A stretch of 64,000 nt of DNA from Bacteroidota bacterium. Its GTDB lineage: Bacteria; Bacteroidota; Bacteroidia; NS11-12g; UBA955. Location: the NCBI GenBank assembly GCA_018333525.1, contig JAGXTF010000076.1, positions 57,424-121,423 of the forward strand. The letters run 5' to 3'. Within the stretch, counting starts at the first letter, position 1, and each line of letters starts with the position of its first letter. This document shows positions 1 through 64,000 of the stretch, in pieces. Both the position numbers and the translations under genes were made by a program. The notes under the pieces were generated by a model. The model saw only the letters and a program-made list of their open reading frames with translations. It made no database searches and had not been told where the DNA came from.

Positions 1-3000
1 AATTTAATTACAGCAGCTCCAGAATCTAATACAACAATTGAGTTCTACGATTATACCAAACAATTATTGGTAAAAACCACCAGTAATGAATTGGGTATGG
101 CCGAGGTACAATTGCCTGCACGTCCCTTTTTACTTGTTGCTAAAAAAGGGAAACAAAGAGGTTATCTAAAACTAACTCCGAACCTTAGCAAAAGCATGAG
201 CAGGTTTGATGTGGATGGAGAAATAACCAGAAAGGGATTGAAGGGATTTATTTATGGTGAGAGAGGGGTTTGGCGACCTGGAGATAGTATTTATCTCACA
301 TTTATTTTGGATCAGGGAACATCCAATTTACCCAAATACCATCCATTCATCCTGGAATTCCGAGATCCTTCAGGACAGTTGCTGGAGAAGAAAACGCTAA
401 AACTTGGTGACGGAGATATAGCCGCTATTCCCCTGGTTACAGGAAATGCAGCACCAACCGGAAATTATGAAGTCAGAATTCAATTAGGTAACCTTATGGT
501 TACAAAAAATATTGACATAGAAACTGTAAAGCCAAATCATTTGAAAATCCAAATGAATTTTCCTGAAAACGGATTGCAAGTATCTGAAAATAAAAAAACG
601 GAAATGCAGGTAAAATGGCTGCATGGCGCAGAAGCCCCCAACCTGCAGGCTCAGGTTGAACTTGTATTGAAACCCAAAAGGAATGCGTTTGAAAAATTTA
701 AAGATTACATTTTTGAATCTCCGCTGCGCAAAAACTTCCAATATCGCGGAACTGCATTTTCCGGTTATTTGAATGAACACGGAAAAACTGAAATCATTAC
801 TGAATATACGAATTTCAAAGATGCTCCCGGAGTAATGCAAGCTTCATTTATTTCTAAAGTCACTGAAAAAAGTGGCAATGTAAATATGGATAAAAGTGAA
901 AGTTTGCTGTATCCGTTTAAAAAATATTTTGGTCTGTATGTGCCGTCCAATCAGGATAACAACATGCTGGAATCCGGTAAAAAAGCCAAGTTTGAATTGG
1001 TATGCATCGATGATAAATCCAATAAAATTGCTGCAAAAAATATAAAAATACGCATATTTAAAATTGACTGGAAATGGTGGTATGATCAAAGTGAAGACCA
1101 TGAATCCAATTATTTATCCAGACCGGCAACCTATCAGTATTTTGATACATTGGTTCAGGCTGTAAATGGAAGTGCAAGTTTTATGTTCGGTATACCTGCC
1201 AATCAATGGGGTCGCTTTCTGGTATTGGTAAGTGATGAAAGTGGCGAGCATGAAACCGGGAGCATAATTATGTATGACTATCCTTATTGGGGAAGACAGA
1301 ATAATTTAGAAAATGATGCAGCTACTTTACTCGCATTATCCACTGATAAATCCAAATACAAAACAGGAGAAGAAATTAAACTTACATTTCCCAGTAAGGC
1401 AGGTGGAAGGGCGTTGATTAGTTTGGAGACCAGTAAAAAAGTAGTACAAAAATTCTGGATAAATACAATGGACAGGGAAACGCATTGTAGTATACGTGCA
1501 GGGCTGGAAATGAGTCCAAACACATATATACACGTGAGTTTGATTCAACCCCATCTGCAAACGATTCACGATTTACCCATTCGGATGTACGGTGTAATTC
1601 CTGTAGAAATATTTGATCCGGCAACAAAAATTCAACCGGTAATTATTTCCGCAAACGAATTTAAACCGGATAAAGAAGCGAGGGTTTCCGTTTCTGAAAT
1701 TTCAGGAAAAGCCATGTATTATACCTTGGCAATTGTGGATGACGGTTTGCTGGATCTCACCCATTTTAAGACTCCGGATCCGCATTCCAGATTTTTTGCA
1801 AAGGAAGCACTGGGTGTTAAAACCTGGGATTTATATGACGCCGTAATAGGTGCGCATAGTGGGAAGATGGACAAACTTTTGAGCATTGGAGGGGATGGTT
1901 CTTATGATGAAGAAAATGGATCCAAAGCCCAGCGTTTTAAACCCATGGTGCGGTTTATCGGTCCATTTTATTTACCCGCAGGACAGCGAAAAGAACATAA
2001 AATTAAAATTCCTAATTATATAGGTTCAGTGCGTGTAATGGTGGTTGCAAAAGGGAATCATGCTTATGGGAATTGCGAAAAAACTGTTTTGGTAAAGCAA
2101 GAATTGATGGTTTTGGCAAATTTACCAAGGGTATTGGGTCCAAATGAAACATTGAAAATTCCAATTACAGTTTTTGCAATGGATAAATCCATTACCAACG
2201 CTACAGTAAAGTTTCAGGTTAGCGGAGAAGCTCAGGTCACCGGTGGTAATAGTGCAGAAATATTGTTCAAACAGCCTGGTGAAGAGATGGTTTATTTTGA
2301 TTTAAAAACCAATAAAGCAATTGGAATTTTGAAATTTCGGGTGGACGTACAGGCAGGAAAATTTCATTCATTTGAATCTCAGGAGGTGGAAATAAGATGT
2401 CCCAATCCACTGGAATCGCGCAACCATGATTTCGTATTAAAACCGGGAGAGTCAGCTGAATTACCTGCAAACTGGTTTGGTGTGAAAGGAAGTAATTCTA
2501 TGTCTGTTCAGCTTTCAAGTTTACCGGTTTATGGTTTGCAAAGCAGATTGGAATATTTGATTGAATATCCACACGGGTGTATTGAACAGACCACATCTGC
2601 AGTATTTGCACAATTATATTTAAATAAAATAATGAATTTAAACAAAGACGAAAGTCAGGCTATACAAACCAATATTCTGGCGGCATTAAAAAGATACAGA
2701 TCTTTTCAAACTTCCGATGGCGGATTTGCATATTGGCCGGGTGAAAATGAGAGCAATGCATGGGGATCTAATTACGCAGGGAATTTTTTATTGGAAGCAG
2801 AGAAATATGGATATGCAATTCCTCCATATATGAAAGATAAATGGATACAATACCAGCAAAATATTGCCAAAAACTGGAGCAGAAAAGATTACGCATATTA
2901 TTATTTCCGTGCCGATGAAGGAAATTGTCAAACCCAGGCTTACCGCCTGTATTTGTTGGCATTGGCGGGAAAACCGGAAATGGGCGCCATGAATAATTTG

Positions 3001-3945
3001 CGTGAAGAAAGTAATATTGGTATTGCCAGTACCTGGCAACTCGCATCCGCATATGCATTATGTGGTAAATCAGAAGTAAGTAAATCCCTGGTTGCCAATT
3101 TGAGTTGGAATGTTCCCAAATACAACGAATTGGGATACACTTTTGGAAGTGATTTGAGAGACAAAGCGATGATTTTGGAATGCATGGCGAATATGAACAG
3201 ACAAGCCGGTTCGCAAGGGTTATTTGATTATGTTGTTGGGGAAATAAATTCTTCTTCTCAGCGTTCTACCCAGGAAGCTGCAACCTGTCTGAAAGCGATA
3301 TGCACCTGGGCAGGTGTCAATGACAAACAAATGCAGGTTTCATTAACAGAATCCGGCGGAAAAGTTTGGAATACCGGAGGTTCAAAATCATTTACGCGAT
3401 TTGTATTTCCGGAAAAACAATTAGGAAATAATAACAAAATCATGGTAAAAAACAATGGAAGTACTTTGGTATATCTCAGGCAGATTCTCAGAGGTAGTGC
3501 ATTAGAAAACAATGAACTGGCGGAACAAAAAGGATTGAATATGAGCTGGTATTTTACGGATGATAATGGTGCAGTATTGAATGAATCGAAAATTGCCCTG
3601 GGCCAGGACTTTGTAGCGAATGTACAATTGATCAATACAGGAAATAAAGTTTATCAGGAAATGGCATTAAAAGAAATATTTCCATCCGGTTGGGAAATTA
3701 TGGATTCCAGATTGTTTGGTGGAACAGATTATCCTGCGCGATATGCCAACATGCGGGATGACAGGGTGTACTTTTATTTTGATTTGAATCCCAATGAAAG
3801 TAAAACATTTAAAATACGATTGCACGCATCTTTTGAAGGAGAATTTTACCTTCCATCTCCACAGGCAGAAGCCATGTACGATGAAGGCATTCATTGCAGA
3901 GCTATCGGAAAAAAGATAAAAATTGTGAAAGCGTCGGGTGTATAA
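1..3945 (+). CDS. Alpha-2-macroglobulin family protein, 5'-truncated at the window edge; thioester-containing bacterial A2M (YfhM-like).
   Basis: Frame 1 is open from nt 1 with no stop before the listed TTG at 67, so the gene starts upstream of the window. The CxEQ thioester motif is present as 'EYPHGCIEQTTSAVFAQLYL'. Size (>1292 aa) and composition are A2M/MG-domain-like, and a PBP1C gene lies nearby as in the known yfhM-pbpC linkage. Confidence 0.85.
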   Translation, partial: NLITAAPESNTTIEFYDYTKQLLVKTTSNELGMAEVQLPARPFLLVAKKGKQRGYLKLTPNLSKSMSRFDVDGEITRKGLKGFIYGERGVWRPGDSIYLTFILDQGTSNLPKYHPFILEFRDPSGQLLEKKTLKLGDGDIAAIPLVTGNAAPTGNYEVRIQLGNLMVTKNIDIETVKPNHLKIQMNFPENGLQVSENKKTEMQVKWLHGAEAPNLQAQVELVLKPKRNAFEKFKDYIFESPLRKNFQYRGTAFSGYLNEHGKTEIITEYTNFKDAPGVMQASFISKVTEKSGNVNMDKSESLLYPFKKYFGLYVPSNQDNNMLESGKKAKFELVCIDDKSNKIAAKNIKIRIFKIDWKWWYDQSEDHESNYLSRPATYQYFDTLVQAVNGSASFMFGIPANQWGRFLVLVSDESGEHETGSIIMYDYPYWGRQNNLENDAATLLALSTDKSKYKTGEEIKLTFPSKAGGRALISLETSKKVVQKFWINTMDRETHCSIRAGLEMSPNTYIHVSLIQPHLQTIHDLPIRMYGVIPVEIFDPATKIQPVIISANEFKPDKEARVSVSEISGKAMYYTLAIVDDGLLDLTHFKTPDPHSRFFAKEALGVKTWDLYDAVIGAHSGKMDKLLSIGGDGSYDEENGSKAQRFKPMVRFIGPFYLPAGQRKEHKIKIPNYIGSVRVMVVAKGNHAYGNCEKTVLVKQELMVLANLPRVLGPNETLKIPITVFAMDKSITNATVKFQVSGEAQVTGGNSAEILFKQPGEEMVYFDLKTNKAIGILKFRVDVQAGKFHSFESQEVEIRCPNPLESRNHDFVLKPGESAELPANWFGVKGSNSMSVQLSSLPVYGLQSRLEYLIEYPHGCIEQTTSAVFAQLYLNKIMNLNKDESQAIQTNILAALKRYRSFQTSDGGFAYWPGENESNAWGSNYAGNFLLEAEKYGYAIPPYMKDKWIQYQQNIAKNWSRKDYAYYYFRADEGNCQTQAYRLYLLALAGKPEMGAMNNLREESNIGIASTWQLASAYALCGKSEVSKSLVANLSWNVPKYNELGYTFGSDLRDKAMILECMANMNRQAGSQGLFDYVVGEINSSSQRSTQEAATCLKAICTWAGVNDKQMQVSLTESGGKVWNTGGSKSFTRFVFPEKQLGNNNKIMVKNNGSTLVYLRQILRGSALENNELAEQKGLNMSWYFTDDNGAVLNESKIALGQDFVANVQLINTGNKVYQEMALKEIFPSGWEIMDSRLFGGTDYPARYANMRDDRVYFYFDLNPNESKTFKIRLHASFEGEFYLPSPQAEAMYDEGIHCRAIGKKIKIVKASGV

Positions 3946-3983
3946 TTAGGTTATTGGTGTTTTTGTTTTGTTTTTTTACTTCC

Positions 3984-4013
3984 AAAAAAAGCCTCCGAAT
4001 GGAGGCTTTTTTT
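3984..4013. terminator. Bidirectional rho-independent terminator hairpin between two convergent genes.
   Basis: Sequence is aaaaaaa-GCCTCC-gaat-GGAGGC-ttttttt. A 6-bp GC stem with a 4-nt loop is flanked by an A7 tract on one side and a T7 tract on the other. It can terminate both the + strand A2M gene and the - strand gene ending at 4017. Confidence 0.6.
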
Positions 4014-4016
4014 GTG

Positions 4017-5117
4017 CTAATTGTATATGAGAATTTGAAATAAATCTTGCTCATTTAGGTTTGGATATAACAATTGAAGATAAGTAAGCATATTTTCCTG
4101 AGTTGTGCAACTCCTTACAAATTCTCTATACTTTGAAATACCAAAGTCACGTTTTACCTTATCCAACACCAAAGCAGCTACAACATAATGCCCTCTCATA
4201 GATCCAAAATCCATATTGTTAAATTTCCAAAAAGCCTCAAATGTTTGAATTGAATTTGTCTGCAATGTATTTCTAACTTTTTGGCTCAATTCTTTATAAC
4301 CTGACTTTCCAGTACCGCCATAATACGTGGCCAATCCTTCAGCTATGAAATTACAGGTTTTGAGGTAGATAGCAAAATGTAACAATTCATGTACATGAAA
4401 AGGTTGTGAAATACCGGATAAGACTATCCGGTTATAAGGATCAGCCATTCCACCATAAAAAGCATAAATATTAAAATAATTGGATTGTGCCAATGTACCA
4501 ATATATCTATCCACATCTGGAAAGCTAAAACTTGAAAATGAAACTATTTGTTGATTATAAAATGAATCCAAACTTAGATCTAAATCTTTCATTGCAAATT
4601 TTATTCTTGAATAACCTTTTTTCAATCCTTTCTCATTAATTCTAAAATATGAAGGATGATAAATTAATATATTTTTGTACTTTCTAGATTCCCATTGATA
4701 ATAGTTCACATCTGAAAAGTCGGAAATCTTAAGTGATTTCATATTAAACAATACCGAATATTGCATCCAGTCCAAGTCCAGCTGAAATGCATATTGAGAA
4801 TCGGTGTACTTTTGTTTCCCAATTAAATTATAATTAAAGGCCATATGAAATGGGATATCTACTCCTTGAATAAAATTGAAAGAGATTAATGGATGTTTCC
4901 TATCCTTGCATATATTACAATCTGAAAAATATATCGCACTGTCTGTTCCATATGAAGACATTAATCCATACCAACATTTGTCAAATTTCAAAACAGTTGA
5001 ATCAATCTCAAGTGAATCCCGAACATTAATTATTTTTAGACCGTAGTTCTGACCGTTTGCTTTTTGCAGAAAAATTAAGAAAAAGGTAATAATTGTTGCG
5101 AATCTCCCGAATTTCAT
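4017..5117 (-). CDS. Secreted hypothetical protein with an HExxH motif; putative zinc metallopeptidase.
   Basis: N-terminal signal peptide 'MKFGRFATIITFFLIFLQKANGQ'. Single HExxH in 'FHVHELLHFAIYL', with a downstream Glu in 'IAEGLATYYGG'. No family could be assigned by eye. Confidence 0.45.
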   Translation of the reverse strand: MKFGRFATIITFFLIFLQKANGQNYGLKIINVRDSLEIDSTVLKFDKCWYGLMSSYGTDSAIYFSDCNICKDRKHPLISFNFIQGVDIPFHMAFNYNLIGKQKYTDSQYAFQLDLDWMQYSVLFNMKSLKISDFSDVNYYQWESRKYKNILIYHPSYFRINEKGLKKGYSRIKFAMKDLDLSLDSFYNQQIVSFSSFSFPDVDRYIGTLAQSNYFNIYAFYGGMADPYNRIVLSGISQPFHVHELLHFAIYLKTCNFIAEGLATYYGGTGKSGYKELSQKVRNTLQTNSIQTFEAFWKFNNMDFGSMRGHYVVAALVLDKVKRDFGISKYREFVRSCTTQENMLTYLQLLYPNLNEQDLFQILIYN

Positions 5118-5254
5118 AATAATACGAATATAACATATTCTATTGTTGATTAATTAAGTCATATTGATTGAAGAAACTTTACAATGGTTATTTGTCGTTG
5201 GTGGTCCTGCGCTACGCCTGCAGGACATGAGCACCAACGACGGGTTTCGCGGTA

Positions 5255-5995
5255 TTAAAGTGCTTCCAGCATTTTTACAACCTCAGCGCGGCGCCGGGTG
5301 CTTACAGGAATGGTTGTATTGTCTTTCATCAATAAATGTCCACCATCTGTTTTTACAAATTCCGTTATGAATTTTGTATTTACCAAATGGCTTTGGTGTA
5401 CCCTGAAAAATCCCAAAGGAGTTAATATATCTTCATATTCCTTCAGGGTTTTGGTTACCAGTAATTTTTTATTATTTGTAAAAAAGAATTCGGTGTAATT
5501 CACACTGCTTTCGCACCGGATGATTTCATCAATATTTACGATATGAATTTTATCCAGAGTGTTCAGTGCCAGGCGTGTTTGTGGCTTATTCCCGGATTTT
5601 AATGTTTCATTTAGAAAATTATACTTGCTGCTTTCATTTTTTTTCTGATTTCTGGCCTTATCCAATGCCTGAACCAATTCATCCGGATCTACCGGTTTCA
5701 TCAGATAATCGATAGCTGCATAACGAAATGCCTTGATTGCATGGGCATCATAGGCTGTAATAAATATAATGCGAAATGGGATTTGGGGTAGAATATCCAA
5801 CAAATCAAAACCGCTTCCATCCTGCATTTGAATATCCAGAAAAACAATATCAGGACTGGTATTTCGAAGTAACCTCGCTCCTTCCACCACACCAGATGCC
5901 TCTCCTATTATTTCAATATCCGGTGCATAGGTTTCCAAATCCTTTTTCAGTGTATTTCTCGCTTGTTCCAGATCGTCAATTAAGATGGCTTTCAT
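5255..5995 (-). CDS. Two-component response regulator, LytTR family (REC + LytTR DNA-binding domain).
   Basis: REC domain 'MKAILIDDLEQ...FLDIQMQDGSGFDLL'. C-terminal LytTR domain 'IHIVNIDEIIRCESSVNYTEFFF...FFRVHQSHLVN'. Its start overlaps the stop of the upstream kinase gene. Confidence 0.85.
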   Translation of the reverse strand: MKAILIDDLEQARNTLKKDLETYAPDIEIIGEASGVVEGARLLRNTSPDIVFLDIQMQDGSGFDLLDILPQIPFRIIFITAYDAHAIKAFRYAAIDYLMKPVDPDELVQALDKARNQKKNESSKYNFLNETLKSGNKPQTRLALNTLDKIHIVNIDEIIRCESSVNYTEFFFTNNKKLLVTKTLKEYEDILTPLGFFRVHQSHLVNTKFITEFVKTDGGHLLMKDNTTIPVSTRRRAEVVKMLEAL

Positions 5996-5996
5996 T

Positions 5997-8900
5997 TTAA
6001 CTAATTGGTATTTCTATTGTAATTTTTGTTCCACAGGGAATCCCCTGTTTGCTGTATAAATCCTGTATATCTATTTTGGGTTCTGCATTACCGGGATCCA
6101 TCAACATCAGCCTTTCGCGAATCACCTTCAGTGCCGTACTTTCATGGTAACTCTCTCCTTCGCTGTCTGCCCGCTCCTGCGCGATCTCTCGTCCCACTCC
6201 ATTGTCTGAAATGGTACATATGAGTTTGTGTTCTAATTCCCTGAATTCTATCAGAATATTTCCACGTCTTTGTTGAAGGTTTTTAAACCCGTGTTTGATG
6301 GAATTCTCCACAAAAGGCTGTAATAACATGGGCGGTATTTTGATGAAATCCATATCCATATTTGGATCCGTATTTATCTCATAATCAAAGGTGTCACCGC
6401 TGCTGAATTTCTCCACCAACAAATAGTTTTCCAATGTTTCCACTTCTTCTTTCAGCGAAATATATTGCTTTCTGGAATTGTCCAGAATCTGTCGCATCAA
6501 CCTACCGAATTTCGCCAGATAATAACGAGCGCGCTGTTCATTTTGCTCTCCAATTTGAGACTGTATGCTATTGAGCGCGTTAAAAATAAAATGCGGATTC
6601 ATTTGCAATCGCAATGCCTGATGTTCCAAATCCGAAACTTTTTTGTCCAAAATAAGTCTGGTTTCCGCTTCGCGGGCTTTCTTGCGAAGTGTATTGAATC
6701 GGGCACGAAAAACAATCCAAATAATAAAAGCTAAAATGGTAATTATCATTGTCCGAAACCACCAGGTTTGCCAAAATGGTGCATGTATGGAAACAGGGAT
6801 GGAAAGTGGTGTCTGGTTCCAAACCCCATCGCTGTTTCTCGCTTTTACCAAAAACACATAATCTCCTGGAGGAATGTTAGAATAGGTAACATAATTCTGT
6901 CTGCTTTCCGGCGACCATTGTGGATCGAAACCCTGCAGCTTCCATTGGTATGCTACATTTCCCGGATTGGAAAAAGAAATTGCCCTGAGGTCAAAAGTGA
7001 TGTGATTCTGATCATGAGGCAAATCCAGAAGTTTAACTTCTCCCCAGTTAGATATAGAACTGTGAAAGGTGGTTTGCGAAATGTTTTTATAAAATAAGCG
7101 TATACCGGATAAACCCAATGCAGGTGCTATCGGGTTTTTCGTAAATGCCGCCGGATTGCATGAAGTAAGTCCGTTCACTGTTCCGAACCATATATTCCCG
7201 TTGACATCTTCTGCAACCGCATTCTGGCAGGTTTCAATTCCTAAAAATCCCTCACTTTTACCATAATGTTTAACAGAAATCCATTTGCGATTTTTATCCA
7301 GTTCTATGTAATCTAAACCTGATTCCGAGCCCAAAAAAACATTTCCTTTTGTATCGAAGGCAATGAGATACATATTTTGGGAAGTCAATTGTTTATTGCG
7401 CTCCCTGAATGCCGATATCTGGGGAATTTCACCCGGTTTCCAGCAATATACTCCTTCACCCGCAGTACCCGCCCATAAATAACCCAAACGGTCCATCACC
7501 AGTGATCTTAATGGAATATTTTTTAATACTGCCGAAGTTGAATGATGTTTTAATTCTCCTTTTTCAAATATACCTACCCCATTACTTTCAGTAGCATACC
7601 AAATATTTCCGGAACCGTCTTCACAAACAGAAACCAATCGGTTACTCAAAATACCTTCAGCCTCAGTGTAATGACTCATCACCAAATTTTCCGGATCCTT
7701 CTCTCCTTTTTCCAAATGGTACAATCCAAGGCCTGCCGTTGCCACCCAAATGCTTCCATCCTGTGAAAGACACATTCCGCGAACGAATGCATTTCTCAAT
7801 AATTTTATTTTTTGTATATGAAAACTATCGCTCCTGATGAATTTCATTTGATACAATCCATCCCCTTCCGTACCCAGATAATAATTACCCGAACCATCTT
7901 CTAATATGGATTTTACTTTGGTATTGATAAATCCATTCTCTGCACCGAATGTTTTGAATTTCCCGCTATCCAGGAGCGCAATTCCCAAATTTGAGGTACC
8001 TGCCCAAATTCTTTTCTTTTTGTCTGCAAACACGGAATAAATAAAATTCCCGGGCAACCCGCTTTCTCTGTCGTAATGCGTAAATGGCATTCCAAAGTAA
8101 TGACAGACACCACCACCGGAAGTACCAAACCAAAAATTCCCTTCCCGGTCTGAAATGATACAACGCACATGGTTATTGCACAGGCCATCCTTTTCCCTGA
8201 TATTGGTAATTCTTTTTGTTAAAGTATCATACCTGTAAATTCCCTGACTCAGGGTTCCAAACCAAAATTCTCCTTTTTTATCTTGATAAATTTCATACAC
8301 TTCTTTCATTTCAGGGAATTTTCCTGGAAGAAACTGCCTGAATTTATCATTACTCCAATAAAACAATCCATTGCCATAAGTACCAACCCAAATCTTTCCG
8401 GAATGGTCACAATAAATTTTATTGATATATCTACCTGATAAAAATAAATCTTTTTTATTGCCCGATTGCAACCGATAAACACCTTTTGCTGTGCCAAACC
8501 ATATTTTGTCGTTCCGATCTGCCGCTACTGAGTAAACGGCCTCTGAAACGAATGCCAGTTTTTCAAATACTGAAGCTATTTTAACGAATGGTTTCGGAAC
8601 ATGCAATTGAAACAATCCTGTACCTGTTGCTGCATACAAGGTCCCATGCGAATCCAAACATATGTCAAAAACATCCGAGAGGTTTCCGGTATTTCTGAAA
8701 TTTATGAAGCTTTTCCCATTAAAATAACTGATTCCACCACTTGTTGCAATCCACAAATTCCCGTTTTTATCTTCAATTATTTTATATATATAATTATTTA
8801 CCAGGCCTTCTTTGGTGGTGTAATGGGTAAATTCCACACCATCAAAACGGGTTAAACCACCACCCCGGGTTCCCATCCACAAATAGCCACGGCGGTCCTG

Positions 8901-9032
8901 CAACAAACTAAAAACCTGCGATTGCCCAATTCCTTCTTTCACCGAATAGTTGCGCATTTGATATTGTTGCGCATTTAACCGCATGCACCAAATACTCAGA
9001 ATCAGGCAAACATATGTTGCAGTGGTTTTCAA
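5997..9032 (-). CDS. Sensor histidine kinase with a large periplasmic two-component-regulator beta-propeller/Y_Y_Y domain, a TM segment and a LytS/YehU-type kinase core.
   Basis: Signal peptide is present. Repeated propeller motifs include 'LWMGTRGGGLTRFDG', 'IWFGTAKGVYRL' and 'FWFGTSGGGVCHY'. A TM helix 'MIITILAFIIWIVF' follows. The His_kinase motif 'NPHFIFNALNSI' and the HATPase motif 'DNGVGRE' are present. Confidence 0.8.
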   Translation of the reverse strand: MKTTATYVCLILSIWCMRLNAQQYQMRNYSVKEGIGQSQVFSLLQDRRGYLWMGTRGGGLTRFDGVEFTHYTTKEGLVNNYIYKIIEDKNGNLWIATSGGISYFNGKSFINFRNTGNLSDVFDICLDSHGTLYAATGTGLFQLHVPKPFVKIASVFEKLAFVSEAVYSVAADRNDKIWFGTAKGVYRLQSGNKKDLFLSGRYINKIYCDHSGKIWVGTYGNGLFYWSNDKFRQFLPGKFPEMKEVYEIYQDKKGEFWFGTLSQGIYRYDTLTKRITNIREKDGLCNNHVRCIISDREGNFWFGTSGGGVCHYFGMPFTHYDRESGLPGNFIYSVFADKKKRIWAGTSNLGIALLDSGKFKTFGAENGFINTKVKSILEDGSGNYYLGTEGDGLYQMKFIRSDSFHIQKIKLLRNAFVRGMCLSQDGSIWVATAGLGLYHLEKGEKDPENLVMSHYTEAEGILSNRLVSVCEDGSGNIWYATESNGVGIFEKGELKHHSTSAVLKNIPLRSLVMDRLGYLWAGTAGEGVYCWKPGEIPQISAFRERNKQLTSQNMYLIAFDTKGNVFLGSESGLDYIELDKNRKWISVKHYGKSEGFLGIETCQNAVAEDVNGNIWFGTVNGLTSCNPAAFTKNPIAPALGLSGIRLFYKNISQTTFHSSISNWGEVKLLDLPHDQNHITFDLRAISFSNPGNVAYQWKLQGFDPQWSPESRQNYVTYSNIPPGDYVFLVKARNSDGVWNQTPLSIPVSIHAPFWQTWWFRTMIITILAFIIWIVFRARFNTLRKKAREAETRLILDKKVSDLEHQALRLQMNPHFIFNALNSIQSQIGEQNEQRARYYLAKFGRLMRQILDNSRKQYISLKEEVETLENYLLVEKFSSGDTFDYEINTDPNMDMDFIKIPPMLLQPFVENSIKHGFKNLQQRRGNILIEFRELEHKLICTISDNGVGREIAQERADSEGESYHESTALKVIRERLMLMDPGNAEPKIDIQDLYSKQGIPCGTKITIEIPIS

Positions 9033-9203
9033 TTATTCAAACCTAAAGCATTTTTGATGAATCCAAAAACCCGGGAATTGATGAAAAAAGACACAGTAAA
9101 ACCAAATGTGCACTTATCTGATTTACGCTAACAATTAATGGATGGTTAGCCTCGTTTAATCATTTAAAAATATTTCCAATTAATTCCGGAGCAACTTAGA
9201 GCC

Positions 9204-11516
9204 ATGATTCGAAGAATCACCAGACATTTTCGAAAACGCTATCGCATTTATCTTGCTGTAATCCTTATTTTTTCTATCTGGTATATCTTTTGTCTGCCCA
9301 CTAAACCATTTAACGGACCTTACAGCACCGTTCTGTATGATAGAAATGGACAAATGCTGGAGGCAAGAGTTGCTAAAGACGGGCAATGGCGTTTTCATTC
9401 TTCACACCAGTTTCCGGAAAAACTGAAGGTTGCAATTATCGAATTTGAAGATCGTGGGTTTTACAAGCATCACGGCATTAGTATGCGGGGCATTGGAAGG
9501 GCCATTTCACAAAACTGGCGCAACAAAAGAATGGTAAGCGGAGGAAGTACTATTACCATGCAGGTGGCAAGAATGTTATGCAAACACAAAAGCAGAAATA
9601 TTTTCAATAAAATCCATGAGATGATTATCGCCACAAGGTTGGAAATTCGGTATTCCAAATCTGAAATTCTGGATATGTATTTGTCCAATGCTCCTTTCGG
9701 GAATAATGTTGTGGGTGCTGATGCTGCGGCCTGGCGTTATTATGGACGAAATGCCAACAAACTCAGTTGGGCAGAATGCGCAACCCTGGCCGTACTTCCA
9801 AATGCTCCCGGATTATTATACCCGGGCAAGAATCAAATAAAGCTAACCGCAAAAAGAAATCGGCTATTAAAAAGACTATTCGATAATAAGCAATTGGATG
9901 CCACACAAATGGAACTGGCATTTTGCGAAAAAGTACCCGGAAAACCATTGCAATTATTGTCTGCAGCACCTCATTTGATGGCCACATTAATGCAACAAAA
10001 CGGAAGAGGAAATACCTATGAAAGTACCGTAGACAAAAGTCTTCAGGATCAGGTTTTGCGCATTGCCCAAAGACACCATCAGGTACTTTCCGGAAATCAG
10101 ATTATGAATGGTGCCGTATTGGTAAGTTCTACAAAAACAGGAGAAATTCTGGCGTATATCGGAAATATTTCTGAGCGAAATTTGCAGGAAGGTAGTGAGG
10201 TAGATTGCGTATTAGCGGCCAGAAGTTCGGGAAGTATATTAAAGCCATTACTGTATGAAAGCAGCATGGAGGCAGGTATCATCACTCCAAAAACCCTGTT
10301 ATATGATGTACCCAGTCAATTTGGAAATTATGCGCCCAAAAATTTTAACAAAAAATTCGAAGGTGCAATTCCGGCAAACCAGGCACTGAGTCGCAGTCTG
10401 AATATTCCATTTGTTTTGTTGCTCAATGATTATGGTAACGCGCGTTTTAGAGACAGAATTTACAATTGGGGTCTCTCACATATTCAAAATAATGCAACCC
10501 ACTACGGACTAACATTAATTCTCGGAGGTGCAGAAGTTACTTTGATGGAAATGACCAATGCGTATAGAAATCTCGGTGCTGTAGCTTCCAATCAAAGCCC
10601 TTCAGAATTGCAAATTCTACGCAATAAAAAATCTTCAAAAAAATACCCGAAATGGAATCGGGAATGTGTATTGGCAACTTTGGATGCCCTGACAGAGCTG
10701 AACAGACCGGATGAAGAAGGCAATTGGAAATTGTTTGAATCCGCCAGAAAAATTGCCTGGAAAACAGGTACAAGTTTTGGATTTCGCGATGGTTGGGCAA
10801 TTGGAATTACACCGGAATATACAGTTGGTGTTTGGATCGGAAATGCAAACGGAGAAGGGCAGGCAGGTCTCACCGGCAGTAAAGCAGCAGCACCATTAAT
10901 GTTGGATATATTTTCAGTTTTGCCCGGGAAAAATGCATGGTTCCCACAGGGATTTCATATGAAAAAAATTGCGATTTGTTCGGAAACCGGAAATCCCGCT
11001 TCCAGCAGTTGTCCGCATGTATCGGAACAATTATTTCCGGAATCCTGTGAAAATGTAAAACCCTGTAGAATGCATCAAATTTTACATTTAAGTCCGGATA
11101 AAAAATACCAGGCAAATACCAATTGTTTTGCAGTAAATGCGTTGCAATCGGATACATTTTTGCTCCTACCACCTTTGGTGTTGCGTTACTATAAAGAACA
11201 TCATATGATTCAAGATGTTCCGGAATACTTCCCGGGCTGCGGCATTACAGAAAATAATATTCATATCATTTACCCGTTGTCGGGGTCTCAAATTATTTTA
11301 TCCGACCCAAAATCCAATGCTGCGGGTGAAATGGTATTAGAAATTACACATCGCGATTCAGAAGCAGAAGTATATTGGCATCTGGATGAAAACTATATGG
11401 GTTCAACAAAAACCATTCATCAAATGCTGGCACATCCTGACCCGGGAAAACACAAGTTAACTGTTACGGACAATCTCGGACAACACAGCAGTGTGCAATT
11501 TACCATTGCACCTTAA
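9204..11516 (+). CDS. pbpC: Penicillin-binding protein 1C (transglycosylase + transpeptidase).
   Basis: GT51 motif 'GGSTITMQVARML'. Transpeptidase motifs SxxK ('SGSILKP') and KTG ('WKTGTSFGF'). Length and a C-terminal PBP1C-type domain fit. An A2M gene lies upstream. Confidence 0.8.
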   Translation: MIRRITRHFRKRYRIYLAVILIFSIWYIFCLPTKPFNGPYSTVLYDRNGQMLEARVAKDGQWRFHSSHQFPEKLKVAIIEFEDRGFYKHHGISMRGIGRAISQNWRNKRMVSGGSTITMQVARMLCKHKSRNIFNKIHEMIIATRLEIRYSKSEILDMYLSNAPFGNNVVGADAAAWRYYGRNANKLSWAECATLAVLPNAPGLLYPGKNQIKLTAKRNRLLKRLFDNKQLDATQMELAFCEKVPGKPLQLLSAAPHLMATLMQQNGRGNTYESTVDKSLQDQVLRIAQRHHQVLSGNQIMNGAVLVSSTKTGEILAYIGNISERNLQEGSEVDCVLAARSSGSILKPLLYESSMEAGIITPKTLLYDVPSQFGNYAPKNFNKKFEGAIPANQALSRSLNIPFVLLLNDYGNARFRDRIYNWGLSHIQNNATHYGLTLILGGAEVTLMEMTNAYRNLGAVASNQSPSELQILRNKKSSKKYPKWNRECVLATLDALTELNRPDEEGNWKLFESARKIAWKTGTSFGFRDGWAIGITPEYTVGVWIGNANGEGQAGLTGSKAAAPLMLDIFSVLPGKNAWFPQGFHMKKIAICSETGNPASSSCPHVSEQLFPESCENVKPCRMHQILHLSPDKKYQANTNCFAVNALQSDTFLLLPPLVLRYYKEHHMIQDVPEYFPGCGITENNIHIIYPLSGSQIILSDPKSNAAGEMVLEITHRDSEAEVYWHLDENYMGSTKTIHQMLAHPDPGKHKLTVTDNLGQHSSVQFTIAP

Positions 11517-11681
11517 TTATTTTTTTTGGGATCAAGTTCCACCACTCTCATACATTCAGGTTTCCAACTATCCATACTTGTAAATTTAAATTCAAAAAGG
11601 ATGAACAATGTGAAATTGCAATCCATAACTGGGACCATTTAATCGGATCCGGAGTTGTTGATTAATTGTATTTTTGCGGCA

Positions 11682-12602
11682 ATGTCAGCATACAAATTTG
11701 CAATACACGGTGGAGCAGGTACCATAGAGAAACATATGCTTTCACCCGAACAGGAATTGGCATATTTAAACGGACTTCAAAGTGCTTTGGAAAAAGGCAA
11801 AACAATTCTTTCAAATGGAGGCACAGCATTGGATGCTGTAGAACAGGCTGTTATTCTTTTAGAAAATAATCCCCTTTTTAATGCGGGTAAAGGTTCTGTT
11901 TTTAACCATGAAGGGAAACATGAAATGGACGCAGCAATAATGGATGGAAAAAATCTCAAGGCGGGTGCAGTAACTTGTATTTCAAACATTCGAAATCCTA
12001 TTGAACTTGCAAGAAAGGTAATGGATGAAAGCGAACATGTATTACTAAGCGGCGCCGGGGCTGAATCCTTTGCAAAGATGAAAAATATGAATTTTGAAAG
12101 CGATACTTATTTCCATGATGAATACCGTTTTGATCAATGGCAGGAAATTAAAAATACAAACAAAACTCAATTGGATCATACGGAAAAAAAATTCGGAACA
12201 GTAGGTGCTGTCGCTTTGGACATCCACGGGAATCTGACGGCAGCGACCAGTACCGGCGGTATGACCAACAAGCGCTGGGGTAGAATTGGCGATACTCCGA
12301 TAATTGGTGCCGGAACCTATGCAAATAACCAAACTTGCGCCATAAGTTGTACCGGTCATGGCGAGTTTTATATGCGCGCTGTCGTAGCGTACGACATCAG
12401 TTGTCTGATGGAATACAAACGTCTGAGTTTAAAAGAAGCCTGTGATTTGGTAGTGATGCAAAAATTGGTAGCAATTGGGGGTGAAGGCGGATTAATTGCC
12501 ATTGATAAATATGGAAATCTGGAATTGCCCTTTAACTCAGCCGGAATGTATCGCGGATGGTGTGATGATGCGAATATGGAAACTGCGATTTATTCTGAAT
12601 AA
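11682..12602 (+). CDS. iaaA: Isoaspartyl peptidase / L-asparaginase (Ntn-hydrolase, plant-type asparaginase family).
   Basis: 'AIHGGAGT' at the N-terminus and the autocleavage/nucleophile region 'GTVGAVALD'. The start is placed at the internal Met (MSAYKF...), not the ORF-track start at 11655, by homology with the IaaA N-terminus. Confidence 0.8.
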   Translation: MSAYKFAIHGGAGTIEKHMLSPEQELAYLNGLQSALEKGKTILSNGGTALDAVEQAVILLENNPLFNAGKGSVFNHEGKHEMDAAIMDGKNLKAGAVTCISNIRNPIELARKVMDESEHVLLSGAGAESFAKMKNMNFESDTYFHDEYRFDQWQEIKNTNKTQLDHTEKKFGTVGAVALDIHGNLTAATSTGGMTNKRWGRIGDTPIIGAGTYANNQTCAISCTGHGEFYMRAVVAYDISCLMEYKRLSLKEACDLVVMQKLVAIGGEGGLIAIDKYGNLELPFNSAGMYRGWCDDANMETAIYSE

Positions 12603-15100
12603 TGGCGAACAATGATTTTGGTTTGTCCAAAAGTATTTCCCGAAGCGTATCGCAAAAAATAAATTCCCGACGGATATTGTGTTACAGACATTTCAATGAT
12701 TCCGTCTTTATCTACATTTATTCTGTTCAACCGTTTACCATTCAAATCCAATAAAGCTATTTCTCCGCGAAAAGATTCATTTTTGAACATCAAGGTTTCG
12801 GATACCGGGTTTGGATAAACCTGAAATTGCATTTGCACTTTTTTGCGTACATTTTTTTCATCTTCCAGATTGTTGTTTTCAGCAAACTCAAAAGTAGAAT
12901 AATTTCTATTGGTCGAATCCGGTGAAACTGAATCCGGATAGTGGATGTACTCCTTTAAATACACGGTAGTGATTGGTTTAACCTCCCAATTTTTAAGATT
13001 CATTTTTTGAAAACCGCAATCCGCAATAAAAGTCATTTCCGTAATGGTTCTTAAAATAATGTGATTCAAAAATTCAACCTCATATTGATCTGTGGTAGGT
13101 TCCATATGGTGGTCGCCAATTCCGCTATGGTCTGTAAGAAAAATGGTTTTTCCATTTGTGAGAAGTGCTACATTTCGCATCAGATATTCCAGTGATGCAT
13201 CATATGTACCGCTTGCAATTATCGGAACCATTCGAATCCCTTTTTCGGCGGATTGGATCACCGCATCTCTGAAAATTTTCTGATATTCATCTCCGGATGC
13301 AGGTGGCTCATCCAAAACATGAAATGCAATTCGCATGCTTCCCTCCCTCCAGTTTAGCTGATTCACCGCAGCATCCAATGCCAGTTCTACACTCTCTTCC
13401 CCGCCTTCATTTGCATTTTGACTGCTGATAAATTCGATGGTTTTTTTCGTATCCTTATCGATATCCGATTTTAATACTTTGTACGAACAGCCAGGTGCTT
13501 TATAAAATACGGCTCCCATAGCGAGATCCAAACCCTGATTGCTTTCGTGTAAAGTATTTATTATTTTGTTCAGGTCTTTCTTTAAAAAATCAATTTCATC
13601 TGACATAGAGCCGGTTGCATCTACTATCCACACAACATCTGCTTTTTTATTTGCACCGCATTTTACATCAAAAACTGCACGATTCATTCCCTTAGAAAAA
13701 AGCTTAGGTTCAGATATCCATTGTTCTGAATCTCCAAATTTTACCAATACTTGCTTTGGTGCTTCATCCTCCTCTCCGAATTTCGGATCCAGCCATAACT
13801 CACATTTTCCTGTATTGTCGGTGACTGCTTTATAAGCAGATTTATTGCCACTTTTCAATTCCACTTTAGCTCCCTGAAGTGCTTCACCACGCGTATTCAT
13901 TACCTGCACACAATAGCGATTTTTAGCACATAGTTCCCATTTGCTGCCTGTTTTGAATAATTCATTTGAGTCTGCTGACCACAAATCCCATTTTGCGAAA
14001 TCATCGATAATAGCTGCAGTTAGGGATCCATTAGCAGGTGCGCTTTTGTAAAAAAGCGGAACCGTTTGGTTGCCTGTATTATTCCCGTTTTGCTGTTGCA
14101 TAAATCTGGGATGTTGGTAGTACATAGAGACCCCACCCCAATCCGGACACTTCAAAGGACGGAAAGGTTGAATCCCGGGTGGTACACACCAGGAAATGGA
14201 TGAAGACAATCCATGTTGGGTCCATTCTTTTGTCTGAAAACTGAAATTATTAAAATATTTTATTGAAAATCTTCTATGAATATATCCCGCAATCAGAGAA
14301 AATTCGCTTTGTTTATTTCCCCAATTATACTGATGAAACATCCCGGCAATCGTTTGATTGTTTTCCCATATCAGACCATAATGGATGAGATAATTGCTGT
14401 GAGTCATGATCACCGGACTCAAATAATCCGAATTGAATCTGCTGTGATCCAATTGAAACTTATAACTTCCGTTTATTGAAAATTTTCTTTGAAACATTGG
14501 CATCAGGTAATTCCACGATTGCGAATCTTTCTGAATCACATTCCATGCAGCAATTCCAAATGAAAATTTATCATTATACAGCACAGCACCTGTATTAAAA
14601 TTCAATTGGTGCATTCTCATTTTCAATTCTGCCGGGTTGTTCATTTTCAGTTGCTCATTCAATTGAATAAATTCGTTGGAAAGCAAGTTGAGCTTCGCAA
14701 AAGAGTATCCGGGTTGTACGGCTATTTGTATGAATAACCTGCGGTTGATTGGCAATAAATAATTATAGGTTGTCTGAAATAAATAAGATTGCTGTAATGA
14801 ATTTTTTTCCCTTTGAAAATGAACGGCAAGCGCACCACCAAGCCAGGGCAGATGTTGATCCCATGACATATCCAATTTATTATTGCCATTTAAATTGGTT
14901 CCAAAATTTGAAATCACCCTTCCCGCAGCACCATAATCACAACGTGCAGTGCCGGCAAATGCTGGATTCCAGGACAAAGGTTGCAATATAAATGGTGTAT
15001 TGTGTCCAAGTTGCGCTTTTGTAAAATGAACAAAAAATAACAAAAATAAAAACAGAAATAAAATGCGGGAATTAATTCCAGAGAAAAGCGTATTTTTCAT
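12590..15100 (-). CDS. Large T9SS-secreted mosaic protein: PorP/SprF-like N-terminal region + carboxypeptidase-regulatory-like domain + vWA domain + type-A T9SS C-terminal sorting domain.
   Basis: A signal peptide is followed by 'AQLGHNTPFILQPLSWNPAFAGT', which resembles the PorP/SprF family start (aQQDPqFSqY...NPAyaG). The vWA MIDAS motif is 'VVWIVDATGSMSDE'. The C-terminus 'VYPNPVSETLMF...LLDLNGKRL...SGIYFLR...KIIV' matches the T9SS CTD (TIGR04183-like). Confidence 0.6.
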   Translation of the reverse strand: MKNTLFSGINSRILFLFLFLLFFVHFTKAQLGHNTPFILQPLSWNPAFAGTARCDYGAAGRVISNFGTNLNGNNKLDMSWDQHLPWLGGALAVHFQREKNSLQQSYLFQTTYNYLLPINRRLFIQIAVQPGYSFAKLNLLSNEFIQLNEQLKMNNPAELKMRMHQLNFNTGAVLYNDKFSFGIAAWNVIQKDSQSWNYLMPMFQRKFSINGSYKFQLDHSRFNSDYLSPVIMTHSNYLIHYGLIWENNQTIAGMFHQYNWGNKQSEFSLIAGYIHRRFSIKYFNNFSFQTKEWTQHGLSSSISWCVPPGIQPFRPLKCPDWGGVSMYYQHPRFMQQQNGNNTGNQTVPLFYKSAPANGSLTAAIIDDFAKWDLWSADSNELFKTGSKWELCAKNRYCVQVMNTRGEALQGAKVELKSGNKSAYKAVTDNTGKCELWLDPKFGEEDEAPKQVLVKFGDSEQWISEPKLFSKGMNRAVFDVKCGANKKADVVWIVDATGSMSDEIDFLKKDLNKIINTLHESNQGLDLAMGAVFYKAPGCSYKVLKSDIDKDTKKTIEFISSQNANEGGEESVELALDAAVNQLNWREGSMRIAFHVLDEPPASGDEYQKIFRDAVIQSAEKGIRMVPIIASGTYDASLEYLMRNVALLTNGKTIFLTDHSGIGDHHMEPTTDQYEVEFLNHIILRTITEMTFIADCGFQKMNLKNWEVKPITTVYLKEYIHYPDSVSPDSTNRNYSTFEFAENNNLEDEKNVRKKVQMQFQVYPNPVSETLMFKNESFRGEIALLDLNGKRLNRINVDKDGIIEMSVTQYPSGIYFLRYASGNTFGQTKIIVRHYSE

Positions 15101-15318
15101 TTCTTATTTCAACTATGAAACGCTATGGAGAAAAAATGTTACACTTCAGTTTGACCTGGAATTCAGGAAAAGCACCAAGCGCAACTCTTAAACTACTTGC
15201 CGCAAAATGGAATCTATGAAGATTTAGAAATTACATTAAAGTAACTTACTTTCTATTTTAAGCGCTAAAAACGCAGAATTATAGAAACAATTTAATTGTT
15301 GATACCGTTGCGGCTATC

Positions 15319-16200
15319 CTATTCTAAAGGATGACCAACCGGCACAGGTACATTTCCCTCTGAGAATACCCGCGTTTTAAAATTATAAGTATTTCCCATG
15401 CTTAAAATATGCACTACCAAACCTTCAACAGAAATGGGCATTCCAAATTCGATATCCGCAATATTATTATGTAAAATATGCCTGCCATCTACAATGGTAA
15501 CAGCACCACTTCCAATAGCTTCAATGTCTTCCCCATTGCGAACAATAACACCGGTATCTTCTCCCAATCCGATACCAATTGCACCCGGGTTCGCAGCAAC
15601 TGCCTGCGCGAGGCGTGCAAATCTACCGCGTTTATCGAAGTGAGAATCTACAATTACTCCATTGAGCAAGCCCAAACCGGATGTCATTCTAACTTCACCC
15701 TTGAGATGCGCCCTTCCGGCATTTCCTTCATAAATCATATTATTGCTCATCGCCATAGCACCGGCACTGGTACCTGCAATAATTAAACGCTCATTTTGAT
15801 ATCGGGTTTGTAAAATATCCAGAAAATCTGTTCCTCCAAAAATAGAAGAAAGCCGGAGTTGGTTACCTCCACTAAACAAAATGGCCTGGCATTTTTGCAA
15901 TCTGGGAATGTACTCCGCCACATCTTCTCTATTTCGGATTCGCATATGGCCCACATTCGGATAACCCAATTTTGCAAATGCTTCTCTGTAATTTTCACCA
16001 ATTTCATCCGGAATGGAACTAGCCGTGGTAATTACCTCTATTACCGAATCCTGCGTGGGCAGTAGTTCTGCAATGCGTTTCAGTATACCTATTTCAAAAA
16101 AATGAAGTCGGTTTCTCTCAATAATTCCCGCTTCTAAATCAGTTCCTTTGTCTTCGGCTCCTCCTACTGGAACGAGAATTCCCTTTGGCTGCTGCATCAA
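15319..16200 (-). CDS. cphB: Cyanophycinase (S51 peptidase).
   Basis: 'VPVGGAEDKG', 'FSGGNQLRL' and the Ser-nucleophile context 'IIAGTSAGAMAM'. Size ~290 aa. It is divergent from a cyanophycin synthetase gene. Confidence 0.8.
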   Translation of the reverse strand: MMQQPKGILVPVGGAEDKGTDLEAGIIERNRLHFFEIGILKRIAELLPTQDSVIEVITTASSIPDEIGENYREAFAKLGYPNVGHMRIRNREDVAEYIPRLQKCQAILFSGGNQLRLSSIFGGTDFLDILQTRYQNERLIIAGTSAGAMAMSNNMIYEGNAGRAHLKGEVRMTSGLGLLNGVIVDSHFDKRGRFARLAQAVAANPGAIGIGLGEDTGVIVRNGEDIEAIGSGAVTIVDGRHILHNNIADIEFGMPISVEGLVVHILSMGNTYNFKTRVFSEGNVPVPVGHPLE

Positions 16201-16368
16201 GATGCAAAATTAATTCAGATGTTCCGGAATTATTAACGAATAAATAACATTTGTTGAGCTTTCATGGCTCATATGCTATGGGAAGCAGTATTCGCACAAT
16301 ATTTCCGTAACGAATTGTTTTTGAATTCTTCACCAAATACATAAATTGCCAAACCAAGCAGGCGAAAT

Positions 16369-19011
16369 ATGGAAATTCTGGATATTAAAGTAACAAACGG
16401 ACCAAACTACTGGTCGGTGAAAAGGCATAAACTGGTAGTGATGTTGTTGGACATTGGCGAATTGGAACAGAGACCTACCAACAAAATTCCGGGATTTTCA
16501 GATCGCATTCAGGCACTATTGCCTACCATGTATTCCCATCGATGTAGTGAAGGTGTAGAGGGTGGTTTTTGGAAACGCGTTATTGAAGGTACCTGGATGG
16601 GTCATGTCATTGAACATATTGCCCTCGAAATTCAAACATTGGCGGGAATGGAAGTTGGTTTCGGCAGAACCCGCGATGCCGGCAGAGAAGGCTTATACCA
16701 TGTTGTATTTTCTTATTATGAAGCAAAAGCCGGTGTTTATGCTGCAAAAGCTGCAGTGCGAATAGCGGAAGCCCTTATTGATTCTGAAACCTATGATTTG
16801 GAATACGATATTCAAAAATTAAGGGAAATTCGTGAGGAAGAACGTCTTGGACCAAGCACAGGATCTATTGTGGAAGAAGCAATTCGCAGAAAGATTCCTT
16901 ATATCCGCCTCAACCGACATTCTCTGGTGCAATTGGGTTACGGCATCAATCAAAAACGAGTGAGGGCCACCATTGCCAGCACTACAGGAAGTATTGCGGT
17001 TGAAATTGCCTGTGATAAAGAGGAAACAAAAAATCTACTGGAGGCTGCACAAATTCCTGTTCCAAAAGGCACAATTGTTTACGATGATATTGAACTTGAA
17101 AGGGCCATTAATAAAATTGGATATCCTTTAGTGACTAAACCTATTGATGGCAATCATGGCAAAGGTGCTACAACAGGTATCAACAATTGGGATGATGCTG
17201 TACGCGGTTTACAGGCGGCTAAAAAGTATAGCCGTGGGGTAATTTGCGAGAAATTTATAAAAGGGCTGGACCATCGCATATTGGTAATCAATTACCGATT
17301 TGTTGCTGCTGCATTGCGAACTCCTGCAGCAATAACAAGCGACGGCGTTCACAGCATTCAAGAATTGATTGATATTACGAATAAGGATCCCAGGCGTGGG
17401 TATGGCCATGAAAAGGTTCTTACGTCAATTAAAATTGATGATTTCACCATGAATATCCTTACAGAAAAAGGTCTTACACTGGATTCCATTTTACCAAAAG
17501 GACAGGAATTATGGCTGAAACCGACAGCCAATCTGAGCACTGGAGGAACTGCCACTGATGTTACGGATCTGGTTCACCCGGCCAATGTTTTTATGGCAGA
17601 AAGAATTGCGAAAATCATTGGTCTTGATATATGCGGTATTGATATCATGGCTCCGGATCTGAGCACGCCAATTACAGAAAATGGTGGCGCGGTATTGGAA
17701 GTGAATGCTGCACCCGGATTTCGCATGCACATTGAACCCACTGAAGGAATTCCGAGAAATGTGGCAGAACCTGTAATTGACATGCTCTATCCTCCCGGCG
17801 CTACAGCCCGAATTCCTATAATAGCTGTGAGTGGTACTAATGGGAAAACAACCACCACCAGGCTCATTGCTCATATTGTAAAACAAATGGGACACAAAGT
17901 TGGATATACAACTACCGATGGAATTTATATCCAGAACCGGCTAATGATGTCCGGGGATTGCACAGGTCCGGTTTCTGCAGAATTTGTATTGAAAGATCCC
18001 ACCGTAGATTTTGCTGTTTTGGAATGTGCGCGTGGTGGAATTTTACGCGCCGGGCTTGGATTCCACAATTGCGATGTAGCGGTGGTAACTAATGTTGCTG
18101 CGGATCATTTAGGATTGCAGGGGATTGACAGTTTGGAAAAATTGGCAAGGGTAAAATCTGTTGCTGCAAGAACTGTATTTCCAAATGGATATGCCATTTT
18201 AAATGCGGATGATGATTTGGTTTATGGAATGAAAGAAGATGTGCATTGCAATGTGGCATTATTTTCCATGGATCCCGAGAATCCCAGAATTCGCGCGCAT
18301 TGTGCAGAAGGCGGAATTGCTGCGGTTTACGACAAAGACCATTATTTGTGTATTATGAAAGGCACGTGGAAAATTCGCGTTGAAAAAGCTGCGAATATTC
18401 CACTCACTTTTAATGGAAAAGCGGAATTTAATGTGGCAAATACTTTAGGTGCAATTCTCGCGTGTTTTGTGCGCGATTTTAAAATCGAAGATATTCGCCA
18501 GGCCTTGCAAACTTTTGTGCCATCACCTGCGCAAACACCGGGTCGTTTGAATATGTTCCAATTTAAAAATTACACTGTAATGTTGGATTATGCGCACAAT
18601 GCACATGGCATGCACGCCATCGGAAAATTGGTATCCAAAATTGATGCGGGGAAAAAAGTGGGAATTATTGCAGGAGTCGGTGATCGCAGGGATGAAGATA
18701 CCATTGAACTTGCAGAAGAAGCCGCAAAAGTATTTGATGAAATTATTATTCGTCAGGATAAAAATTTACGCGGAAAAACCGATAGAGAAATTATTGATTT
18801 GCTCACTATAGGAATCAAAAATATCAAGCCGGATTGTGTAATTCATGTCATTCCAAAAGAATCTGAAGCCATTGATTTTGCCATTAAACATGCAGAAAAA
18901 GATTCATTTATTACGATTATTTCTGACGTGGTTCCGGATGCGCTGGAACAGGTGAAGAAACTGAGGGAAGATGAGGAAGAATCATTCGGAAGAGAAGCTG
19001 CAAGAGCATAA
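16369..19011 (+). CDS. cphA: Cyanophycin synthetase (ATP-grasp + Mur-ligase domains).
   Basis: CphA-type N-terminus 'MEILDIKVTNGPNYWSVKRHKLVVMLLDIGELEQRPTNKIPGF'. ATP-grasp region. Mur-ligase P-loop 'VSGTNGKTTTTRLIAHIV'. Length 880 aa. Confidence 0.9.
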   Translation: MEILDIKVTNGPNYWSVKRHKLVVMLLDIGELEQRPTNKIPGFSDRIQALLPTMYSHRCSEGVEGGFWKRVIEGTWMGHVIEHIALEIQTLAGMEVGFGRTRDAGREGLYHVVFSYYEAKAGVYAAKAAVRIAEALIDSETYDLEYDIQKLREIREEERLGPSTGSIVEEAIRRKIPYIRLNRHSLVQLGYGINQKRVRATIASTTGSIAVEIACDKEETKNLLEAAQIPVPKGTIVYDDIELERAINKIGYPLVTKPIDGNHGKGATTGINNWDDAVRGLQAAKKYSRGVICEKFIKGLDHRILVINYRFVAAALRTPAAITSDGVHSIQELIDITNKDPRRGYGHEKVLTSIKIDDFTMNILTEKGLTLDSILPKGQELWLKPTANLSTGGTATDVTDLVHPANVFMAERIAKIIGLDICGIDIMAPDLSTPITENGGAVLEVNAAPGFRMHIEPTEGIPRNVAEPVIDMLYPPGATARIPIIAVSGTNGKTTTTRLIAHIVKQMGHKVGYTTTDGIYIQNRLMMSGDCTGPVSAEFVLKDPTVDFAVLECARGGILRAGLGFHNCDVAVVTNVAADHLGLQGIDSLEKLARVKSVAARTVFPNGYAILNADDDLVYGMKEDVHCNVALFSMDPENPRIRAHCAEGGIAAVYDKDHYLCIMKGTWKIRVEKAANIPLTFNGKAEFNVANTLGAILACFVRDFKIEDIRQALQTFVPSPAQTPGRLNMFQFKNYTVMLDYAHNAHGMHAIGKLVSKIDAGKKVGIIAGVGDRRDEDTIELAEEAAKVFDEIIIRQDKNLRGKTDREIIDLLTIGIKNIKPDCVIHVIPKESEAIDFAIKHAEKDSFITIISDVVPDALEQVKKLREDEEESFGREAARA

Positions 19012-19068
19012 AAAACGGATTTATTTCACATTCAGGATTCATTTATTCACGGTAGTTTCGCAGATCCA

Positions 19069-19503
19069 ATGGTTACAGATTTTAAGTCATTCACATCAAA
19101 ATTAATTTTGCTGAGAATAAGTCTTGGTATTGTATATTTATGGTTTGGTTATTTAAAGTTCTTTCCGCATCTCAGTCCAGCGGAAAACCTTGCACAGGAC
19201 ACTATAGACGCATTGTTTTTTAAATTAATTCCGAGAGAAATTTCCATCGTTATTTTGGCCATTATGGAATCCATAATTGGGATCTTTTTAATATTGGGGC
19301 GATACATCAGATTTTCTGTTTATCTGGCACTTTTTCATCTCGCCTGTACATTTACACCATTATTTTTGTATCCGAATCTTTGTTTTCAAAAAGCATTTGT
19401 TTTTACCATTCTAGGTCAATATATCGTGAAGAATATTGTGCTCGTAGCAGCGATGTTGCTTTTTTTACCGGACAAATCCAGGTCTTCACCTGAATTGAAC
19501 TAA
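19069..19503 (+). CDS. DoxX-like small integral membrane protein.
   Basis: 'LLRISLGIVYLWFGYLKF' resembles the DoxX motif, and there are four predicted TM helices. Confidence 0.45.
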   Translation: MVTDFKSFTSKLILLRISLGIVYLWFGYLKFFPHLSPAENLAQDTIDALFFKLIPREISIVILAIMESIIGIFLILGRYIRFSVYLALFHLACTFTPLFLYPNLCFQKAFVFTILGQYIVKNIVLVAAMLLFLPDKSRSSPELN

Positions 19504-19587
19504 ATAGAATACATCAAAGAAAATGTATTCAAGCAGGTTTCCCATTTCATTGCTTAACCCTTAATTTCGCGGCACCATTCATAAATC

Positions 19588-20964
19588 ATGAAATTTGACA
19601 TTGCAGTTATTGGAAGTGGCCCTGGTGGCTATGTTGCAGCGATTCGCGCAGCTCAACTCGGCAAAAGTGTTGCCATTATAGAGAGATCAGAACTAGGCGG
19701 CATCTGCCTGAATTGGGGTTGCATTCCCACCAAAGCGCTGTTGAAAAGTGCCCAGGTTTTTGATTATATCAACCACGCCACTGATTATGGAATTACTGTT
19801 GGCGAAAAGAATGTAGATTTTGACAACATGGTAAAACGCAGTCGTGGTGTTGCTGCAGGTATGAGCAAAGGCGTTGAGTTTTTGATGAAGAAAAACAAAA
19901 TCACTGTAATAAAAGGAAAAGGAAAACTTGCCGGTAAAGGCAAAATTGCAGTGGAAGGTGGAGAGAATGTAGAAGCTGAACATATTATTCTGGCTACCGG
20001 TGCACGTAGCAGAGAACTGCCAAATATAAAGATCGATGGTAAATATGTAATAGGCTACAGAGAAGCCATGGTTTTGCCAAAACAACCGAAAGAAATGCTG
20101 GTGATTGGAAGTGGCGCAATAGGAATGGAATTCGCCTATTTCTACCATACCATTGGCACCAAAGTGACAATAGTAGAATTCATGCCGCGTATCCTTCCCA
20201 TTGAAGATGAAGAAGTGAGTAAAACTATGGCCATGAGTTTTAAAAAGAAAGGCATGGAAATCCTAACAGATTCTTCCGTAGAAAAAGTGGAAATCAAAGG
20301 CGAACGATGCCATGTAACTGTAAAAACTAAGGATGGAGAAAAACAATACGAATGCGATATCGTATTGAGTGCGGCAGGTGTTCAGACCAATCTCGAAAAT
20401 TTGGGGTTGGAAGAAATGGGAGTAAAAACAGATAAAGGAAAAGTGCTGGTAGATGAATATTACCGCACCAATGTTCCCGGAGTATATGCTATTGGCGATA
20501 TTGTACCAGGTCCGGCGCTTGCACACGTTGCAAGTGCAGAAGGAATTACCTGTGTGGAACATATTGCAGGTGTACATACCGAGCCAATTAATTATGGCAA
20601 TATCCCGGGTTGTACATACACCCATCCTGAAGTAGCTTCAGTGGGATTAACTGAAACCCAGGCAAAAGAGAAAGGCTACGAAATTCTCGTTGGCAAATTC
20701 CCATTCAGCGCAAGCGGAAAAGCCAGTGCCGGTGGACATAAAGAAGGATTTGTAAAAGTGATCTTTGACAAGAAATACGGAGAATGGCTGGGTTGCCATA
20801 TGGTTGGCGAAGGCGTAACCGATATGATTATTGAAGCTGTGGTTGCCAGAAATCTGGAAACTACAGGCCATGAAATCATCAAGAGCATTCACCCGCATCC
20901 TACCATGAGCGAATCTGTAATGGAAGCAGTAGCTCAGGCTTACGGCGAGTGCATTCACTTGTAA
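19588..20964 (+). CDS. lpdA: Dihydrolipoyl dehydrogenase (E3).
   Basis: FAD-binding motif 'IGSGPGGYVAAIRAAQLG'. Redox-active disulfide 'GGICLNWGCIPTK'. C-terminal dimerisation motif 'HPHPTMSE'. Confidence 0.9.
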   Translation: MKFDIAVIGSGPGGYVAAIRAAQLGKSVAIIERSELGGICLNWGCIPTKALLKSAQVFDYINHATDYGITVGEKNVDFDNMVKRSRGVAAGMSKGVEFLMKKNKITVIKGKGKLAGKGKIAVEGGENVEAEHIILATGARSRELPNIKIDGKYVIGYREAMVLPKQPKEMLVIGSGAIGMEFAYFYHTIGTKVTIVEFMPRILPIEDEEVSKTMAMSFKKKGMEILTDSSVEKVEIKGERCHVTVKTKDGEKQYECDIVLSAAGVQTNLENLGLEEMGVKTDKGKVLVDEYYRTNVPGVYAIGDIVPGPALAHVASAEGITCVEHIAGVHTEPINYGNIPGCTYTHPEVASVGLTETQAKEKGYEILVGKFPFSASGKASAGGHKEGFVKVIFDKKYGEWLGCHMVGEGVTDMIIEAVVARNLETTGHEIIKSIHPHPTMSESVMEAVAQAYGECIHL

Positions 20965-21168
20965 GATATACAAAGTAGCGGCTTACAGCTGCAATCCCCG
21001 AAGTAGGCACTACCGACAGGTTGTTTGTAATTGTCGATTATCGTGAACTTCCAACATCGAACTTCGAACATCTGACATTGAACATGTCTGACTGACATTT
21101 TTCTTTACATTTTTTTACCACAATATTTGACAATCTGAAAAAAGGCTGTTAAATTACCCACCGAAACG

Positions 21169-22602
21169 TTGACCATTTTTTTATCAACCATGCTTTATGC
21201 TGTTGTAGATATTGAAACCACCGGTGGTATGCCGGGCAATTCCAGAATCACGGAAGTGTGTGTGGTTGTTACGGATGGTAAAAACATCAAGCAACGTTTC
21301 GAAACTTTGCTAAATCCCGGAGTACCAATTCCTTCCGGAATAACCACACTTACCGGAATTGACGATGCTATGGTTGCGGCAGCACCTGTATTCGCGGATA
21401 TTGCGCAGGAGTTGCATCATTTACTGCACGACAAGATTTTTGTGGCGCACAATGTCAATTTCGACTACAGCTTTATTCACCGGGAATTTGAACATCTGGG
21501 ATTGCCATTTTCGGTACAGAAAGTATGTTCGGCAAAGGCTGCGCGCAAGGCATTTCCAGGACAGAGAAGTTACAGTCTGGGGAATATTTGTGCGCATTTA
21601 CAAATAGAAATTCATAACCGGCACAGGGCGGGTGGCGATGCGGACGCCACGGCTACTTTGCTTGAACGCATCATTGCTTTTGCGGGCGAGGAAATATTAT
21701 TGGAAATGGCTGGAAGGAGTTCCAGGCAAATCACCCTCCCTCCCGGTATTGAATGGGCAGATATAGAAAAACTACCCGCTACTCCCGGTGTTTATTACTT
21801 CCTGGGAAACACCGGGAAACCCCTTTATGTGGGCAAGGCCATCAATTTGCGAAAACGGGTCATTCAACATTTCGATCGCAAGCGTGGAAAAAGCGCGCTG
21901 CAACTGGAACAGGTGAAAGCTATCGATTTTGAAGAAACCGGCAGTGAACTGATGGCTTTGCTGGTAGAGGCGGAAGCCATACATCGGCTTTGGCCGGCGT
22001 GGAACAAAGCGGGAAAGTTGCCCTCCAACCGATATGCAATCGTGCATTATCCCACTGCAGAAGGTGAATTGCGTTTGCAAATAGCCAGAAGAAGCAGGGG
22101 GAGTGCTGCGGGAATACCCTTTTCCAGATTGGGAGATGCAAAAGCTGCACTTTCCAAAATGATCAGCGAAAATGGGATATGCGCATCTCGTGCATTTTCG
22201 AATAAAGGATGTAAAGATCCGACCTGTTATTGCCAGGAATCTGCCGAAGCGAGAAAAGGCATTCACAATGCCAGAATTGAACAGGCTCTGGAATCCCATT
22301 TGAAAATCAATGAGGCATTTTTGATTTTATGCAGGGGCAGAAATGAAGAAGAAACCGGTGTGGTTTATATGCGAAACGGGGCTGTTTGCGGATGGGGATA
22401 TGCAGATGAAATTCATGCAAATTCAGACCCGGAATTTCTGGTGAAAAAAATCCCCGATATCGCGTCTACCAGAGCCATAGCCGGTATGTTTCTCAGACGT
22501 ATGCTGGCAGGAACTGCGTACGGATACAATCTGATGTCACTGGAAAAAGAAATGGTTACTTCAAAAGAATCCAAAAAGAAAAAATCCACCATTAAAAATT
22601 AA
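21169..22602 (+). CDS. DnaQ-like DEDDh 3'-5' exonuclease fused to a GIY-YIG (Cho/UvrC-like) nuclease domain, plus a ~190-aa C-terminal region of unknown function.
   Basis: Exo I motif 'YAVVDIETTGG' and Exo III region 'HRAGGDADATA'. GIY-YIG motif 'PGVYYFLGNTGKPLYVGKAINLRKRVIQHF'. The architecture resembles the mycobacterial DnaQ-Cho fusion. Confidence 0.7.
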   Translation: MTIFLSTMLYAVVDIETTGGMPGNSRITEVCVVVTDGKNIKQRFETLLNPGVPIPSGITTLTGIDDAMVAAAPVFADIAQELHHLLHDKIFVAHNVNFDYSFIHREFEHLGLPFSVQKVCSAKAARKAFPGQRSYSLGNICAHLQIEIHNRHRAGGDADATATLLERIIAFAGEEILLEMAGRSSRQITLPPGIEWADIEKLPATPGVYYFLGNTGKPLYVGKAINLRKRVIQHFDRKRGKSALQLEQVKAIDFEETGSELMALLVEAEAIHRLWPAWNKAGKLPSNRYAIVHYPTAEGELRLQIARRSRGSAAGIPFSRLGDAKAALSKMISENGICASRAFSNKGCKDPTCYCQESAEARKGIHNARIEQALESHLKINEAFLILCRGRNEEETGVVYMRNGAVCGWGYADEIHANSDPEFLVKKIPDIASTRAIAGMFLRRMLAGTAYGYNLMSLEKEMVTSKESKKKKSTIKN

Positions 22603-22615
22603 AATAAATATTCAT

Positions 22616-23434
22616 ATGTATCTGAAAGAAAATATCAAATTGTTGCGCAAACGGCGCAAAAGAAGTCAGGAAGATGTTGCCAAATCCCTGAACATTACAA
22701 GGTCTGCCTACAATAGCTATGAAAATGGTGTTGCAGAACCCGGCATTACGGTATTGTTAAAACTTGCTGATTTTTATCAGGTAAATCTGGATAAACTCGT
22801 AAAGATAGATTTGTCTACTCTTGCAGAAAGTCAATTGTCGCAATTGGAAAAAGGATTCGATATGGACCTCAGCGGAACGCGACTTCGGGTGCTCGCTACA
22901 ACGGTTTCTCCGGAAGACAATGAGAATGTGGAATTGGTTTCTGTAAAGGCAAGGGCCGGATATACAACCGGATACGCGGATCCGGATTTTATTAAAGTAT
23001 TGCCAGCATTTAATTTGCCTTTTTTATCTCCAAATAAAAAATACAGGAGTTTTCCAATTCTGGGAGACAGCATGCCTCCTGTTGCAGAAGGAGCTTTTGT
23101 AACCGGAGAATATGTACAAAACTGGAATTTAATTCGCAATGGAAATCCTTATATTATTGTAACCGCGGATGATGGAATTGTTTTTAAAGTAGTGTACAAC
23201 CGCATAGATGAAGATGGTACCATTTTACTGTGCAGTACAAATCCATTGTACAAACCTTATACAGTAAAAGTGAATGATGTACTTGAGGTTTGGAAGTTTG
23301 TAAATTATATCAATCCAAAATTTGAAGAACCTCAAAACACGGAAAGCGATGATGTTGGGCCTGCTCTGCGTGTAATCCAGCGTGAGATAGGAATGATCAA
23401 AGAAAAAGTGATGGCAATCGAAGAAAAAATATGA
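22616..23434 (+). CDS. XRE-family HTH transcriptional regulator with a C-terminal S24 (LexA/CI-like) autopeptidase domain.
   Basis: HTH_XRE 'LLRKRRKRSQEDVAKSLNITRSAYNSYENG'. S24 Ser motif 'FPILGDSMPP' and the downstream Lys region 'IVFKVVYN'. It starts 13 bp after the exonuclease gene, so the two are probably co-transcribed. Confidence 0.7.
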   Translation: MYLKENIKLLRKRRKRSQEDVAKSLNITRSAYNSYENGVAEPGITVLLKLADFYQVNLDKLVKIDLSTLAESQLSQLEKGFDMDLSGTRLRVLATTVSPEDNENVELVSVKARAGYTTGYADPDFIKVLPAFNLPFLSPNKKYRSFPILGDSMPPVAEGAFVTGEYVQNWNLIRNGNPYIIVTADDGIVFKVVYNRIDEDGTILLCSTNPLYKPYTVKVNDVLEVWKFVNYINPKFEEPQNTESDDVGPALRVIQREIGMIKEKVMAIEEKI

Positions 23435-23631
23435 TGTTATTACAGGAACCTCCAAAAAAATTCAAATTGCAATCCGCATTGATCAAAAATGCTTATTCTG
23501 AATTGTTTGTTTCCGGAACTCCGAATTTAACAAGTAATTTTATTCCACAGGAAAAAGAAAAACACGAACCCAAATCTCTCAAGGAAATTATGATGAAAAT
23601 GGGAGTTTTGGAAGAAATAAAAAGTATATAA
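23431..23631 (+). CDS. Small hypothetical protein (66 aa); doubtful.
   Basis: Its ATG overlaps the stop of the XRE/S24 gene (ATGA). There are no recognisable motifs, and it lies directly upstream of the tandem repeat array. Confidence 0.25.
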   Translation: MMLLQEPPKKFKLQSALIKNAYSELFVSGTPNLTSNFIPQEKEKHEPKSLKEIMMKMGVLEEIKSI

Positions 23632-23640
23632 GCGAGGGAT

Positions 23641-24145
23641 GTGGGAAGTTAAACGTGAGAAGTGAGATGTTAAAAGCAAACAGCTATTCGAAGACGTGTA
23701 CCGTTGTTGGTGTTTACTTTCAGCTTCTATGTTTGTCATCGATTTTGTTATACGGCTGAAAGTCACCAACAACGCCAAGCCTTTGAGTATGTGGGAAGTA
23801 AGACGTGAGACGTCAGAAGTTAAAAACAAACAGCCTTTCGACGACGAGTCCTGTTGTTGGTGTTTACTTTCAGCTTCTATGTTTGTCATCGATTTTGTTA
23901 TACGGCTGAAAGTCACCAACAACGCCAAGCCTTTGAGTATGTGGGAAGTAAGACGTGAGAAGTCAGAAGTTAAAAACAAACAGCCAATCGAAGACAGGTA
24001 CCGTTGTTGGTGTTTACTTTCAGCATCTTTGGATATCGCAGATTTTGTTATTCGGCTGAAAGTCACTAACAACGCAGGGTCCAGAACAAAATTTCAATGT
24101 TAAATTTCCAATTGTCATGCGGCCGAAATTCACCAATTACGCATC
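23641..24145. repeat. Tandem array of 3 full + 1 degenerate copy of a 150-bp repeat, each carrying a conserved imperfect 19-bp inverted repeat (hairpin).
   Basis: Units begin with 'gtgggaagt' at 23641, 23791 and 23941, giving a period of exactly 150 bp. The 3' 90 bp of units 1 and 2 are identical and contain GTTGTTGGTG(ttta)CTTTCAGC ... GCTGAAAG-TCACCAACAAC with a ~30-nt loop. The 5' ~60 bp are diverged. A degenerate partial copy follows at ~24091-24145. Confidence 0.8.
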
Positions 24146-24146
24146 A

Positions 24147-26144
24147 TTACTTTGTTTTCTGTTTTAATTGTTTCAGCATTTTTACCGCAGTTTTTTGATT
24201 CTTTTTAACGGTTTTTTGGTTTTCCCTAATCGCTTTTTTTACGCCTTTCATATATTCCTTCTGATCCTCTCCGCGACCTTTGTCCAATACCTTTTCCAGC
24301 TTCATCTCCCATAACAGCCAACCCATTTCTTCCCCCCCTACCAAATCCATGGAATATTTCAAATCATCTACCACATCCAAAATCGGCTTTTTCCATTCCT
24401 TTGTCCATTCATATTCCTCTTTTCTATATGCAAAATACTCATTTGAAAAAGCATTGTAATCTTCTATAAAATCAGAATTGGATTCTGTATAAGATTTCTT
24501 TTTCATCCATAAGTTTACCTGACGGGAATACAATTTATGTATCGCTTTGCTTTGTTTGGTGAATGACGTAAAAAACATGGCAAGACTGTCTGAAAGTGGC
24601 GAACCATTCATAAATAAAACAGAATCATGCATGAGTTTATGTTGCATCATGGAATCCCGCAAGTAGCCCGGTATATAATCCAAATCGTCTAATCCCTGAA
24701 ACATTCTGGCATGTACCCGGCTCAAAATCTGGTCCATATCTTCCTGATTGTTTTCCCTAACTGCACGAACCATAAAAGCATGATCGTCCCATATTTTGTA
24801 TATACTTTTTTGCAATTTATAAATGCGGTCTTTCATCGCTTTTAAGCTGTCTTCATTGTTTGCAATTACAGCATCTATCAGAGGCACTTTCTGTTCCTTC
24901 CCATGCCCCGGAGCAGCCCAGGCAGCCCTTTTAAAAGAATTCTTCATGGTTGCATTGTACATTTCATGGCTGGTCTCTTCAAATTTCACAATTTCATTTA
25001 CCACTTTAATAACAGCCTTTACTGAACGCTTGATTCTGGATTTATCTGCCTTGCATTGCTGCAACATTTTTTTGTTGTGGTCATTGCAGGTTTTAAATTT
25101 CTTTTTACGCAATGCTGAAAGTTCGGCACGCTGATTTTTGGCCATTACCAAGGATGAATCATAAAAAAGCAAAGCTGTATCATGCCAACGAATCACCAGA
25201 TTTAACTGCTCTTCATCATCCCCATTTTCAGCAATCATTTCGTTCAGGTTTTTCACACCCAGCATTCCATATGAATTTGCAGCATCCAAATAATCCCTCT
25301 TATTCCATTTTTGTGCATGAAAGCCGGAAACTATCCATTGATCTTCCTCAGATAATTTCGCATATGCGTCCTGATCTGTGAAATCTTCCGGTTCATTTAT
25401 TTTCGAAATGCTTTGGCCTTCACCACGAAAGTGAGCGGAATCCAAACTCCAGCTATTTGAGCTGATGGTATGTTTCAACAGTTGCCAAATTGGATCCGCA
25501 GAAAGATGGTTGTAACTGAAATATTCACCATTTCTAAAGAAATACTGCGAATTGGGTTGGGAATAAAATTTAGGTTTGAAATAATATCGCTGCACTTTTC
25601 CGAAACTTAAAATCTTCATTAATTTTCCTTTAAAAGTTTGTCTTACCCATTCAATATAACCTGCATCCCACGTTGCGTCGAACAAACACCATGTTCCGTT
25701 TATTTTTACAGCGTTCCAGGCGTGGGTGCTGAAATAAAGTCTTTCTTCCAAATCTTCTCCCGGATGTTTGATATATCCGAATACCGTAACTGATTCCAGC
25801 CCTGCGTTTCTGCATAGTGCATTGAACAAATCTGCATATCCCAGACAAATGGCTTTTTTCTTGCGGATGATTTTATTTACATCTACCCTTTTAAAATCAT
25901 TGACCATTACTTTATGGATGTCATAAGAAATATTATGGGTAACCCAGGAGTATATCGCACAAACTTTTTCACTATCGTCACTAAGATCTTTTGTGAGTGC
26001 TTCTGCCAGCTTCACCGGATTTGCATTGAATCTTGCCGGGAGTTTTTTGTGGCATTCCAAAGACTGCGATACCTTTTGAGATTGACCAAATGCCGCGCCT
26101 GTAATAAATAGACTTACTAAAATTACAAAAGAAAAGTATTTCAT
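24147..26144 (-). CDS. Secreted transglutaminase-like domain protein with a lysine-rich coiled-coil C-terminus.
   Basis: Signal peptide 'MKYFSFVILVSLFITGAAFGQ'. Transglutaminase-like core with Cys in 'KKKAICLGYADLFNALCRNAG' and His/Asp in 'THAWNAVKINGTWCLFDATWD'. C-terminal K/E-rich tail. Confidence 0.55.
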   Translation of the reverse strand: MKYFSFVILVSLFITGAAFGQSQKVSQSLECHKKLPARFNANPVKLAEALTKDLSDDSEKVCAIYSWVTHNISYDIHKVMVNDFKRVDVNKIIRKKKAICLGYADLFNALCRNAGLESVTVFGYIKHPGEDLEERLYFSTHAWNAVKINGTWCLFDATWDAGYIEWVRQTFKGKLMKILSFGKVQRYYFKPKFYSQPNSQYFFRNGEYFSYNHLSADPIWQLLKHTISSNSWSLDSAHFRGEGQSISKINEPEDFTDQDAYAKLSEEDQWIVSGFHAQKWNKRDYLDAANSYGMLGVKNLNEMIAENGDDEEQLNLVIRWHDTALLFYDSSLVMAKNQRAELSALRKKKFKTCNDHNKKMLQQCKADKSRIKRSVKAVIKVVNEIVKFEETSHEMYNATMKNSFKRAAWAAPGHGKEQKVPLIDAVIANNEDSLKAMKDRIYKLQKSIYKIWDDHAFMVRAVRENNQEDMDQILSRVHARMFQGLDDLDYIPGYLRDSMMQHKLMHDSVLFMNGSPLSDSLAMFFTSFTKQSKAIHKLYSRQVNLWMKKKSYTESNSDFIEDYNAFSNEYFAYRKEEYEWTKEWKKPILDVVDDLKYSMDLVGGEEMGWLLWEMKLEKVLDKGRGEDQKEYMKGVKKAIRENQKTVKKNQKTAVKMLKQLKQKTK

Positions 26145-26212
26145 AAACTGACGTGAAAATATTGCAGAATGTTCTACTTACAATAGGTATAACAAAAAAG
26201 CATAACTGTTAT

Positions 26213-26220
26213 TACATTTG
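26213..26220 (+). promoter_or_regulatory. Candidate Bacteroidetes sigma-A -7 element (TAnnTTTG) for pdhA.
   Basis: 'TACATTTG' ends 7 nt upstream of the ATG at 26228. This would give a near-leaderless transcript, as is common in Bacteroidetes. No clear -33 TTG was found. Confidence 0.25.
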
Positions 26221-26227
26221 CAGCCAA

Positions 26228-27232
26228 ATGCCGCAATCCGCCGAGATGGAATTCGACAAAGAAATATATCTGAAATGGTACCACACCATGATGCTGGTAC
26301 GAAGATTTGAAGAAAAAAGTGCACAGCTTTACGGACAACAAAAAATCAGGGGCTTTTGCCATCTATACATAGGACAAGAAGCAATTGTAGCCGGAATGGT
26401 AAGTGCCATAACAAAAGACGATAAAGTTATTACTGCTTACAGAGACCATGGGCATGCACTTTCATTGGGTGTTACTCCGAATGAAGTAATGGCCGAACTC
26501 TATGGAAAAGCTACCGGATGCAGTGGTGGCAAAGGTGGAAGCATGCACATGTTCAGCAAAGAGCACAACTTTTTGGGCGGACATGGCATTGTGGGCGGAC
26601 AAATTCCATTGGGTGCCGGAATTGCCCTGGCTGAACAATACAACGGTACCAAAAATGTTTGTATTTGTTTTATGGGCGATGGCGCTGTAAGACAAGGTGC
26701 ATTGCATGAAACATTTAATATGGCTATGCTTTGGAAATTGCCGGTAATATTCATTTGTGAAAATAATGAATACGCCATGGGTACCAGTGTTTCGCGCACT
26801 ACCAATGTACTGGATATTTACAAAATAGGCAGTGCTTATGAAATGCCTAGTTTTCAGGTAGATGGCATGAAATGTGAGACTGTTCATGAATCCATTAGCG
26901 AAGCCTGCAATAGAGCGAGATCGGGTGAAGGACCAACATTTTTGGAGATCAAAACATACCGGTACCGCGGACATAGCATGAGTGACCCGGCAACCTATCG
27001 CAGCAAAGAGGAACTGAATGAATACAAACTTCAGGATCCGTTGGAAACCACTAAAAACACCATCATTCAAAAAGGTTACGCCACTGAAGCAGATTTAGAA
27101 AAAATGGAAGAAACCATTCAATCAGAAGTGAATGCCAGTGTGGACTTTGCTGAGAATTCGCCTTACCCGGATGCTTCTTTGTTATTCCGGGATGTATACG
27201 TGGAATCCGATTATCCTTTCATTATGGATTAA
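26228..27232 (+). CDS. pdhA: Pyruvate dehydrogenase (acetoin/2-oxoacid dehydrogenase) E1 component alpha subunit, TPP-dependent.
   Basis: 'YRFYLIGQEA'-type region 'FCHLYIGQEAIVAGM'. TPP-binding 'GDGAVRQGALHE'. Phosphorylation-loop-like 'YRYRGHSMSDP'. The start is moved to the internal Met (MPQSAEM...) because the -7 motif would otherwise fall inside the ORF. Confidence 0.8.
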   Translation: MPQSAEMEFDKEIYLKWYHTMMLVRRFEEKSAQLYGQQKIRGFCHLYIGQEAIVAGMVSAITKDDKVITAYRDHGHALSLGVTPNEVMAELYGKATGCSGGKGGSMHMFSKEHNFLGGHGIVGGQIPLGAGIALAEQYNGTKNVCICFMGDGAVRQGALHETFNMAMLWKLPVIFICENNEYAMGTSVSRTTNVLDIYKIGSAYEMPSFQVDGMKCETVHESISEACNRARSGEGPTFLEIKTYRYRGHSMSDPATYRSKEELNEYKLQDPLETTKNTIIQKGYATEADLEKMEETIQSEVNASVDFAENSPYPDASLLFRDVYVESDYPFIMD

Positions 27233-27284
27233 TGCTATTGCGTTTGCGTAGTTTCTTTTCTATTTTCGCGCCTCCTTTTATAAA

Positions 27285-27962
27285 ATGACATCAGAGAATT
27301 TCTGGAATAAAATTGTCCGAAGCTTAAGCGGTCTTTACGAAAAGAATCGCCGCCTTGTGAACATTGCTGGTATCAGCGTTGCTGTAGTAGTTGGCCTTAT
27401 ACTTACCTGGAGCTTATACTGGCATCCAAAACGCGAACATGAATCAGCAGCCAAGATCGCAAAACTTCACCATTACTTTGAAACCGATTCTTTTTCCATA
27501 GTAGTGAATGGAATTAAAGGCAAGAAAATGGCAACCGCCCCTCAAATTGCGGATGATTACGGATTTACTGAAAAAGGCAGAGAAGCCGCACTTATGGCTG
27601 GTTTGTCATACATGCACCTGGCCAAATGGGACAAAGCCATAAAATATCTGGATAAGGCAAAAGCGGACGATATTATCCTTGGCCCTTCCATATATGCAGC
27701 AAAAGGCACCTGTTATGCTGAAATGGATAAAACTGAAAAAGCAGCAGAAGCTTATGAAAAAGCTGCAAAAATGGGAGATAATGATTTCACTGCTGAATAT
27801 TATAAAAAGGCCGGCATGCACTATGAAAAGGCCAAAGAATATAAAGCAGCATTGCGTTGTTATCAGGAAATCAAAAGTCGTTTTGGCAAGACTGAAGTTG
27901 CCAGTGATATTGATAAATACATCTACAAAGTCAAGGGATTACTTGGCGAATTGAACAACTAG
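27285..27962 (+). CDS. Membrane-anchored tetratricopeptide-repeat protein.
   Basis: N-terminal TM 'IAGISVAVVVGLILTW' and TPR-like A/Y/K-rich repeats. It lies directly upstream of ribH. Confidence 0.5.
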   Translation: MTSENFWNKIVRSLSGLYEKNRRLVNIAGISVAVVVGLILTWSLYWHPKREHESAAKIAKLHHYFETDSFSIVVNGIKGKKMATAPQIADDYGFTEKGREAALMAGLSYMHLAKWDKAIKYLDKAKADDIILGPSIYAAKGTCYAEMDKTEKAAEAYEKAAKMGDNDFTAEYYKKAGMHYEKAKEYKAALRCYQEIKSRFGKTEVASDIDKYIYKVKGLLGELNN

Positions 27963-27966
27963 GCAG

Positions 27967-28455
27967 GTGGCCACTTCATCATTTTCCATCTCCTCTCTTC
28001 CCTATCCATTTTCTAAAAAAGACTTAAAGATAGGAATCTCGGTTGCCGAATGGAACAGCCATATTACCGGTCCCCTGTTGGAAGGTGGCATGAGGATATT
28101 GGAATCCGCAGGATTTTCTTCAGATCAAATTGTAGTGATTAAAGTTCCCGGAGCTTTTGAATTGCCTTTAAGTGCCCAATGGTTGCTTGACAACGGTTGT
28201 GACGCAGCAATTTGTTTTGGATGCATCATTCGCGGCGAAACACCACATTTTGATTTTGTAAGTAAGGCCACTACAGATGGCATTTTGGATCTGGCGTTAA
28301 AATCAGGAAAACCTGTAATATTTGGTGTTCTTACTACCAATGATGAAACGCAGGCCTTGGAAAGAATAGGCGGAAAACACGGACATAAAGGAGAAGAAGC
28401 TGCAGAGACTGCATTGTGGATGCTGGCTCTAAAACAACACATACATTCAAACTGA
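27967..28455 (+). CDS. ribH: 6,7-dimethyl-8-ribityllumazine synthase.
   Basis: 'KIGISVAEWN', 'VIKVPGAFELP' and 'GETPHFDFV'. The listed start is a GTG, and the true start is uncertain by a few codons. Confidence 0.8.
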   Translation: MATSSFSISSLPYPFSKKDLKIGISVAEWNSHITGPLLEGGMRILESAGFSSDQIVVIKVPGAFELPLSAQWLLDNGCDAAICFGCIIRGETPHFDFVSKATTDGILDLALKSGKPVIFGVLTTNDETQALERIGGKHGHKGEEAAETALWMLALKQHIHSN

Positions 28456-28468
28456 AATTCTTAAATAC

Positions 28469-30310
28469 ATGCAGGAGCAGAAAGAACAAAGCGAATTGGA
28501 AAAGGAAGTAATTCCGGCGCAGACCAGTTATTCTTACAACCTATCAGAGGCTGAAAAACTTATTGAAAGTACGGAGGAGGAAACGGAAGACAACACCGAT
28601 TATTCCAGTCTATCGAAAGAAGATATAGTAGCAAAAGCAGAGGCTTTAATTCATGCTACCGATGTACGCAAAGCAAACGATACACTGAACCGTTTGCGTG
28701 AAGCGTTGGAAGCACAGGAAACTGCAGAAAGGCCTGCGCAAATCAAAGCCTGGACTGATGCAGGAAATGATCCACGGGATTTCAAACCCGTAGCCGATCA
28801 GTTACATATACAGTTCGGAAAAGTGCAACAGCGTTTTCGCGAAAAACGCGAAGAAGAACGCAGAAGAGCCGAAGAAGAAAAACTCGCCAATCTCAGAAAA
28901 AAGGAAGAGGTGCTGAATAAAATGAAAGCGCTGATTGCAACTGAAGAAAACGAACAGAGTTTAAAATCCATGCGCGAACTAATGCGCGAATGGCGCGAAA
29001 TACGCCAGGTTCCGAAAGAATTTCAGGATGATCTATACGAACGTTATCGCTTTTACGTCGATAAATTTTATGACAACCTTACAATTTTTCATGAATTGAA
29101 GGATTTGGACAGGGAAAAAAATCTGGAAGTAAAAATAGAACTGATAAAAAAAGTAGAGGTTTTACGCGAAGAAAAAAATCTGCGCAAAGCTCTGGTTACC
29201 CTGAATAAATACCATGAAGACTGGAAGAATGCAGGACCTGTTCGCAAGGAAATATCAGATGAAATCTGGCATCGATTTAAAGCCGCCAGCGACGTAGTAA
29301 TTTCTGATAAAAAAGCAATTCAGGAAGAATATGATAAAATCAAGCAGGACAATTTAAAATTAAAAACCCTGCTGGTTGAAAAAGCAGAAGCTGCAATTGC
29401 TGTTTTCCCAACTAAGCTAAAAGACTGGAGTGTATTAGGTAAAGAACTGGATGCGCTGATGGAGGAGTGGAAAAAAACCGGTCCGGTTCCCAAAGAAAAT
29501 AACCAGGAAATCTGGAATAAATTTAGAGGAGTAAGACAATCGTTTTTTGAAGCAAGGCGTGAATTCTTTAAGGACATGAATGCCTCGAGGGAAGATAACC
29601 TGGCTAAGAAAATAGCTCTTTGTGAAAACGCTGAAAAGTTGCAAGACGGTAGCGATTTCAACGCAACATCTGATGCCCTGAATAAGCTGCAGGAAGAGTG
29701 GAAAAAAGTTGGACCGGTACCTGAAAAGGAAAACGATATGGTATGGAAGCGTTTTCGAGGAGCTTTCGATCATTTCTACCACAGAAAAAATGCATTCTAT
29801 GAAAACAGAAGGGTGCAGGAAAATACCGCGGTTCATGAAAAAGAACAGGTAATTTCAGAACTGGAAAAACTCAAAGAGATTGAGGATTCACAAGAAGTTT
29901 TCAAACTGCTGAAGGAGTTGCAACAGCGTTGGGCAAAATCAGGTTTTGTAAGCGGCAAAGCATATTTCAATCTTCAAAAGAAGTATCAGGAACTCTCTGA
30001 TTTTATTTTCACCAAATTCAAAAGGAATAGTGAAGAAATGAAAGAATCCGTAATGCGGGAACACTATGAAATGATATCTGGTGCACCAGACGGGAATTTT
30101 AAAATTCAGGGTGAAGAACGAAAATTGCGTGATAGGATTTCGAAACTGCGCGATGAAGTTGGCACTATTGAGAACAATAAAAGTTTTTTTGCGCATTCCA
30201 AAAATGCCCAAAGTATTCTCAAACAATTTGATGATAATATTGAGAAACTGAATGTACAAATTGAGAAACTGGAAAAAGAATTAAAAGTAATTCGCAGCTA
30301 CAAAAAATAA
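28469..30310 (+). CDS. DUF349-repeat protein.
   Basis: Multiple repeats of the form 'EWKKTGPVPKENNQEIWNKFRG' / 'EWKKVGPVPEKENDMVWKRFRG' / 'DWKNAGPVRKEISDEIWHRFK'. Confidence 0.65.
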   Translation: MQEQKEQSELEKEVIPAQTSYSYNLSEAEKLIESTEEETEDNTDYSSLSKEDIVAKAEALIHATDVRKANDTLNRLREALEAQETAERPAQIKAWTDAGNDPRDFKPVADQLHIQFGKVQQRFREKREEERRRAEEEKLANLRKKEEVLNKMKALIATEENEQSLKSMRELMREWREIRQVPKEFQDDLYERYRFYVDKFYDNLTIFHELKDLDREKNLEVKIELIKKVEVLREEKNLRKALVTLNKYHEDWKNAGPVRKEISDEIWHRFKAASDVVISDKKAIQEEYDKIKQDNLKLKTLLVEKAEAAIAVFPTKLKDWSVLGKELDALMEEWKKTGPVPKENNQEIWNKFRGVRQSFFEARREFFKDMNASREDNLAKKIALCENAEKLQDGSDFNATSDALNKLQEEWKKVGPVPEKENDMVWKRFRGAFDHFYHRKNAFYENRRVQENTAVHEKEQVISELEKLKEIEDSQEVFKLLKELQQRWAKSGFVSGKAYFNLQKKYQELSDFIFTKFKRNSEEMKESVMREHYEMISGAPDGNFKIQGEERKLRDRISKLRDEVGTIENNKSFFAHSKNAQSILKQFDDNIEKLNVQIEKLEKELKVIRSYKK

Positions 30311-30311
30311 G

Positions 30312-31097
30312 ATGCTGGATGCCATATTCCGTGTCAGCGACTACCTGCAGTATTTGATGACGGCAAATAGCCGGCACGGAATACACTCTCCATTTGTTTA
30401 CAGTTTTTATGAAAAGGTGATACAATCTAAAGAGAAATCACCTTATTTCGATTTGATTGAAACCATTCGTAAAAAAATGATTCAATCCAAAGTGAAAATT
30501 GATTTCGTAGATTTTGGAGTTGGAAATAAATCCGGAGAGAGACGGATAAGTGAAATTGCTTCCACTACTGCTAAAAATGCAAAATATGGCAGATTGCTCT
30601 ATCGGTTGTTACATGTGTTCCAACCTGTATACAGCCTGGAATTGGGCACGGGAAGCGGTATTACCGCCATGTATCAAGGAGCTGCATTAAACTCTGAAAG
30701 ACCTTTACACAGTATTGAAGGAAGTGAAAAACTGGCAGAGATTGCTGCGTATAATGCTCGCGAGTGTGGTATTTATGAGAATATCATATTTCATACCGGA
30801 ACCTTTGAAAATGTATTGCCGGAATTGTTACAGCAAATGCCCAGAGTGGATTATGCATATATTGATGGCAATCATGGATTTGAACCAACAATCAGATATT
30901 TTGAAATGATCATGGAAAAGGTACATGAGCAAAGTATCCTGATTTTTGATGATATCAACTGGTCTGAGGGAATGAAGCGTGCCTGGGCAGTTATCAAAAA
31001 TGATCCCAGAGTTCAGGTGAGTATCGATTTATTTGCCCTTGGAATCGTATTTTTGAGAAAAGGACAAGAAAAGGAACATTTTACCTTACGTTATTGA
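30312..31097 (+). CDS. Class I SAM-dependent methyltransferase (O-methyltransferase-like).
   Basis: Motif I 'LELGTGSGITAM' and the acidic motif 'IFDDINWS'. Confidence 0.6.
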   Translation: MLDAIFRVSDYLQYLMTANSRHGIHSPFVYSFYEKVIQSKEKSPYFDLIETIRKKMIQSKVKIDFVDFGVGNKSGERRISEIASTTAKNAKYGRLLYRLLHVFQPVYSLELGTGSGITAMYQGAALNSERPLHSIEGSEKLAEIAAYNARECGIYENIIFHTGTFENVLPELLQQMPRVDYAYIDGNHGFEPTIRYFEMIMEKVHEQSILIFDDINWSEGMKRAWAVIKNDPRVQVSIDLFALGIVFLRKGQEKEHFTLRY

Positions 31098-31504
31098 AAT
31101 CAGAATTCATACATACCATACGTGTTCGTTATGTGGAATGCGACAGCATGGGATTTGTGCATCATTCAGTTTACGCCACTTATTTTGAAGAAGCGAGAAC
31201 AGAAGTGATGCGCAAAATGGGATTGAATTATAAGGAAATAGAAGATGCCGGAATTATTATGCCGGTAAAATTCATGGATTTTCATTTCAAAAAAGCAGCT
31301 TTTTACGATGAGTTATTGCACGTTAAAGTGGTCATACATCCTTTAACCGGAGTGCGTTGTAAGTTTGGTTATGAAACCAGAAATTCAAAAGGAGATTTGC
31401 TCAATACAGGAACAACAGAATTGTTTTTTGCTTCAAAAAAAGATATGAAACCTATGAAATTACCTCTGGAATTCGAAAATAAAATAAAATCATTTATTTC
31501 TTGA
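31094..31504 (+). CDS. Acyl-CoA thioesterase, 4HBT/YbgC hot-dog fold.
   Basis: 'IRVRYVECDSMGFVHHSVYATYFEEART' is a typical 4HBT N-terminus. The ATGA overlaps the upstream gene. Confidence 0.7.
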   Translation: MKSEFIHTIRVRYVECDSMGFVHHSVYATYFEEARTEVMRKMGLNYKEIEDAGIIMPVKFMDFHFKKAAFYDELLHVKVVIHPLTGVRCKFGYETRNSKGDLLNTGTTELFFASKKDMKPMKLPLEFENKIKSFIS

Positions 31505-32490
31505 ATATTCGGTCAAAAACATACCGAGGAAGAAGTGATATTCATAACCCGTTGGAAACACCTGTTACCAAGACTGACGGACGCATGGTGAGGTATTTGA
31601 AAACCAATACTATCATTGGATTTCACGGGCATAGCATTTACGATGTAGGTAAGTATTTTCTGAATTCCTTATTCCGCGAAAACTTAACCATCAGAGCCAG
31701 CAGCTTGAGTTTTAACTTTTTTCTTTCCCTCTTCCCTATTCTCATTTTTTTGCTGACTCTGATTGCATATTTACCCATAAAAGGGCTGAAATCAGGCTTA
31801 ATTAATGAAATACATTTACTGCTCCCCGAAACTTCATCCAAAGCTCTGTCAGATACAATTTATGAATTGTTAAATCAACAACATTCTACCCTGCTTTCCT
31901 TTGGTTTTTTGTTGGCTTTGTACTTCGCCAGCAATGCATATCATACCATGATTAACACCTTTAACAGGCGACTGCCTCAGCGCATCAGACGACATTGGGT
32001 GCATAACAGATTACTCGCAATTGGCCTGACCTTTCTCATCACTTTTTATGGTATTCTGACTTTGTTATTTGTCTCAAAATTTTATCAGGCAGAAACCTAT
32101 ATCCATAAGCACCACTGGTTTGCGGAACCTGTTCTCGCATGGATCATGGTATTACTGGAGTATATCGTACTGATGCTTTTTGTACTTATTTCCATATCCA
32201 GTGTGTATTATTATGCCCCGGCAACCAAGCACCGTTGGCGCTTTTTCTCAGCCGGCAGCATATTGGCAACTATTTTGAGCATTCTTTCCACCCTGTTGTT
32301 TTCCCTTTATGTAAACAATTTTAACAGTTATAATAAAGTCTACGGTTCCATTGGAGCGATCATTGCATTAATGGTACTTATTTATATTAATACTCTGGTA
32401 ATTCTGGTTGGTTTTGATTTAAATACAAGTATTGAAAAAGCCGCGATGACTGCGAAACTAAGAGAAGGCAGAAAAAATAATAAGGGTTGA
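31501..32490 (+). CDS. YihY/BrkB family inner-membrane protein.
   Basis: 'RASSLSFNFFLSLFPILIFLLTL' and six TM segments. The ATGA overlaps the upstream gene. Confidence 0.7.
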   Translation: MNIRSKTYRGRSDIHNPLETPVTKTDGRMVRYLKTNTIIGFHGHSIYDVGKYFLNSLFRENLTIRASSLSFNFFLSLFPILIFLLTLIAYLPIKGLKSGLINEIHLLLPETSSKALSDTIYELLNQQHSTLLSFGFLLALYFASNAYHTMINTFNRRLPQRIRRHWVHNRLLAIGLTFLITFYGILTLLFVSKFYQAETYIHKHHWFAEPVLAWIMVLLEYIVLMLFVLISISSVYYYAPATKHRWRFFSAGSILATILSILSTLLFSLYVNNFNSYNKVYGSIGAIIALMVLIYINTLVILVGFDLNTSIEKAAMTAKLREGRKNNKG

Positions 32491-32514
32491 TTTTATCTCT
32501 TTCAGGAAATTTTT

Positions 32515-33975
32515 TCATTCCAATTTCATCATCTTCTGTGCGGTTTGAAACCTGGTTTCAGCCTTCTGCAAACTATCTGTATATATAGGATTTCCCGGAT
32601 GTAATCTATATTGATATACAAAATAAAACAATTCTTTTCTCGCATTATTTGCATCCATAATTTTGAATACATATTTTATTCTGGTTTGCGGTAAGCCTGA
32701 AATAGACTGTGCCTCTTTCAAAAGTTCATTTCCCTTATTGAAATATACCAAAGAACTGTCGTAGTATTTTTGCATTTCAATTGCATCATTGGCATCTCCG
32801 GGATAAAATACTGTTGCTGCATTTGCGGCATTGTCATATCGGCGCAGCACATTTTCAAATTCCGGAAAAAAATTATGTTTAGATTTCACCAATGCAAATA
32901 CAATTACAAGGACAATAACAGGAATACTTAAATCCAATGCAAATCTCAATCTGGTATTCTCCTTCCTGTTTAACACAAAAGACCAAATGAAGCCACCAAA
33001 CCAACCGCAGATTAATCCTCCGATATGCGCCCAGTTGTCAATTTCACTTTTAACTCCATTTAATAAGTTCAGACCTACAAATACTCCAAAATATATGAGC
33101 AAATTTGTTCTTTCATCTTTTTTCAAAAGTTTGGTAGATGCCAAACCCAAAACAATTCCAAAACAACCAAAGATAGCCCCTGATGCTCCAACACTTAGGA
33201 TTTCGTCGTGCATGTAAAAACTAAGAGCGGAAGCAAAAATTCCGCAAAGGAGATATGCGATTAAAAACCTTCTTTTTCCCATTAAATTTTCCGCCACCAA
33301 ACCTCCAATTAACAATCCAAATAAATTCAACACCAAATGCATAATCCCCCCATGCATAAATACATTGGTAAGCAATCTCCAGTATTCCCCCTGAAAAATG
33401 CCAAAGGTGTAATTTCCACCCCATTTCAGCAGTTTTTCACCGTCCATTTCGAAGAAACCAAATCCGCCAATTACCATCGCAACAAATACAATGAGATTTA
33501 ACAGCATCAATCCAAGAGTAACCACCCAGGGCCTTTTGAAGGTGATCATTTCCCACAAATACCTCGCTCTTTCGCGAAATGAATTTCCAATCCACTCGTC
33601 TTCTACGGATACCCCATATTGGAGAAAACTGTCGTATACTCCAACCAAATCTGTAGAAGTTCTTGAATCCAAATAACTGATAATTTGATTCTCCAACAGT
33701 TTCAAATTCTGTTCATTTTCTTTGGGATGAAAAGCAAAATCCCCGGTAGAATGACTTTCCATCATAAAATGATCACCGGATTGCCGGAAAGTGATGGTTT
33801 CATTGTTGGCAGCGCCGGGAATTCCGGTTATAATAGTCCATGTAGTTAAACCCTCTACCTGAGAAATATTCCATTCCAAATGCCTCACAGCAAGGATCAT
33901 AGCACCAAAAACCTCTTCATGGGGGCGATGTCCGAATTTATCCGTACGATATGCAGCGGCAGAATGCAAATTCAT
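32515..33975 (-). CDS. Rhomboid-family intramembrane serine protease with an N-terminal cytoplasmic domain and a C-terminal soluble extension.
   Basis: Catalytic Ser motif 'GASGAIFG' and His motif 'NWAHIGGLICG'. The TM core is flanked by ~150 aa N-terminally and ~120 aa C-terminally. Confidence 0.7.
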   Translation of the reverse strand: MNLHSAAAYRTDKFGHRPHEEVFGAMILAVRHLEWNISQVEGLTTWTIITGIPGAANNETITFRQSGDHFMMESHSTGDFAFHPKENEQNLKLLENQIISYLDSRTSTDLVGVYDSFLQYGVSVEDEWIGNSFRERARYLWEMITFKRPWVVTLGLMLLNLIVFVAMVIGGFGFFEMDGEKLLKWGGNYTFGIFQGEYWRLLTNVFMHGGIMHLVLNLFGLLIGGLVAENLMGKRRFLIAYLLCGIFASALSFYMHDEILSVGASGAIFGCFGIVLGLASTKLLKKDERTNLLIYFGVFVGLNLLNGVKSEIDNWAHIGGLICGWFGGFIWSFVLNRKENTRLRFALDLSIPVIVLVIVFALVKSKHNFFPEFENVLRRYDNAANAATVFYPGDANDAIEMQKYYDSSLVYFNKGNELLKEAQSISGLPQTRIKYVFKIMDANNARKELFYFVYQYRLHPGNPIYTDSLQKAETRFQTAQKMMKLE

Positions 33976-33999
33976 ATAACTGTATAAAATGGTTATGCT

Positions 34000-34269
34000 T
34001 CAAAGCAAAAAATAATATTTAATTCCTAATAAAGCAGAAACAAACAAAATTGCCAACCATATGGTCCACTTTTTATCTTTATTTTTAAGTAAATATAATA
34101 TAAAAAGCACGCTGATAGAAAGGGCGAGAGCATGATAATATGGCAATATGCTGCCACCTCCGGCAAAATGAAGGCGATACAGTTCTCCCATAATCCGAAA
34201 AGTAGCTAAAAAGATAACGGTAACAGAAATAGAAAATACGACGTCTAATTTTTTTATTTTGGCGTTCAT
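34000..34269 (-). CDS. Small hypothetical membrane protein (89 aa).
   Basis: Three hydrophobic helices. The ATGA overlaps the upstream gene. Confidence 0.3.
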   Translation of the reverse strand: MNAKIKKLDVVFSISVTVIFLATFRIMGELYRLHFAGGGSILPYYHALALSISVLFILYLLKNKDKKWTIWLAILFVSALLGIKYYFLL

Positions 34270-34550
34270 TTGATGAATATTTTCTCTACCACTATCTGCC
34301 CAAATGCACGATTGATGGCATCTATCAGCGATTGACGCCTGTACATCATTTCATTTTTCAGTGGTGCATTATCAAACTTTACATACAAGGTTTTATTCAA
34401 CATTTTAATTTCGGTGGTATGTTTGGAAATTAATGGACCTGTAATTTCCGCCCAGGCTTGTACCAGTTTTACTTCGGTAATCTTTTGTGTCATTCTGTAT
34501 TTTTCATACATGGCATCGATTACATCTTTAATGTTCTTTTCTTTTTTCAT
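34266..34550 (-). CDS. DUF721-like small protein.
   Basis: 'LVQAWAEITGPLISKHTTEIKMLNKTLYVKFDNAPLKNEM' resembles the DUF721 pattern. Confidence 0.4.
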   Translation of the reverse strand: MKKEKNIKDVIDAMYEKYRMTQKITEVKLVQAWAEITGPLISKHTTEIKMLNKTLYVKFDNAPLKNEMMYRRQSLIDAINRAFGQIVVEKIFIK

Positions 34551-36256
34551 GCTTTTGCCAGTTTACTATTTTTATAACTGAACGAAAAATATATTGCAAT
34601 ACCAATTGCAAACCATACAAAAAACCATTTCCAGGAAGTGCCGTTCATTCCCGTAAGCAGGTAACTGCACATCAATACTCCGGCTATCGAAATAAAATTC
34701 CACTTTTTCAAAAAAGTGAAAACTGAAAGAATGGCAAATTCAAATAAAAACAAATACAAAAGTGCATTCTGCAAATTTTGCCATTTTGATAGTTGAAAAA
34801 AGCCTGCGAAATCAAAGTGATAAAATCCAAGCAATCCGATGGTAAGAATAAAGGCAATCGGTATCACCCATGTACCTTTCCATGAAGGCATTTTATATTT
34901 GCGTTTTACATTTTCACCCGATTCTTCTTCTCTTTGTTTCAATAAAAGTGTACCTGCACAAACCAAAAGAAATGCAAACAGGGTACCAATGCTGGTAAAA
35001 TCCACACTAAATCCAGTTGTGAAAAATAACAGTGGAATACCAACTACAAAACCTGTGATAATGGTGGCAAAAGAAGGTGTTCTGTATTTTGGATGTACTT
35101 TGGAAAATGATTTTGGCAAGAGGCCATCTCTGCTCATGCTGAGCCAGATACGCGGCTGCCCCAATTGAAAAACCAGTAAAACTCCGGTCAATGCGACAAC
35201 CGCAGTGGCAGAAATAAAACCACCAAGGCGGTTCATCCCGCGGGACTCAAATATAAAAGCCAACGGGTCCATTACTTTTAATGTGGAATAATGTGTCATA
35301 CCGGTTAATACAAGCGTTATTAGAATATACAGTACCGTACATATCAGCAAGCTGTAAAACATACCTCTGGGAAGGTCTCTGGCCGGATTTTTACACTCTT
35401 CTGCGGTGGTGCTTATTGCGTCAAATCCGATATATGCAAAAAACACAGCGGAAATTCCGGAAATCACACCACCAAAACCATTGGGAAAAACCGGCTTCCA
35501 ATTGGCAGGTTCAATGTAAAATGCTCCCACACCAATAACCAGAAGGATGATAAATAACTTGAGAGCAACCATTGCATTTCCTACATTTCGGGTTTCTTTT
35601 ACCCCTCTATATACGAGCCATGTAATGAAAATAGTAACCGCAATAGCAGGTAAATCCAAAATCAATTTAAATCCTGCAAGTTCCGGTGCAGAATACCATG
35701 CCATTGCAGCCGGATTATCGGAAATCCTCGGGATTACGGCTTGAGCACTATGGTCTATATTATTTCCCAATGCGAGAAAAGCTTCCTTTGCCGTAGGGTA
35801 ATTTACCGATAACCAAGCGGGGAATTCCAAATCCCAGTTTGCCAATAATGCATTTAACATGGTACTGAAATAACCGCTCCAACTTTGTGCCACTGCAATA
35901 TTGCCAATAGAATATTCCAATATAAGCGCCCAACCAATTATCCAAGCAGCAAATTCTCCAAATGTCGCATACGCGTAAGTATAAGCGCTACCTGCAACAG
36001 GAATTCTGCTGGCGAATTCGGCATAACAAATTGCGCTGAAAGCGCTTGCAATGGCAGTGATAATAAAGAGAATAACAACACCTGGGCCACCATTATAACA
36101 AGCAGCGCCAACAGTGCTAAAAATACCGGCACCAATGATAGCCGCCACGCCCATAGAAGTGAGATCTCTCACACCCAGTACACGTTTCAGTGCATGACCT
36201 TCTTCATGTTCGAATTTGGTTTTTCTGCGGGTTAACCGCCTGAGCAAATGACTCAT
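34547..36256 (-). CDS. APC-superfamily amino acid permease.
   Basis: 12+ TM helices. N-terminus 'GVRDLTSMGVAAIIGAGIFSTVG' (APC signature) and a C-terminal extension with two extra helices. Confidence 0.8.
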   Translation of the reverse strand: MSHLLRRLTRRKTKFEHEEGHALKRVLGVRDLTSMGVAAIIGAGIFSTVGAACYNGGPGVVILFIITAIASAFSAICYAEFASRIPVAGSAYTYAYATFGEFAAWIIGWALILEYSIGNIAVAQSWSGYFSTMLNALLANWDLEFPAWLSVNYPTAKEAFLALGNNIDHSAQAVIPRISDNPAAMAWYSAPELAGFKLILDLPAIAVTIFITWLVYRGVKETRNVGNAMVALKLFIILLVIGVGAFYIEPANWKPVFPNGFGGVISGISAVFFAYIGFDAISTTAEECKNPARDLPRGMFYSLLICTVLYILITLVLTGMTHYSTLKVMDPLAFIFESRGMNRLGGFISATAVVALTGVLLVFQLGQPRIWLSMSRDGLLPKSFSKVHPKYRTPSFATIITGFVVGIPLLFFTTGFSVDFTSIGTLFAFLLVCAGTLLLKQREEESGENVKRKYKMPSWKGTWVIPIAFILTIGLLGFYHFDFAGFFQLSKWQNLQNALLYLFLFEFAILSVFTFLKKWNFISIAGVLMCSYLLTGMNGTSWKWFFVWFAIGIAIYFSFSYKNSKLAKA

Positions 36257-36310
36257 TTTTGGAACTTACGATAATACTACATTCCCTAATATTTTTATCA
36301 TGCAATCCAA

Positions 36311-36751
36311 TTGGTTCGATTTTTGTTAATTTTGTATAGAGTTTTGAAACGCTTCGCAGGTATATTGTTTTCCATTTGCATGCTCATCAGCAGCGGGTTT
36401 GTGCAGTTTGCCGTTCATTTTTGTCCGGAAAACGGGGCCATGCTTTCTGCTGAAGATTGTCAGATGCACCGCAAGGAACAGGTTCATGATTGTTGTAAAC
36501 CTGTTAAAGCTGAAAAAGCTGCGGATGACAATTGCTGCAATGACCAGTTTTTCTATAGCATCAGCCCAAAATTTGGCTCTGTGGATGTGGCAAAACTGCA
36601 AATTCAATGGATGTACATCCTTCCTGTGTCAACCTTGAATCTTCAACCTGATAATGAAAGATTCAATAGCGTTGAAGCGTTTGACATTCAAGGAAAACCG
36701 CCATTATTCAACCGGCGATTGCAACAGAATTTCTGTACCTTTCTGATTTAA
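36311..36751 (+). CDS. Small Cys/His-rich membrane-anchored hypothetical protein.
   Basis: N-terminal TM, then 'CPENGAMLSAEDCQMHRKEQVHDCCKPVKAEKAADDNCCND'. It lies upstream of the HMA-domain and TonB-receptor genes. Confidence 0.3.
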   Translation: MVRFLLILYRVLKRFAGILFSICMLISSGFVQFAVHFCPENGAMLSAEDCQMHRKEQVHDCCKPVKAEKAADDNCCNDQFFYSISPKFGSVDVAKLQIQWMYILPVSTLNLQPDNERFNSVEAFDIQGKPPLFNRRLQQNFCTFLI

Positions 36752-36870
36752 AATCTCATTTTCAAATGCCTTGGGGCGCTTTTTTGTAATATTCTTACGC
36801 TTACAAGGTTATACAAATGACCAAAGAATTACATTTTTTAACGTTTAAAAAGTATTCATAAAAAAAGAAA

Positions 36871-37227
36871 ATGAGAAACAAATTCATCAACGCCATTTTA
36901 GCCATTGTTATTATGGTTATCGGCACAGCATATAAACCGCCAACAAAGGCAACCGTATATTTTAAAGTTTCAGGAACCTGTGAAATGTGTAAAGAAAGAA
37001 TTGAACATGCCCTGGATGTAAAAGGTGTAAAAACCGCCATTTGGAATGTGAAATCCCAACAGGTTATGGTTATTTATAACCCCAGAAAGCTTGAAGAAAT
37101 ACAGTTGCATAATCTGGTAGCCATTGCAGGACATGATACAGAAAAGGTGAAGGCCAGTGAACAGGCCTATGCCGATCTTCCTGAATGCTGCCTTTACCGA
37201 AGCGGTGCTAAATGTACAGATCATTAA
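36871..37227 (+). CDS. Heavy-metal-associated (HMA) domain protein with an N-terminal anchor.
   Basis: CxxC metal-binding motif in HMA context 'VSGTCEMCKERIEHALDVKGVK'. Its stop overlaps the TonB-receptor start. Confidence 0.5.
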   Translation: MRNKFINAILAIVIMVIGTAYKPPTKATVYFKVSGTCEMCKERIEHALDVKGVKTAIWNVKSQQVMVIYNPRKLEEIQLHNLVAIAGHDTEKVKASEQAYADLPECCLYRSGAKCTDH

Positions 37228-39467
37228 TCATGCTGACCCTTGGCCTGATCCTTTGCGGTCAGGTCCTGGGCCAGAATACCGCCCGTGGAAGGGTGGTTCT
37301 GGACAGCAACGGCAAACAATCCGGGATAGTTGGTGTACCCGTTTTTATTACTGAAACCGGAGAACAAACAAAAACCGATACCGGTGGGTATTTTAGTTTT
37401 TCCACTTCGGGGAAAAATAAACTTACCCTGGTGGCAAAATTTGCCTCCGGTGATACCAGCATTTTTCTATACGAAACTTTAGGAAATGCTTTCCCCGTGC
37501 TCGTAAAATCTGCAGAACAAATGCGGGCAATCCGGATTAAAGTGGAGAAAGCCGGCACCCAAATACAATCTCATGGAATTCGAAAAATTGAAGTACTGAA
37601 TGAAGGAGAATTTAAGAAAGCAGCATGTTGTACTTTGAGTGAAAGTTTTGAAACCAATAACACCGTGGAAGTAAGCAATGCAGACGGTGTTTCCGGAATT
37701 CGACAGGTAGAAATGTTAGGATTGGCAGGTAAATATGTATTAATGACCAGAGATAATATGCCATTTATCCGTGGACTGAATGTTCTTACAGGTCTCAGTC
37801 ATATACCCGGGCCAATGGTTGGTGGAGTTCATATTGCCAAAGGTGCCGGATCCGTAACCAATGGATATGAAGGTATAACGGGAGGTCTCAATTATGCATT
37901 AAAAACAGACCCAAAAGACCCGCGTGTATTTATTAATGGTTATGTAAATTCTCAGGCCAGAAGTGAGGGTAATTTGATACTCAAACAGAATCTGAATAAA
38001 CGCACTTTCAATCATCTGTATCTGCATTATGGAAATCAGTTTCTGGCGTTTGACAAAGGGAAAGATGGATTCTCTGATTTGCCAATATACAATCGAATTT
38101 CAGTTGGTGATCAATTGAATTTTTTTGGAGATAAATTAGAAGGACAATTCGGAATTACTCATGTTCAGGAAAAGCGTGAAGGAGGTGATATCCGCAACTT
38201 TAATGGCTCCAATGAAAGTGGTCTTTTTAAATTTAACATGCAGGAAGACCATACGGAAGCCTTTGGAAAAGTGGGAATATTTCTCAATAAATCCGGAACC
38301 AAAAGTTTTGGAAATATATTCTATTATAACCGTACTAAAAGTTCGGCAAATTTGAATAATTTATTGGGCAGGACTTACGATGGAACACAAAATACCTGGA
38401 GCTATACAGGTTTATATGGAAGTCCGGATAGTGAAAAATGGAGTATTAAAGCAGGTGTAAATATGTTACTGGATTTGGTTGAGGAAAATTACAATGACAG
38501 CTTTAAAAGCCAATATAGTCCGGAACGAAAAGAATTAGATGCCGGCGGTTTTGGAGAACTTGTATTTAAGAATGAAAAAATATCTGCAGTATTCGGTGCC
38601 CGTGTAGACTGGAATAATTTATACGGAATTTTATTTACGCCTAGATTTCATTTTAAATATGAAATCAGCCAACAACAACAAGTCCATTTCCAAATGGGAC
38701 TAGGTCGCAGAACTCCCTGGATTTTTGCCGAAAATTTGCCATTATTTATCAGCAACAGAGCACTAATTGTGCCTTCCATGGATAGCAGTTCTGCAGGGGT
38801 AAAACGAGCTTATAATTTACCCCAGGAAGTTGCCTGGAACGGTGGAGGCAGTTATACATGGCATATGAACTTCTTGCGCTTCCCATCTACATTTAGTGTG
38901 GATGCCTTTTACACGTATTTTTTAAACCAAATGGTAGCAGACCGGGATTCGGACCCAAGTAAAATCGTTCTGGAGAATAAGAGCGGCAATTTTACTTATT
39001 TGGCACAGGCAGAGTGGATGTTTAAACTACACAGAAGGCTGGATGTAAAGATGTCTTACCGCTATGTAAATTCACAAATGTATTTTGGAATTGTACGCAG
39101 GTTGCAAACGCAACAGTCACCACACCGGGCACTGTTGGTAGTGAATTACAGCACCAGAAATAAATGGTTATTTGATCTGATAACACAGGTTAATAGTCCT
39201 AAAAGATTGCCTGTTACGAGTACTTTGCCGGAATTGGCTCAGATGCCATCACAGGGACCATGGTATACGATTTTAAACTTTCAGGTGAGAAAAGAAATTA
39301 AGAGCTGGGAGTTCTATACAGGTTGCGAAAACATTTTAAATGTTTTTCAAACCAATCCTGTTTTAAATTATACCGGACCAGGGCGGCAGTATTTTGATGC
39401 GGGCTTTGCCTGGGGCCCAACCATGGGTAGAAATTTCGTATTCGGTTTCCGATATTCTTTTAAATAA
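37212..39467 (+). CDS. TonB-dependent outer-membrane receptor with an N-terminal carboxypeptidase-regulatory-like domain.
   Basis: Signal peptide present. CarboxypepD_reg-like 'RGRVVLDSNGKQSGIVGVPVFITETGEQTKTDTGGYFSF'. Plug/barrel features and a C-terminal aromatic residue. Confidence 0.7.
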   Translation: MYRSLIMLTLGLILCGQVLGQNTARGRVVLDSNGKQSGIVGVPVFITETGEQTKTDTGGYFSFSTSGKNKLTLVAKFASGDTSIFLYETLGNAFPVLVKSAEQMRAIRIKVEKAGTQIQSHGIRKIEVLNEGEFKKAACCTLSESFETNNTVEVSNADGVSGIRQVEMLGLAGKYVLMTRDNMPFIRGLNVLTGLSHIPGPMVGGVHIAKGAGSVTNGYEGITGGLNYALKTDPKDPRVFINGYVNSQARSEGNLILKQNLNKRTFNHLYLHYGNQFLAFDKGKDGFSDLPIYNRISVGDQLNFFGDKLEGQFGITHVQEKREGGDIRNFNGSNESGLFKFNMQEDHTEAFGKVGIFLNKSGTKSFGNIFYYNRTKSSANLNNLLGRTYDGTQNTWSYTGLYGSPDSEKWSIKAGVNMLLDLVEENYNDSFKSQYSPERKELDAGGFGELVFKNEKISAVFGARVDWNNLYGILFTPRFHFKYEISQQQQVHFQMGLGRRTPWIFAENLPLFISNRALIVPSMDSSSAGVKRAYNLPQEVAWNGGGSYTWHMNFLRFPSTFSVDAFYTYFLNQMVADRDSDPSKIVLENKSGNFTYLAQAEWMFKLHRRLDVKMSYRYVNSQMYFGIVRRLQTQQSPHRALLVVNYSTRNKWLFDLITQVNSPKRLPVTSTLPELAQMPSQGPWYTILNFQVRKEIKSWEFYTGCENILNVFQTNPVLNYTGPGRQYFDAGFAWGPTMGRNFVFGFRYSFK

Positions 39468-39479
39468 GCCATGGCAAAA

Positions 39480-39800
39480 TCAGATAATTTTATGCATCAG
39501 CACAACCGGATTTATGGGTTTGTGATAAATAAAACAATCTTGCCAGGATTTAAGAATATCAGGTAAATACAATTCTATAATTTTTTGAAAATCCCGGAAT
39601 TCCTCCTGATCCAAAGGTTGAATTCCGGGAATATTGATACGTAGATTTTCAGAGTGAATACCATTCTGAAACTCTATTTTTATTTTGGAAATGCGATTTT
39701 CAAAACCGGCGTATACATGCAATGGAGTGGGATCTTCAAGAAACAGAAAAAGTTTTAATCCATAATAATCAAACAATACAATTCGGTTAGAAACATCCAT
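39480..39800 (-). CDS. Hypothetical protein (106 aa).
   Basis: ORF only, with no recognisable motifs. Confidence 0.3.
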   Translation of the reverse strand: MDVSNRIVLFDYYGLKLFLFLEDPTPLHVYAGFENRISKIKIEFQNGIHSENLRINIPGIQPLDQEEFRDFQKIIELYLPDILKSWQDCFIYHKPINPVVLMHKII

Positions 39801-39829
39801 GGAATAGGTACTATTTTAAATGAATATTT

Positions 39830-40588
39830 TCATTTTTTATTGAAATGATTCAAAATATAATTGCTTAATAATTCATAAATTTTCGCATATTCTGAATCGT
39901 TTTTTAGCATCTGCATGTGTCTTTCAATAGTGGCTATATCGCCTCTTTTAGCTGGTCCCGTCTGGGCTTCATCGGCATGTAGAAATTCCAGTTTTCTTAC
40001 TGTTTGTTGCATCAATGGCAATAAAACATCTTGTGGAAGTGCAGCTTTTTTGGAGAGATTTTCGGCAATTCCGTACATGGCGTTGGTAAAATTATTTGCG
40101 AAAACTGCAGCCAAATGAATGGCCTTTCTTTGATCGGAATCTGCCTCCATACCCCGGGCACCAAATGCTGCAACAATTTCAAAAAGCGCTTCCAGCAACT
40201 CCTCGTCGCTGGTTTCAATTAATACAGGAAGTCCAATCCAATTTACACGAATTCCGGTACTGAACGTTTGCAACGGATAAAATACACCGCGATCAGAATT
40301 TTTTAATTCATTTATTTCAACGGCACCTGCTGTATGTACCGTATAACATCCCGATTTCAGGAAATAAGATTCTGTTTCAGCAATATGGGAATCCGGAACT
40401 GTAATAAACACAATGGAATTTCTTGCCGGCTGATCAGTCCCATATCTGCACCAACGCACGGATGATGGCAGATTTTGAGGTTCTGATCTGGAGTAAATGC
40501 CACTAACATGAATTCGATGTTGTTCAAATTCTCTTAAAAGAGAAGATCCTAAATTTCCGTTTCCGCAGATGTAAATATTATTTTTCAT
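39830..40588 (-). CDS. Rossmann-fold NAD(P)-binding protein (DUF2520 / ketopantoate-reductase-like).
   Basis: 'MKNNIYICGNGNLGSSL' dinucleotide-binding N-terminus. The start is placed at the internal ATG (40588), which overlaps the ccmF stop as ATGA. Confidence 0.45.
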   Translation of the reverse strand: MKNNIYICGNGNLGSSLLREFEQHRIHVSGIYSRSEPQNLPSSVRWCRYGTDQPARNSIVFITVPDSHIAETESYFLKSGCYTVHTAGAVEINELKNSDRGVFYPLQTFSTGIRVNWIGLPVLIETSDEELLEALFEIVAAFGARGMEADSDQRKAIHLAAVFANNFTNAMYGIAENLSKKAALPQDVLLPLMQQTVRKLEFLHADEAQTGPAKRGDIATIERHMQMLKNDSEYAKIYELLSNYILNHFNKK

Positions 40589-43209
40589 GGGGATTTCATG
40601 GATCGCAATTGCTTTAACCTGTAAACCACTGCCATCGCAAATCCCAAAACCATAATAATCGTACCCGCCCAAACCAGATTGATCCAGGGAAATACAATGG
40701 CCTTTAATACCACATATTTTTTTCTCGGACTTCGCTCAGCAACCAATGTCTGAAATGTTCCGTTTTTTTGATCTGTAAATACACCTCCCATTTTCAGCAA
40801 TACCCCAATCTCATCAGATTGATCTGTCACGGATTCCTCCTGATTGCTTATGGTATCTCTAAGATACAAAGGATGCAGTGTAGCTGAATCCGTTAGATTT
40901 TTTGCCGTTACAGAGAATTTAAGTACCAGATAACTTTTAAATCTATGTTTGGAAACTGAATCCAAACGAAGCATTATTTTTCCTGAATTGGATAGAAATT
41001 TCTCACCTCTGGAAATGGTATCATTTTTAAATCCGGCAAAGGGTTCATCCCTGTCCATGCTGCTTTCATGGTTTACATGGGTAAACACATCCTTGTAAAT
41101 ATAATGCCTGGTGGAAGGTTCATTTATCAATCCCATATTGGGATTTTTTTGTGTTTTTGGCCAGAGGGTAAAGCTGTCTTTTATTCCACCATTATCATCT
41201 CTTTTAACAAATAAAATATTGAAATAATTGCTGATGGAATCCACTCCTTCTCCCCTTTTGGTTCCTCTGTACATGGCCTCATACCCGTTCAAAACAACCG
41301 GCTCCCCCAAGTACAGAATTCTGTTTTCTCTGTTGAATTTAATTCCCGCAGTATTTACCTGGCCATTTCTATCCATTTCATTGGCCATGTCTATGCCTTC
41401 TCTGGTACCTGTCAAAACATTTTGATTCACAGAGGACACCAATACTCCAATGAGTAAAATTCCGAAACCGGTATGGGCTGTAGAAGCACCGTATCCCAGC
41501 CATGGCATATTTTTCTGTCGGCCGAAATACATGATATTCCCGGTTACCAAAACCACCCCTAAGAACAGGAAAAGAATATATTTGAATTCTTTAATTTCAA
41601 ATGCAAAAACCAGTATAGCGCCTAATACCAGAGAAATTATTCCGTTTCTGAGGAGAATTCTGAATAAATCTTTTTTAGGTGTTTCCCTATACCGAAACCA
41701 CTGCCCTATTCCCATCAAAAGCATTACAGGCATTGCCAGCCAAATCTGAACTCTGTTATACGCATCTGCTTTTGGAACTGCAGTATTTCCTGAAAAAACC
41801 TTATTAAAAACCGGAATAGATGTAGCTGAAAATACCTGAACCAGAGATAGAATTAAAAACATGGAACCAACGAACATCCATAATTCCCTGCTTGTCCATT
41901 TTTCGTCTTCACCTTCTTTAACCGTGCGTTTATAAAGCAATAATAATATAGCTCCCATTAAAGAAAAGAACAAAACAATATTGGTATAATGGAGAAATCC
42001 ATCCAGAGATTTTTGAGTTTCCGGATTAAAAACAAACGCCATAAATATCAGTAACGTGATCCATCCAAAAAAAGCACCAATTACAATATTTCTGGCTTTT
42101 TGCTTTGCAATCACAACCAACAAACTGATCAATAAAAACAGAAACAAAAACAGCAATAATTGTCCGCTCAATTTTAAATCCGTAAATGAATGTACACTGG
42201 TTTCACCCAATATTCCGCTTCGGGTTAAAAAGGTGGCATATAATACCAGCCAAAAACTCAGTTGAATCAATAAATGTGCTGCAAATAAATGTCTTCCTGT
42301 ACTTCTGGTTATCAGCAGCATATGTGCACCGGAAGCCATTATTAACCAGGGCATTAAACTTGCGTTTTCCACCGGATCCCAGGCCCAGTATCCTCCAAAA
42401 GTCAAACTTTCATAAGCCCAAAATCCGCCCATAATAATTCCACCACCAAGTATTCCCACACCTACCAAACTCCACACCATTGCATGGTTTACCCATTGTC
42501 TGTCTTTACGCATCCACAGTCCTGCAACGCTATATGCAAAAGGAACCAACGTGGAAGCAAATCCCAGGAATAAGGTTGGTGGATGTATCACCATCCAATA
42601 ATTCTGCAGAAGGGGATTTAATCCGTTGCCATCGGTAATCATTTTGAGGTACATCGCTTTACCACTCGCCATGGGAATTCCTGCTAAAATTTCTGGCTTT
42701 TGAATGCGCAACAGATCAAATGGATTGCTTCCAATATGTGTTCCAGAATCGTTTAATTTTAAACCTATCAGCATGGTTGCCAATGCGACCTGAGCCAGAC
42801 AAATTATGGCCATTACCGGACTTTCCCATTCGCCTGCTGTTTTAGCTACGATTATTCCCAACACAGCATTCCAGAACATCCAAAGCAAAAAGCTTCCTTC
42901 CTGACCTTCCCAAAAACAGGAAATCATGTAATAAACGGGAAGCGAATTGCTACTATGTCTCCATGCATAATAATATTCATATTTATGCAGAAAAATAATG
43001 CTGAAAAGAAGAACAAAAATGGAAACAACAGAGAATGCCTGTATATAGAAAATTTTGCGTCCCAGATTCCGAAACTCTTCGGTTTTTTTGTTAGCTGATT
43101 GGAAATAAAACCAACCTGAAGTAAGCGCTGCAATGAGCGCCATAACAACCATAACATTTCCGAGGTTGCCTATCCAAAGACTTTCGTTTAAAAATTTAAC
43201 CGATTCCAA
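40585..43209 (-). CDS. ccmF: Cytochrome c-type biogenesis heme lyase CcmF-like (WWD domain) with an extended C-terminal periplasmic region.
   Basis: WWD signature 'GGYWAWDPVENASLMPWLI' (compare CcmF 'GGWWFWDPVENASFMPW'). Conserved His-containing loop 'IHPPTLFLG'. About 15 TM segments. Confidence 0.8.
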   Translation of the reverse strand: MESVKFLNESLWIGNLGNVMVVMALIAALTSGWFYFQSANKKTEEFRNLGRKIFYIQAFSVVSIFVLLFSIIFLHKYEYYYAWRHSSNSLPVYYMISCFWEGQEGSFLLWMFWNAVLGIIVAKTAGEWESPVMAIICLAQVALATMLIGLKLNDSGTHIGSNPFDLLRIQKPEILAGIPMASGKAMYLKMITDGNGLNPLLQNYWMVIHPPTLFLGFASTLVPFAYSVAGLWMRKDRQWVNHAMVWSLVGVGILGGGIIMGGFWAYESLTFGGYWAWDPVENASLMPWLIMASGAHMLLITRSTGRHLFAAHLLIQLSFWLVLYATFLTRSGILGETSVHSFTDLKLSGQLLLFLFLFLLISLLVVIAKQKARNIVIGAFFGWITLLIFMAFVFNPETQKSLDGFLHYTNIVLFFSLMGAILLLLYKRTVKEGEDEKWTSRELWMFVGSMFLILSLVQVFSATSIPVFNKVFSGNTAVPKADAYNRVQIWLAMPVMLLMGIGQWFRYRETPKKDLFRILLRNGIISLVLGAILVFAFEIKEFKYILFLFLGVVLVTGNIMYFGRQKNMPWLGYGASTAHTGFGILLIGVLVSSVNQNVLTGTREGIDMANEMDRNGQVNTAGIKFNRENRILYLGEPVVLNGYEAMYRGTKRGEGVDSISNYFNILFVKRDDNGGIKDSFTLWPKTQKNPNMGLINEPSTRHYIYKDVFTHVNHESSMDRDEPFAGFKNDTISRGEKFLSNSGKIMLRLDSVSKHRFKSYLVLKFSVTAKNLTDSATLHPLYLRDTISNQEESVTDQSDEIGVLLKMGGVFTDQKNGTFQTLVAERSPRKKYVVLKAIVFPWINLVWAGTIIMVLGFAMAVVYRLKQLRSMKSP

Positions 43210-43241
43210 AAAAGAAACTATTTATTAAGTACGTCATCTGT

Positions 43242-43634
43242 TTATTTTACCGGTGCATCCTCATATTTACTCGGACATTTCATGCTAATTTCCGTTGCCT
43301 GAAAATAATCCCCCTGAGAATGACCAACCAGCATTACTCTTTCACTGCGTTCCATATCCTGTGGTTTTGGGTGGTTGTAAACTACCTTTTTGGTATTGCC
43401 CAAAGTATCCTTTGCAAAAAACACCAATCTGTTTGCATCCTTTTCTGCGTTATACTCCATGGGTTTGCTTTTATCCAACATACATACCACATGAAAATCT
43501 TTACCTGGACTTTCCACCGCCATTTTATCGGCTTCGGGAAAGCTTACATATTTGGTGGTGTTTCCATATAAGGAAACTACGGCTGCAACGCCAAGTCCCG
43601 CTATAATTAATAATACAATATGAAGTGGTTTCAT
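43242..43634 (-). CDS. ccmE: CcmE-like heme chaperone.
   Basis: 130 aa with an N-terminal TM anchor. OB-fold-like region 'FHVVCMLDK...KKVVYNHPKPQDMERSERVMLVGH' with His/Tyr near the C-terminus. It sits between the CcmD-like and CcmF genes. Confidence 0.55.
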   Translation of the reverse strand: MKPLHIVLLIIAGLGVAAVVSLYGNTTKYVSFPEADKMAVESPGKDFHVVCMLDKSKPMEYNAEKDANRLVFFAKDTLGNTKKVVYNHPKPQDMERSERVMLVGHSQGDYFQATEISMKCPSKYEDAPVK

Positions 43635-43843
43635 CCTTTTTCTGCGTTATTTTTTTCGAGTTTTTGAAGGCGTCTGTCCATGCGGAACAAAAAGAAAACG
43701 ATGCCGCAAAAAATAATACTCAACACCAATATTACTACGTTAAATTTTGCATTTCCACGTATAATTTCTCCACTACCTGCAAGGGTTTGAGAAGAAGCGA
43801 TCAGGCATAAAACAAGATAGACAAATGCAATTATTTTTTTCAT
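43631..43843 (-). CDS. ccmD: CcmD-like small membrane protein.
   Basis: 70 aa with a TM helix followed by the basic segment 'RMDRRLQKLEK'. It is translationally coupled on both sides. Confidence 0.4.
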   Translation of the reverse strand: MKKIIAFVYLVLCLIASSQTLAGSGEIIRGNAKFNVVILVLSIIFCGIVFFLFRMDRRLQKLEKNNAEKG

Positions 43844-44898
43844 GATTCCGATTCTGTTCTTTGTAATTCTAATTTTTTATAGCGGTATAAAAGACTTGCC
43901 ATCCAGCAATACATTAAAATACCACCAATTACGGCAGGATAAAACAACATACGCATGGTATTATCCATATCGTATTGTTTAAATGTAACTGTACCGCCCG
44001 CACCCGGATGTAAACTATCGCCTGAAATTCTTGGCATGATAGCTATCAATGCAAGAAAAACTGGATAGATAAACAAGTTATATACTGCGCTCACTCTGGC
44101 TTTTTGATGTTCATCGCGAATTCCGCTTCTCAGTAAAAAATATGCCAAATACATGAGCATACCTATTGCAACTCCATTCAATTTTGGATCTCGCGGCCAA
44201 AAGGAATCCCAGGTGGCGCGGGCCCAAACAGCACCGGTGGCGCAACCTAAAAAACCAATGAGCAATGCAACCCGGATAAGGGAATCGCTTCTTAAATCCA
44301 TATCCAGATTCCCGTTGCGCAAATATCTGATGCTGTAAACTGCTGCAAGGGCGAGTATAAATATCATGGAAAACCAAAGTGGAACATGAAAAAACAGGTT
44401 GCGGATACTCTCGTTTAAAATGGGTCTGTTTGGAAATCCTTTTAGCATATCCGGATCCGCTTGTATGGTCTTAGCTTCCAAAATATCAGACTTCCCAATT
44501 CCGGAATCAGAGGATCCGGAATACACAAAGACAGCGTCTGGAAAGGCCATCCACTGGTCATTGCCTTTTACATAAACCGTAAATGTTTCACCTTCTCCTG
44601 AATTACTTCCCAAAGTTGCCAAAAAATCTGCCCTTATGGTTCCTTCAGGGTTCCATTTATTGGAAACAGCGCGTACTACGCGATTTTTATTTTTTATAAT
44701 GACATCCTGAATTTTGAAATTCTCCCCAAAATTATACATGTCAATGTCCAGTTCAAATGGACTTCCGGATTTTATACTTTCAGGTGAAGCAACCAGTCTA
44801 ACACCGGTTATACCGGTCTTGAGCGGTATCAACATACCACCTATCATTACTGCTGCGGTAAGAAACACTCCCAACCACTTCCACCAGTTTTTTCTCAT
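43840..44898 (-). CDS. ccmC: CcmC-like heme exporter/handling protein with a ~150-aa extra N-terminal periplasmic domain.
   Basis: 'FFHVPLWFSMIF' (HVP motif). Trp-rich loop 'AVWARATWDSFWPRDPKLN'. A second conserved His occurs in 'DSLHPGAGG'. Confidence 0.65.
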   Translation of the reverse strand: MRKNWWKWLGVFLTAAVMIGGMLIPLKTGITGVRLVASPESIKSGSPFELDIDMYNFGENFKIQDVIIKNKNRVVRAVSNKWNPEGTIRADFLATLGSNSGEGETFTVYVKGNDQWMAFPDAVFVYSGSSDSGIGKSDILEAKTIQADPDMLKGFPNRPILNESIRNLFFHVPLWFSMIFILALAAVYSIRYLRNGNLDMDLRSDSLIRVALLIGFLGCATGAVWARATWDSFWPRDPKLNGVAIGMLMYLAYFLLRSGIRDEHQKARVSAVYNLFIYPVFLALIAIMPRISGDSLHPGAGGTVTFKQYDMDNTMRMLFYPAVIGGILMYCWMASLLYRYKKLELQRTESES

Positions 44899-44992
44899 TC
44901 TAGGTTCCGCGAATTTACGTCTGATTTATCTAATTTTTGCACCAATTGCGGGCTATAAACGGCCTGCATCGTTGAAGTGCTCTGAAAAACGG

Positions 44993-46171
44993 TTAATCAA
45001 CGCTGATTCCCGATTTTCTTCGTTTAATTTCTGTTTCAATTAAACGTCTTTCTCTACCCATTTGCCCTGCTACACTACTATTTTCCCTGGCCCTGCGTGT
45101 GAGATATGGAATTACAGCTGTAACCGGTCCATAAGGAACATATTTTGCAACGTTATATCCTGTGTCAGAAAGGTTAAAGCTTATATGGTCGCTCATTCCC
45201 AGCAATTGGCTAAAGTAAATTCGCGGATCTGATGGTGCAATTCCTTTCTGCGCCATCAATCTGGTAAGGTATAAAGAACTTTCCTCATTGTGCGTTCCGG
45301 CACAAATACTCACCTTTTCAATATGCTCCACGCAAAATGCAAGCGCCAGGTCATAATCCCTGTCGCAACTCACTTTATCCGGTTGAATGGGACTGGGATA
45401 ATTCATTTCCATTGCGCGTTCCCTCTCTTTTTCCATATAAGCGCCGCGAACCAATTTAAATCCATGAAAATAATTTCCGGATTCTACTTGTTTCTTTAAA
45501 TACGCAAGCCTGTCGTGGCGGTACATTTGCAAAGTATTATAAACAATTGCACTTTTTCCATTAAACCTTGCCATCATTTCCTCTGTTAAAGCATCAATTG
45601 CGGGTTGTATCCAACTTTCTTCCGCATCAATAAAGAGTTTAACCTGATGGTCATAAGCGCTTTTACATATTTGCTCAAATCGCTGCCTGCTGCGCTGCCA
45701 TTCTGCATTTTCCGCATCGGTTAAATTTGCATTTGCGCTCACTTTTTCCAGCAAGGCAATACGAATAATTCCGGTGGTTTTAAAAACAGAAAAAGGTACG
45801 CGTATGTCTTTCGAGGCAACTTCAATGGTTTTTAAAATTTCGGCACAGGTATGTTCAAATACGGTTTCCGTTTCTTCTCCTTCCACCGAATAATCCAGAA
45901 TAGTGCCGATATGGGATTCGCTTAAATGCGATATTGCAGTTGCTGATTCTTCAATGGTTTCACCACCGCAAAATTGGGCAAAAATGGTATTTTTAATGAT
46001 GCTTTTCATGCCCAAAGCCACAGCAGTTCTGGCTAAAAAGGGTCCTATTTTCAATAGAAAAGGAAAATCAAAAGACTTAAAAAGTAATAGTGCTTTTTTT
46101 AGGGAACGTGTAGATTGGTGTTTGAAAGCTATTGCTGAATTTCCAAAATTCAATGTTTCCGGGTTTGACAT
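44993..46171 (-). CDS. Proline dehydrogenase (monofunctional PRODH).
   Basis: 'IAFKHQSTRSLKKALLLFK...FAQFCGGETIEE...ILDYSVEGEE' is a typical PRODH N-terminus. The protein has a beta8-alpha8 barrel length. Confidence 0.7.
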   Translation of the reverse strand: MSNPETLNFGNSAIAFKHQSTRSLKKALLLFKSFDFPFLLKIGPFLARTAVALGMKSIIKNTIFAQFCGGETIEESATAISHLSESHIGTILDYSVEGEETETVFEHTCAEILKTIEVASKDIRVPFSVFKTTGIIRIALLEKVSANANLTDAENAEWQRSRQRFEQICKSAYDHQVKLFIDAEESWIQPAIDALTEEMMARFNGKSAIVYNTLQMYRHDRLAYLKKQVESGNYFHGFKLVRGAYMEKERERAMEMNYPSPIQPDKVSCDRDYDLALAFCVEHIEKVSICAGTHNEESSLYLTRLMAQKGIAPSDPRIYFSQLLGMSDHISFNLSDTGYNVAKYVPYGPVTAVIPYLTRRARENSSVAGQMGRERRLIETEIKRRKSGISVD

Positions 46172-46428
46172 GAACGGCGCAAATATACTATCAGGTTAAC
46201 TCTCAAAATTCTATTTTAATCACTTTTATCGGTGACTTTATTTTGAATTTTATTTGTATATCTGGATTACCGCATTCCCACTATGCTGGTGGTAAATCAT
46301 AAATCCCAATAAAAGCCATATTTTCGATGTTTTTCAGTAAATAGTTATACCACCTGAATTCCATCCGTTCTTTAAAGGACAAAAAAATCGCATATTTCAT
46401 TTTTCGTTATCCGCTATAGCCTGGACCA

Positions 46429-46809
46429 ATGAAAGCACATGAGCACTTTTTATATACTATTTTGAAATCAAATGTGCACGACAATTGTTATTTTTACAGA
46501 AATTACCCCATGGAAGTATATTATGATACTGTAAGTGTTGCCATAGCCGAATTTGAGCAATCCGGCTTTGAGGCTGAATTTCAAATAGTTAACGACAGCG
46601 TATGTATTGGCGAGGAATGTTGGCTTCCCGAAATGGTAAAAATTGTTAGAATCGGTCGTTATGAAGGCAATTCAGATCCCGGAGATGAAGCAGTTATCTA
46701 CGCACTGGAAACCAACGATGGCAGAAAAGGCTGGCTTCTGAGCAGTTTTGGCCCTTACGCCGATGGCGATGTTAACGATGTTTTGGAGAAAATTCGAATA
46801 TCAAGGTAA
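46429..46809 (+). CDS. Hypothetical cytoplasmic protein (126 aa).
   Basis: ORF only. It converges on the dnaX 3' end. Confidence 0.3.
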   Translation: MKAHEHFLYTILKSNVHDNCYFYRNYPMEVYYDTVSVAIAEFEQSGFEAEFQIVNDSVCIGEECWLPEMVKIVRIGRYEGNSDPGDEAVIYALETNDGRKGWLLSSFGPYADGDVNDVLEKIRISR

Positions 46810-48593
46810 ACGCAATCCCAATTTGCGGATGACTTCTTCCAGATCCGGATTTTTTTTGATCATATAATCTAATTTTTCCTTGTCTGTGTAAGGTCTGCGT
46901 TCCTGTTCCTTAACCTCTCCTGCCACTATTCTCAAACTGGTAAGTTTACCACCTGAAATATCCGTGATAAATCGGTTGAAGGGAAATCTAACAGCCTCTA
47001 AAACCTCCATTTTCGATGCCGCAATAGTTACAACTACTTCATTTCCTTCTCTCACCGGGCGCATCATTTTCATCAAACTTGCAGTTTTCACAGACTGGGT
47101 TTCTACAAATTGATTCCACCAGGAAATCAACTCGCTTTCACCAACACTATTTGCCCATTCGGAATTGGTTTCTGAAAGCACTGCATTTTCAGGAGGTTCA
47201 TTTAATCCCAATTCACCCTGTGTATCGGAATTCTCGGGATTATCTTCAGAATTGGAAATTTCTTCTTTTACAGGATTTATTCCTTTTGCATCTTCGCCAC
47301 CGGCGTTTTTACCGGCTTCGTCATTGTCTTTTTTTCTGGAATCTTCTCTTTGTTGTTTGAATGCTTCAAACCCGGAAAGTCCAACTCTGGTATTTTCGAG
47401 TTTTTCTATATGTACAGGAGCTGCCGGGGCATTGGAATGTTTAATTTCCGCGGCTACAGGCGGAGATTTTTTCAGTTCAGAAATTTTTTTTTTAATTCCT
47501 CGATATCTCCGATTCCAGTTAGGTAACTGTTTAAATGAGCCAGCTTCATGAGACATAATTCCACCAATAAACGTGGATTCCGCGAAGCTTTGTATCGCTC
47601 ATCACATTCGTTTACCATGTTTAGTGCATTGAGTATAAACGAAAATGAAAGGGAAGCGGATTGTTGTTTGTATTTTTCAATGAATGCACCGCCCACTTCC
47701 AGCAAAATTTCTGTTTTTACATCTTTGCATACTGCCAGATTTCGCAAATGTTCCGCGAGCCCGCCTATGAAAGAACTGCCATCAAATCCCTTGCGGATAA
47801 TATCGTCAAAAATGATCAGACATTTGGCTACATCTCCATTTCTGATATTGTCCAGAATTTCAAAAAATGTTTCGTGATCCAGTACATTTAGAATTTCAAC
47901 CGCTTTTTCATACGTGAGATTGCCCTCGGTAAAACTCACCAGCTGATCGAATATGCTCAACGCGTCCCTTAAGCCCCCATCTGCTTTTCTCGAAATCAAA
48001 TGCAATGCATTTTCATCTGCTTCAACCCCTTCTTTATTCGCAATTTCCCTCAGGTGGCTTACCATATCCTTTACTTCAATACGGTTAAAATTAAACACCT
48101 GACATCGGCTGAGAATGGTTGGCAGAATTTTGTGCTTTTCCGTGGTAGCCAGAATAAAAATGGCGTATGGAGGAGGTTCTTCCAGTGTTTTCAGAAATGC
48201 ATTGAATGCTGAGGTACTCAGCATATGCACCTCATCAATAATATACACTTTGTATTTTCCAACCTGTGGTGGAATTCGCACCTGATCAATTAAATGGCGT
48301 ATATCATCTACGCTGTTGTTGCTGGCTGCATCCAGTTCAAAAATATTGAATGCAAAATCCTGATTGGGATCCACACCTTCTTCCCTGCTATTGATTACTT
48401 TGGCAAGGATTCTGGCGCAGGTGGTTTTCCCTACTCCTCTTGGACCGGTAAATAAAAATGCCTGTGCAAGTTTGTTGGATTCAATTTCATGCATCAGCGT
48501 TTCCGCAACATGCTTCTGACCCACTACCGTATCAAAAGTAGTTGGTCTGTATTTGCGTGCTGAAACAATGAAATTATCCATTACGGGCTGCAA
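46801..48593 (-). CDS. dnaX: DNA polymerase III subunits gamma/tau. The zero frame stops after 373 aa (gamma-like), and full-length tau needs a -1 shift at an A10 run.
   Basis: Walker A 'FTGPRGVGKTTCARIL', Walker B 'IIDEVHMLS' and sensor 'LSRCQVF'. The zero frame ends '...GDIEELKKKFLN*' at 47472. The -1 frame is open from 47609 through the A10 run (47484-47493 on +, T10) and continues for 230 aa to 46801. Confidence 0.75.
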
Positions 48594-48650
48594 ATTAAAT
48601 CCGTGTTAGACCTGCTGGCAAGAAATGTGAATAAAAGTTAAAGACAAAAA

Positions 48651-48676
48651 AAAATGCCCGAGAATTCAGGCATTTT
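48651..48676 (-). terminator. Rho-independent terminator for the membrane-protein gene 48699..49073.
   Basis: On the - strand: AAAATGCC-tgaattctcg-GGCATTTT followed by a T9 tract (rc of A9 at 48646-48654). An 8-bp stem. Confidence 0.5.
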
Positions 48677-48698
48677 CTTGTAGAAATTAAAATAATTT

Positions 48699-49073
48699 TT
48701 ATGCTTCTGATTTTTTCATCCCCAGAACAAGCGCTGCGGCCCCCATTCCAATAGCGCACCAGGCGCCGTTGGCAATACCGCCGGTAATCACTTTCATTGC
48801 GTCATCGGCTTCTTTGCCATCAATGAAAATCATTGCCAACCCCCATAGCAATCCAATAATAAATCCATTGAGCAATCCTTTCATCAATGTGGTTGTTCCC
48901 ATTGAATTTGCCAGCCATGCAATTAAGGCGCCTATAAAAACGTGCCCTAAAGCAATCATGCCCATACTCATGCCTTCAGATTCGGATTTCAGAATGATTC
49001 CCCAGATTAACCATCCGCCCAGAAACATAGCAACCATGGCTACGATTGCAGCTAATAATAGTCTTGTATTCAT
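48699..49073 (-). CDS. Small hypothetical integral membrane protein (4 TM, Gly-rich).
   Basis: Hydrophobic helices 'LLLAAIVAMVAMFLGGWLIWGIIL', 'IGALIAWLANSMG' and others. Confidence 0.4.
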   Translation of the reverse strand: MNTRLLLAAIVAMVAMFLGGWLIWGIILKSESEGMSMGMIALGHVFIGALIAWLANSMGTTTLMKGLLNGFIIGLLWGLAMIFIDGKEADDAMKVITGGIANGAWCAIGMGAAALVLGMKKSEA

Positions 49074-49247
49074 GTTATTTTTGAATTGGTGAATCTCGAA
49101 AATACCAAATAAGGTCTATTTTAAAAGTAAATACACGATATAGAAACCAACGGGATATACACAATTGCACATACTGTACTCATAACTTATTGAATACAAG
49201 CATTTTGAAAATAAGGACAGTTTGTTTTAATTGCTGCCAGAAGGGAT

Positions 49248-49255
49248 TATTTTTG
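49248..49255 (+). promoter_or_regulatory. Candidate -7 element TAnnTTTG upstream of the lipoprotein gene.
   Basis: 'TATTTTTG' lies 4 nt upstream of the ATG at 49260. A TTG sits 14 nt upstream, which is suboptimal spacing. Confidence 0.2.
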
Positions 49256-49259
49256 AAAA

Positions 49260-49916
49260 ATGAAAACACTAATTCTGGGTTTTTTGGCTATCGCCATGTT
49301 ATTTGTTGCAACATCTTGCGGAAATTATGTGTACAGGCACACTGCATTGCGAACTCCGATGCTCGAGAAAAAAAATGACATCAATGCCCAAATTAATGTT
49401 GCTGGCGCAGGAACTGAGTTTTATGGGGCATGGTCGCCAATCAATAACCTGGCATTTTCAGTGGGATATGCAGTAGCTGCAGATACTTCCGGAGGTGAAA
49501 CCAGAAGACATGAAGACTTGGAATTCTGTGTGATTCCCTACTATGCTGATAAAATCTTACGATTGGAAATGCCCATGGGATATGCGATGAAAAACACCAA
49601 TATGCCATATGGAGATTATGCGAGAATGTTTTTCCAGCCTTCTGTCGGTGCCTCATGGGATGTTTTTGACATCGCCTTTATTACCCGTTATACCTATATT
49701 CAGTATGCCTATAGTCCTTATAAAACAGACAATCGTTTTGAGGGAGGACTCATGATGAGGGCAGGGTATAAATATGTAAAAGTCATGCTTCAATTTACCA
49801 TTTCCGATGGTAGCAGAAATTCACAAATGGTAGATTATTGGCCATTTCATATTGGTTTTGGTTTGAATTTCAAATTCAATACTTCCGACCTAAGTCGCAA
49901 TAAACCTGTGAATTAG
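49260..49916 (+). CDS. Hypothetical lipoprotein.
   Basis: Signal peptide plus lipobox 'LFVATSCGN'. Confidence 0.45.
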   Translation: MKTLILGFLAIAMLFVATSCGNYVYRHTALRTPMLEKKNDINAQINVAGAGTEFYGAWSPINNLAFSVGYAVAADTSGGETRRHEDLEFCVIPYYADKILRLEMPMGYAMKNTNMPYGDYARMFFQPSVGASWDVFDIAFITRYTYIQYAYSPYKTDNRFEGGLMMRAGYKYVKVMLQFTISDGSRNSQMVDYWPFHIGFGLNFKFNTSDLSRNKPVN

Positions 49917-50019
49917 AAATTTTCTTATAAAATATTCTTACTACCAACTTTAAATGATGCACTCAGTTTTTGGGTTTCGCCATTTTCTCGTTTAAATTAT
50001 CTTAATTCGCAACACGATT

Positions 50020-50571
50020 ATGCATATAGGGGAGCGGCTATTTGATTTTAATCTGAAAAGTACCTCCGGTGAATTCGTATCTAATTATGATTTCGCCGAC
50101 AAGTATTCTTTCTTAATTGTTGTCACCTGCAACCATTGTAAATATTCACGGGCGTACTGGAACAGACTGAAAAAACTCATGGCGGATTATGAAGAAGACA
50201 ATCTGGGAATTATTGCCATTTGCGGTAATGACGCAAAAGCATATCCACAGGATAGTTTCGAAGAAATGGTTCAGGCCGCAAAAACGCTAAAATTGCCATT
50301 CCCATATTTGCACGATCCGGATCAGAGTGTGATGCTCAAATTAGGAGCTTTAAGAACTCCTGAAGTCTTTTTATTCAATAGCCAAAGAGAACTGGTTTAT
50401 AAAGGAGCTATTGATGACAATTGGGAAAACGAAAATGCTGTAATGAGTGTTCATCTGCTGGATGCAATTGAATATTCTTTGGACGGTTTAGAAGTAGATT
50501 ATCCGGAAGTTCCGGCAGTTGGTTGCACGATAAAATGGTTACCGGGCAATGAACCCGCTGTAAGCGAATGA
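50020..50571 (+). CDS. Thioredoxin-fold thiol-disulfide oxidoreductase (redoxin/TlpA-like).
   Basis: CxxC active site 'VVTCNHCKYS' in a thioredoxin-like context. Confidence 0.6.
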   Translation: MHIGERLFDFNLKSTSGEFVSNYDFADKYSFLIVVTCNHCKYSRAYWNRLKKLMADYEEDNLGIIAICGNDAKAYPQDSFEEMVQAAKTLKLPFPYLHDPDQSVMLKLGALRTPEVFLFNSQRELVYKGAIDDNWENENAVMSVHLLDAIEYSLDGLEVDYPEVPAVGCTIKWLPGNEPAVSE

Positions 50572-51371
50572 AGAAAGTAGTTTTGATTACCGGCGCCAGC
50601 AGCGGAATAGGTAGGTCACTGGCGCTACAAGCTGCAAAAAAAGGATACGATCTCGCCATTATTGCACGCAATGAAAACAATTTAAATGCCGTAGCTGCAG
50701 CATGCAGAGCTTTAGGCGCCAAAGTTAGTGTTACAGTTGGTGACGTTTCCATTTATTCGGATTGTGAAAGGTTTATTCAAACTGCACTACATGAATTTGG
50801 TGCTTTTCACATTTTAATAAACAATGCAGGCTTGAGCATGCGTGCCGTTTTTAGTGAAACGGATATTAAAGTAATTGAAACATTGATGGCGGTGAATTTT
50901 TGGGGAACTATTTATTGTACCCGGTTGGCTATGGAAGAATTATTAAAACACAATGGTTCAGTTGTTGGAATTTCTTCGGTTGCAGGATTTAAAGGCTTGC
51001 CGGGCAGAACCGGTTATAGTGCCTCTAAATTTGCAATGAATGGTTTTTTGGAAAGTTTACGAACGGAAAATTTACATACCGGCCTGCATGTGTTAATTGC
51101 CAGTCCGGGATATACCAAAAGTAATATCCGAAAGACTGCATTAAATGCGCATGGAGAAGCTCAGGAAGAAACACCACTGCATGAAGACAAACTGATGCAC
51201 CCCGATGTAGTTGCCAGATTAATCTGGAAGGCAATTGAAAAAAGAAGGAAATATTTGATCATGACTCCGTTGGGCAAGGCATTTCTTTTCGTAAATAAAA
51301 TATGGCCCAGACTGGCAGATTACCTCGCTTTCAACTTTATTCGTAAAGAACCCGGATCCCCATTTCATTAA
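50568..51371 (+). CDS. SDR-family oxidoreductase.
   Basis: 'VLITGASSGIGRSLA' and 'YSASK'. ATGA overlap with the upstream redoxin gene. Confidence 0.85.
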   Translation: MKKVVLITGASSGIGRSLALQAAKKGYDLAIIARNENNLNAVAAACRALGAKVSVTVGDVSIYSDCERFIQTALHEFGAFHILINNAGLSMRAVFSETDIKVIETLMAVNFWGTIYCTRLAMEELLKHNGSVVGISSVAGFKGLPGRTGYSASKFAMNGFLESLRTENLHTGLHVLIASPGYTKSNIRKTALNAHGEAQEETPLHEDKLMHPDVVARLIWKAIEKRRKYLIMTPLGKAFLFVNKIWPRLADYLAFNFIRKEPGSPFH

Positions 51372-51439
51372 GTTGAATTCCAATTAACATTTGTTATAAT
51401 TTTGGGTAGCTAACAGAAGCTATTATTATTGCATATAAT

Positions 51440-51928
51440 ATGGATACACATATCGAAAATCTGATGCCCAAACCCGATCCTTTGAAATTCATCAAAGTAC
51501 TTACTATACTTACTTTTATTGGATGTGCTTATGTGGGCTACAACTCCTTTCAGGGATATTTCAATTCTGAGAAGTTGCTCAGCGACATGGAAAAGGGAAT
51601 GATGAAAATGGAAGATGCCGGACAAGGAGGTATGTTCATGAATGCAATGAAAGAAACATATCAGGCAATGAAAATCAGAGATGAAAACAAAACCCTGTTT
51701 TTTATTGTAGAAATGTTGGGGATAGGACTCTGTTTGTATGGAGCCATTATGATGCGGCAAGCAAAAGCACTCGGGTATTATCTCTGGATGACAGGGGAAA
51801 TAGTACCCATTTTACTCACCTTCATTTTAATTGGAGGCCCGGCATTTAATATTATGTTTTATTTTGGAATGATAATCCCATTCGCATTTATCATTATGTA
51901 TACCACGCAATTGAAAAAATTGCAATAG
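51440..51928 (+). CDS. Hypothetical membrane protein (162 aa).
   Basis: Four predicted TM helices and no motifs. Confidence 0.35.
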   Translation: MDTHIENLMPKPDPLKFIKVLTILTFIGCAYVGYNSFQGYFNSEKLLSDMEKGMMKMEDAGQGGMFMNAMKETYQAMKIRDENKTLFFIVEMLGIGLCLYGAIMMRQAKALGYYLWMTGEIVPILLTFILIGGPAFNIMFYFGMIIPFAFIIMYTTQLKKLQ

Positions 51929-51935
51929 CATTTTC

Positions 51936-52499
51936 ATGCAATTTAATTTACAAGAAATCATTACTGTAACATTTACCCTGTTTGCGGTAATTGATATGTT
52001 GGGATCAGTACCCGTTGTTGTTTCCCTTAAAAAGAAAATTCCGAATATCAGCAGTTGGAAAGTTACACTTGCCTCTGCAGTATTTATGGTTACTTTTTTA
52101 TTTGCGGGTGAGTATTTTTTGCATTTTCTGGGTCTGGACAAACAATCCTTTGCACTTGCGGGGAGTATTGTAATGTTTATACTCGGTCTTGAAATGGTTT
52201 TGGGTATTGATATTTTTCGCACAGATCCCAATGTTCCCAGTGGTAGTGTAGTTCCCATTGCTTTTCCGATTATCGCCGGTTCCGGAACACTTACAACAAT
52301 TTTATCCTTAAAAGCAATCTATTCCGAAATGGAAATTCTTGCAGGAATTATCATCAATTTGGTTGTAATTTATATAGTAATGGCGTCCACCGGATTTCTG
52401 GAAAGGAAGATTGGACAAAGCGGAATGCTCACCATCAGAAAGTTTTTTGGAATTATATTATTGGCAATTGCAGTGAAAATATTTAAAGCGAATATTTAG
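51936..52499 (+). CDS. MarC-family (UPF0056) integral membrane protein.
   Basis: 'TFTLFAVIDMLGSVPVV' is a MarC-type N-terminus, with six TM segments. Confidence 0.65.
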   Translation: MQFNLQEIITVTFTLFAVIDMLGSVPVVVSLKKKIPNISSWKVTLASAVFMVTFLFAGEYFLHFLGLDKQSFALAGSIVMFILGLEMVLGIDIFRTDPNVPSGSVVPIAFPIIAGSGTLTTILSLKAIYSEMEILAGIIINLVVIYIVMASTGFLERKIGQSGMLTIRKFFGIILLAIAVKIFKANI

Positions 52500-52508
52500 C
52501 AATTTTAT

Positions 52509-53678
52509 ATGCTAAGAAATTTAATTTTCATATCATTCATCACATTATTCACAGTATTTGATGCCTCTGCGCAGAAAATAGATGGCACTTATCTATTCGA
52601 CAAGGATTCATTTGTGATGCGTAAACTACCTCATTATATACCTGTTTTTCACTGCAGAGAGAAATGCCAAGGGGGATTGTGTATAATCGAGGGCAAAAAT
52701 GATCGTGGTTTATACATTGAAGGAATCATTGATACCAATGGAATCATACTTTTGGAACCTAAGGAAGTGTCATACGATCTTATTGGTACACCAAATAATG
52801 TGTATGTAAAGTATAGCAATCATGTTTATCATGAAGATCATGAATACGATATTGTCATTTTCAACAAAAACTTGGATACTTTACTTATTCTAAAAGATAA
52901 CTTTCCAAGGTATATATCTACTCAAAAATATGGAGAATTGTTTTTTATACCAGAAAAGACAATTTCAAAATATCAAATTCAAGGGACATTTTTATCCATC
53001 AAAGACACAGTTGTAACCACCATCTATGGAAATGAAGTTTTTTATACCTATAAACCATTTAATAAGTATAAACCATATAATAAGAACTACTATTTTCCTC
53101 AAAATCTACTAGTCAGAAAAAATAACGATGGATCGTTGCTGTTTCTCAATATGAATTTGGATACGATATTTCAGAACAAGCGTATAGTTGAATTACTGCC
53201 AACCCTTGACGCTCATTTCATTGAAAAAAAAGATGGACATTTTGAACTTTCCTCATGCTTGGATCCAAATTTTGTATTAGATACTTTTACTTCATTTAAA
53301 ATAAAAAGTTATGAGAATACAATGGTTACTATCAATAAGGATAAAGTAGGAGCATATTTAGTAAAATGGACAGGTAAATATCCTCATAACGGAAGCTACA
53401 AAGAACATCCGTTATTAATTTCTATCCCATGTACGTTTGATAGTATACAATATTATGTAGAAAATTATGATGATTACTTTAATGTCTTTAAAAAAGATAG
53501 TGTATTTACATATTTTATCAATGGGATAGGCGAGCCTCCTAATTATGAAATGCCTTGGTTATATGCTAATATCATACGTAAAGATGGATCTTACAAGCAA
53601 ATTGGGGTTTTGAATCAATGGCTCAGTGATATTGAATATAATAACAAAACAAGAACCAAGAACGAAAGAAAAAAATAA
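52509..53678 (+). CDS. Hypothetical secreted protein.
   Basis: Signal peptide 'MLRNLIFISFITLFTVFDASAQ' and no recognisable catalytic motifs. Confidence 0.4.
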   Translation: MLRNLIFISFITLFTVFDASAQKIDGTYLFDKDSFVMRKLPHYIPVFHCREKCQGGLCIIEGKNDRGLYIEGIIDTNGIILLEPKEVSYDLIGTPNNVYVKYSNHVYHEDHEYDIVIFNKNLDTLLILKDNFPRYISTQKYGELFFIPEKTISKYQIQGTFLSIKDTVVTTIYGNEVFYTYKPFNKYKPYNKNYYFPQNLLVRKNNDGSLLFLNMNLDTIFQNKRIVELLPTLDAHFIEKKDGHFELSSCLDPNFVLDTFTSFKIKSYENTMVTINKDKVGAYLVKWTGKYPHNGSYKEHPLLISIPCTFDSIQYYVENYDDYFNVFKKDSVFTYFINGIGEPPNYEMPWLYANIIRKDGSYKQIGVLNQWLSDIEYNNKTRTKNERKK

Positions 53679-53826
53679 TTAGCAACAACACTCTTAGGTC
53701 ACAGTAAATGGCTATCGGTGGTTAGTCTGTAGTCAGTAACAGAAGATCGTTGAGATGAGCTGAAAGGTCCGGATGTTAATCGTCAGTAAGCCTGAAATAA
53801 ATTCGTAAAAATAGTGTACAAGCATT

Positions 53827-54900
53827 TTAATTACGGTATATTTTCATCAGGTGTTTAGCGATATGGTTTCGCTCTATTTCTTTTAATATTTCGGGATTTG
53901 AAGATTTGAGAAAAATACTGTGCTCGGATTGTGTGAGTCTCAAAAGCGCATCTGCCATTTCCCGAAATTTATTGGGATGAAAATAAAATGCCGCATCTCC
54001 CGCCAATTCTCTGAAAACGGGAATATCGGAAACTGCCATTGGCAAGCCACAAACCGCGGCCTCCGCCAGTGGAATTCCAAAACCTTCAAATAAAGACGGA
54101 TAAACAAATGCAGAGGCATGCTTCATCAAATGCATCAAATCTCGGGTTTCCGGATCTGTAATTACCCGAATTCGGGTCCCTAATTTTTCATGATCCACGA
54201 ATTTTTTCACCTCATCCAATGTATTTCCGCTCGCTCCTACCAAATACAAATTCCAGTCGCATAAATTCTGAATCGCGGCAAATGCTTCAATTAAAGTTCC
54301 ATGATTTTTTCTGTGTGAGAAACCCGAAACATAAATAAAATAAGGGCTTTCCTCCAATGATTTTTTAGGAATAGTATCATAAAATATTTGCTGAACCGGC
54401 TGGTAAACCACTTCGCATTTGCCGGAAAAGGAAGGATAATAATTCTGAATATCTGCGGCAGTTGCATGGCTGGTAGCCACTACAACATCCGCATTTCGCA
54501 AAGCATTTTTTGTTTTCCAGTTGTAAATCAAACGGTCGGTTAGGGGATAAAATCCGGGATACCTTTTAAAGATCACATCGTGAATGGTTACTACAGAGCG
54601 AATTCCGTATTTCTTTAGCCCCGTTGGCAATTCATTACTCAATCCATGAAACACATCAATCTTTTGCGCTGCAGCAGTTTTTGCCATTCCAAAAACCCGC
54701 CAGAATAATCCTTTTTTTTTCGGTGTAAAAACACTGAGATTTTTGAATTCGACGAAAGGCTTATTTTCAGTTTCACTGAATAATACAAATTCATCATCCG
54801 GAAATTGCGCAGCTAAGGCATGAACTATTTCCCGACTGTAATTTCCTAGGCCAGTTTTGTTGTTAAAATATCTTTTGCCATCAAAACCGACGCGCATCAC
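53827..54900 (-). CDS. Glycosyltransferase family 4 (GT-B).
   Basis: EX7E-type motif 'FEGFGIPLAEAAVCGLPMAVSD'. Confidence 0.8.
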   Translation of the reverse strand: MMRVGFDGKRYFNNKTGLGNYSREIVHALAAQFPDDEFVLFSETENKPFVEFKNLSVFTPKKKGLFWRVFGMAKTAAAQKIDVFHGLSNELPTGLKKYGIRSVVTIHDVIFKRYPGFYPLTDRLIYNWKTKNALRNADVVVATSHATAADIQNYYPSFSGKCEVVYQPVQQIFYDTIPKKSLEESPYFIYVSGFSHRKNHGTLIEAFAAIQNLCDWNLYLVGASGNTLDEVKKFVDHEKLGTRIRVITDPETRDLMHLMKHASAFVYPSLFEGFGIPLAEAAVCGLPMAVSDIPVFRELAGDAAFYFHPNKFREMADALLRLTQSEHSIFLKSSNPEILKEIERNHIAKHLMKIYRN

Positions 54901-55709
54901 ACAGAAACATTAAAATCACGCAGGGCATCATTCAATGAAGTTTTGGTATCCGTAGAAGGTTTGCGTTTGCCAATAATGAGTGCGCAGGGTACATAGAATT
55001 CACCACCGGTAAAAGCTTTTTTCATACTTCCTGGAATTACCACACTTTGCGGGGGGATATAACCTCTGGGAAGTTCATTTCCGGTTTCTGCATCCATAAT
55101 TTTGGTACTCATGGTAAGAGTAACTCCTGCACCCAATACAGCCTGTTTTCCAACCCTTACTCCTTCCACCACAATGCAGCGGGAACCAACAAAACAATCA
55201 TCTTCAATGATTACAGGTGCAGCCTGAACGGGCTCTAAAACGCCACCAATTCCTACCCCACCGCTCAAATGAACATTTTTCCCAATTTGTGCGCAGCTTC
55301 CAACCGTTGCCCATGTATCCACCATGGTGCCTGAATCCACATAAGCGCCAATATTTACATAAGAAGGCATTAGTATCACGCCCGGGGCAATAAAAGCACC
55401 ATAGCGTGCAACGGCATGCGGTACTACGCGAATTCCGAGTTGCTCATAACCTGATTTCAATCTCATTTTATCATAAAACTCCATGGGCCCCGCATTGCTG
55501 GTGCTCATTTGTCTGGTTGGGAAATATAGAATTACAGCTTGTTTTACCCAATCATTCACTTTCCAGGCATCGCCTTCCGGTTGGGCAGTTCGCAAACGCC
55601 CTTTATCCACCTCTTCTATCACCCATTCGATGCAATCGAGGGTTTCTTTTTCCTTCAATAACTCCCGGTTTTCCCAGGCTGCGCGTATGATTGCTTCTTC
55701 TTTTTGCAT
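54897..55709 (-). CDS. dapD: 2,3,4,5-tetrahydropyridine-2,6-dicarboxylate N-succinyltransferase.
   Basis: DapD-type N-terminus 'AWENRELL...GDAWKVNDWVKQAVILYF'. Hexapeptide repeats 'VGSCAQIGKNVHLSGGVGIGGVLEP'. Confidence 0.8.
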   Translation of the reverse strand: MQKEEAIIRAAWENRELLKEKETLDCIEWVIEEVDKGRLRTAQPEGDAWKVNDWVKQAVILYFPTRQMSTSNAGPMEFYDKMRLKSGYEQLGIRVVPHAVARYGAFIAPGVILMPSYVNIGAYVDSGTMVDTWATVGSCAQIGKNVHLSGGVGIGGVLEPVQAAPVIIEDDCFVGSRCIVVEGVRVGKQAVLGAGVTLTMSTKIMDAETGNELPRGYIPPQSVVIPGSMKKAFTGGEFYVPCALIIGKRKPSTDTKTSLNDALRDFNVSV

Positions 55710-55756
55710 TCTCTGAAATTGGTGGCAAATTTGCAGTGCGTATTCCGTAGAAAAAA

Positions 55757-57889
55757 ATGAAGATACAATTTATTGGCCTATCCCTTTTGCTGGGGCTCGG
55801 CAGCAATCTGCTCACCGCCCAGGATAGCTTGCTCAGCATTGAAGACTGTTTTAACCCAAAACTATATCCAACTTCACTGAAAGCAGTGCAATGGATTCCC
55901 AACAGCCATAAATTCAGTCAGGTGAAAGGCGAAGCACTGGTAGCCACAGATCCCTACTCCAAAAAGGATGATACTATTTTTACCCTGTCAAAACTCAACG
56001 CTTCTCTGGCAGTGGATAATGCAAGTTTAAAAGCAATTCCAATGGTGACATGGAAAGACTATAACAGTCTTTGGTTTATTGCCGGCAATAAAATGTTTGT
56101 CTATACACTTTCCAGCCAAACATCTATTTTAAAAAGGCAATTACCAGAGAGCAATGATGCTATGGAAATTTCTCCGGAATCCATGAATGTGGCTGCGGTG
56201 GTGAAAGACAATCTTGAAATAATTTCTGCATATGGCAGAAAAAAAATAACCGAAGATGGAGGTTCAGGAATTGTTTATGGTCAGGCTGTTCATCGCAATG
56301 AATTTGGAATTAACGGCGGTCTTTTCTGGAATAAAGATGGCACCAAACTCGCATTTTACAGAATGGATGAAAAAAGAGTAACGGATTACCCCATTTACAA
56401 TTTGAGCACACGACCTGCATCGGATTATAAAATAAAATATCCCATGGCCGGAGATAGCAGCCACACTGTTACGGTTGGAATTTATAATACTTATACCGAG
56501 GAATTAAAATATTTAAATACGGAAGGGCCGTATGACCAATATCTAACCAATATCACCTGGAGTCCTGATGGATTATATGTTTACATTGCCTGGGTAAACC
56601 GCGAACAAAACTGGATGCAGTTGCGCAAATACAATGCTTCCACCGGTGAACTGGAAAAAGTTTTATTGGATGAAAAACATGAAAAATATGTGGAACCGGA
56701 ACATGGTCCGATTTTTTTACCTGAAAGCAATTCAGATTTCATCTGGTTTAGCGAAAGAGACGGGTTTGATCATATGTATTTGTATCAAGGCGGCAAACTG
56801 AACAGACAACTCACCACCGGAAATTGGGAGGTAACCAAATTTATTGGATTCGACAAAGAGGCAAATGGTTTCTATTTTGAGGGAACCAAAGAAAGTCCTT
56901 TGGAGAGACATGTTTATTATTTAAAATTAAAAGACAAAGAACCCAGGTATAAAAAAATTACCTCAGGTGCCGGAACCCACAATGTGAGTCTGAATAATTT
57001 CAGTGGTTTATATATGGATATGATGACCAGCAGAAAAGAACCGAGAAAATATACCGTTTATAAAACTGATGGAACCATAATTAATGAAATTTTTAAATCT
57101 CCGAATCCGCTAGAAAGTTTTTCACTGGGAGAAATAAAAATTGAACCTATTTTGGCGAATGGTGTTGCGCTTTATACCAGAACATTTTTGCCCTATGATT
57201 TTGATGTAAACAAAAAATATCCGGTAGTGGTATATGTTTACGGAGGACCACACGCACAAATGATTACTGAGAGCTGGCTTGGAGGTGCAAATTTGTGGTT
57301 TCATTATATGGCCCAAAACGGATATATCGTTTATACTGTTGACAACAGGGGTTCCTCGCATAAAGGACTACAATTTGAAAATGCTGTACACAGACAATTG
57401 GGAACAGTAGAAATGAGCGATCAAATTGCAGCATTAGATTATTTGAAAAAATTCCCATACGTGGATAGCAACAGAATAGGAATACACGGTTGGAGTTTTG
57501 GTGGATTCATGACTACTTCACTTATGACCCGCACTCCGGGTATTTATAAAGTTGGTGTTGCCGGTGGACCTGTTATCGATTGGAAATATTACGAAATTAT
57601 GTACACCGAAAGGTATATGGATAAACCACAGGAAAACCCGGAAGGATATGCTGCTGCAAGTTTGTTGAAATATGCAGGAAACCTGCAGGGAAGACTGCTA
57701 ATGATTCATGGAACGGATGATGATGTTGTGGTTTGGCAACACAGCATGTTGTATATAAAAGAAATGGTAAAAAACCGGAATGCCAATCTGGATTATTATG
57801 TCTATCCCGGACATAAACACAATGTTATTGGCCCGGACCGGGTGCATTTGTATAAAAAAATCAGCCAATACTTTTTTGATTATCTTTAA
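55757..57889 (+). CDS. S9B-family dipeptidyl-peptidase IV-like serine peptidase.
   Basis: Signal peptide, an N-terminal DPPIV beta-propeller region and the catalytic 'HGWSFGGFMT' (GxSxGG). The C-terminal His context is 'PGHKHNVIG'. Confidence 0.85.
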   Translation: MKIQFIGLSLLLGLGSNLLTAQDSLLSIEDCFNPKLYPTSLKAVQWIPNSHKFSQVKGEALVATDPYSKKDDTIFTLSKLNASLAVDNASLKAIPMVTWKDYNSLWFIAGNKMFVYTLSSQTSILKRQLPESNDAMEISPESMNVAAVVKDNLEIISAYGRKKITEDGGSGIVYGQAVHRNEFGINGGLFWNKDGTKLAFYRMDEKRVTDYPIYNLSTRPASDYKIKYPMAGDSSHTVTVGIYNTYTEELKYLNTEGPYDQYLTNITWSPDGLYVYIAWVNREQNWMQLRKYNASTGELEKVLLDEKHEKYVEPEHGPIFLPESNSDFIWFSERDGFDHMYLYQGGKLNRQLTTGNWEVTKFIGFDKEANGFYFEGTKESPLERHVYYLKLKDKEPRYKKITSGAGTHNVSLNNFSGLYMDMMTSRKEPRKYTVYKTDGTIINEIFKSPNPLESFSLGEIKIEPILANGVALYTRTFLPYDFDVNKKYPVVVYVYGGPHAQMITESWLGGANLWFHYMAQNGYIVYTVDNRGSSHKGLQFENAVHRQLGTVEMSDQIAALDYLKKFPYVDSNRIGIHGWSFGGFMTTSLMTRTPGIYKVGVAGGPVIDWKYYEIMYTERYMDKPQENPEGYAAASLLKYAGNLQGRLLMIHGTDDDVVVWQHSMLYIKEMVKNRNANLDYYVYPGHKHNVIGPDRVHLYKKISQYFFDYL

Positions 57890-57894
57890 AATAC

Positions 57895-58749
57895 ATGTCC
57901 ATCGTCAAAATCATTGAATGCCCCAGGGACGCCATGCAAGGTGTAGAACACCATATTCCGGTTCCTGAGAAAGTGCATTATATGAAACTTTTGCTGCAGT
58001 GTGGTTTTGACACTTTGGACTGTGGTTCATTTGTAAATCCCGGTGCGGTACCACAAATGGCAGACACTGCCGAAGTACTGGATTCGATAACGGAAGAAAA
58101 AGGGAATACCAAATTACTGGTAATAGTAGCAAATGAAAGAGGTGCTCGAGAAGCTTCTGTTTTTGAAGGAATTGATTATTTGGGATTCCCGTTTTCCATT
58201 AATGAAACCTTTCAGTTACGCAATGCGAACAGTACGATAAATGAAGCTTTTAACCGCCTGAGCAGAATTCAGGAAATTGCAGTACAATCCGGGAAAAAAA
58301 CCGTTGCCTATCTAAGTATGGCATTTGGCAATCCCTATGGTGAAAAGTATGACAGAGAAGATATTTTTAAGTGGACGGAAAAATTCAAATCTATTGGAAT
58401 TGATATTATCAGTCTAGCAGATACAGTTGGAAGTGCAAAAACTGAAGATGTTACATATTTATATAATAATCTCGTAAAACAACATCCTGATATTGAATTT
58501 GGTGCGCATTTTCATGCGCATGCGGATGCATGGATGCCAAAAATATCCGCTGCTTTTGATGCTGGTTGTCGCAGATTTGATGGCGCTCTCAAAGGCTACG
58601 GAGGCTGTCCGTTTGCATCAGATAAATTAACCGGAAATATTCCTACTGAAGGGTTGGTTTCATGGTTGGAATCTATGCAAATGAACAGTATCCACCACGC
58701 AGAATTACAGAAAAGTTTGGAATTTGCATCCCATATTTTTCAGGAATAA
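57895..58749 (+). CDS. Hydroxymethylglutaryl-CoA lyase-like (HMGL-like TIM barrel).
   Basis: 'VKIIECPRDAMQG' N-terminus, and metal-binding His in 'GAHFHAHAD'. Confidence 0.7.
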   Translation: MSIVKIIECPRDAMQGVEHHIPVPEKVHYMKLLLQCGFDTLDCGSFVNPGAVPQMADTAEVLDSITEEKGNTKLLVIVANERGAREASVFEGIDYLGFPFSINETFQLRNANSTINEAFNRLSRIQEIAVQSGKKTVAYLSMAFGNPYGEKYDREDIFKWTEKFKSIGIDIISLADTVGSAKTEDVTYLYNNLVKQHPDIEFGAHFHAHADAWMPKISAAFDAGCRRFDGALKGYGGCPFASDKLTGNIPTEGLVSWLESMQMNSIHHAELQKSLEFASHIFQE

Positions 58750-61146
58750 TTACTTCAAAATAATATATTTACTACCTAAAACACCCGTTGGGAATTCAGT
58801 ACGTATAAAATATATTCCATTGCTCAAAGTTGATAAATCCAACATCCATTCATCTTTTTGTACTAATGGGTTCATCTCATAAATCTGGTTGCCATCCCTA
58901 TCGAATACCTTTACGGATTGAATGGTAGAATTACTCAATTTTAAATTTAAAATGCCCTTTCCGGGATTGGGGAAAAGTGTCAACTCTGTACTTTTAAATT
59001 CGTTTTTTATCGGATTATCTATCACCAGAGATGTAGCAACATTTGTGGCCACAGGATCCTGAAAATCAAAATAAATATGAGCCTGGTTGGCAATGGTATT
59101 TCCTACTTTTAAATCAGAACTCAACCCGGAAAGAAACTGGATATATCCGCTACTACCTGCATCTCCTGCAACACTTTTTGGAGCCAGCATAATATTTTTA
59201 AAGCCCCAAACTATAGCATGATCCCGAACCTTGAATGACACCTGATAATTATTTTTATGGCTGTAATCCGTTATCTGTATATATTGCATTGGTAGTGTTG
59301 CGCTGATGGTATCCACTACATGAATATTTACGGCACTATCGCTACCCAGATTTTGAAATTGAATAAAGTAACTGAGATTTTTATCTGAAGCATAAATCTT
59401 CATTTTATCGCATTGTTTGGAATTCGGATCCAGCGCAGCTACCACTGTTTGTAGCAAACTTGCTGCATATTCCATTTTAGAATTCCGAATGAGCAATTCA
59501 AATAAAAGTTTATCATCTAATTTAAATACCTCATGGTCTACATAAAAACTACAGTGAATTTCTTTTGGCTCACTTAATTGCCATTTATAACCGGAGACAT
59601 CCGTTTGGCTATAATCCACATCGGATTTAAAGCTCTTAAATTTTTTATCTGCGGTGAGTAAAATTTCCAAAGGTCCTTCTGATTCAGGATCAGGTTTTAT
59701 CACATAATTACACCAATAACCGTGGCGCGCCGCGAAACCTGTTGAAGAAACCATTTCAACACCAAGACGTTGTGGTGTCTGTTTCTTAAAAATAGCATAA
59801 TTCCAAATCAGATTTGTATCTTTATTACCGGTATTCATGGAGCTCCATTCAGGATTGCAACCGGCTTTATGTTCCGCATCCGGAAAGATACGCAAGGTTA
59901 TATTTTGGTTTAATGGCAACACAAATGAATAAAAGCCATTAGCATCGGTGCTTGTGTAATACTGTCCTTCATTTAAACTCAAAATGGCATTGGCTATAGG
60001 TTTTTCTCCTAAATCCTGTACGCAATTTTCATTGTCGTCTAAAAACATAGTTCCCTTTACAATTGCTTTTCCAGGATACAAACGAATAATTCTGTTGGTA
60101 CTGTTTCCATTTATTTTTTGAATGTCTCCCCCAAAATACAAATCATCCTTACATATCTGGAGCATGTGAAAAGCACTGTTACCACTCACCAATTCGGTTT
60201 CAGGAAAATAATAACTCCATGTAGTACCATTCCAGGTGCAAAGCGTAAAAATACGGCCGGCGTTATTTGCAAACCTTCCGGAAACGTAAAGTACATTGTT
60301 CTGTTCCGCTATTTGATGCACCGCAAGTACAGAAACATTCCAATTGGCTGACAATGCTTGCCAGGATGAGACTCCTGCCAGTTTTACCGCATTGGCAGAA
60401 ACTGTAACCAATTGGTTGCGATAAGAGCCAACACCAAATATTTCCTCCGCAATCGGAATACGAAATGGCTGAAAACCATTGTTATAAAAAACACCCAGAT
60501 TCTGCATGTTTTTACCATCTATGCTACTGAATTTTCCACAAAAAAACAGGGTATCGTTCCATTTAAAAAGATCGTGGAAAATGCCACCGGTATTGGTCAC
60601 CGCCTGCCAGGTATCGGCAGATAAAATTGCAAAATTCGAAAGTTTTTTCCCTTTAGAAGTGCGATTAAATTCTCCACAAACAAATAAACGATTCCCGAAG
60701 GATTGCATATCCTTAACAGAAATTTCAGGATAAATCAGATAATCGGAAGTAAGGCCATCCGGCAATTCCTCCCATTTGCTTCCATTCCAGCGAATCAATC
60801 CCCCGGACTTGGAATTTAGAGTTAAAAAGGATGCACCGGCATATATCTGATTCTGGTGAACACAAACTGAAATTTTATTTGCTGCAGAAATCTGCATCTG
60901 CCATGCCTGGTATTTTGGATAATCTACCCAAAACAAACCATTCCATTTTTTCAGGTAAAGACTCCCATTTTTGAATCCTATATTTTTTTCAGCTCCCAAT
61001 ATATAGAGGTTGCTACCATCGGAAATAGCTGTATTTGCTGCAATTCCAGCGTCTTCTTCCATAGGCAGGTAAGTTATCTGCCCTAAGGTTTTCTGCATTA
61101 CAAGCACCAAAAGAATTGCGCAAAAAGAAACAGCGTATTTCATCAT
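58750..61146 (-). CDS. Large T9SS-secreted protein with a C-terminal sorting domain.
   Basis: Signal peptide present. The C-terminus 'LTLFPNPGKGILNLKL...SNGIYFIRTE...KYIILK' matches the type-A T9SS CTD. Confidence 0.65.
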   Translation of the reverse strand: MMKYAVSFCAILLVLVMQKTLGQITYLPMEEDAGIAANTAISDGSNLYILGAEKNIGFKNGSLYLKKWNGLFWVDYPKYQAWQMQISAANKISVCVHQNQIYAGASFLTLNSKSGGLIRWNGSKWEELPDGLTSDYLIYPEISVKDMQSFGNRLFVCGEFNRTSKGKKLSNFAILSADTWQAVTNTGGIFHDLFKWNDTLFFCGKFSSIDGKNMQNLGVFYNNGFQPFRIPIAEEIFGVGSYRNQLVTVSANAVKLAGVSSWQALSANWNVSVLAVHQIAEQNNVLYVSGRFANNAGRIFTLCTWNGTTWSYYFPETELVSGNSAFHMLQICKDDLYFGGDIQKINGNSTNRIIRLYPGKAIVKGTMFLDDNENCVQDLGEKPIANAILSLNEGQYYTSTDANGFYSFVLPLNQNITLRIFPDAEHKAGCNPEWSSMNTGNKDTNLIWNYAIFKKQTPQRLGVEMVSSTGFAARHGYWCNYVIKPDPESEGPLEILLTADKKFKSFKSDVDYSQTDVSGYKWQLSEPKEIHCSFYVDHEVFKLDDKLLFELLIRNSKMEYAASLLQTVVAALDPNSKQCDKMKIYASDKNLSYFIQFQNLGSDSAVNIHVVDTISATLPMQYIQITDYSHKNNYQVSFKVRDHAIVWGFKNIMLAPKSVAGDAGSSGYIQFLSGLSSDLKVGNTIANQAHIYFDFQDPVATNVATSLVIDNPIKNEFKSTELTLFPNPGKGILNLKLSNSTIQSVKVFDRDGNQIYEMNPLVQKDEWMLDLSTLSNGIYFIRTEFPTGVLGSKYIILK

Positions 61147-62498
61147 AAACTTCTGCGGTAACTCAGGGCGAATCCAAAATAATTGAAGCGCATTTTATAC
61201 AAAGACTGGACTTGGTCCAGACCCCAATTTTTTCTGTAATAAGGAGCCAAAATCCATTGGTTTTTATCCCCTTTCTTCCAGCCATATTCCAATCCAAAAT
61301 CCAAAGCCGTTGAAAAGGATTTGAAATTTTCGCTGCGCAATTTCTCGCGTTGGTCCAATAAAACAGCATCCGGCAAAGAGCCTTGAATGCCATTCATAAT
61401 TTGAGCTACCGCACCTGTTTTCAAGCGGAGAATTTTCTTTGGAGAATTGAAAACCGTGTACTTGAGCATGACCGGAATATCGGTAAAATAATATTTATGG
61501 GTGTTTTTAAATTGTATCCATTCCGGAGTGGTATTGTTATAACCCACAATTCTTCCATCTATATCGCGAATGGGTTTTTCGGAATACGAGAATTGATAAT
61601 TTGCTGCTATTTCCATAAAAGTAAATCCAAGGCCTGTTTCAATTGCAAATCTACCTACCTCCTTACCTGCATGTAGCTGAAAACTGTAACCCCAAAGTCC
61701 TTTTTCTGAGTTTTTTCGAATGTTTTCATAATTTTTATGAATAAACTGACTTCCATAACTGCTTACCAAAAAATTAGGGTAATTTAGATTTGCCCCTGCC
61801 TGCAATTGAAAATATAAGCCTTTAATATGTAGCAAATCGATACCATTTTTGTCGGAGTTTTTATCCTTGTTTTTTGAAATGGAATTGACATCTTTTTCAG
61901 CCAATTTAACAAATGGAGCATGATTGAAGGAATCCATATTGCTATGGGTAGCAGCATCTACTTTTTTATAAATTTCAGCAGCAATTTCCTCAGTACTCTG
62001 ATATTGTTTTTCATTTTCATATATAGGATTAATCTCCTTTAATTCATTATCTGCAAGTTGATCCTGTGCGATTTGACCAACAGGTGCATTGCGATATGTG
62101 TTGAAACCATTGTGCTTGGACCTGTTTTCCATTGCATGTTGATTTCTATTAAAATAATTACCGGATTGGGAAACAGAATTATTACCGGAATTGCGCTGTC
62201 TTAAATTGGCTCCCGGATTTAACAATATTCCTTTGGGGCTAATGGATTCAGAAGATTTATTTTGAGCTGTACTCGTCTCCTGCCCTTTTACATTTTCAGA
62301 TATATTTCCGATCCAGTTGAAACAAACTAACACTACGGCAATAGTAGCGGCACCTGAGGCCCACCACCACCAAACTGCTCTTCTTTTGGTTTTTTTATTC
62401 TGAAAATCCTCCCAGCTGATTCCATCTGCATCCAAACTCGCATTGGCGAGTTTGTCGTGCAATATGTCGTCCATCCGTTTTCGGGAATTACTTTCCAT
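61143..62498 (-). CDS. Putative anti-sigma factor-like membrane protein with a C-terminal porin-like beta-barrel domain.
   Basis: A single TM 'WWWWASGAATIAVVLVCF' after a ~45-aa cytoplasmic N-terminus, and a C-terminal region with alternating hydrophobic beta-strand pattern. It overlaps the ECF sigma stop upstream and the T9SS gene start downstream. Confidence 0.4.
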   Translation of the reverse strand: MESNSRKRMDDILHDKLANASLDADGISWEDFQNKKTKRRAVWWWWASGAATIAVVLVCFNWIGNISENVKGQETSTAQNKSSESISPKGILLNPGANLRQRNSGNNSVSQSGNYFNRNQHAMENRSKHNGFNTYRNAPVGQIAQDQLADNELKEINPIYENEKQYQSTEEIAAEIYKKVDAATHSNMDSFNHAPFVKLAEKDVNSISKNKDKNSDKNGIDLLHIKGLYFQLQAGANLNYPNFLVSSYGSQFIHKNYENIRKNSEKGLWGYSFQLHAGKEVGRFAIETGLGFTFMEIAANYQFSYSEKPIRDIDGRIVGYNNTTPEWIQFKNTHKYYFTDIPVMLKYTVFNSPKKILRLKTGAVAQIMNGIQGSLPDAVLLDQREKLRSENFKSFSTALDFGLEYGWKKGDKNQWILAPYYRKNWGLDQVQSLYKMRFNYFGFALSYRRSL

Positions 62499-63102
62499 TT
62501 TTTTGAAGTATTTTTTTAAGAGAAGCGCGGGCGCGCAATAATTTAGATCTGGAAGTGGCGTGTTTTATCCCAAGGAAATCTGCTATTTCCTGATGGGAGA
62601 GATTCTCCACTGCATATAAGTTGAGTACCACACGATAATCCGGACGAAGTTGTGCCAGGGCTTTAAGTATATTTTCTGATTCATAAAGGTCCAGCCAGGT
62701 ATCTGAAACTTCCTGAGTATCCGCGAGTTTATCCTGCATATTCTCGTCCCATTCCGATTGGTTAACCATGTATTTTTTATAAGCGGAACGAACAAAATCC
62801 AGGCAATGGTTGGTGAACAATTTGCGTATCCAAGCGTCTACGCTGGTAATTTCTATATTTATGTGCAACTTGTCGAACAACTTAATAAACCCATCCTGAA
62901 GCAAATCTTTTGCATCATCTGAATTTCCAGCGTATCGGTAACAAATGGCGTACATTTTCTTATAATAATGTTCGTATACTATTTTTTGACTGTCTTTATT
63001 TTTGCGAATACAACCTTGTATTACTTCCAATGAAATAACATCCGATTTGGGTTTTATCCGGGATTCTTCTTCTATAAGTGCTTCCAGCGCCAGTGTATTC
63101 AA
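62488..63102 (-). CDS. RNA polymerase ECF-type sigma-70 factor.
   Basis: Region 2 'YRYAGNSDDAKDLLQDGFIKLF'. Region 4 HTH 'LSHQEIADFLGIKHATSRSKLLRARASLKK'. Confidence 0.85.
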   Translation of the reverse strand: MNTLALEALIEEESRIKPKSDVISLEVIQGCIRKNKDSQKIVYEHYYKKMYAICYRYAGNSDDAKDLLQDGFIKLFDKLHINIEITSVDAWIRKLFTNHCLDFVRSAYKKYMVNQSEWDENMQDKLADTQEVSDTWLDLYESENILKALAQLRPDYRVVLNLYAVENLSHQEIADFLGIKHATSRSKLLRARASLKKILQKNGK

Positions 63103-63240
63103 AGAGTATCAGCTTTTAAAGGACGAGTGGGAATTTAAAATGTTGCAGTTGCAGGTCAAATAAATTTATTTTGTACAAAAGTGCAACATTCAGAGGGTGC
63201 TCCCGTCTTTTCCTTGTACCAAATTAAGAAAATTAGAATC

Positions 63241-64000
63241 ATGAACACACCATTACGTTTGTTGTTTGTTGCCATCTTGGGTATTTCTTCCTTCTCCCTT
63301 ACAGGCCAAACTATTGTATCCTCACTTATTACAACCAACCAAACCTGGGATATTTCAGGCAGTCCCTACATTATTGGCTCAAATGTGCTGATTAATCAGG
63401 GAGTAACTGTTACTGTTTTACCCGGTACCATTATTAAATCTCCAGCACAAAAGACCCTTATAGTGGATGGAGAGCTGGTGGCAAAAGGAAAGAAGGACAC
63501 CGTTATCACTTTTGATTCAGTTTCTATACAACTAACAACAAAAAGCACCGGCTATGATTTCAGCAGCAATACCGGAAGTGTATTCCGTTATTGCCTGTTC
63601 CGCGGAAATTCCATGGGAGGCCAAAAAACCATAGACGTAAACCGTGTGAGTCTGCTGGTTTCCAACTGTAAATTCCTGAATACTTATTATGGTGTTTATG
63701 CGTATAACAGTTATTATGATACCACTAAAGTGCGTATTGAAAATTCTATTTTTGATTACACAGGATTCAACTATGGCTATGCACTTTATGCCGGCGGACA
63801 ATACACCTATATTGAAATGGAAGAATGTTCCGTAAATAATTCTTATGGTATTTATATTACCAACCATACCCTGATAACAAAAAGCTCTTTCACCAACTGG
63901 CATGGGAATAGTGGATTAAGACTTAATCTTTATGGCTCCTTTTACGAAGGTGACATTACCATAACCTGCAATTACTTTAATAAATTCAGATATTCCGTCA
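63241..64000 (+). CDS. Secreted right-handed parallel beta-helix repeat protein, 3'-truncated at the window end.
   Basis: This ORF is absent from the supplied track, probably because it has no stop within the window. Frame 1 is open from the ATG at 63241 to nt 64000. Signal peptide 'MNTPLRLLFVAILGISSFSLTGQ'. It contains repetitive N/G/Y/T-rich beta-helix-like segments. Confidence 0.5.
   Translation, partial: MNTPLRLLFVAILGISSFSLTGQTIVSSLITTNQTWDISGSPYIIGSNVLINQGVTVTVLPGTIIKSPAQKTLIVDGELVAKGKKDTVITFDSVSIQLTTKSTGYDFSSNTGSVFRYCLFRGNSMGGQKTIDVNRVSLLVSNCKFLNTYYGVYAYNSYYDTTKVRIENSIFDYTGFNYGYALYAGGQYTYIEMEECSVNNSYGIYITNHTLITKSSFTNWHGNSGLRLNLYGSFYEGDITITCNYFNKFRYSV

What the first reader, a model, noticed from the sequence alone, without database searches (positions are those of the whole stretch)
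12590..15100. Mosaic protein combining a PorP/SprF-like N-terminal region with a vWA domain and a T9SS C-terminal sorting domain
- The protein starts (after the signal peptide, at Gln) with a segment matching the PorP/SprF family start, 'AQ...PF..QPLSWNPAFAG', followed by ~280 aa of beta-strand-like sequence.
- This normally defines a stand-alone outer-membrane T9SS anchor.
- Here it is fused to a CarboxypepD_reg-like beta-sandwich, a vWA domain with an intact MIDAS motif ('DATGSMSDE'), and a canonical T9SS type-A CTD.
- PorP-like barrels usually partner in trans with CTD cargo, so a single polypeptide with both an anchor-like barrel and a cargo CTD is an unusual architecture.
- It may be a self-anchoring adhesin.
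- It is inserted within the cyanophycin locus, and its 3' end overlaps iaaA by 13 bp.
Basis: partly seen in the sequence, partly recalled or inferred. Interest (0 to 1): 0.6.

Follow-up and report, generated by a model that had tools for sequence, protein, structure and literature searches.

The report
PorP barrel fused to T9SS cargo

Summary
ORF 12590-15100(-) encodes 836 aa:
- a signal peptide;
- a full PorP/SprF module, predicted as a 14-strand barrel, with the family's Cys-bearing periplasmic tail (C305-x12-C318-PDW321);
- a 36-aa disordered linker;
- a beta-sandwich, an integrin-beta-like VWA domain (DxTxS MIDAS variant) and a type-A T9SS CTD.

It is not an assembly artefact. The identical protein lies on three contigs, both halves share the genome's codon usage, and the cargo half has no signal peptide of its own.

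All 54 cargo-family homologues carry a signal peptide plus a CarboxypepD_reg-like domain in place of the barrel. Relatives of the barrel are stand-alone proteins of about 300-350 aa. In a related genome the same cphB-X-iaaA slot holds a stand-alone 354-aa PorP-like gene with no cargo half.

A second, divergent PorP-VWA fusion exists in another MAG and looks independent.

The "self-anchoring adhesin" idea is plausible but untested, and has two problems. The CTD is type A (PorV-dependent), not the type B that PorP/SprF carriers bind. The barrel's C-terminus is periplasmic, so a tether would have to cross the outer membrane.

This is a new domain-architecture variant of known T9SS parts, of moderate interest.

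The parts
12590..15100 (-). Whole CDS, 836 aa plus stop: the PorP/SprF barrel - VWA - type-A CTD fusion protein
   Evidence: ORF list. The identical protein lies on 3 contigs of different length. The 814-kb ENA contig is 100% identical in DNA.
15014..15100 (-). Signal peptide, residues 1-29 (MKNTLFSGINSRILFLFLFLLFFVHFTKA|Q), cleaved before Q30
   Evidence: Read directly from the sequence: charged n-region, hydrophobic core, A|Q site. Q30 is invariant or nearly so in PorP alignments. AF2 models residues 5-25 as a helix. The NCBI 795-aa call starts at residue 42 and omits it.
14138..15013 (-). Complete PorP/SprF module, residues 30-321: NPAFAG motif 45-50 and 14 predicted beta-strands 57-305
   Evidence: PF11751 31.5 bits, above the gathering cut-off. 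TIGR03519 E 6.5e-14 over the full profile. 86 stand-alone relatives found by exhaustive phmmer, with C-termini aligning to about residue 320. AF2 pLDDT above 90, 14 strands. Fold matches to OmpG, FadL and PorV.
14138..14188 (-). Tail of the barrel module, residues 305-321: C305-VPPGIQPFRPLK-C318-P-D-W321. This corresponds to the C-x12-C-P-x-F carboxy-terminus of stand-alone family members.
   Evidence: Alignments. 34 of 89 relatives have CPx[FWY], normally as their last residues. The SprF C-tail is periplasmic and its cysteines disulfide-bond to GldK (PMC12635249). The same role here is inferred.
14030..14137 (-). Junction linker, residues 322-357 (GGVSMYYQHPRFMQQQNGNNTGNQTVPLFYKSAPAN): polar and predicted disordered
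   Evidence: pLDDT below 50. Homology to the VWA family begins at about residue 347-358 in the same frame. The first ~12 residues resemble the short extension of P0057 (GGSYHYSTEQISF*) and of P0099 (GGSGGYYASSY).
13670..14029 (-). Helical hairpin plus beta-sandwich domain, residues 358-477 (starts LTAAIIDDFAKWDLW)
   Evidence: Collinear with all 54 family homologues. AF2 strands at pLDDT 83-94. Only weak CarboxypepD_reg, bMG3 and Big_1 HMM hits.
13031..13645 (-). VWA domain, residues ~486-690, with a MIDAS-like D494xT496xS498 and D597
   Evidence: AF2 alpha/beta fold at pLDDT ~90. Foldseek matches to integrin beta I-like, LapA vWFA and SpaC. Invariant DATGSM.DE and D597. Sub-threshold Pfam VWA hits.
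12827..13030 (-). Second disordered linker, residues 691-758
   Evidence: pLDDT below 50 for model residues 364-414. The region is variable in length among homologues.
12593..12826 (-). Type-A T9SS C-terminal sorting domain, residues 759-836
   Evidence: PF18962 40 bits and TIGR04183 35.2 bits, both above cut-off. Seven-strand beta-sandwich in AF2. No type-B CTD hit.
12590..12602 (.). 13-bp convergent overlap with iaaA. The near-palindrome TTATTCTGAATAA makes both proteins end in YSE*.
15319..16200 (-). Cyanophycinase (cphB), the upstream neighbour on the same strand. The cphB-to-PorP-like gene order is conserved in relative L005.
   Evidence: Peptidase_S51. 84% identity to the L005 cphB, which is followed by PorP-like P0057.

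Best explanation
This is a genuine single gene for a chimeric T9SS protein.

Shown:
- A complete PorP/SprF-type carrier (signal peptide, 14-strand outer-membrane barrel, Cys-bearing C-tail) is joined at its very last canonical residue (W321) to a complete type-A-CTD cargo. The join is a 36-residue disordered linker, and the cargo consists of a beta-sandwich, an integrin-beta-like VWA domain and a CTD.
- The cargo belongs to a family whose other members start with a signal peptide plus a CarboxypepD_reg-like domain. The barrel has replaced that N-terminal module.
- The same two families are fused at the same junction in a second MAG, and that fusion appears to be independent.

Inferred mechanism:
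1. The single signal peptide takes the whole chain through Sec.
2. BAM inserts the barrel, leaving the Cys tail and the cargo in the periplasm.
3. The type-A CTD engages the SprA translocon and PorV, and the VWA head is exported.
4. The head stays covalently tied to its own barrel through the long flexible linker. The result would be a cis-anchored, metal-dependent adhesive head.
5. The barrel tail may additionally be disulfide-coupled to the GldK/PorK track, as in SprF.
For: Real gene:
- The identical 836-aa product lies on three contigs (20-50 kb, 50-200 kb, 814 kb) from NCBI, ENA, JGI and Logan sources.
- GC3 and codon-usage scores of both halves fall within the range of the window's genes.
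- There is no relic of the usual N-domain in any frame.
- The cargo half has no signal peptide or start of its own (sequence).

Both halves are intact:
- The PorP HMM matches cover the full profile, and AF2 gives a 14-strand barrel at pLDDT above 90.
- All family-invariant cargo residues are present, the CTD scores above cut-off, and the cargo model has pTM 0.81.

The junction is exact: stand-alone PorPs end at CPxF*, which aligns to C318-W321.

Recurrence:
- P0099 (MAG ES-bin-35) has a strong PorP hit (89.5 bits), followed by a CPSF tail, a Ser-rich linker and 'LTATWLNDFKKWKLWE...RYSVLVLN'. It runs off the contig end.
- Its barrel is far closer to stand-alone P0067 and P0066 (142 and 131 bits) than to ours (46 bits). 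Its cargo fragment is closer to non-fused members than to ours.

Adhesin-like head: fold matches to integrin beta, LapA and SpaC VWA domains.

T9SS in this organism: another type-A CTD cargo lies in the window.

Literature:
- The SprF tail is periplasmic and disulfide-bonded to GldK (PMC12635249).
- PorP/SprF carriers anchor cargo at the surface (PMC9143113).
Against: - Topology: with 14 strands and a periplasmic C-tail, a surface-exposed head requires the linker to re-cross the outer membrane. No route for that is known.
- CTD type: the CTD is type A, which is handled by PorV and not by PorP/SprF carriers (PMC12618676), so nothing indicates that the barrel recognises its own CTD.
- Dispensability: the positional orthologue in a related genome lacks the cargo half entirely, so the fusion is dispensable for the barrel.
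- Few examples: only two are known, both from MAGs, and one is truncated. There is no expression, localisation or processing data.
- Weak support for independence: the claim that the two fusions are independent rests on score ranks and on a 58-aa cargo fragment.
- Cysteine motif: the tail spacing (C-x12-C) differs from the tested SprF C-x-C motif.
Confidence: 0.4

Rival explanations
1. Polyprotein or escort model. The fusion is real and functional, but barrel and head do not stay joined. The barrel supplies the signal peptide and perhaps brings the cargo to the translocon. The disordered linker (322-357) is then cleaved, and the VWA head is exported like any type-A cargo, to be released or attached to LPS after PorU removes the CTD.
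For: This avoids the topological problem of a tether crossing the outer membrane. The type-A CTD predicts the standard PorV/PorU route (PMC12618676). The linker is long, polar and disordered. Non-fused family members work without a barrel, and relative L005 keeps the barrel alone.
Against: No protease site or processing motif was identified. It is unclear why selection would replace a simple signal peptide plus CRD with a 290-aa barrel twice if the barrel is merely discarded. There is no proteomic evidence.
Confidence: 0.2
2. Evolutionary accident with little or no function. A rearrangement placed a 5'-truncated cargo gene in frame behind the resident PorP-like gene. The product is tolerated, or jams and is degraded, and is on its way to loss.
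For: The architecture is extremely rare: two lineages among the roughly 15 billion proteins behind the two search libraries, and nothing more in the genome and metagenome contig scans. The related genome has the barrel gene only. The barrel evolves fast (28-30% identity, against 84-91% for the flanking genes). An 18-nt direct repeat brackets the mature PorP module, which could be a recombination scar.
Against: - There is no decay. The 836 codons are open in a 38% GC gene, all invariant residues of both families are retained, the CTD is above cut-off, and both AF2 models are confident.
- Codon usage of both halves matches the host.
- A second, apparently independent fusion has the same junction logic.
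Confidence: 0.18
3. Periplasmic-head model. [quoted passage not shown] The CTD would act as a docking element for T9SS periplasmic or translocon components rather than as an export signal.
For: This is the default topology for a C-terminal extension of an even-stranded barrel with a periplasmic tail (PMC12635249). It needs no membrane re-crossing.
Against: The cargo half is collinear with a family of ordinary type-A CTD secreted proteins, and its CTD is well conserved. Its VWA domain resembles extracellular adhesin VWAs. No precedent is known for a non-exported type-A CTD protein.
Confidence: 0.12
4. Assembly or sequencing artefact: a chimeric join, or a missed frameshift that merges two genes.
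For: The sequence comes from MAGs, and no raw reads could be checked. All three contigs may derive from one population (100% identity).
Against: - The same junction appears in contigs of three different lengths and pipelines.
- A two-gene model would leave the cargo half without a start codon, signal peptide or N-domain.
- Composition is uniform.
- An independent MAG shows the same fusion.
- In the relative, the PorP gene is followed directly by iaaA, so there is no neighbouring VWA gene that could have been merged.
Confidence: 0.04

Closest known systems
PorP/SprF-family T9SS carrier (shuttle) proteins: SprF of Flavobacterium johnsoniae and PorP of Porphyromonas gingivalis (PF11751 / TIGR03519)
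   Same: Signal peptide with Q at +1, the NPAFAG motif, a ~290-aa module predicted as a 14-strand outer-membrane barrel, and a cysteine-bearing C-terminal tail ending CPx[FW]. Published PorP/SprF proteins are 14-strand barrels with a periplasmic Cys tail (PMC9143113, PMC12635249).
   Different: Known members are stand-alone proteins of ~300-350 aa, usually encoded next to a type-B CTD substrate. This one continues for 515 more residues into a cargo with a type-A CTD. It lies between cphB and iaaA with no type-B CTD gene nearby. It scores below NCBI's TIGR03519 cut-off (52 vs 90.55 bits). Its tail has C-x12-C, not SprF's C-x-C.
Uncharacterised T9SS cargo family: signal peptide - CarboxypepD_reg-like domain - beta-sandwich - VWA - type-A CTD (P0002-P0054, 583-764 aa)
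   Same: Residues ~347-836 are collinear with these proteins at 30-40% identity, including the invariant DATGSM.DE, GG.E and D597, and the CTD.
   Different: Those proteins start with a signal peptide plus a CRD resembling the SusC/TBDT N-terminal extension. Here that module is replaced by the PorP barrel. Their genes have no PorP neighbour in any of the five contexts examined.
P0099, MAG 'Bacteroidia bacterium ES-bin-35' (JACMLS010000944.1)
   Same: The same order of parts: PorP barrel (89.5 bits), C-x12-CPSF tail, a low-complexity linker, then the 'LTA..DF.KW.LW' start of the VWA family. There is no CRD.
   Different: Only ~24% identical. The barrel belongs to another PorP sub-clade. The gene is cut by the contig end after 58 residues of cargo, so its VWA domain and CTD are unseen. 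Its genomic context is different.
Inverse autotransporters (type Ve: intimin/invasin)
   Same: By analogy only: an N-terminal outer-membrane barrel followed by a C-terminal adhesive passenger on one chain, with a linker that must cross the membrane.
   Different: An unrelated 12-strand barrel family (the invasin beta-domain 4e1t matches only at TM 0.31). Its passenger is exported through the barrel and BAM, not through a T9SS. It has no CTD.
OmpA-type two-domain outer-membrane proteins
   Same: By analogy only: an N-terminal barrel plus a C-terminal domain that begins in the periplasm.
   Different: The OmpA C-domain is a periplasmic peptidoglycan binder. Here the C-terminal part carries an export signal and an adhesin-like VWA domain.

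Membership tests
PorP/SprF family (PF11751 / TIGR03519) | Full-length match to the family HMM above the curated threshold | tested here: inconclusive
   Pfam PF11751 scores 31.5 bits, above the gathering cut-off of 22.3, covering profile 13-255/273. TIGR03519 gives E 6.5e-14 over profile 5-287/292, but 52.1 bits is below NCBI's cut-off of 90.55. Exhaustive phmmer retrieves 86 PorP-size proteins.
PorP/SprF family (PF11751 / TIGR03519) | 14-strand outer-membrane beta-barrel behind a Sec signal peptide | tested here: met
   AF2 model with a 78-sequence MSA: 14 strands (57-305), pLDDT above 90, pTM 0.77. Foldseek matches to OmpG, FadL and PorV. This is a prediction, not an experiment.
PorP/SprF family (PF11751 / TIGR03519) | Cysteine-containing periplasmic C-terminal tail (a disulfide to GldK/PorK has been shown for SprF) | tested here: met
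   C305-x12-C318-PDW321 aligns with the family's terminal C-x12-CPxF. Whether it disulfide-bonds to GldK cannot be tested here. The motif spacing differs from SprF's CxC (PMC12635249).
PorP/SprF family (PF11751 / TIGR03519) | Stand-alone protein ending right after the tail | tested here: not met
   The protein has 836 aa, 515 of them beyond the canonical terminus. All other relatives except P0099 are 166-374 aa.
PorP/SprF family (PF11751 / TIGR03519) | Genetic linkage to, and binding of, a type-B CTD substrate | tested here: not met
   The neighbours are cphB and iaaA. No type-B CTD (TIGR04131/CHU_C) hit was found in the protein. Only the immediate neighbourhood was checked, and binding cannot be tested here.
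T9SS type-A CTD cargo | N-terminal Sec signal peptide and a C-terminal TIGR04183/PF18962 domain above threshold, with a beta-sandwich fold | tested here: met
   Signal peptide 1-29 (sequence). PF18962 40 bits vs 27 and TIGR04183 35.2 bits vs 23. Seven-strand sandwich at pLDDT ~85.
T9SS type-A CTD cargo | T9SS/PorV-dependent export and CTD removal by PorU | not testable with these tools
   Needs experiments. The window does hold another type-A CTD protein (58750-61146), which is consistent with a T9SS in this organism.
VWA domain with MIDAS | VWA alpha/beta fold | tested here: met
   AF2 alternating strand/helix pattern across 486-690 at pLDDT ~90. Foldseek matches to integrin beta I-like, LapA vWFA (TMt 0.62) and SpaC. 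Single-sequence Pfam VWA scores are below the gathering cut-offs.
VWA domain with MIDAS | Canonical MIDAS: DxSxS ... T ... D | tested here: inconclusive
   The first motif is D494-A-T-G-S498 (DxTxS), invariant in the family. E569 and D597 are also invariant. Metal binding is plausible but not shown.
Inverse autotransporter (type Ve) | Intimin/invasin-type 12-strand barrel with the passenger linker inside the barrel | tested here: not met
   No Pfam or NCBIfam hit. The barrel has 14 strands. The invasin barrel matches only at TM 0.31.

The most novel reading that the evidence does not exclude
The two fusions are independent, selected solutions in which a T9SS cargo stays covalently attached to a PorP/SprF carrier. 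That would mean a polypeptide tether is passed across the outer membrane at the translocon/carrier interface. It would also mean the barrel's Cys tail couples the whole unit to the moving GldK/PorK track. The result would be a self-contained, one-polypeptide, track-driven surface adhesin that combines a type-A export signal with a type-B-style anchor.
Probability: 0.2. Interest if true: 0.8.

Novelty: new variant of a known kind. Interest (0 to 1): 0.55.

Why it matters
T9SS carriers (PorV for type-A CTDs, PorP/SprF for type-B CTDs) and their cargo are, as far as published work shows, separate polypeptides. A natural carrier-cargo fusion would be a ready-made probe of several open questions:
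- how substrates leave the SprA translocon;
- whether a chain can be handed laterally across the outer membrane;
- whether the type-A and type-B routes can be combined.

The fact that the fusion seems to have arisen twice at the same junction suggests a functional link between this uncharacterised VWA cargo family and an outer-membrane anchor module. If instead the fusion is a tolerated accident, it is only a curiosity in two uncultured genomes.

Tried and rejected
- Frameshift or two-gene model. tblastn of homologues' N-terminal 200 aa against the window found no hidden CarbopepD_reg relic near the gene. Homology starts in frame at ~14056. Rejected.
- Read-through of conserved neighbouring genes. 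Five homologue neighbourhoods (L001, L002, L014, L015, L016) have no PorP gene next to the cargo gene. Rejected.
- DUF4421 as a PorP relative. A 350-aa DUF4421 gene lies directly upstream of the cargo homologue in L014, but shows no detectable relation to PorP (hhalign probability 0.6%). Left as a lead only.
- More fused members. The word-indexed search with the N-terminus, the profile search with both fusions, and the genome and metagenome contig scans found none beyond P0099. The other genome loci are stand-alone PorPs ending in CPxF*.
- P0134. This 4087-aa hit in the exhaustive search is a repeat-rich non-T9SS protein that matches only 70 residues. Judged spurious.
- Foreign origin of one half. 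GC3 and codon scores of both halves lie within the window's range. No support.
- Solved PorP/SprF structure. None was found in the PDB by sequence profile or among the top 50 fold matches.
- Promoter and terminator scan of 12300-16500. No enrichment over shuffles. Uninformative, and the sigma-70 consensus does not suit Bacteroidota.
- Polymorphism between assemblies. L003 is 100% identical, so it carries no selection signal.
- Literature. Searches for a described PorP-cargo fusion found nothing. This is not proof of absence.

Full report
OBSERVATION

HMM scans give two matches above threshold. One is a type-A T9SS sorting domain at 761-832 (PF18962 40 bits vs 27; TIGR04183 35.2 vs 23). The other is a PorP/SprF module at 38-287 (PF11751 31.5 bits vs 22.3). 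TIGR03519 also aligns end to end (residues 13-299 against profile 5-287/292, E 6.5e-14), but at 52 bits it is below NCBI's 90.55 cut-off. No type-B CTD hit appears.

The VWA and 'CarboxypepD_reg-like' assignments are sub-threshold for the single sequence. They are supported by homologues and by structure prediction (see below).

The neighbours are as stated: iaaA (Asparaginase_2) at 11655-12602(+), cyanophycinase at 15319-16200(-), and cyanophycin synthetase at 16369-19011(+). The 13-bp convergent overlap with iaaA is real. It is a near-palindrome (TTATTCTGAATAA), so both proteins end in YSE*.

ANATOMY

Exact positions:
- signal peptide 1-29, cleavage A29|Q30
- NPAFAG motif 45-50
- barrel strands 57-305
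- tail C305-VPPGIQPFRPLK-C318-P-D-W321
- linker 322-357
- beta-sandwich 358-477
- VWA ~486-690, with D494-A-T-G-S498 and D597
- disordered 691-758
- CTD 759-836

AF2 on residues 1-360, with an MSA of 78 PorP-like sequences, gives pLDDT above 90 over ~40-310. It predicts 14 strands and a disordered tail. The best fold matches are 14-strand barrels (OmpG, FadL). The highest query TM-scores are to PorV (0.50-0.53). No PorP/SprF structure was found in the PDB copy, either by sequence profile or among the top 50 fold matches.

AF2 on residues 341-836, with 59 family sequences, gives pTM 0.81. It shows a beta-sandwich, a VWA alpha/beta fold, a disordered linker and a beta-sandwich CTD. The VWA domain matches integrin beta I-like domains and the bacterial adhesins LapA and SpaC.

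The 'MIDAS' is a DxTxS variant rather than the canonical DxSxS. It is invariant in the family.

IS THE FUSION REAL?

The exact 836-aa protein is recorded from JGI, ENA, Logan and GEM. A 795-aa NCBI version (MBS3914575.1) starts at residue 42 and so lacks the signal peptide. The protein lies on three contigs of different sizes, all in the same locus context. The 814-kb ENA contig is 100% identical in DNA to the window.

Both halves have GC3 and codon-usage scores within the range of 26 other genes of the window.

Homology to the cargo family begins in frame at ~14056-14065, and no relic of that family's usual N-domain exists nearby in any frame. A two-gene model would leave the cargo half without a start codon, signal peptide or N-domain. 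I therefore consider an artefact very unlikely, although reads could not be checked.

WHAT ARE THE TWO PARENTS?

The cargo half. A search of 5.8 billion protein clusters returned 54 homologues (30-40% identity, 583-764 aa). All cover only the C-terminal ~57% of our protein. Each starts with a signal peptide plus a CarbopepD_reg_2 domain instead of a barrel. In the five neighbourhoods examined they are stand-alone genes with no PorP neighbour.

The barrel half. An exhaustive phmmer search of 1.84 billion representatives with residues 1-345 returned 88 hits. Setting aside the protein itself, a spurious repeat protein (P0134) and P0099, the remainder are PorP-size proteins of 166-374 aa. Their C-termini align to about residue 320 of ours. 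Alignments show that this subfamily ends in C-x12-C-P-x-F*. Our protein keeps this terminus (C305...C318-P-D-W321) and then simply continues.

The fusion point is therefore precise: a complete carrier, a 36-residue polar disordered linker, then a cargo lacking only its own signal peptide and CRD.

COMPARATIVE EVIDENCE

(a) The best barrel relative is P0057 (354 aa, E 1e-34). It lies on contig L005 from another MAG. There, cphA is 91%, cphB 84% and the iaaA 3' end 74% identical to ours. The PorP-like gene occupies the same slot directly downstream of cphB. It ends with a true stop only ~30 bp from the convergent iaaA end.

This means a PorP-like gene is a resident of the locus, and the relative has no cargo half at all: neither two separate genes nor a fusion. 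The flanks are 72-78% identical in DNA, while the PorP-like gene has diverged almost beyond DNA recognition.

P0057 carries a 13-aa extension past the canonical terminus (GGSYHYSTEQISF*). It resembles the start of our linker (GGVSMYYQHPRF). Whether the cargo half was gained in our lineage or lost in the other is therefore open.

(b) P0099 comes from 'Bacteroidia bacterium ES-bin-35'. It has a strong PorP module (89.5 bits), the C-x12-CPSF tail, a Ser/Thr-rich linker, and then 'GTLTATWLNDFKKWKLWE...RYSVLVLN', which is the start of the cargo family. The contig then ends.

Its barrel is much closer to the stand-alone proteins P0067 and P0066 (142 and 131 bits) than to ours (46 bits, rank 48). Its 58-aa cargo fragment ranks ours 54th of 57. 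This favours two independent fusions of the same two families at the same junction. The evidence is limited, because one fragment is only 58 aa.

No further fused genes were found. This includes the profile search and the genome and metagenome contig scans.

MECHANISM

Published work sets these constraints:
- Type-A CTDs are collected by PorV, and type-B CTDs by cognate PorP/SprF carriers that are usually encoded next to the substrate (PMC12618676).
- PorP/SprF are 14-strand barrels that hold their cargo at the surface (PMC9143113).
- The SprF C-tail is periplasmic, and its cysteines form a disulfide with GldK Cys343 on the moving track (PMC12635249).

Applied here, some steps are reasonably secure inferences. 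One signal peptide serves the whole chain. The barrel is inserted in the outer membrane. The Cys tail, the linker and the cargo start out in the periplasm. The CTD is of the PorV-dependent type.

What happens next is not shown.

My preferred reading (confidence 0.4) is that the head is exported by the T9SS and remains tied to its own barrel. That would make it a cis-anchored VWA adhesin, possibly track-coupled through the tail cysteines. Three observations favour this: both halves are intact, the barrel replaces another N-terminal module while keeping a long flexible linker, and this has apparently happened twice. The weak point is topology, since the linker would have to re-cross the outer membrane by an unknown path.

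The rivals are:
- cleavage in the linker, i.e. a polyprotein or escort (0.2)
- a tolerated evolutionary accident (0.18)
- a periplasmic head, analogous to OmpA (0.12)
- an artefact (0.04)

COMPARISON WITH KNOWN SYSTEMS

The N-terminal half meets most PorP/SprF criteria: the Pfam threshold, the full-length alignment, a 14-strand barrel, the NPAFAG motif and the Cys tail. It fails on two: it is not stand-alone, and it is not linked to a type-B CTD substrate. It also scores below the strict TIGR03519 cut-off.

The C-terminal half is an ordinary member of an uncharacterised type-A CTD VWA cargo family.

The overall layout resembles inverse autotransporters or OmpA-type proteins only by analogy. 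I found no description of a PorP/SprF-cargo fusion in the searchable literature.

VERDICT

This is a new domain-architecture variant built from known T9SS parts. It is rare, apparently recurrent and mechanistically puzzling, but it is known only from MAG sequence. Interest 0.55.

Noticed in passing
window 14036-14053 and 15009-15026: An 18-nt direct repeat (17/18 identical; AGGTGCGCTTTTGTAAAA / AGTTGCGCTTTTGTAAAA) brackets the mature PorP module. One copy lies at the signal-peptide cleavage site (FTKA|QL). The other lies at FYKSAP, where cargo-family homology begins, and is read in a different frame. Expected 0.03 such repeats per region in dinucleotide shuffles. It could be a recombination scar or chance.
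   Followed up: partly
window 12590-12602: The convergent 13-bp overlap of the fusion gene and iaaA is a near-palindrome (TTATTCTGAATAA), so both proteins end in ...YSE*. The CTD is 3 residues longer than in homologues, which end ...H.
   Followed up: partly
window 14978-15100 (residues 1-41): The NCBI annotation (MBS3914575.1, 795 aa) starts at residue 42 and omits the signal peptide. The 836-aa ORF called by JGI, ENA and Logan includes it.
   Followed up: yes
L005 2304-3368 versus window 14038-15100: A PorP-like gene is conserved between cphB and iaaA in a related genome, yet is only 28-30% identical while cphA and cphB are 91% and 84% identical. Why an orphan T9SS-type barrel sits inside a cyanophycin-utilisation locus is unexplained.
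   Followed up: partly
homologues P0002-P0054 (N-termini); P0003, P0030: The N-terminal CarboxypepD_reg-like domain of the non-fused cargo family matches the N-terminal extension of SusC/TonB-dependent transporters (9gbc_A, 8aa4_A, 9hfj_A, 6ytc_A). Some members also carry weak Plug-domain hits. This family seems to borrow N-terminal modules of outer-membrane proteins repeatedly.
   Followed up: no
L014 2549-3601: In one homologue context, a 350-aa DUF4421 gene lies directly upstream of the cargo gene on the same strand. It has no detectable relation to PorP. Whether DUF4421 is an outer-membrane partner of this cargo family was not tested.
   Followed up: partly
window 58750-63102: There is a second type-A CTD protein (798 aa, DUF7619 + Por_Secre_tail, weak SdrD_B) at 58750-61146(-). 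Upstream of it lie an unannotated 451-aa ORF (61143-62498) and an ECF sigma factor (62488-63102). This may be a sigma / anti-sigma / cargo unit.
   Followed up: no
window 67-3945 and 9204-11516: A bacterial alpha-2-macroglobulin and a PBP1C-type penicillin-binding protein lie in the same neighbourhood. They are separated by a large histidine kinase (5997-9032) and a LytTR response regulator (5255-5995).
   Followed up: no
window 14259-14280 and 14472-14493: A 22-nt internal direct repeat (20/22) inside the barrel encodes two similar strand motifs, RRFSIK and RKFSIN.
   Followed up: no
window 37212-39467 and 4017-5117: A 751-aa ORF has only weak CarbopepD_reg_2 and Plug hits and may be a divergent TonB-dependent receptor. 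A 366-aa low-GC (31%) ORF has no Pfam hit.
   Followed up: no

Follow-up and report, generated by a model that had tools for sequence, protein, structure and literature searches.

The 150-bp tandem array at 23639-24142 of the window, which is the whole 64,000-nucleotide stretch of DNA analysed here, probably arose by local tandem expansion of an intergenic repeat that is non-coding, restricted to a lineage and scattered through the genome of this uncultured Bacteroidota member. Judged against described elements, the family appears to be new, and its behaviour would be termed REP/BIME/REPIN/BOX-like. This reading builds on the dispersal of the repeat in the source genome, the conservation of its stem, a placement rule relative to stop codons and the absence of the repeat from relatives.

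Tandem Repeats Finder (TRF) placed a repeat of period 150 at 23639-24075 (2.9 copies, 89% matches, no indels, score 699). A repeat search returned three in-register copies of 150 nt, beginning at 23639, 23789 and 23939. A partial fourth copy, limited to the 3′ arm (the final 31 nt of the hairpin), was placed at 24112-24142, at a distance of 67 nt from the third. The tandem array with a decayed fourth copy described in the initial annotation was borne out by both programs, with a phase offset of 2 nt from the unit starts given there (23641, 23791 and 23941). The three exact units together cover 23639-24088, and the fourth copy reaches 24142. The array is composed as follows:

23639 to 23788, plus strand: repeat unit 1, with heptamer tract, linker, hairpin and tail (TRF, repeat search and alignment)
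23789 to 23938, plus strand: repeat unit 2, 92% identical to unit 1, with 12 differences, all in the first 64 nt
23939 to 24088, plus strand: repeat unit 3, 81% identical to unit 1, with the arms kept and the loop and tail diverged
24089 to 24142, plus strand: truncated and decayed terminal copy, comprising tail, loop and 3′ arm, without the outer 5′ arm

The clustering of the 12 differences between units 1 and 2 was significant (hypergeometric P = 1.9e-5): the first 64 nt are 19% diverged and the last 86 nt identical. In the comparison with unit 3, changes were found at 9 of 30 loop positions and 10 of 13 tail positions, and at 1 of 43 nt in the arms. The earlier statement that substitutions fall mostly in the 5′ part holds for units 1 and 2 and needs qualifying for unit 3, where loop and tail have also changed. 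When the 22-nt arm and the 25-nt unit start were searched for in the 64-kb window, no other occurrence was found, and none was expected by chance. Two other, independent public assemblies of the organism carry the array without a single base changed.

In each unit, a tract of four imperfect heptamers (GAWGTNN) is joined by a conserved linker to a bulged hairpin spanning 73-79 nt. Within the window, the tracts and hairpins lie at the following positions (bit scores from the covariance model):

23638 to 23672, plus strand: heptamer tract of unit 1, GAWGTNN with period 7
23788 to 23822 and 23938 to 23972, plus strand: equivalent heptamer tracts of units 2 and 3
23702 to 23774, plus strand: hairpin 1, closed by C23702-G23774, 96.3 bits
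23852 to 23924, plus strand: hairpin 2, equal to hairpin 1 except for an outermost U.G pair, 94.5 bits
24002 to 24074, plus strand: hairpin 3, with an arm change of C to T that gives G.U on the plus strand and a loop 30% diverged, 90.7 bits

The conserved feature of the 5′ module is the period-7 tract GAAGTNA/GACGTGA, as exemplified by the imperfect copies GAAGTAA, GACGTGA, GAAGTCA and GAAGTTA. On the strand of the flanking genes, the heptamer reads TNACWTC, equivalent to GAWGTNN on the plus strand. A period-7 scan of 20 shuffles of the window yielded no such tract. Of the small palindromes noted earlier in this module, GACGTgagACGTC is indeed present, but in unit 2 only. The tract is followed by the conserved linker AAAYRCAAACAGCC-NTTCGAAGACG, in detail an A-rich AAAAACAAACAGCC and then NTTCGAAGACG. 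In the hairpin, helices of 11 and 9 bp are separated by a 3-nt bulge (TTT) in the 5′ arm and closed by a 30-nt loop, with arms of 22 and 19 nt lying 30 nt apart; its 20 pairs agree with the imperfect stem and loop of about 30 nt first described. The window hairpin folds at -29 to -30 kcal/mol, with z values of about -5.7 and -6.0 on the two strands relative to dinucleotide shuffles.

In addition to the window array, no fewer than three arrays built on this hairpin occur in the source genome. Two of these (L156) lie on the window's own 167.9-kb JGI contig, about 50 kb past the right end. They were reached with the plus-strand open reading frame (ORF) across the array as protein query, which gave one relevant match among 1.84 billion representatives, a 95-aa 'protein' (P0122) that is another array of the same genome read as an ORF. 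The further members are:

L156, 10082-10352: two hairpins and a truncated copy
L156, 14225-14735: six-heptamer tract and four hairpins spaced 108-110 nt, 4 kb past the first array
L163, 16905-17250: two units at a spacing of 150 nt, followed by a truncated copy at +67, lying 1.8 kb before the left edge of the window
L096, on another metagenome contig in an unrelated gene context, adjoining fdhD: one diverged hairpin, one complete unit and a terminal copy that is truncated
21045 to 21100 of the window, minus strand: lone heptamer tract, AWGTYNG x6 and then ACAAACAACC..TCGG, between the dld-like and exonuclease genes
5190 to 5245 of the window, minus strand: lone hairpin with the outer helix of the family, GTCGTTGGTG...CACCAACGAC, a different inner helix and a short loop

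The geometry of the L163 array (150/150/67 nt) equals that of the window array, the full unit of L096 is about 80% identical to the window's unit, and the terminal module of the window array recurs in L156, L163 and L096. The lone tract at 21045-21100 looks like a 5′ module of this family left stranded on its own. With the covariance model, the lone hairpin at 5190-5245 scored 29.1 bits (E = 2.3e-5); it begins 10 nt after the stop codon of the minus-strand gene at 5255-5995. The 13 full hairpins scored between 75 and 106 bits (covariance model R1). All 13, in five of five arrays, are directly oriented, with 2-4 units per locus. The spacers differ in kind between arrays, being GAWGT heptamers, ACAAGCY heptamers (one array) or absent.

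For the source genome, about 99 kb was surveyed, a sample of one genome of which part was found through its arrays. Within it lie four arrays with 11 full hairpins between them, as well as a solitary heptamer tract and a solitary hairpin. If loci retrieved through their arrays are excluded, about two further arrays remain in ~98 kb, which by rough extrapolation suggests a copy number of dozens or more per genome. The repeat is dispersed in the source genome and absent from the relatives' loci (see below).

A metagenome scan with the pattern GCTGAAAGTN{0,3}CACCAACAAC gave 72 loci, comprising 71 single chance matches and L096 as the one true relative; the source sample's own contig was not among the matches, so that the scan is uninformative on copy number in the source genome. 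Six soil contigs sharing 28/29 nt were rejected, since the match lies inside the coding region of an unrelated high-GC gene. No further arrays were obtained with the minus-strand ORF as query, nothing was obtained with a 1324-aa concatenate of six-frame translations, and exact cluster look-ups returned nothing new. Searches of plasmids and phages by blastn gave no array match, nor did a pattern scan of IMG/VR. Gene calls covering about 120 kb of this genome include no transposase and nothing of the RAYT type, and inspection of the array flanks showed no target-site duplication.

Stem conservation was evident from the alignment of the 13 full hairpins, in which 96.5% of 259 pair cells are standard pairs, compared with 23-58% when the partners were slid by 1-3 columns. 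RNAalifold, which was not given the pairs, predicted the same 20. Folding and covariation analysis, as the initial annotation had suggested, confirmed a conserved stem with few pairing-preserving changes, namely one swap between GC and AU (pair 18-66, where nine copies have GC, four have AU and none is intermediate) and one UA-to-CG change in a single copy. The youth of the family accounts for the sparse covariation. The contrast is nevertheless clear: the arms hardly change and keep their pairing, and loops, spacers and tails drift. The stem would be what selection or the copying mechanism keeps. A ubiquitous dispersed repeat lacking conserved structure had been named beforehand as an outcome that would speak against a structured module; the repeat is dispersed, and its structure is conserved.

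The folding strand is equivocal. In the main hairpin, G.U cells number 15 on the plus strand vs. 3 on the minus strand, which stem from few independent events, and in most copies the outer helix contains a C.A mismatch when read on the adjoining gene's strand. The terminal copies of L156 and L096 disagree with these counts, forming a local hairpin of about 40 nt at -21.7 and -21.4 kcal/mol, respectively, on the strand of the adjacent gene vs. -13.7 and -10.4 kcal/mol on the other strand. For the window's own decayed terminal copy, no significant fold was found. In the commoner hairpin subtype, part of the loop resembles a third arm and pairs with the 3′ arm.

At the locus, the array occupies a 515-bp gap between converging genes and is thus downstream of both neighbours, which are:

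23431 to 23631, plus strand: 66-aa ORF ending 8 nt before the array and overlapping the stop of the HTH/S24 LexA-like gene
24147 to 26144, minus strand: transglutaminase-like gene, convergent with the array; no relative examined has it at this position

The stop codon of the transglutaminase-like gene (24147-24149, minus strand) lies 6 nt beyond the last repeat arm. The gene had been thought to follow the array as a secreted product encoded downstream; since it is on the minus strand with its stop codon toward the array, the arrangement is convergent.

For comparison, 80 loci of relatives (one genome per species), anchored on the LexA-like protein at 52-90% identity, were examined together with five loci of the closest metagenomic relatives (LexA-like identity 89-91%). 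In every locus of at least 72% identity extending past the gene (range 72-91%), the LexA-like gene is followed by the small ORF and then by pdhA. The gap preceding pdhA is short in relatives, and one locus (L005) carries a different, two-gene insertion before pdhA. The array and the transglutaminase-like gene are both absent, together, from every relative examined, and no empty site matching an array on its own was found. A search of about 0.9 Mb of the relatives' loci by blastn, TRF and the covariance model revealed nothing related to the array. The 66-aa ORF is kept after the LexA-like gene in relatives with a conserved C-terminal motif, which makes it a real gene, separate from the repeat.

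The position of the arrays relative to genes follows a rule. Past its truncated end, each of the five arrays faces a convergent gene, and in four of them the last arm is 6, 9, 13 or 40 nt from the stop codon of that gene; in the fifth, the adjoining 600 bp, on the same strand, look like a frameshifted gene remnant. Three arrays lie between same-strand genes, one between converging genes and none between diverging genes. Along the adjacent gene's strand, the stop codon invariably comes first, then the hairpin(s), then GGCTGTTTGT and finally the C-rich heptamers, and the truncated terminal copy is preceded by GCARRGTCCCAGAWAAA in four of the five arrays. REPs are mainly found downstream of ORFs, between unidirectional or convergent genes (PMC3733652), and the array placement matches that of REP elements generally. 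The steady position beside stop codons could reflect function rather than a tolerated insertion.

Under the preferred reading of a dispersed intergenic repeat, the dispersal suggests that the family has spread to new intergenic sites as a non-autonomous element, via an enzyme or a recombination route. Locally, arrays would have grown when units recombined unequally or slipped during replication. The hairpin part would have been homogenised by gene conversion, which we propose as the reason for the contrast between 86 identical nt and 64 nt of 19% divergence in units 1 and 2. Lying 6-8 nt from the ends of two converging transcription units, the array is probably transcribed on both strands as 3′ untranslated RNA. 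The hairpins in this 3′ RNA would act at most as passive 3′-end barriers or insulators, as proposed for REP/BIME.

A more active role has an outside chance of being correct, with the repeat serving as a functional RNA cassette that is co-transcribed with the adjacent gene as a portable 3′-end, termination or protein-docking module; the C-rich, G-poor heptamers (TNACWTC) and the hairpins might, for example, dock Rho or a single-strand RNA-binding protein. Such a role would be in line with the same orientation to the neighbouring gene in 5/5 arrays and in the lone tract after the dld-like gene, with terminal copies 6-40 nt after the stop codon in 4/5, with the constant order from stop codon to C-rich heptamers and with the fold of the L156 and L096 terminal copies when the gene's strand is taken (-21 kcal/mol). 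Intergenic heptamer repeats known from Bacteroidetes and Beggiatoaceae have, moreover, been proposed as post-transcriptional regulator sites (PMC4679880). However, no terminator-like T-run follows any arm on either strand, the window's terminal copy is decayed and unfolded, and most copies carry the C.A mismatch in the outer helix on the gene's strand. Close relatives, furthermore, have the same genes without the family, which implies that the flanking genes do not need the repeat. For the more specific model of a self-spreading 3′-end cassette, in which the repeat would be transcribed as 3′ untranslated region of the gene whose stop codon adjoins it, the stem-loop would form a barrier, the heptamers would load Rho or a different single-strand RNA-binding protein and the unit number would set terminator or insulator strength, we see a slim chance.

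That the array consists of tandem sRNA genes on the plus strand, one sRNA per unit with an unpaired, single-stranded heptamer 'seed' and a stabilising hairpin, is improbable. A conserved hairpin with a variable 5′ module would suit tandemly duplicating sRNA gene families, the G.U pairs (15 vs. 3 cells) favour the plus strand, and the hairpin is stable (z about -5.7). On the other hand, no conserved sigma-70-like or Bacteroidetes-type TAnnTTTG box was found before the units; the only two matches lie in the loops of window units 1 and 2, without a -33 partner. The hairpins are not followed by a T-run, the spacer kind varies between arrays, and a density of at least two further arrays per ~98 kb, as roughly estimated, is unusual for sRNA genes. 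Rfam searches of the window and L156 arrays at gathering and permissive thresholds gave chance miRNA-like matches only, and ARAGORN found no tRNA. Of the three readings offered in the initial annotation (sRNA array, REP/BIME-like element, protein-binding array), the second stands in the sense of 'works like', and the first is weakened by the missing unit promoters and terminators.

Very improbable, and contradicted by the comparison of loci, is a protein-binding array of the exonuclease/LexA-like operon, e.g., one of operator-like sites for the HTH-S24 repressor. The array begins 8 nt after the last ORF of the operon, its arms are inverted repeats, and the lone heptamer tract at 21045-21100 lies on the operon's other side. 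Against this, the operon is kept without the array in 85 related loci, and the other arrays adjoin unrelated genes (purB, an ECF sigma factor gene, bipA, an alpha-2-macroglobulin-like gene and fdhD), which also contradicts the link to this operon implied at first. In addition, the 7-nt period mismatches the helical phasing expected for binding to duplex DNA. The array is no dedicated regulator of the exonuclease/LexA-like operon, and the repeat has no bearing on the biology of that operon.

A degenerate pseudogene or real gene of a repetitive protein (181-aa minus-strand or 135-aa plus-strand ORF) has a negligible probability: two of the six frames are open across most of the array and a weak Pfam Methyltransf_4 match was recorded (E = 1.2e-4, with no stretch passing alone), but the differences between units are spread 10/12/12 over the codon positions, the plus frame is stopped in unit 1, the frames are not kept in L096 or L156, and true homologues are lacking, with none for the minus-strand ORF among 5.8 billion proteins. 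The two long ORFs are artefacts of the repeat, as had been assumed.

Among known systems, the dispersed repeat described here is closest in behaviour to REP/BIME elements, with which it shares high copy number, extragenic location, hairpin formation, lack of coding capacity, arrays of variable unit number and lineage restriction; both REPs and the present arrays lie just downstream of ORFs (PMC3733652). By definition, it is not a REP proper, as evident from unit size, orientation and terminal tag. A REP unit is a 20-40-nt palindrome, whereas the hairpin here measures 73-79 nt with a 20-bp bulged stem and a 30-nt loop. BIME clusters alternate in orientation, whereas all units here are direct. 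REPs have an unpaired GTAG or CGTC tag (PMC3733652), which is absent here: on the opposite strand, L156-type copies start with CGTCGTTGGTG, the bases of which are paired, and window copies read CGTTGTTGGTG. A membership in the CGTC-tagged REP superfamily, considered in view of CGTCGTTGG on the other strand of some copies, was rejected, the stem and loop sizes being wrong and the tag paired. Finally, each unit here has a heptamer tract, unlike REPs. REPINs are likewise built of two inverted arms and a spacer that form one long hairpin, which corresponds to the pairing of 96.5% of cells observed here, and the REPIN/RAYT system has a cognate RAYT gene (IS200-like tyrosine transposase) with the repeats on its flanks; none was seen among the genes called over about 120 kb.

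Like BOX of Streptococcus pneumoniae (boxA-(boxB)n-boxC), ERIC, RUP and Correia elements, the family is modular, dispersed, intergenic and structured and has no transposase of its own. A BOX-type layout of a heptamer end module, 2-4 hairpin units and a truncated terminal copy was found in four of the five arrays. BOX belongs to another phylum, and its ends are built differently from the heptamer tract and truncated hairpin that bound the units here; the likeness is one of architecture and not of sequence alignment. To our knowledge, no rule of placement with respect to stop codons is on record for BOX. With regard to miniature inverted-repeat transposable elements (MITEs), the arms could serve as terminal inverted repeats, and the lone hairpin at 5190-5245 shares the outer helix only.

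The heptamer tracts recall the cyanobacterial STRR, which are intergenic heptamer repeats. Direct repeats of the heptamer TAACTGA occur in intergenic regions of Beggiatoaceae, Cyanobacteria and some Bacteroidetes, and intergenic heptamer repeats have been proposed as sites for post-transcriptional regulators (PMC4679880). Common to the TAACTGA type and the present family are the period of 7, the intergenic location, the fixed orientation to genes and the absence from a shorter intergenic region in close relatives, and TNACWTC on the genes' strand resembles TAACTGA. In contrast to TAACTGA/STRR-type repeats, the heptamers here are imperfect, few (4-6) and one module of a hairpin-bearing unit, and, in contrast to the TAACTGA type, they are not directly before start codons.

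ToxI of type III toxin-antitoxin systems and tandem sRNAs are also direct tandem repeats of a structured non-coding unit, but the units here have no promoter or terminator of their own, there is no same-strand toxin gene, and many loci are present per genome. Type III antitoxin repeats were dismissed on the grounds that the downstream gene is convergent in 5/5 arrays. Integron attC sites, for which outer boxes RYYYAAC ... GTTRRRY and one site after each cassette ORF served as the criterion, were dismissed as well: the arms GTTGTTGGTG ... CACCAACAAC place GTT 5′ and AAC 3′ on both strands, and no ORFs lie between units. The array is also unlike CRISPR, as recognised from the start, with 'spacers' homologous to one another and a period of exactly 150 nt.

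Dispersed structured repeats are well described in Proteobacteria and Firmicutes; in Bacteroidota, we know of hardly any description. The features of the present family are the combination of a heptamer tract with a large bulged hairpin, direct tandem growth, and a consistent position and orientation beside stop codons. With it, the spread of such elements in the absence of a visible transposase can be studied in a well-defined example, as can the question of whether intergenic heptamer tracts play any role. If the cassette interpretation were true, the heptamer repeats of Bacteroidetes, Cyanobacteria and Beggiatoaceae would be tied to a defined mechanism. In practical terms, the array yields spurious ORF calls in metagenome annotations and breaks assemblies, as evident from a third public assembly of the organism, the contig of which ends inside the array.

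The stop codon of the HTH/S24 LexA-like gene is overlapped or directly followed by an ORF of 57-66 aa, which is conserved in relatives, where its C-terminal motif (..EPKSxKEIxxKMGL..) is kept, and for which Pfam gave no match. It is possible that the exonuclease/LexA-like operon has a third, so far uncharacterised gene in this small ORF. The ORF is listed here with two other sites in the window:

Window 23431-23631 (+); relatives' LexA-like loci L004 3989-4170, L157 10826-11011 and L161 3489-3668: small ORF, 57-66 aa.
Window 20965-21100: two features in the intergenic stretch between the dld-like and exonuclease genes, a GTAG-initiated hairpin and a lone heptamer tract.
Window 5190-5245 (-): lone hairpin, GTCGTTGGTG-ctcat-GTCCTGC...GCAGGAC-CACCAACGAC.

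The interval from the small ORF to pdhA (window 23632-26152; 6990-8170 in L005, a relative's LexA-like locus) is a variable spot. It holds the array and the transglutaminase-like gene in the window's genome and two other genes in L005, one for a protein of 220 aa and one for a DinB-like protein of 166 aa, and it measures about 60-240 bp in all other relatives.

On the other side of the operon, the GTAG-initiated hairpin within 20965-21100 is weak (GTAGCGGC...GGCACTAC) and lies immediately past the stop codon. The lone tract is oriented opposite to the main array, and therefore inverted family remnants are found on both sides of the exonuclease/LexA-like operon; this bracketing is probably a coincidence. 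The hairpin at 5190-5245, beginning 10 nt past a stop codon, shares the outer helix of the repeat family, but its loop is short and its inner helix differs. This hairpin could represent either the ancestral form or a related type of element.

The repeat is also a source of technical artefacts, as a public contig (L003, Logan SRR6213120) ends within the array, and metagenome gene callers annotated 'proteins' of 95-154 aa across arrays (L002 11114-11488; L156 10001-10308 and 14216-14678). In L156, a locus of the window's own genome, four short ORFs with shifting frames (14736-15300, -) look like a frameshifted gene remnant, the end of which abuts the third array. Also in L156, at 15300-15400 and just downstream of the pirin-like gene, there is a duplicated palindromic repeat of another, GC-rich kind, GGTTGAGCGGAG...CTCCGCTCAACC; its sole Rfam match was a chance miRNA-like one.

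In another Bacteroidota genome, an unrelated 131-bp tandem repeat (L034 5244-5752; 3.9 copies, 95% matches) directly follows a stop codon and is located upstream of the LexA-like gene there. It has CCAGTNN heptamers at its start, and this build suggests that arrays of a heptamer tract plus a longer unit recur in this group with differing sequences. Similar heptamers are also present at L058 7110-7290, and a distant relative's locus carries a 40-bp tandem repeat of 4.2 copies, ACGCAAACCCAACCTGATAGGTTAGCCCGGGCACGGGCTG (L070 681-856).

Follow-up and report, generated by a model that had tools for sequence, protein, structure and literature searches.

An A10 run separates two overlapping reading frames of dnaX

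The analysed DNA, hereafter the window, is a stretch of 64,000 nucleotides from contig JAGXTF010000076.1 (assembly GCA_018333525.1) of an uncultured lineage of the Bacteroidota, and contains on its minus strand a dnaX gene distributed over two overlapping reading frames. The zero-frame ORF (47472..48581, minus strand), defined from the ORF listing, its translation, Pfam matches and database identity, codes for a gamma-like protein of 369 aa and contains Walker A (GPRGVGKTT), Walker B (IIDEVH) and SRC (LSRCQ) motifs, as had been read from the sequence in the initial annotation. Pfam identified in this product DNA_pol3_delta2, DNAX_ATPase_lid and DNA_pol3_gamma3 (gamma/tau domain III), which correspond to clamp-loader domains I-III, and the TIGR02397 dnaX_nterm profile matched this first part of dnaX with 396 bits. 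The start had been placed at TTG 48593; ATG 48581 is the likelier start codon, and the identical database protein P0001, also of 369 aa, begins with MDNF.

The 3' end of the zero-frame ORF reads GAG GAA TTA AAA AAA AAA TTT CTG AAC TGA on the minus strand (...EELKKKFLN*). Its TGA stop (47472..47474, minus strand) lies three codons past a run of ten adenines (47484..47493, minus strand; TTA AAA AAA AAA), which appears as T10 on the plus strand, is the longest homopolymer of the window and is the proposed site of either RNA polymerase slippage or a ribosomal -1 slip. Another TGA, evident both in the sequence and in the alignment of relatives (47477..47479, minus strand), closes the +1 frame two codons past the run. 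Both stops are thus found no more than four codons past the A10, and the -1 frame remains open for 227 aa.

This open frame constitutes the tau-specific segment (46801..47484, minus strand; 227 aa plus stop), recognised from its translation, a profile match and the comparison with relatives. It begins with an ATT codon that takes its A from the final position of the run (47484), has its stop at 46803-46801, and comprises a variable linker rich in acidic residues and Pro, the motif ELGLNEPP and a C-terminal domain. Fusion of both parts results in a tau of 593 aa counted from ATG 48581, in agreement with the tau of about 600 aa, with linker and conserved C-terminal domain, that the initial annotation had expected from the -1 frame. 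That frame is indeed open through the A10 run, as was also described, but it opens at 47598 instead of 47609, following a TGA at 47601-47599. The fused protein matches the NCBIfam gamma/tau profile PRK14971 from end to end (residues 1-592 on positions 1-613 of the 614 in the profile), single-ORF tau proteins (563-629 aa) align across 100% of it, and ORF2 alone matches positions 483-613 of the same profile (E = 2.9e-7). Judging by these matches, both halves are dnaX.

A Pfam search with the C-terminal 227 aa did not retrieve any match, and a phmmer search of PDB sequences gave only chance-level matches. The last ~125 aa, ending in ...RRPYTDKEKLDYMIKKNPDLEEVIRKLGLRLP (46804..47178, minus strand), form a C-terminal domain that is conserved in relatives, among which its median pairwise dN/dS is ~0.2, a value to be taken only qualitatively because dS is saturated (~2.8). 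The AlphaFold model of this domain was of medium quality (mean pLDDT 66, core ~80) and showed no Foldseek match in the PDB at E < 0.001. The seven best Foldseek matches were weak but coherent. They fell on DnaA domain I (4tps), DciA (8a3v, 7ykm) and, both representing the C-terminal domain of E. coli tau, the tau chain of the Pol III complex (5fku_E) and tau C14 (2aya). The tail presumably binds the Pol III alpha subunit, as the C-terminal domain does in characterised systems.

The window contains a single A10/T10 run, against 6.7 +/- 3.9 expected from dinucleotide shuffles of the window, and long runs are therefore depleted in it. The occurrence of an A10 is not by itself improbable given the composition; the signal resides in the position and conservation of the run, and not in its mere presence.

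The split of dnaX is conserved among close relatives

We compared the locus with close relatives, 83-90% identical, found in ten independent metagenomic assemblies (Logan, ENA, JGI and GenBank). Run length in close relatives, whose comparison had been suggested in the initial annotation, was exactly A10 in all ten, and in all of them tau is split and its tail occupies the -1 frame, where it is intact (227-244 aa) and conserved, while both the 0 and the +1 frame are closed by stops directly after the run. In an alignment of nine distinct sequences, the window and eight relatives, the ten A's are invariant despite synonymous changes in the flanks; in two relatives, the Leu codon preceding the run is CTA instead of TTA, which keeps the third-position A. 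The +1-frame TGA is likewise invariant (columns T85, G86 and A87), and the zero-frame stop keeps its position in all close relatives, as either TGA or TAA.

Runs of ten nucleotides are error-prone on several platforms, and the window derives from a metagenome-assembled genome. A sequencing or assembly error in the homopolymer, or else a recent inactivating mutation, could consequently be hiding a single-ORF tau gene with A11 or A8, and the initial annotation had left the choice between a homopolymer indel and a programmed gene open. However, the same A10 with its 0-frame and +1-frame stops recurs in the ten assemblies, which come from different projects, and two conserved stops right after the run would not arise from error. 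Isolate genomes, among them those of Flavobacterium and Chryseobacterium, show the same A10 and stops as well, and homopolymers do not break any other gene of the window, whose other A8 and A9 runs sit within intact long ORFs. Error is thus extremely unlikely, and the split of dnaX at the conserved A10 is real. It follows from this split that plain decoding would give the short gamma-like protein, and that the long tau would need a slip of one base. The conserved run, the arrangement of stops and the intact -1 tails support a programmed gene with two products, which this dnaX very probably is.

The same arrangement might in principle represent a truly split gene, whose gamma-like and C-terminal proteins would each have their own start and be produced without any recoding. 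Gene callers annotate the downstream ORF in every relative, and the window has a -1-frame ATG at 47556. Nevertheless, this ATG is upstream of the run and is not conserved, the -1 frame being interrupted there by stops in most relatives, and the called starts vary by locus, lying 54-240 nt past the zero-frame stop and giving called products of 142-222 aa. The first tau-frame ATG past the run is, in the window, codon 137, beyond conserved linker motifs including ELGLNEPP, and no start codon for the C-terminal ORF is conserved among the window and its relatives. Moreover, tau covalently tethers the clamp loader to the polymerase, a link that a separate C-terminal fragment would not provide. We thus regard two separately initiated proteins as very unlikely.

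Poly-A runs occupy the same position in dnaX across the Bacteroidota

We surveyed 76 analysable dnaX loci from Bacteroidota and found an A10 at the same position of the gene in 59 of them, with a few loci containing A9, A11, A12 or A13. About a third of the genes (25/76), including those of cultured isolates, are split at the poly-A run, which is an A10 in 21 of these 25. A further 43 of the 76 loci have an unsplit, single-ORF dnaX with A9-A11 at this place, and nearby stops close both alternative frames of these genes, as is the case in Thermus; over split and unsplit genes together, the runs span A9-A13. Most single-ORF genes, too, have an A10. Depending on the locus, any of the three codon positions can be the first of the run. 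Of the 25 split loci, 22 have the tau tail in the -1 frame and three (L013, L028 and L058) in the +1 frame; L013 and L058 belong to metagenome-assembled genomes and L028 to a draft isolate genome, and homopolymer errors are possible in these.

Variation in run length is also what would be seen if slipped-strand mispairing of the DNA toggled the gene between tau-ON (A11) and tau-OFF (A10), with assemblies reporting the majority allele. Indeed, DNA polymerase also slips on poly-A tracts, and the few loci with runs other than A10 agree with such phase variation. Against it, the A10 is fixed in those 59 loci whichever product is in frame, and two contigs of one cluster (L083 and L084) both have A10; furthermore, a majority OFF genotype would not be viable, because tau is essential. 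Phase variation is therefore highly improbable.

Transcriptional slippage is favoured over ribosomal frameshifting

The slip into the tau frame could occur during translation, if the A10 were copied faithfully and tandem tRNA-Lys slipped on A AAA AAA in a fraction of the ribosomes, an E. coli-like programmed -1 frameshift with its products swapped. The sequence TTA AAA AAA AAA holds two in-phase A AAA AAA heptamers, a legitimate slippery site in the zero-frame phase, and a translational contribution is possible; the predominance of the -1 frame among split loci (22/25) fits as well. Indeed, Atkins et al. (2016; PMC5009743) treat the reversed dnaX type as ribosomal frameshifting, and describe for Chlorobium phaeobacteroides a dnaX with A7 and E. 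coli-like stimulators. On the other hand, the heptamer of the window is not the optimal A AAA AAG, compared to which A AAA AAA is far less shift-prone in E. coli (PMC5009743).

We examined the region for elements that might stimulate frameshifting. Folding of 150 nt around the site gave a minimum free energy that was not significant (z = -0.55), the consensus fold of nine sequences (-1.7 kcal/mol) contained only pairing between the A-run and U, and no stem-loop or pseudoknot was present in the window 5-9 nt 3' of the heptamer. Likewise, the 45 nt downstream of the run did not show significant structure across the 79 loci included in the folding analysis (mean z = +0.14), and the sequence 3' of the zero-frame stop was not alignable among relatives. 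The sole hairpin, CCGCCUGUAGCCGCGG, which is weak and corresponds to a "terminator-like" match on the plus strand (47443-47468), was discarded as a 3' stimulator: it starts 15 nt past the run, not at a useful spacing, and is not conserved. Upstream of the run, the window contains two motifs resembling a Shine-Dalgarno (SD) sequence, GGAG (47510-47507) and GAGGA (47501-47497), which were also rejected as a 5' stimulator. They are not conserved in relatives L083, L085 and L086; in relatives, GGAG is replaced by GAAG, GGTG or GCAG, and GAGGA by GAAGA, GAACA or GAGGC. Bacteroidota ribosomes, in addition, make little use of Shine-Dalgarno pairing, which also speaks against ribosomal frameshifting.

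A hairpin adjoining the run on its 5' side is absent from the clade of the window (z = +0.7) and present in many other lineages, which counts against transcriptional slippage in the window. In these, such a nascent-RNA hairpin abutting the run might tune slippage.

Seven A's would be enough for a ribosomal slip, yet ten are conserved, and they are so in every codon phase. At about ten A's, the conserved element is more than a phased heptamer and has roughly the length of the RNA:DNA hybrid, and both frames that do not encode tau are closed near it, as they are in Thermus. A -1 ribosomal slip could not reach tau where it lies in the +1 frame, as at three loci, which points to a transcriptional origin. 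Taken together, the lack of a conserved 3' stem-loop or SD-like element, the occurrence of the run in all codon phases and the three +1 loci favour slippage by RNA polymerase (A10 to A11) over -1 ribosomal frameshifting, which we see as rather unlikely. We infer that the slip would take place at transcription rather than at translation, and likewise the ratio in which the products would be made.

Under transcriptional slippage, RNA polymerase would realign the nascent A-run on the T10 template, adding or dropping A's. The templated A10 mRNA, translated normally, would yield the 369-aa gamma-like clamp-loader subunit, ending at the stop three codons past the run. Transcripts with A11 (or A8, or A14) would place the downstream 227 codons in frame and be read by standard translation into the 593-aa tau, and those with A9 or A12 would reach the conserved TGA two codons past the run, producing another gamma-like protein that ends in ...ELKKNF*. 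Templated and slipped transcripts would therefore provide both forms of the clamp loader from one gene, the long, essential form depending on non-templated transcripts. In all, this is likely a genuine, conserved dnaX recoding site with tau made via transcriptional slippage.

A point against this model is that production of tau solely from slipped transcripts would require a high slippage efficiency, such as that demonstrated for the A9 of Thermus.

Comparison with known recoding systems

A genome comparison had already revealed dnaX genes that consist of two ORFs and a poly-A run (Antonov et al. 2013, NAR 41:6514; PMC3711429), in Flavobacterium johnsoniae, F. psychrophilum, Cytophaga hutchinsonii, Capnocytophaga ochracea, Chlorobium spp. 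and Coraliomargarita, and transcriptional realignment was predicted for this A10 class. As in this class, ORF1 of the window dnaX (domains I-III) ends just past the A10 and the C-terminus of tau is in an overlapping -1 frame, the longer product needs recoding, and the site and direction of the frameshift are conserved in related genomes (PMC3711429). The window also belongs to the same phylum-level group, the Bacteroidota, although to a different, uncultured lineage. The flanks of the run differ, with TTA-A10-TTTCTGAACTGA in the window versus GGAG-A10-GTTGAGCAAT in Flavobacterium, which, unlike the window, has a hairpin abutting the run. The window dnaX is thus a further example of a known two-ORF type and not a new phenomenon. 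A literature search did not retrieve any experimental paper on dnaX slippage in Bacteroidota, nor an experimental test of the published two-ORF class.

Transcriptional slippage is known for dnaX of Thermus thermophilus (Larsen et al. 2000, PNAS 97:1683, as summarised in PMC1088944 and PMC5009743). The resemblance to Thermus proposed in the initial annotation held: both genes have a long sense-strand A-run, of at least nine A's, at the gamma/tau boundary and stops nearby in both alternative frames (PMC1088944). The run is A10 in the window and A9 in Thermus, where the two products come from a heterogeneous mRNA population, as they would in the window under transcriptional slippage. In Thermus the templated transcript gives tau and the slipped one gamma; in the window, the templated transcript would give gamma and the slipped one tau. 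Since tau of the window would need one nucleotide more (or two fewer) in the run, the arrangement is Thermus-like but reversed.

With dnaX of E. coli and Salmonella, the window dnaX shares the gene, the boundary past domain III, a shift site rich in lysine codons and two clamp-loader forms. In E. coli, however, tau is the zero-frame product, whereas the zero frame of the window gives a gamma-like product and tau needs the shift, which bears out its earlier description as the reverse of E. coli. Additionally, the -1 frameshift of E. coli (A AAA AAG) relies on an SD-like element and a 3' stem-loop; neither is conserved in the clade of the window, where the stem-loop is absent.

Homopolymers also join overlapping ORFs in Shigella flexneri mxiE and Citrobacter rodentium tssM, in which the longer product needs transcriptional slippage and non-templated nucleotides restore the full-length protein (PMC4256274). 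Of these genes, mxiE encodes a virulence regulator and tssM a component of type VI secretion; unlike dnaX, neither is an essential replication gene or shows a phylum-wide conserved arrangement. Caulobacter crescentus also obtains tau and a shorter gamma from one dnaX gene, but its gamma arises post-translationally, by ClpXP proteolysis and without recoding (bioRxiv 10.1101/2022.11.10.516041).

Implications

Because the two-ORF class was published in 2013, a single instance adds little beyond confirmation. In annotation, the gene is best treated as a single dnaX with programmed frameshifting or slippage, and not as a truncated "gamma/tau" protein plus a hypothetical protein, the form in which all its database relatives are currently called.

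We see an even chance that the A10 at the boundary between domains III and IV is an ancient, phylum-wide slippage cassette of the Bacteroidota and of the Chlorobi relatives reported in 2013, efficient enough to have allowed repeated swaps of tau and gamma between templated and slipped status; in the lineage of the window, tau would in that case come only from non-templated transcripts and without a helper structure. Across the phylum, the A10 pattern provides a natural series for asking what sets the efficiency of slippage, and whether the tau:gamma ratio responds to a swap of the templated product. With the window, dependence of the essential tau on a decoding "error" would extend to a further lineage, which speaks for selection on the tau:gamma pair and for an evolutionarily labile way of producing it.

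The dnaX gene of the window encodes tau across two frames

The zero-frame dnaX ORF lies on the minus strand and ends at a TGA (47474-47472); the ORF listing and translation offer two starts, the first TTG (48593) and an ATG (48581, MDNF...), and the ATG is probably the true one. The product contains Walker A (GPRGVGKTT), Walker B (IIDEVH) and SRC motifs, together with Pfam matches to DNA_pol3_delta2, the DnaX ATPase lid and gamma/tau domain III. Translation also confirmed its reported 3' end, GAG GAA TTA AAA AAA AAA TTT CTG AAC TGA (...EELKKKFLN*), three codons past a run of ten adenines (A10; 47493-47484, minus strand), the longest homopolymer of the 64-kb window. On the same strand, the -1 frame is open for 227 codons, from an ATT that uses the run's final A as its first base to 46803-46801, and joining both frames yields a 593-aa protein. 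The -1 frame had been described as open from 47609 through the run, giving a tau of about 600 aa; its continuity and the size of the product hold, but the frame opens at 47598.

By homology, both halves are dnaX. The fused protein (positions 1-592) matches NCBIfam PRK14971 (DNA polymerase III subunit gamma/tau; positions 1-613/614) end to end with 644 bits, and the -1 frame segment alone matches positions 483-613. Likewise, in a search of 5.8 billion proteins, 100% of the fused sequence, including the C-terminal motif RPYTDKEKLDY, was covered by alignments with more distant Bacteroidota proteins (563-629 aa, 54-57% identity). For the last 136 aa of tau, AlphaFold gave a model of medium quality (pLDDT 66); the model's PDB matches, DnaA domain I, the E. 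coli tau C-terminal domain (5fku_E, 2aya) and DciA, are statistically weak although coherent, and consistent with a tentative assignment of the fold.

Just upstream of dnaX, after a 124-aa membrane-protein ORF (48699-49073), there is a consensus match to a terminator-like hairpin with a T9 run behind it (48648-48679, minus strand), which suggests transcription of dnaX from its own promoter.

The A10 run is invariant among close relatives

The occurrence of an A10 is unsurprising by composition alone: dinucleotide shuffles gave 6.7 +/- 3.9 A10/T10 runs per window versus one observed, indicating that long homopolymers are depleted and that the dnaX run is the sole survivor.

The twelve closest database proteins (83-100% identity) share a common end point, KKKFL[NKST] or KKKVLN. 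At the DNA level, we compared ten independent loci, one from a GenBank metagenome-assembled genome (L002) and nine from Logan, ENA and JGI assemblies (L081-L089). All ten contain exactly A10 in identical codon phase, a zero-frame stop three codons past the run, a +1 frame TGA at bases +5 to +7 past it and an unbroken -1 frame of 227-244 aa, and none encodes tau in a single ORF. This occurs in spite of many synonymous differences in the flanks; the Leu codon preceding the run changes from TTA to CTA, retaining its third-position A. In the -1 frame tail, the linker is variable and contains in-frame indels, and both the ELGLxEPP motif and the C-terminal domain (ca. 120 aa) are conserved; for that domain, the median pairwise dN/dS of ca. 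0.2 is only qualitative because dS is saturated.

The initial annotation had left open a homopolymer sequencing indel, which is ruled out by the presence of A10, both stops and the intact -1 frame in ten independent loci. Additionally, other A8, T8 and A9 runs of the window lie within unbroken ORFs of 246-770 aa and genes of up to 1292 aa are intact, so the assembly does not suffer from widespread homopolymer indels. One such A9 run (54712-54720, minus strand), read in frame as T P K K K G, lies ca. 60 codons from the start of a GT4 glycosyltransferase ORF (53827-54900) that is intact and shows no frame break; the run's length would be sufficient for transcriptional slippage or phase variation.

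Separate translation of the tail was rejected: past the run, the tau frame has its first ATG at codon 137, and gene callers choose different internal starts in each relative. An ATG does occur in the -1 frame upstream of the run (47556), but relatives carry stops at that place and do not conserve it. Phase variation at the DNA level is implausible for an essential gene, with A10 fixed across genomes. From these sequence comparisons, the dnaX of the window is very probably a real, conserved and programmed two-product gene.

Poly-A runs at the gamma/tau boundary are widespread in Bacteroidota

Scanning one genome per GTDB species, we retrieved 80 Bacteroidota dnaX loci and analysed 76, leaving out one that ran off its contig and three without a poly-A run at the boundary. 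In 25 of the 76, a poly-A run where domain III ends splits the gene (A10 in 21, A12 in two, A9 and A13 in one each), and the coding sequence goes on for another ca. 200-235 codons, in the -1 frame at 22 loci and in the +1 frame at three (L013, L028 and L058, whose tails have normal tau C-termini). Isolates with a split gene include Flavobacterium quisquiliarum, F. denitrificans, F. psychrotolerans, Chryseobacterium lathyri and C. ginsenosidimutans.

Among the 51 single-ORF genes, 43 carry A9-A11 at the same position (exactly A10 in 38), at ca. codon 350-386, the domain III/IV boundary (among them L001, L003, L004, L006-L008, L010-L012, L014, L016, L018-L020, L024-L027, L030 and L033). Both alternative frames are stopped within six codons in 79% of these 43 genes, versus 16% at random positions of the same genes, and they seem to represent a phylum-wide, Thermus-like arrangement in which gamma would be produced by slippage. 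Depending on the lineage, the first A of the run occupies codon position 1, 2 or 3. Since split and unsplit loci share the run in all codon phases, the conserved element is the A10 itself, while the templated product varies.

Flavobacterium sp. YO12 (L028, ~1490) has A9 in a context otherwise nearly identical to that of its close relatives L023 and L029, which have A10, and this places tau in the +1 frame. In L013 and L058, where the run is A10, tau is in the +1 frame as well. If these three are natural variants, they would lend support to slippage in both directions; alternatively, their assemblies contain homopolymer errors.

Two uncultured Bacteroidales (L032:2787-2789 and L066:4098-4100) lack an A-run and contain an in-frame TAG at the same boundary (...CCA TAG ATT GCx AGG TCG CC..., then a conserved IARSPQA), followed by 201-254 in-frame codons with a tau-like C-terminus; this could be programmed readthrough or TAG reassignment. 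In a third (L077:3001-4150), the zero frame is 383 aa, without a poly-A run, and 249 further +1-frame codons are open, which may be an error of the assembly or a break of another type. Finally, L001, labelled 'uncultured Rhizobium sp.' in GenBank, has a typical Bacteroidota dnaX with A10, 57% identical to that of the window, and the label is probably a binning or taxonomy error.

Decoding most likely involves transcriptional slippage

Tau is most likely produced through transcriptional slippage at A10 (programmed transcriptional realignment). Transcripts with A10 would yield a 369-aa product (...ELKKKFLN*), those with A11, A8 or A14 would yield tau (...ELKKKISELKK..., 593 +/- 1 aa), and those with A9 or A12 would end at ...ELKK(K)NF*. 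Alternatively, ribosomes could slip -1 on A AAA AAA, which we consider unlikely as the main mechanism and possible as a contributor. That heptamer requires only seven As, whereas ten are conserved whatever the codon phase, and the frame change needed for tau is sometimes +1. RNA polymerase slippage is also favoured because stops guard both non-tau frames, because relatives do not conserve the GGAG and GAGGA that precede the run in the window, and because we found no stimulator on the 3' side. A fold of 150 nt spanning the site retrieved none (z = -0.55), the consensus structure of a nine-sequence alignment (-1.7 kcal/mol) only paired the A-run with flanking Us, and the 45 nt downstream averaged z = +0.14 across 79 loci; among close relatives, the sequence past the zero-frame stop is unalignable.

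In many lineages, a stable 6-8 bp hairpin within the 34 nt 5' of the run ends 0-3 nt ahead of A10 (L017, L023, L029, L034, L053, L018, L020, L060, L073, L012, L007, L058, L050, L008, L013, L022, L003 and L049). Stem sequences vary by lineage, as in Flavobacterium (CCUCCAUCA-CUUU-UGAUGGAG, immediately followed by A10) and L058 (GCUUGUG-UCAACU-CACAAGC, then GC and A10). Nascent-RNA hairpins at such a position have been described to stimulate RNA polymerase slippage (Penno et al. 2015, as cited in PMC5009743). Folding the same 34 nt revealed no hairpin abutting the run in the window's own clade.

Relation to known dnaX systems

Antonov et al. (2013; PMC3711429) described two-ORF dnaX in 17 genes from 12 genera, nine with A10, including Flavobacterium johnsoniae, F. 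psychrophilum, Cytophaga hutchinsonii, Chlorobium spp. and Coraliomargarita, and predicted transcriptional realignment by analogy with Thermus; our literature search found no experimental test of this class in Bacteroidota. The review by Atkins et al. (2016) instead treats the reversed dnaX type as ribosomal frameshifting, and cites E. coli-like stimulators for Chlorobium phaeobacteroides, whose run is A7. As regards the proposed resemblance to Thermus, the A-run and double stops are indeed shared, as far as the work of Larsen et al. (2000) is summarised in PMC1088944, but there tau is in the zero frame; since this is not so in the window, it works like Thermus in reverse. It also differs from E. 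coli, whose two dnaX stimulators are both missing here.

All the sequence-level features of the two-ORF class occur in the window, whose dnaX is a further instance of this already described class. As far as we found, the wider comparison offers leads, distinct from the results on the window, that go beyond the 2013 description: the presence of A10 in the majority of unsplit Bacteroidota dnaX, the hairpins that many lineages have immediately 5' of the run, and the in-frame TAG at the gamma/tau boundary of two Bacteroidales loci.
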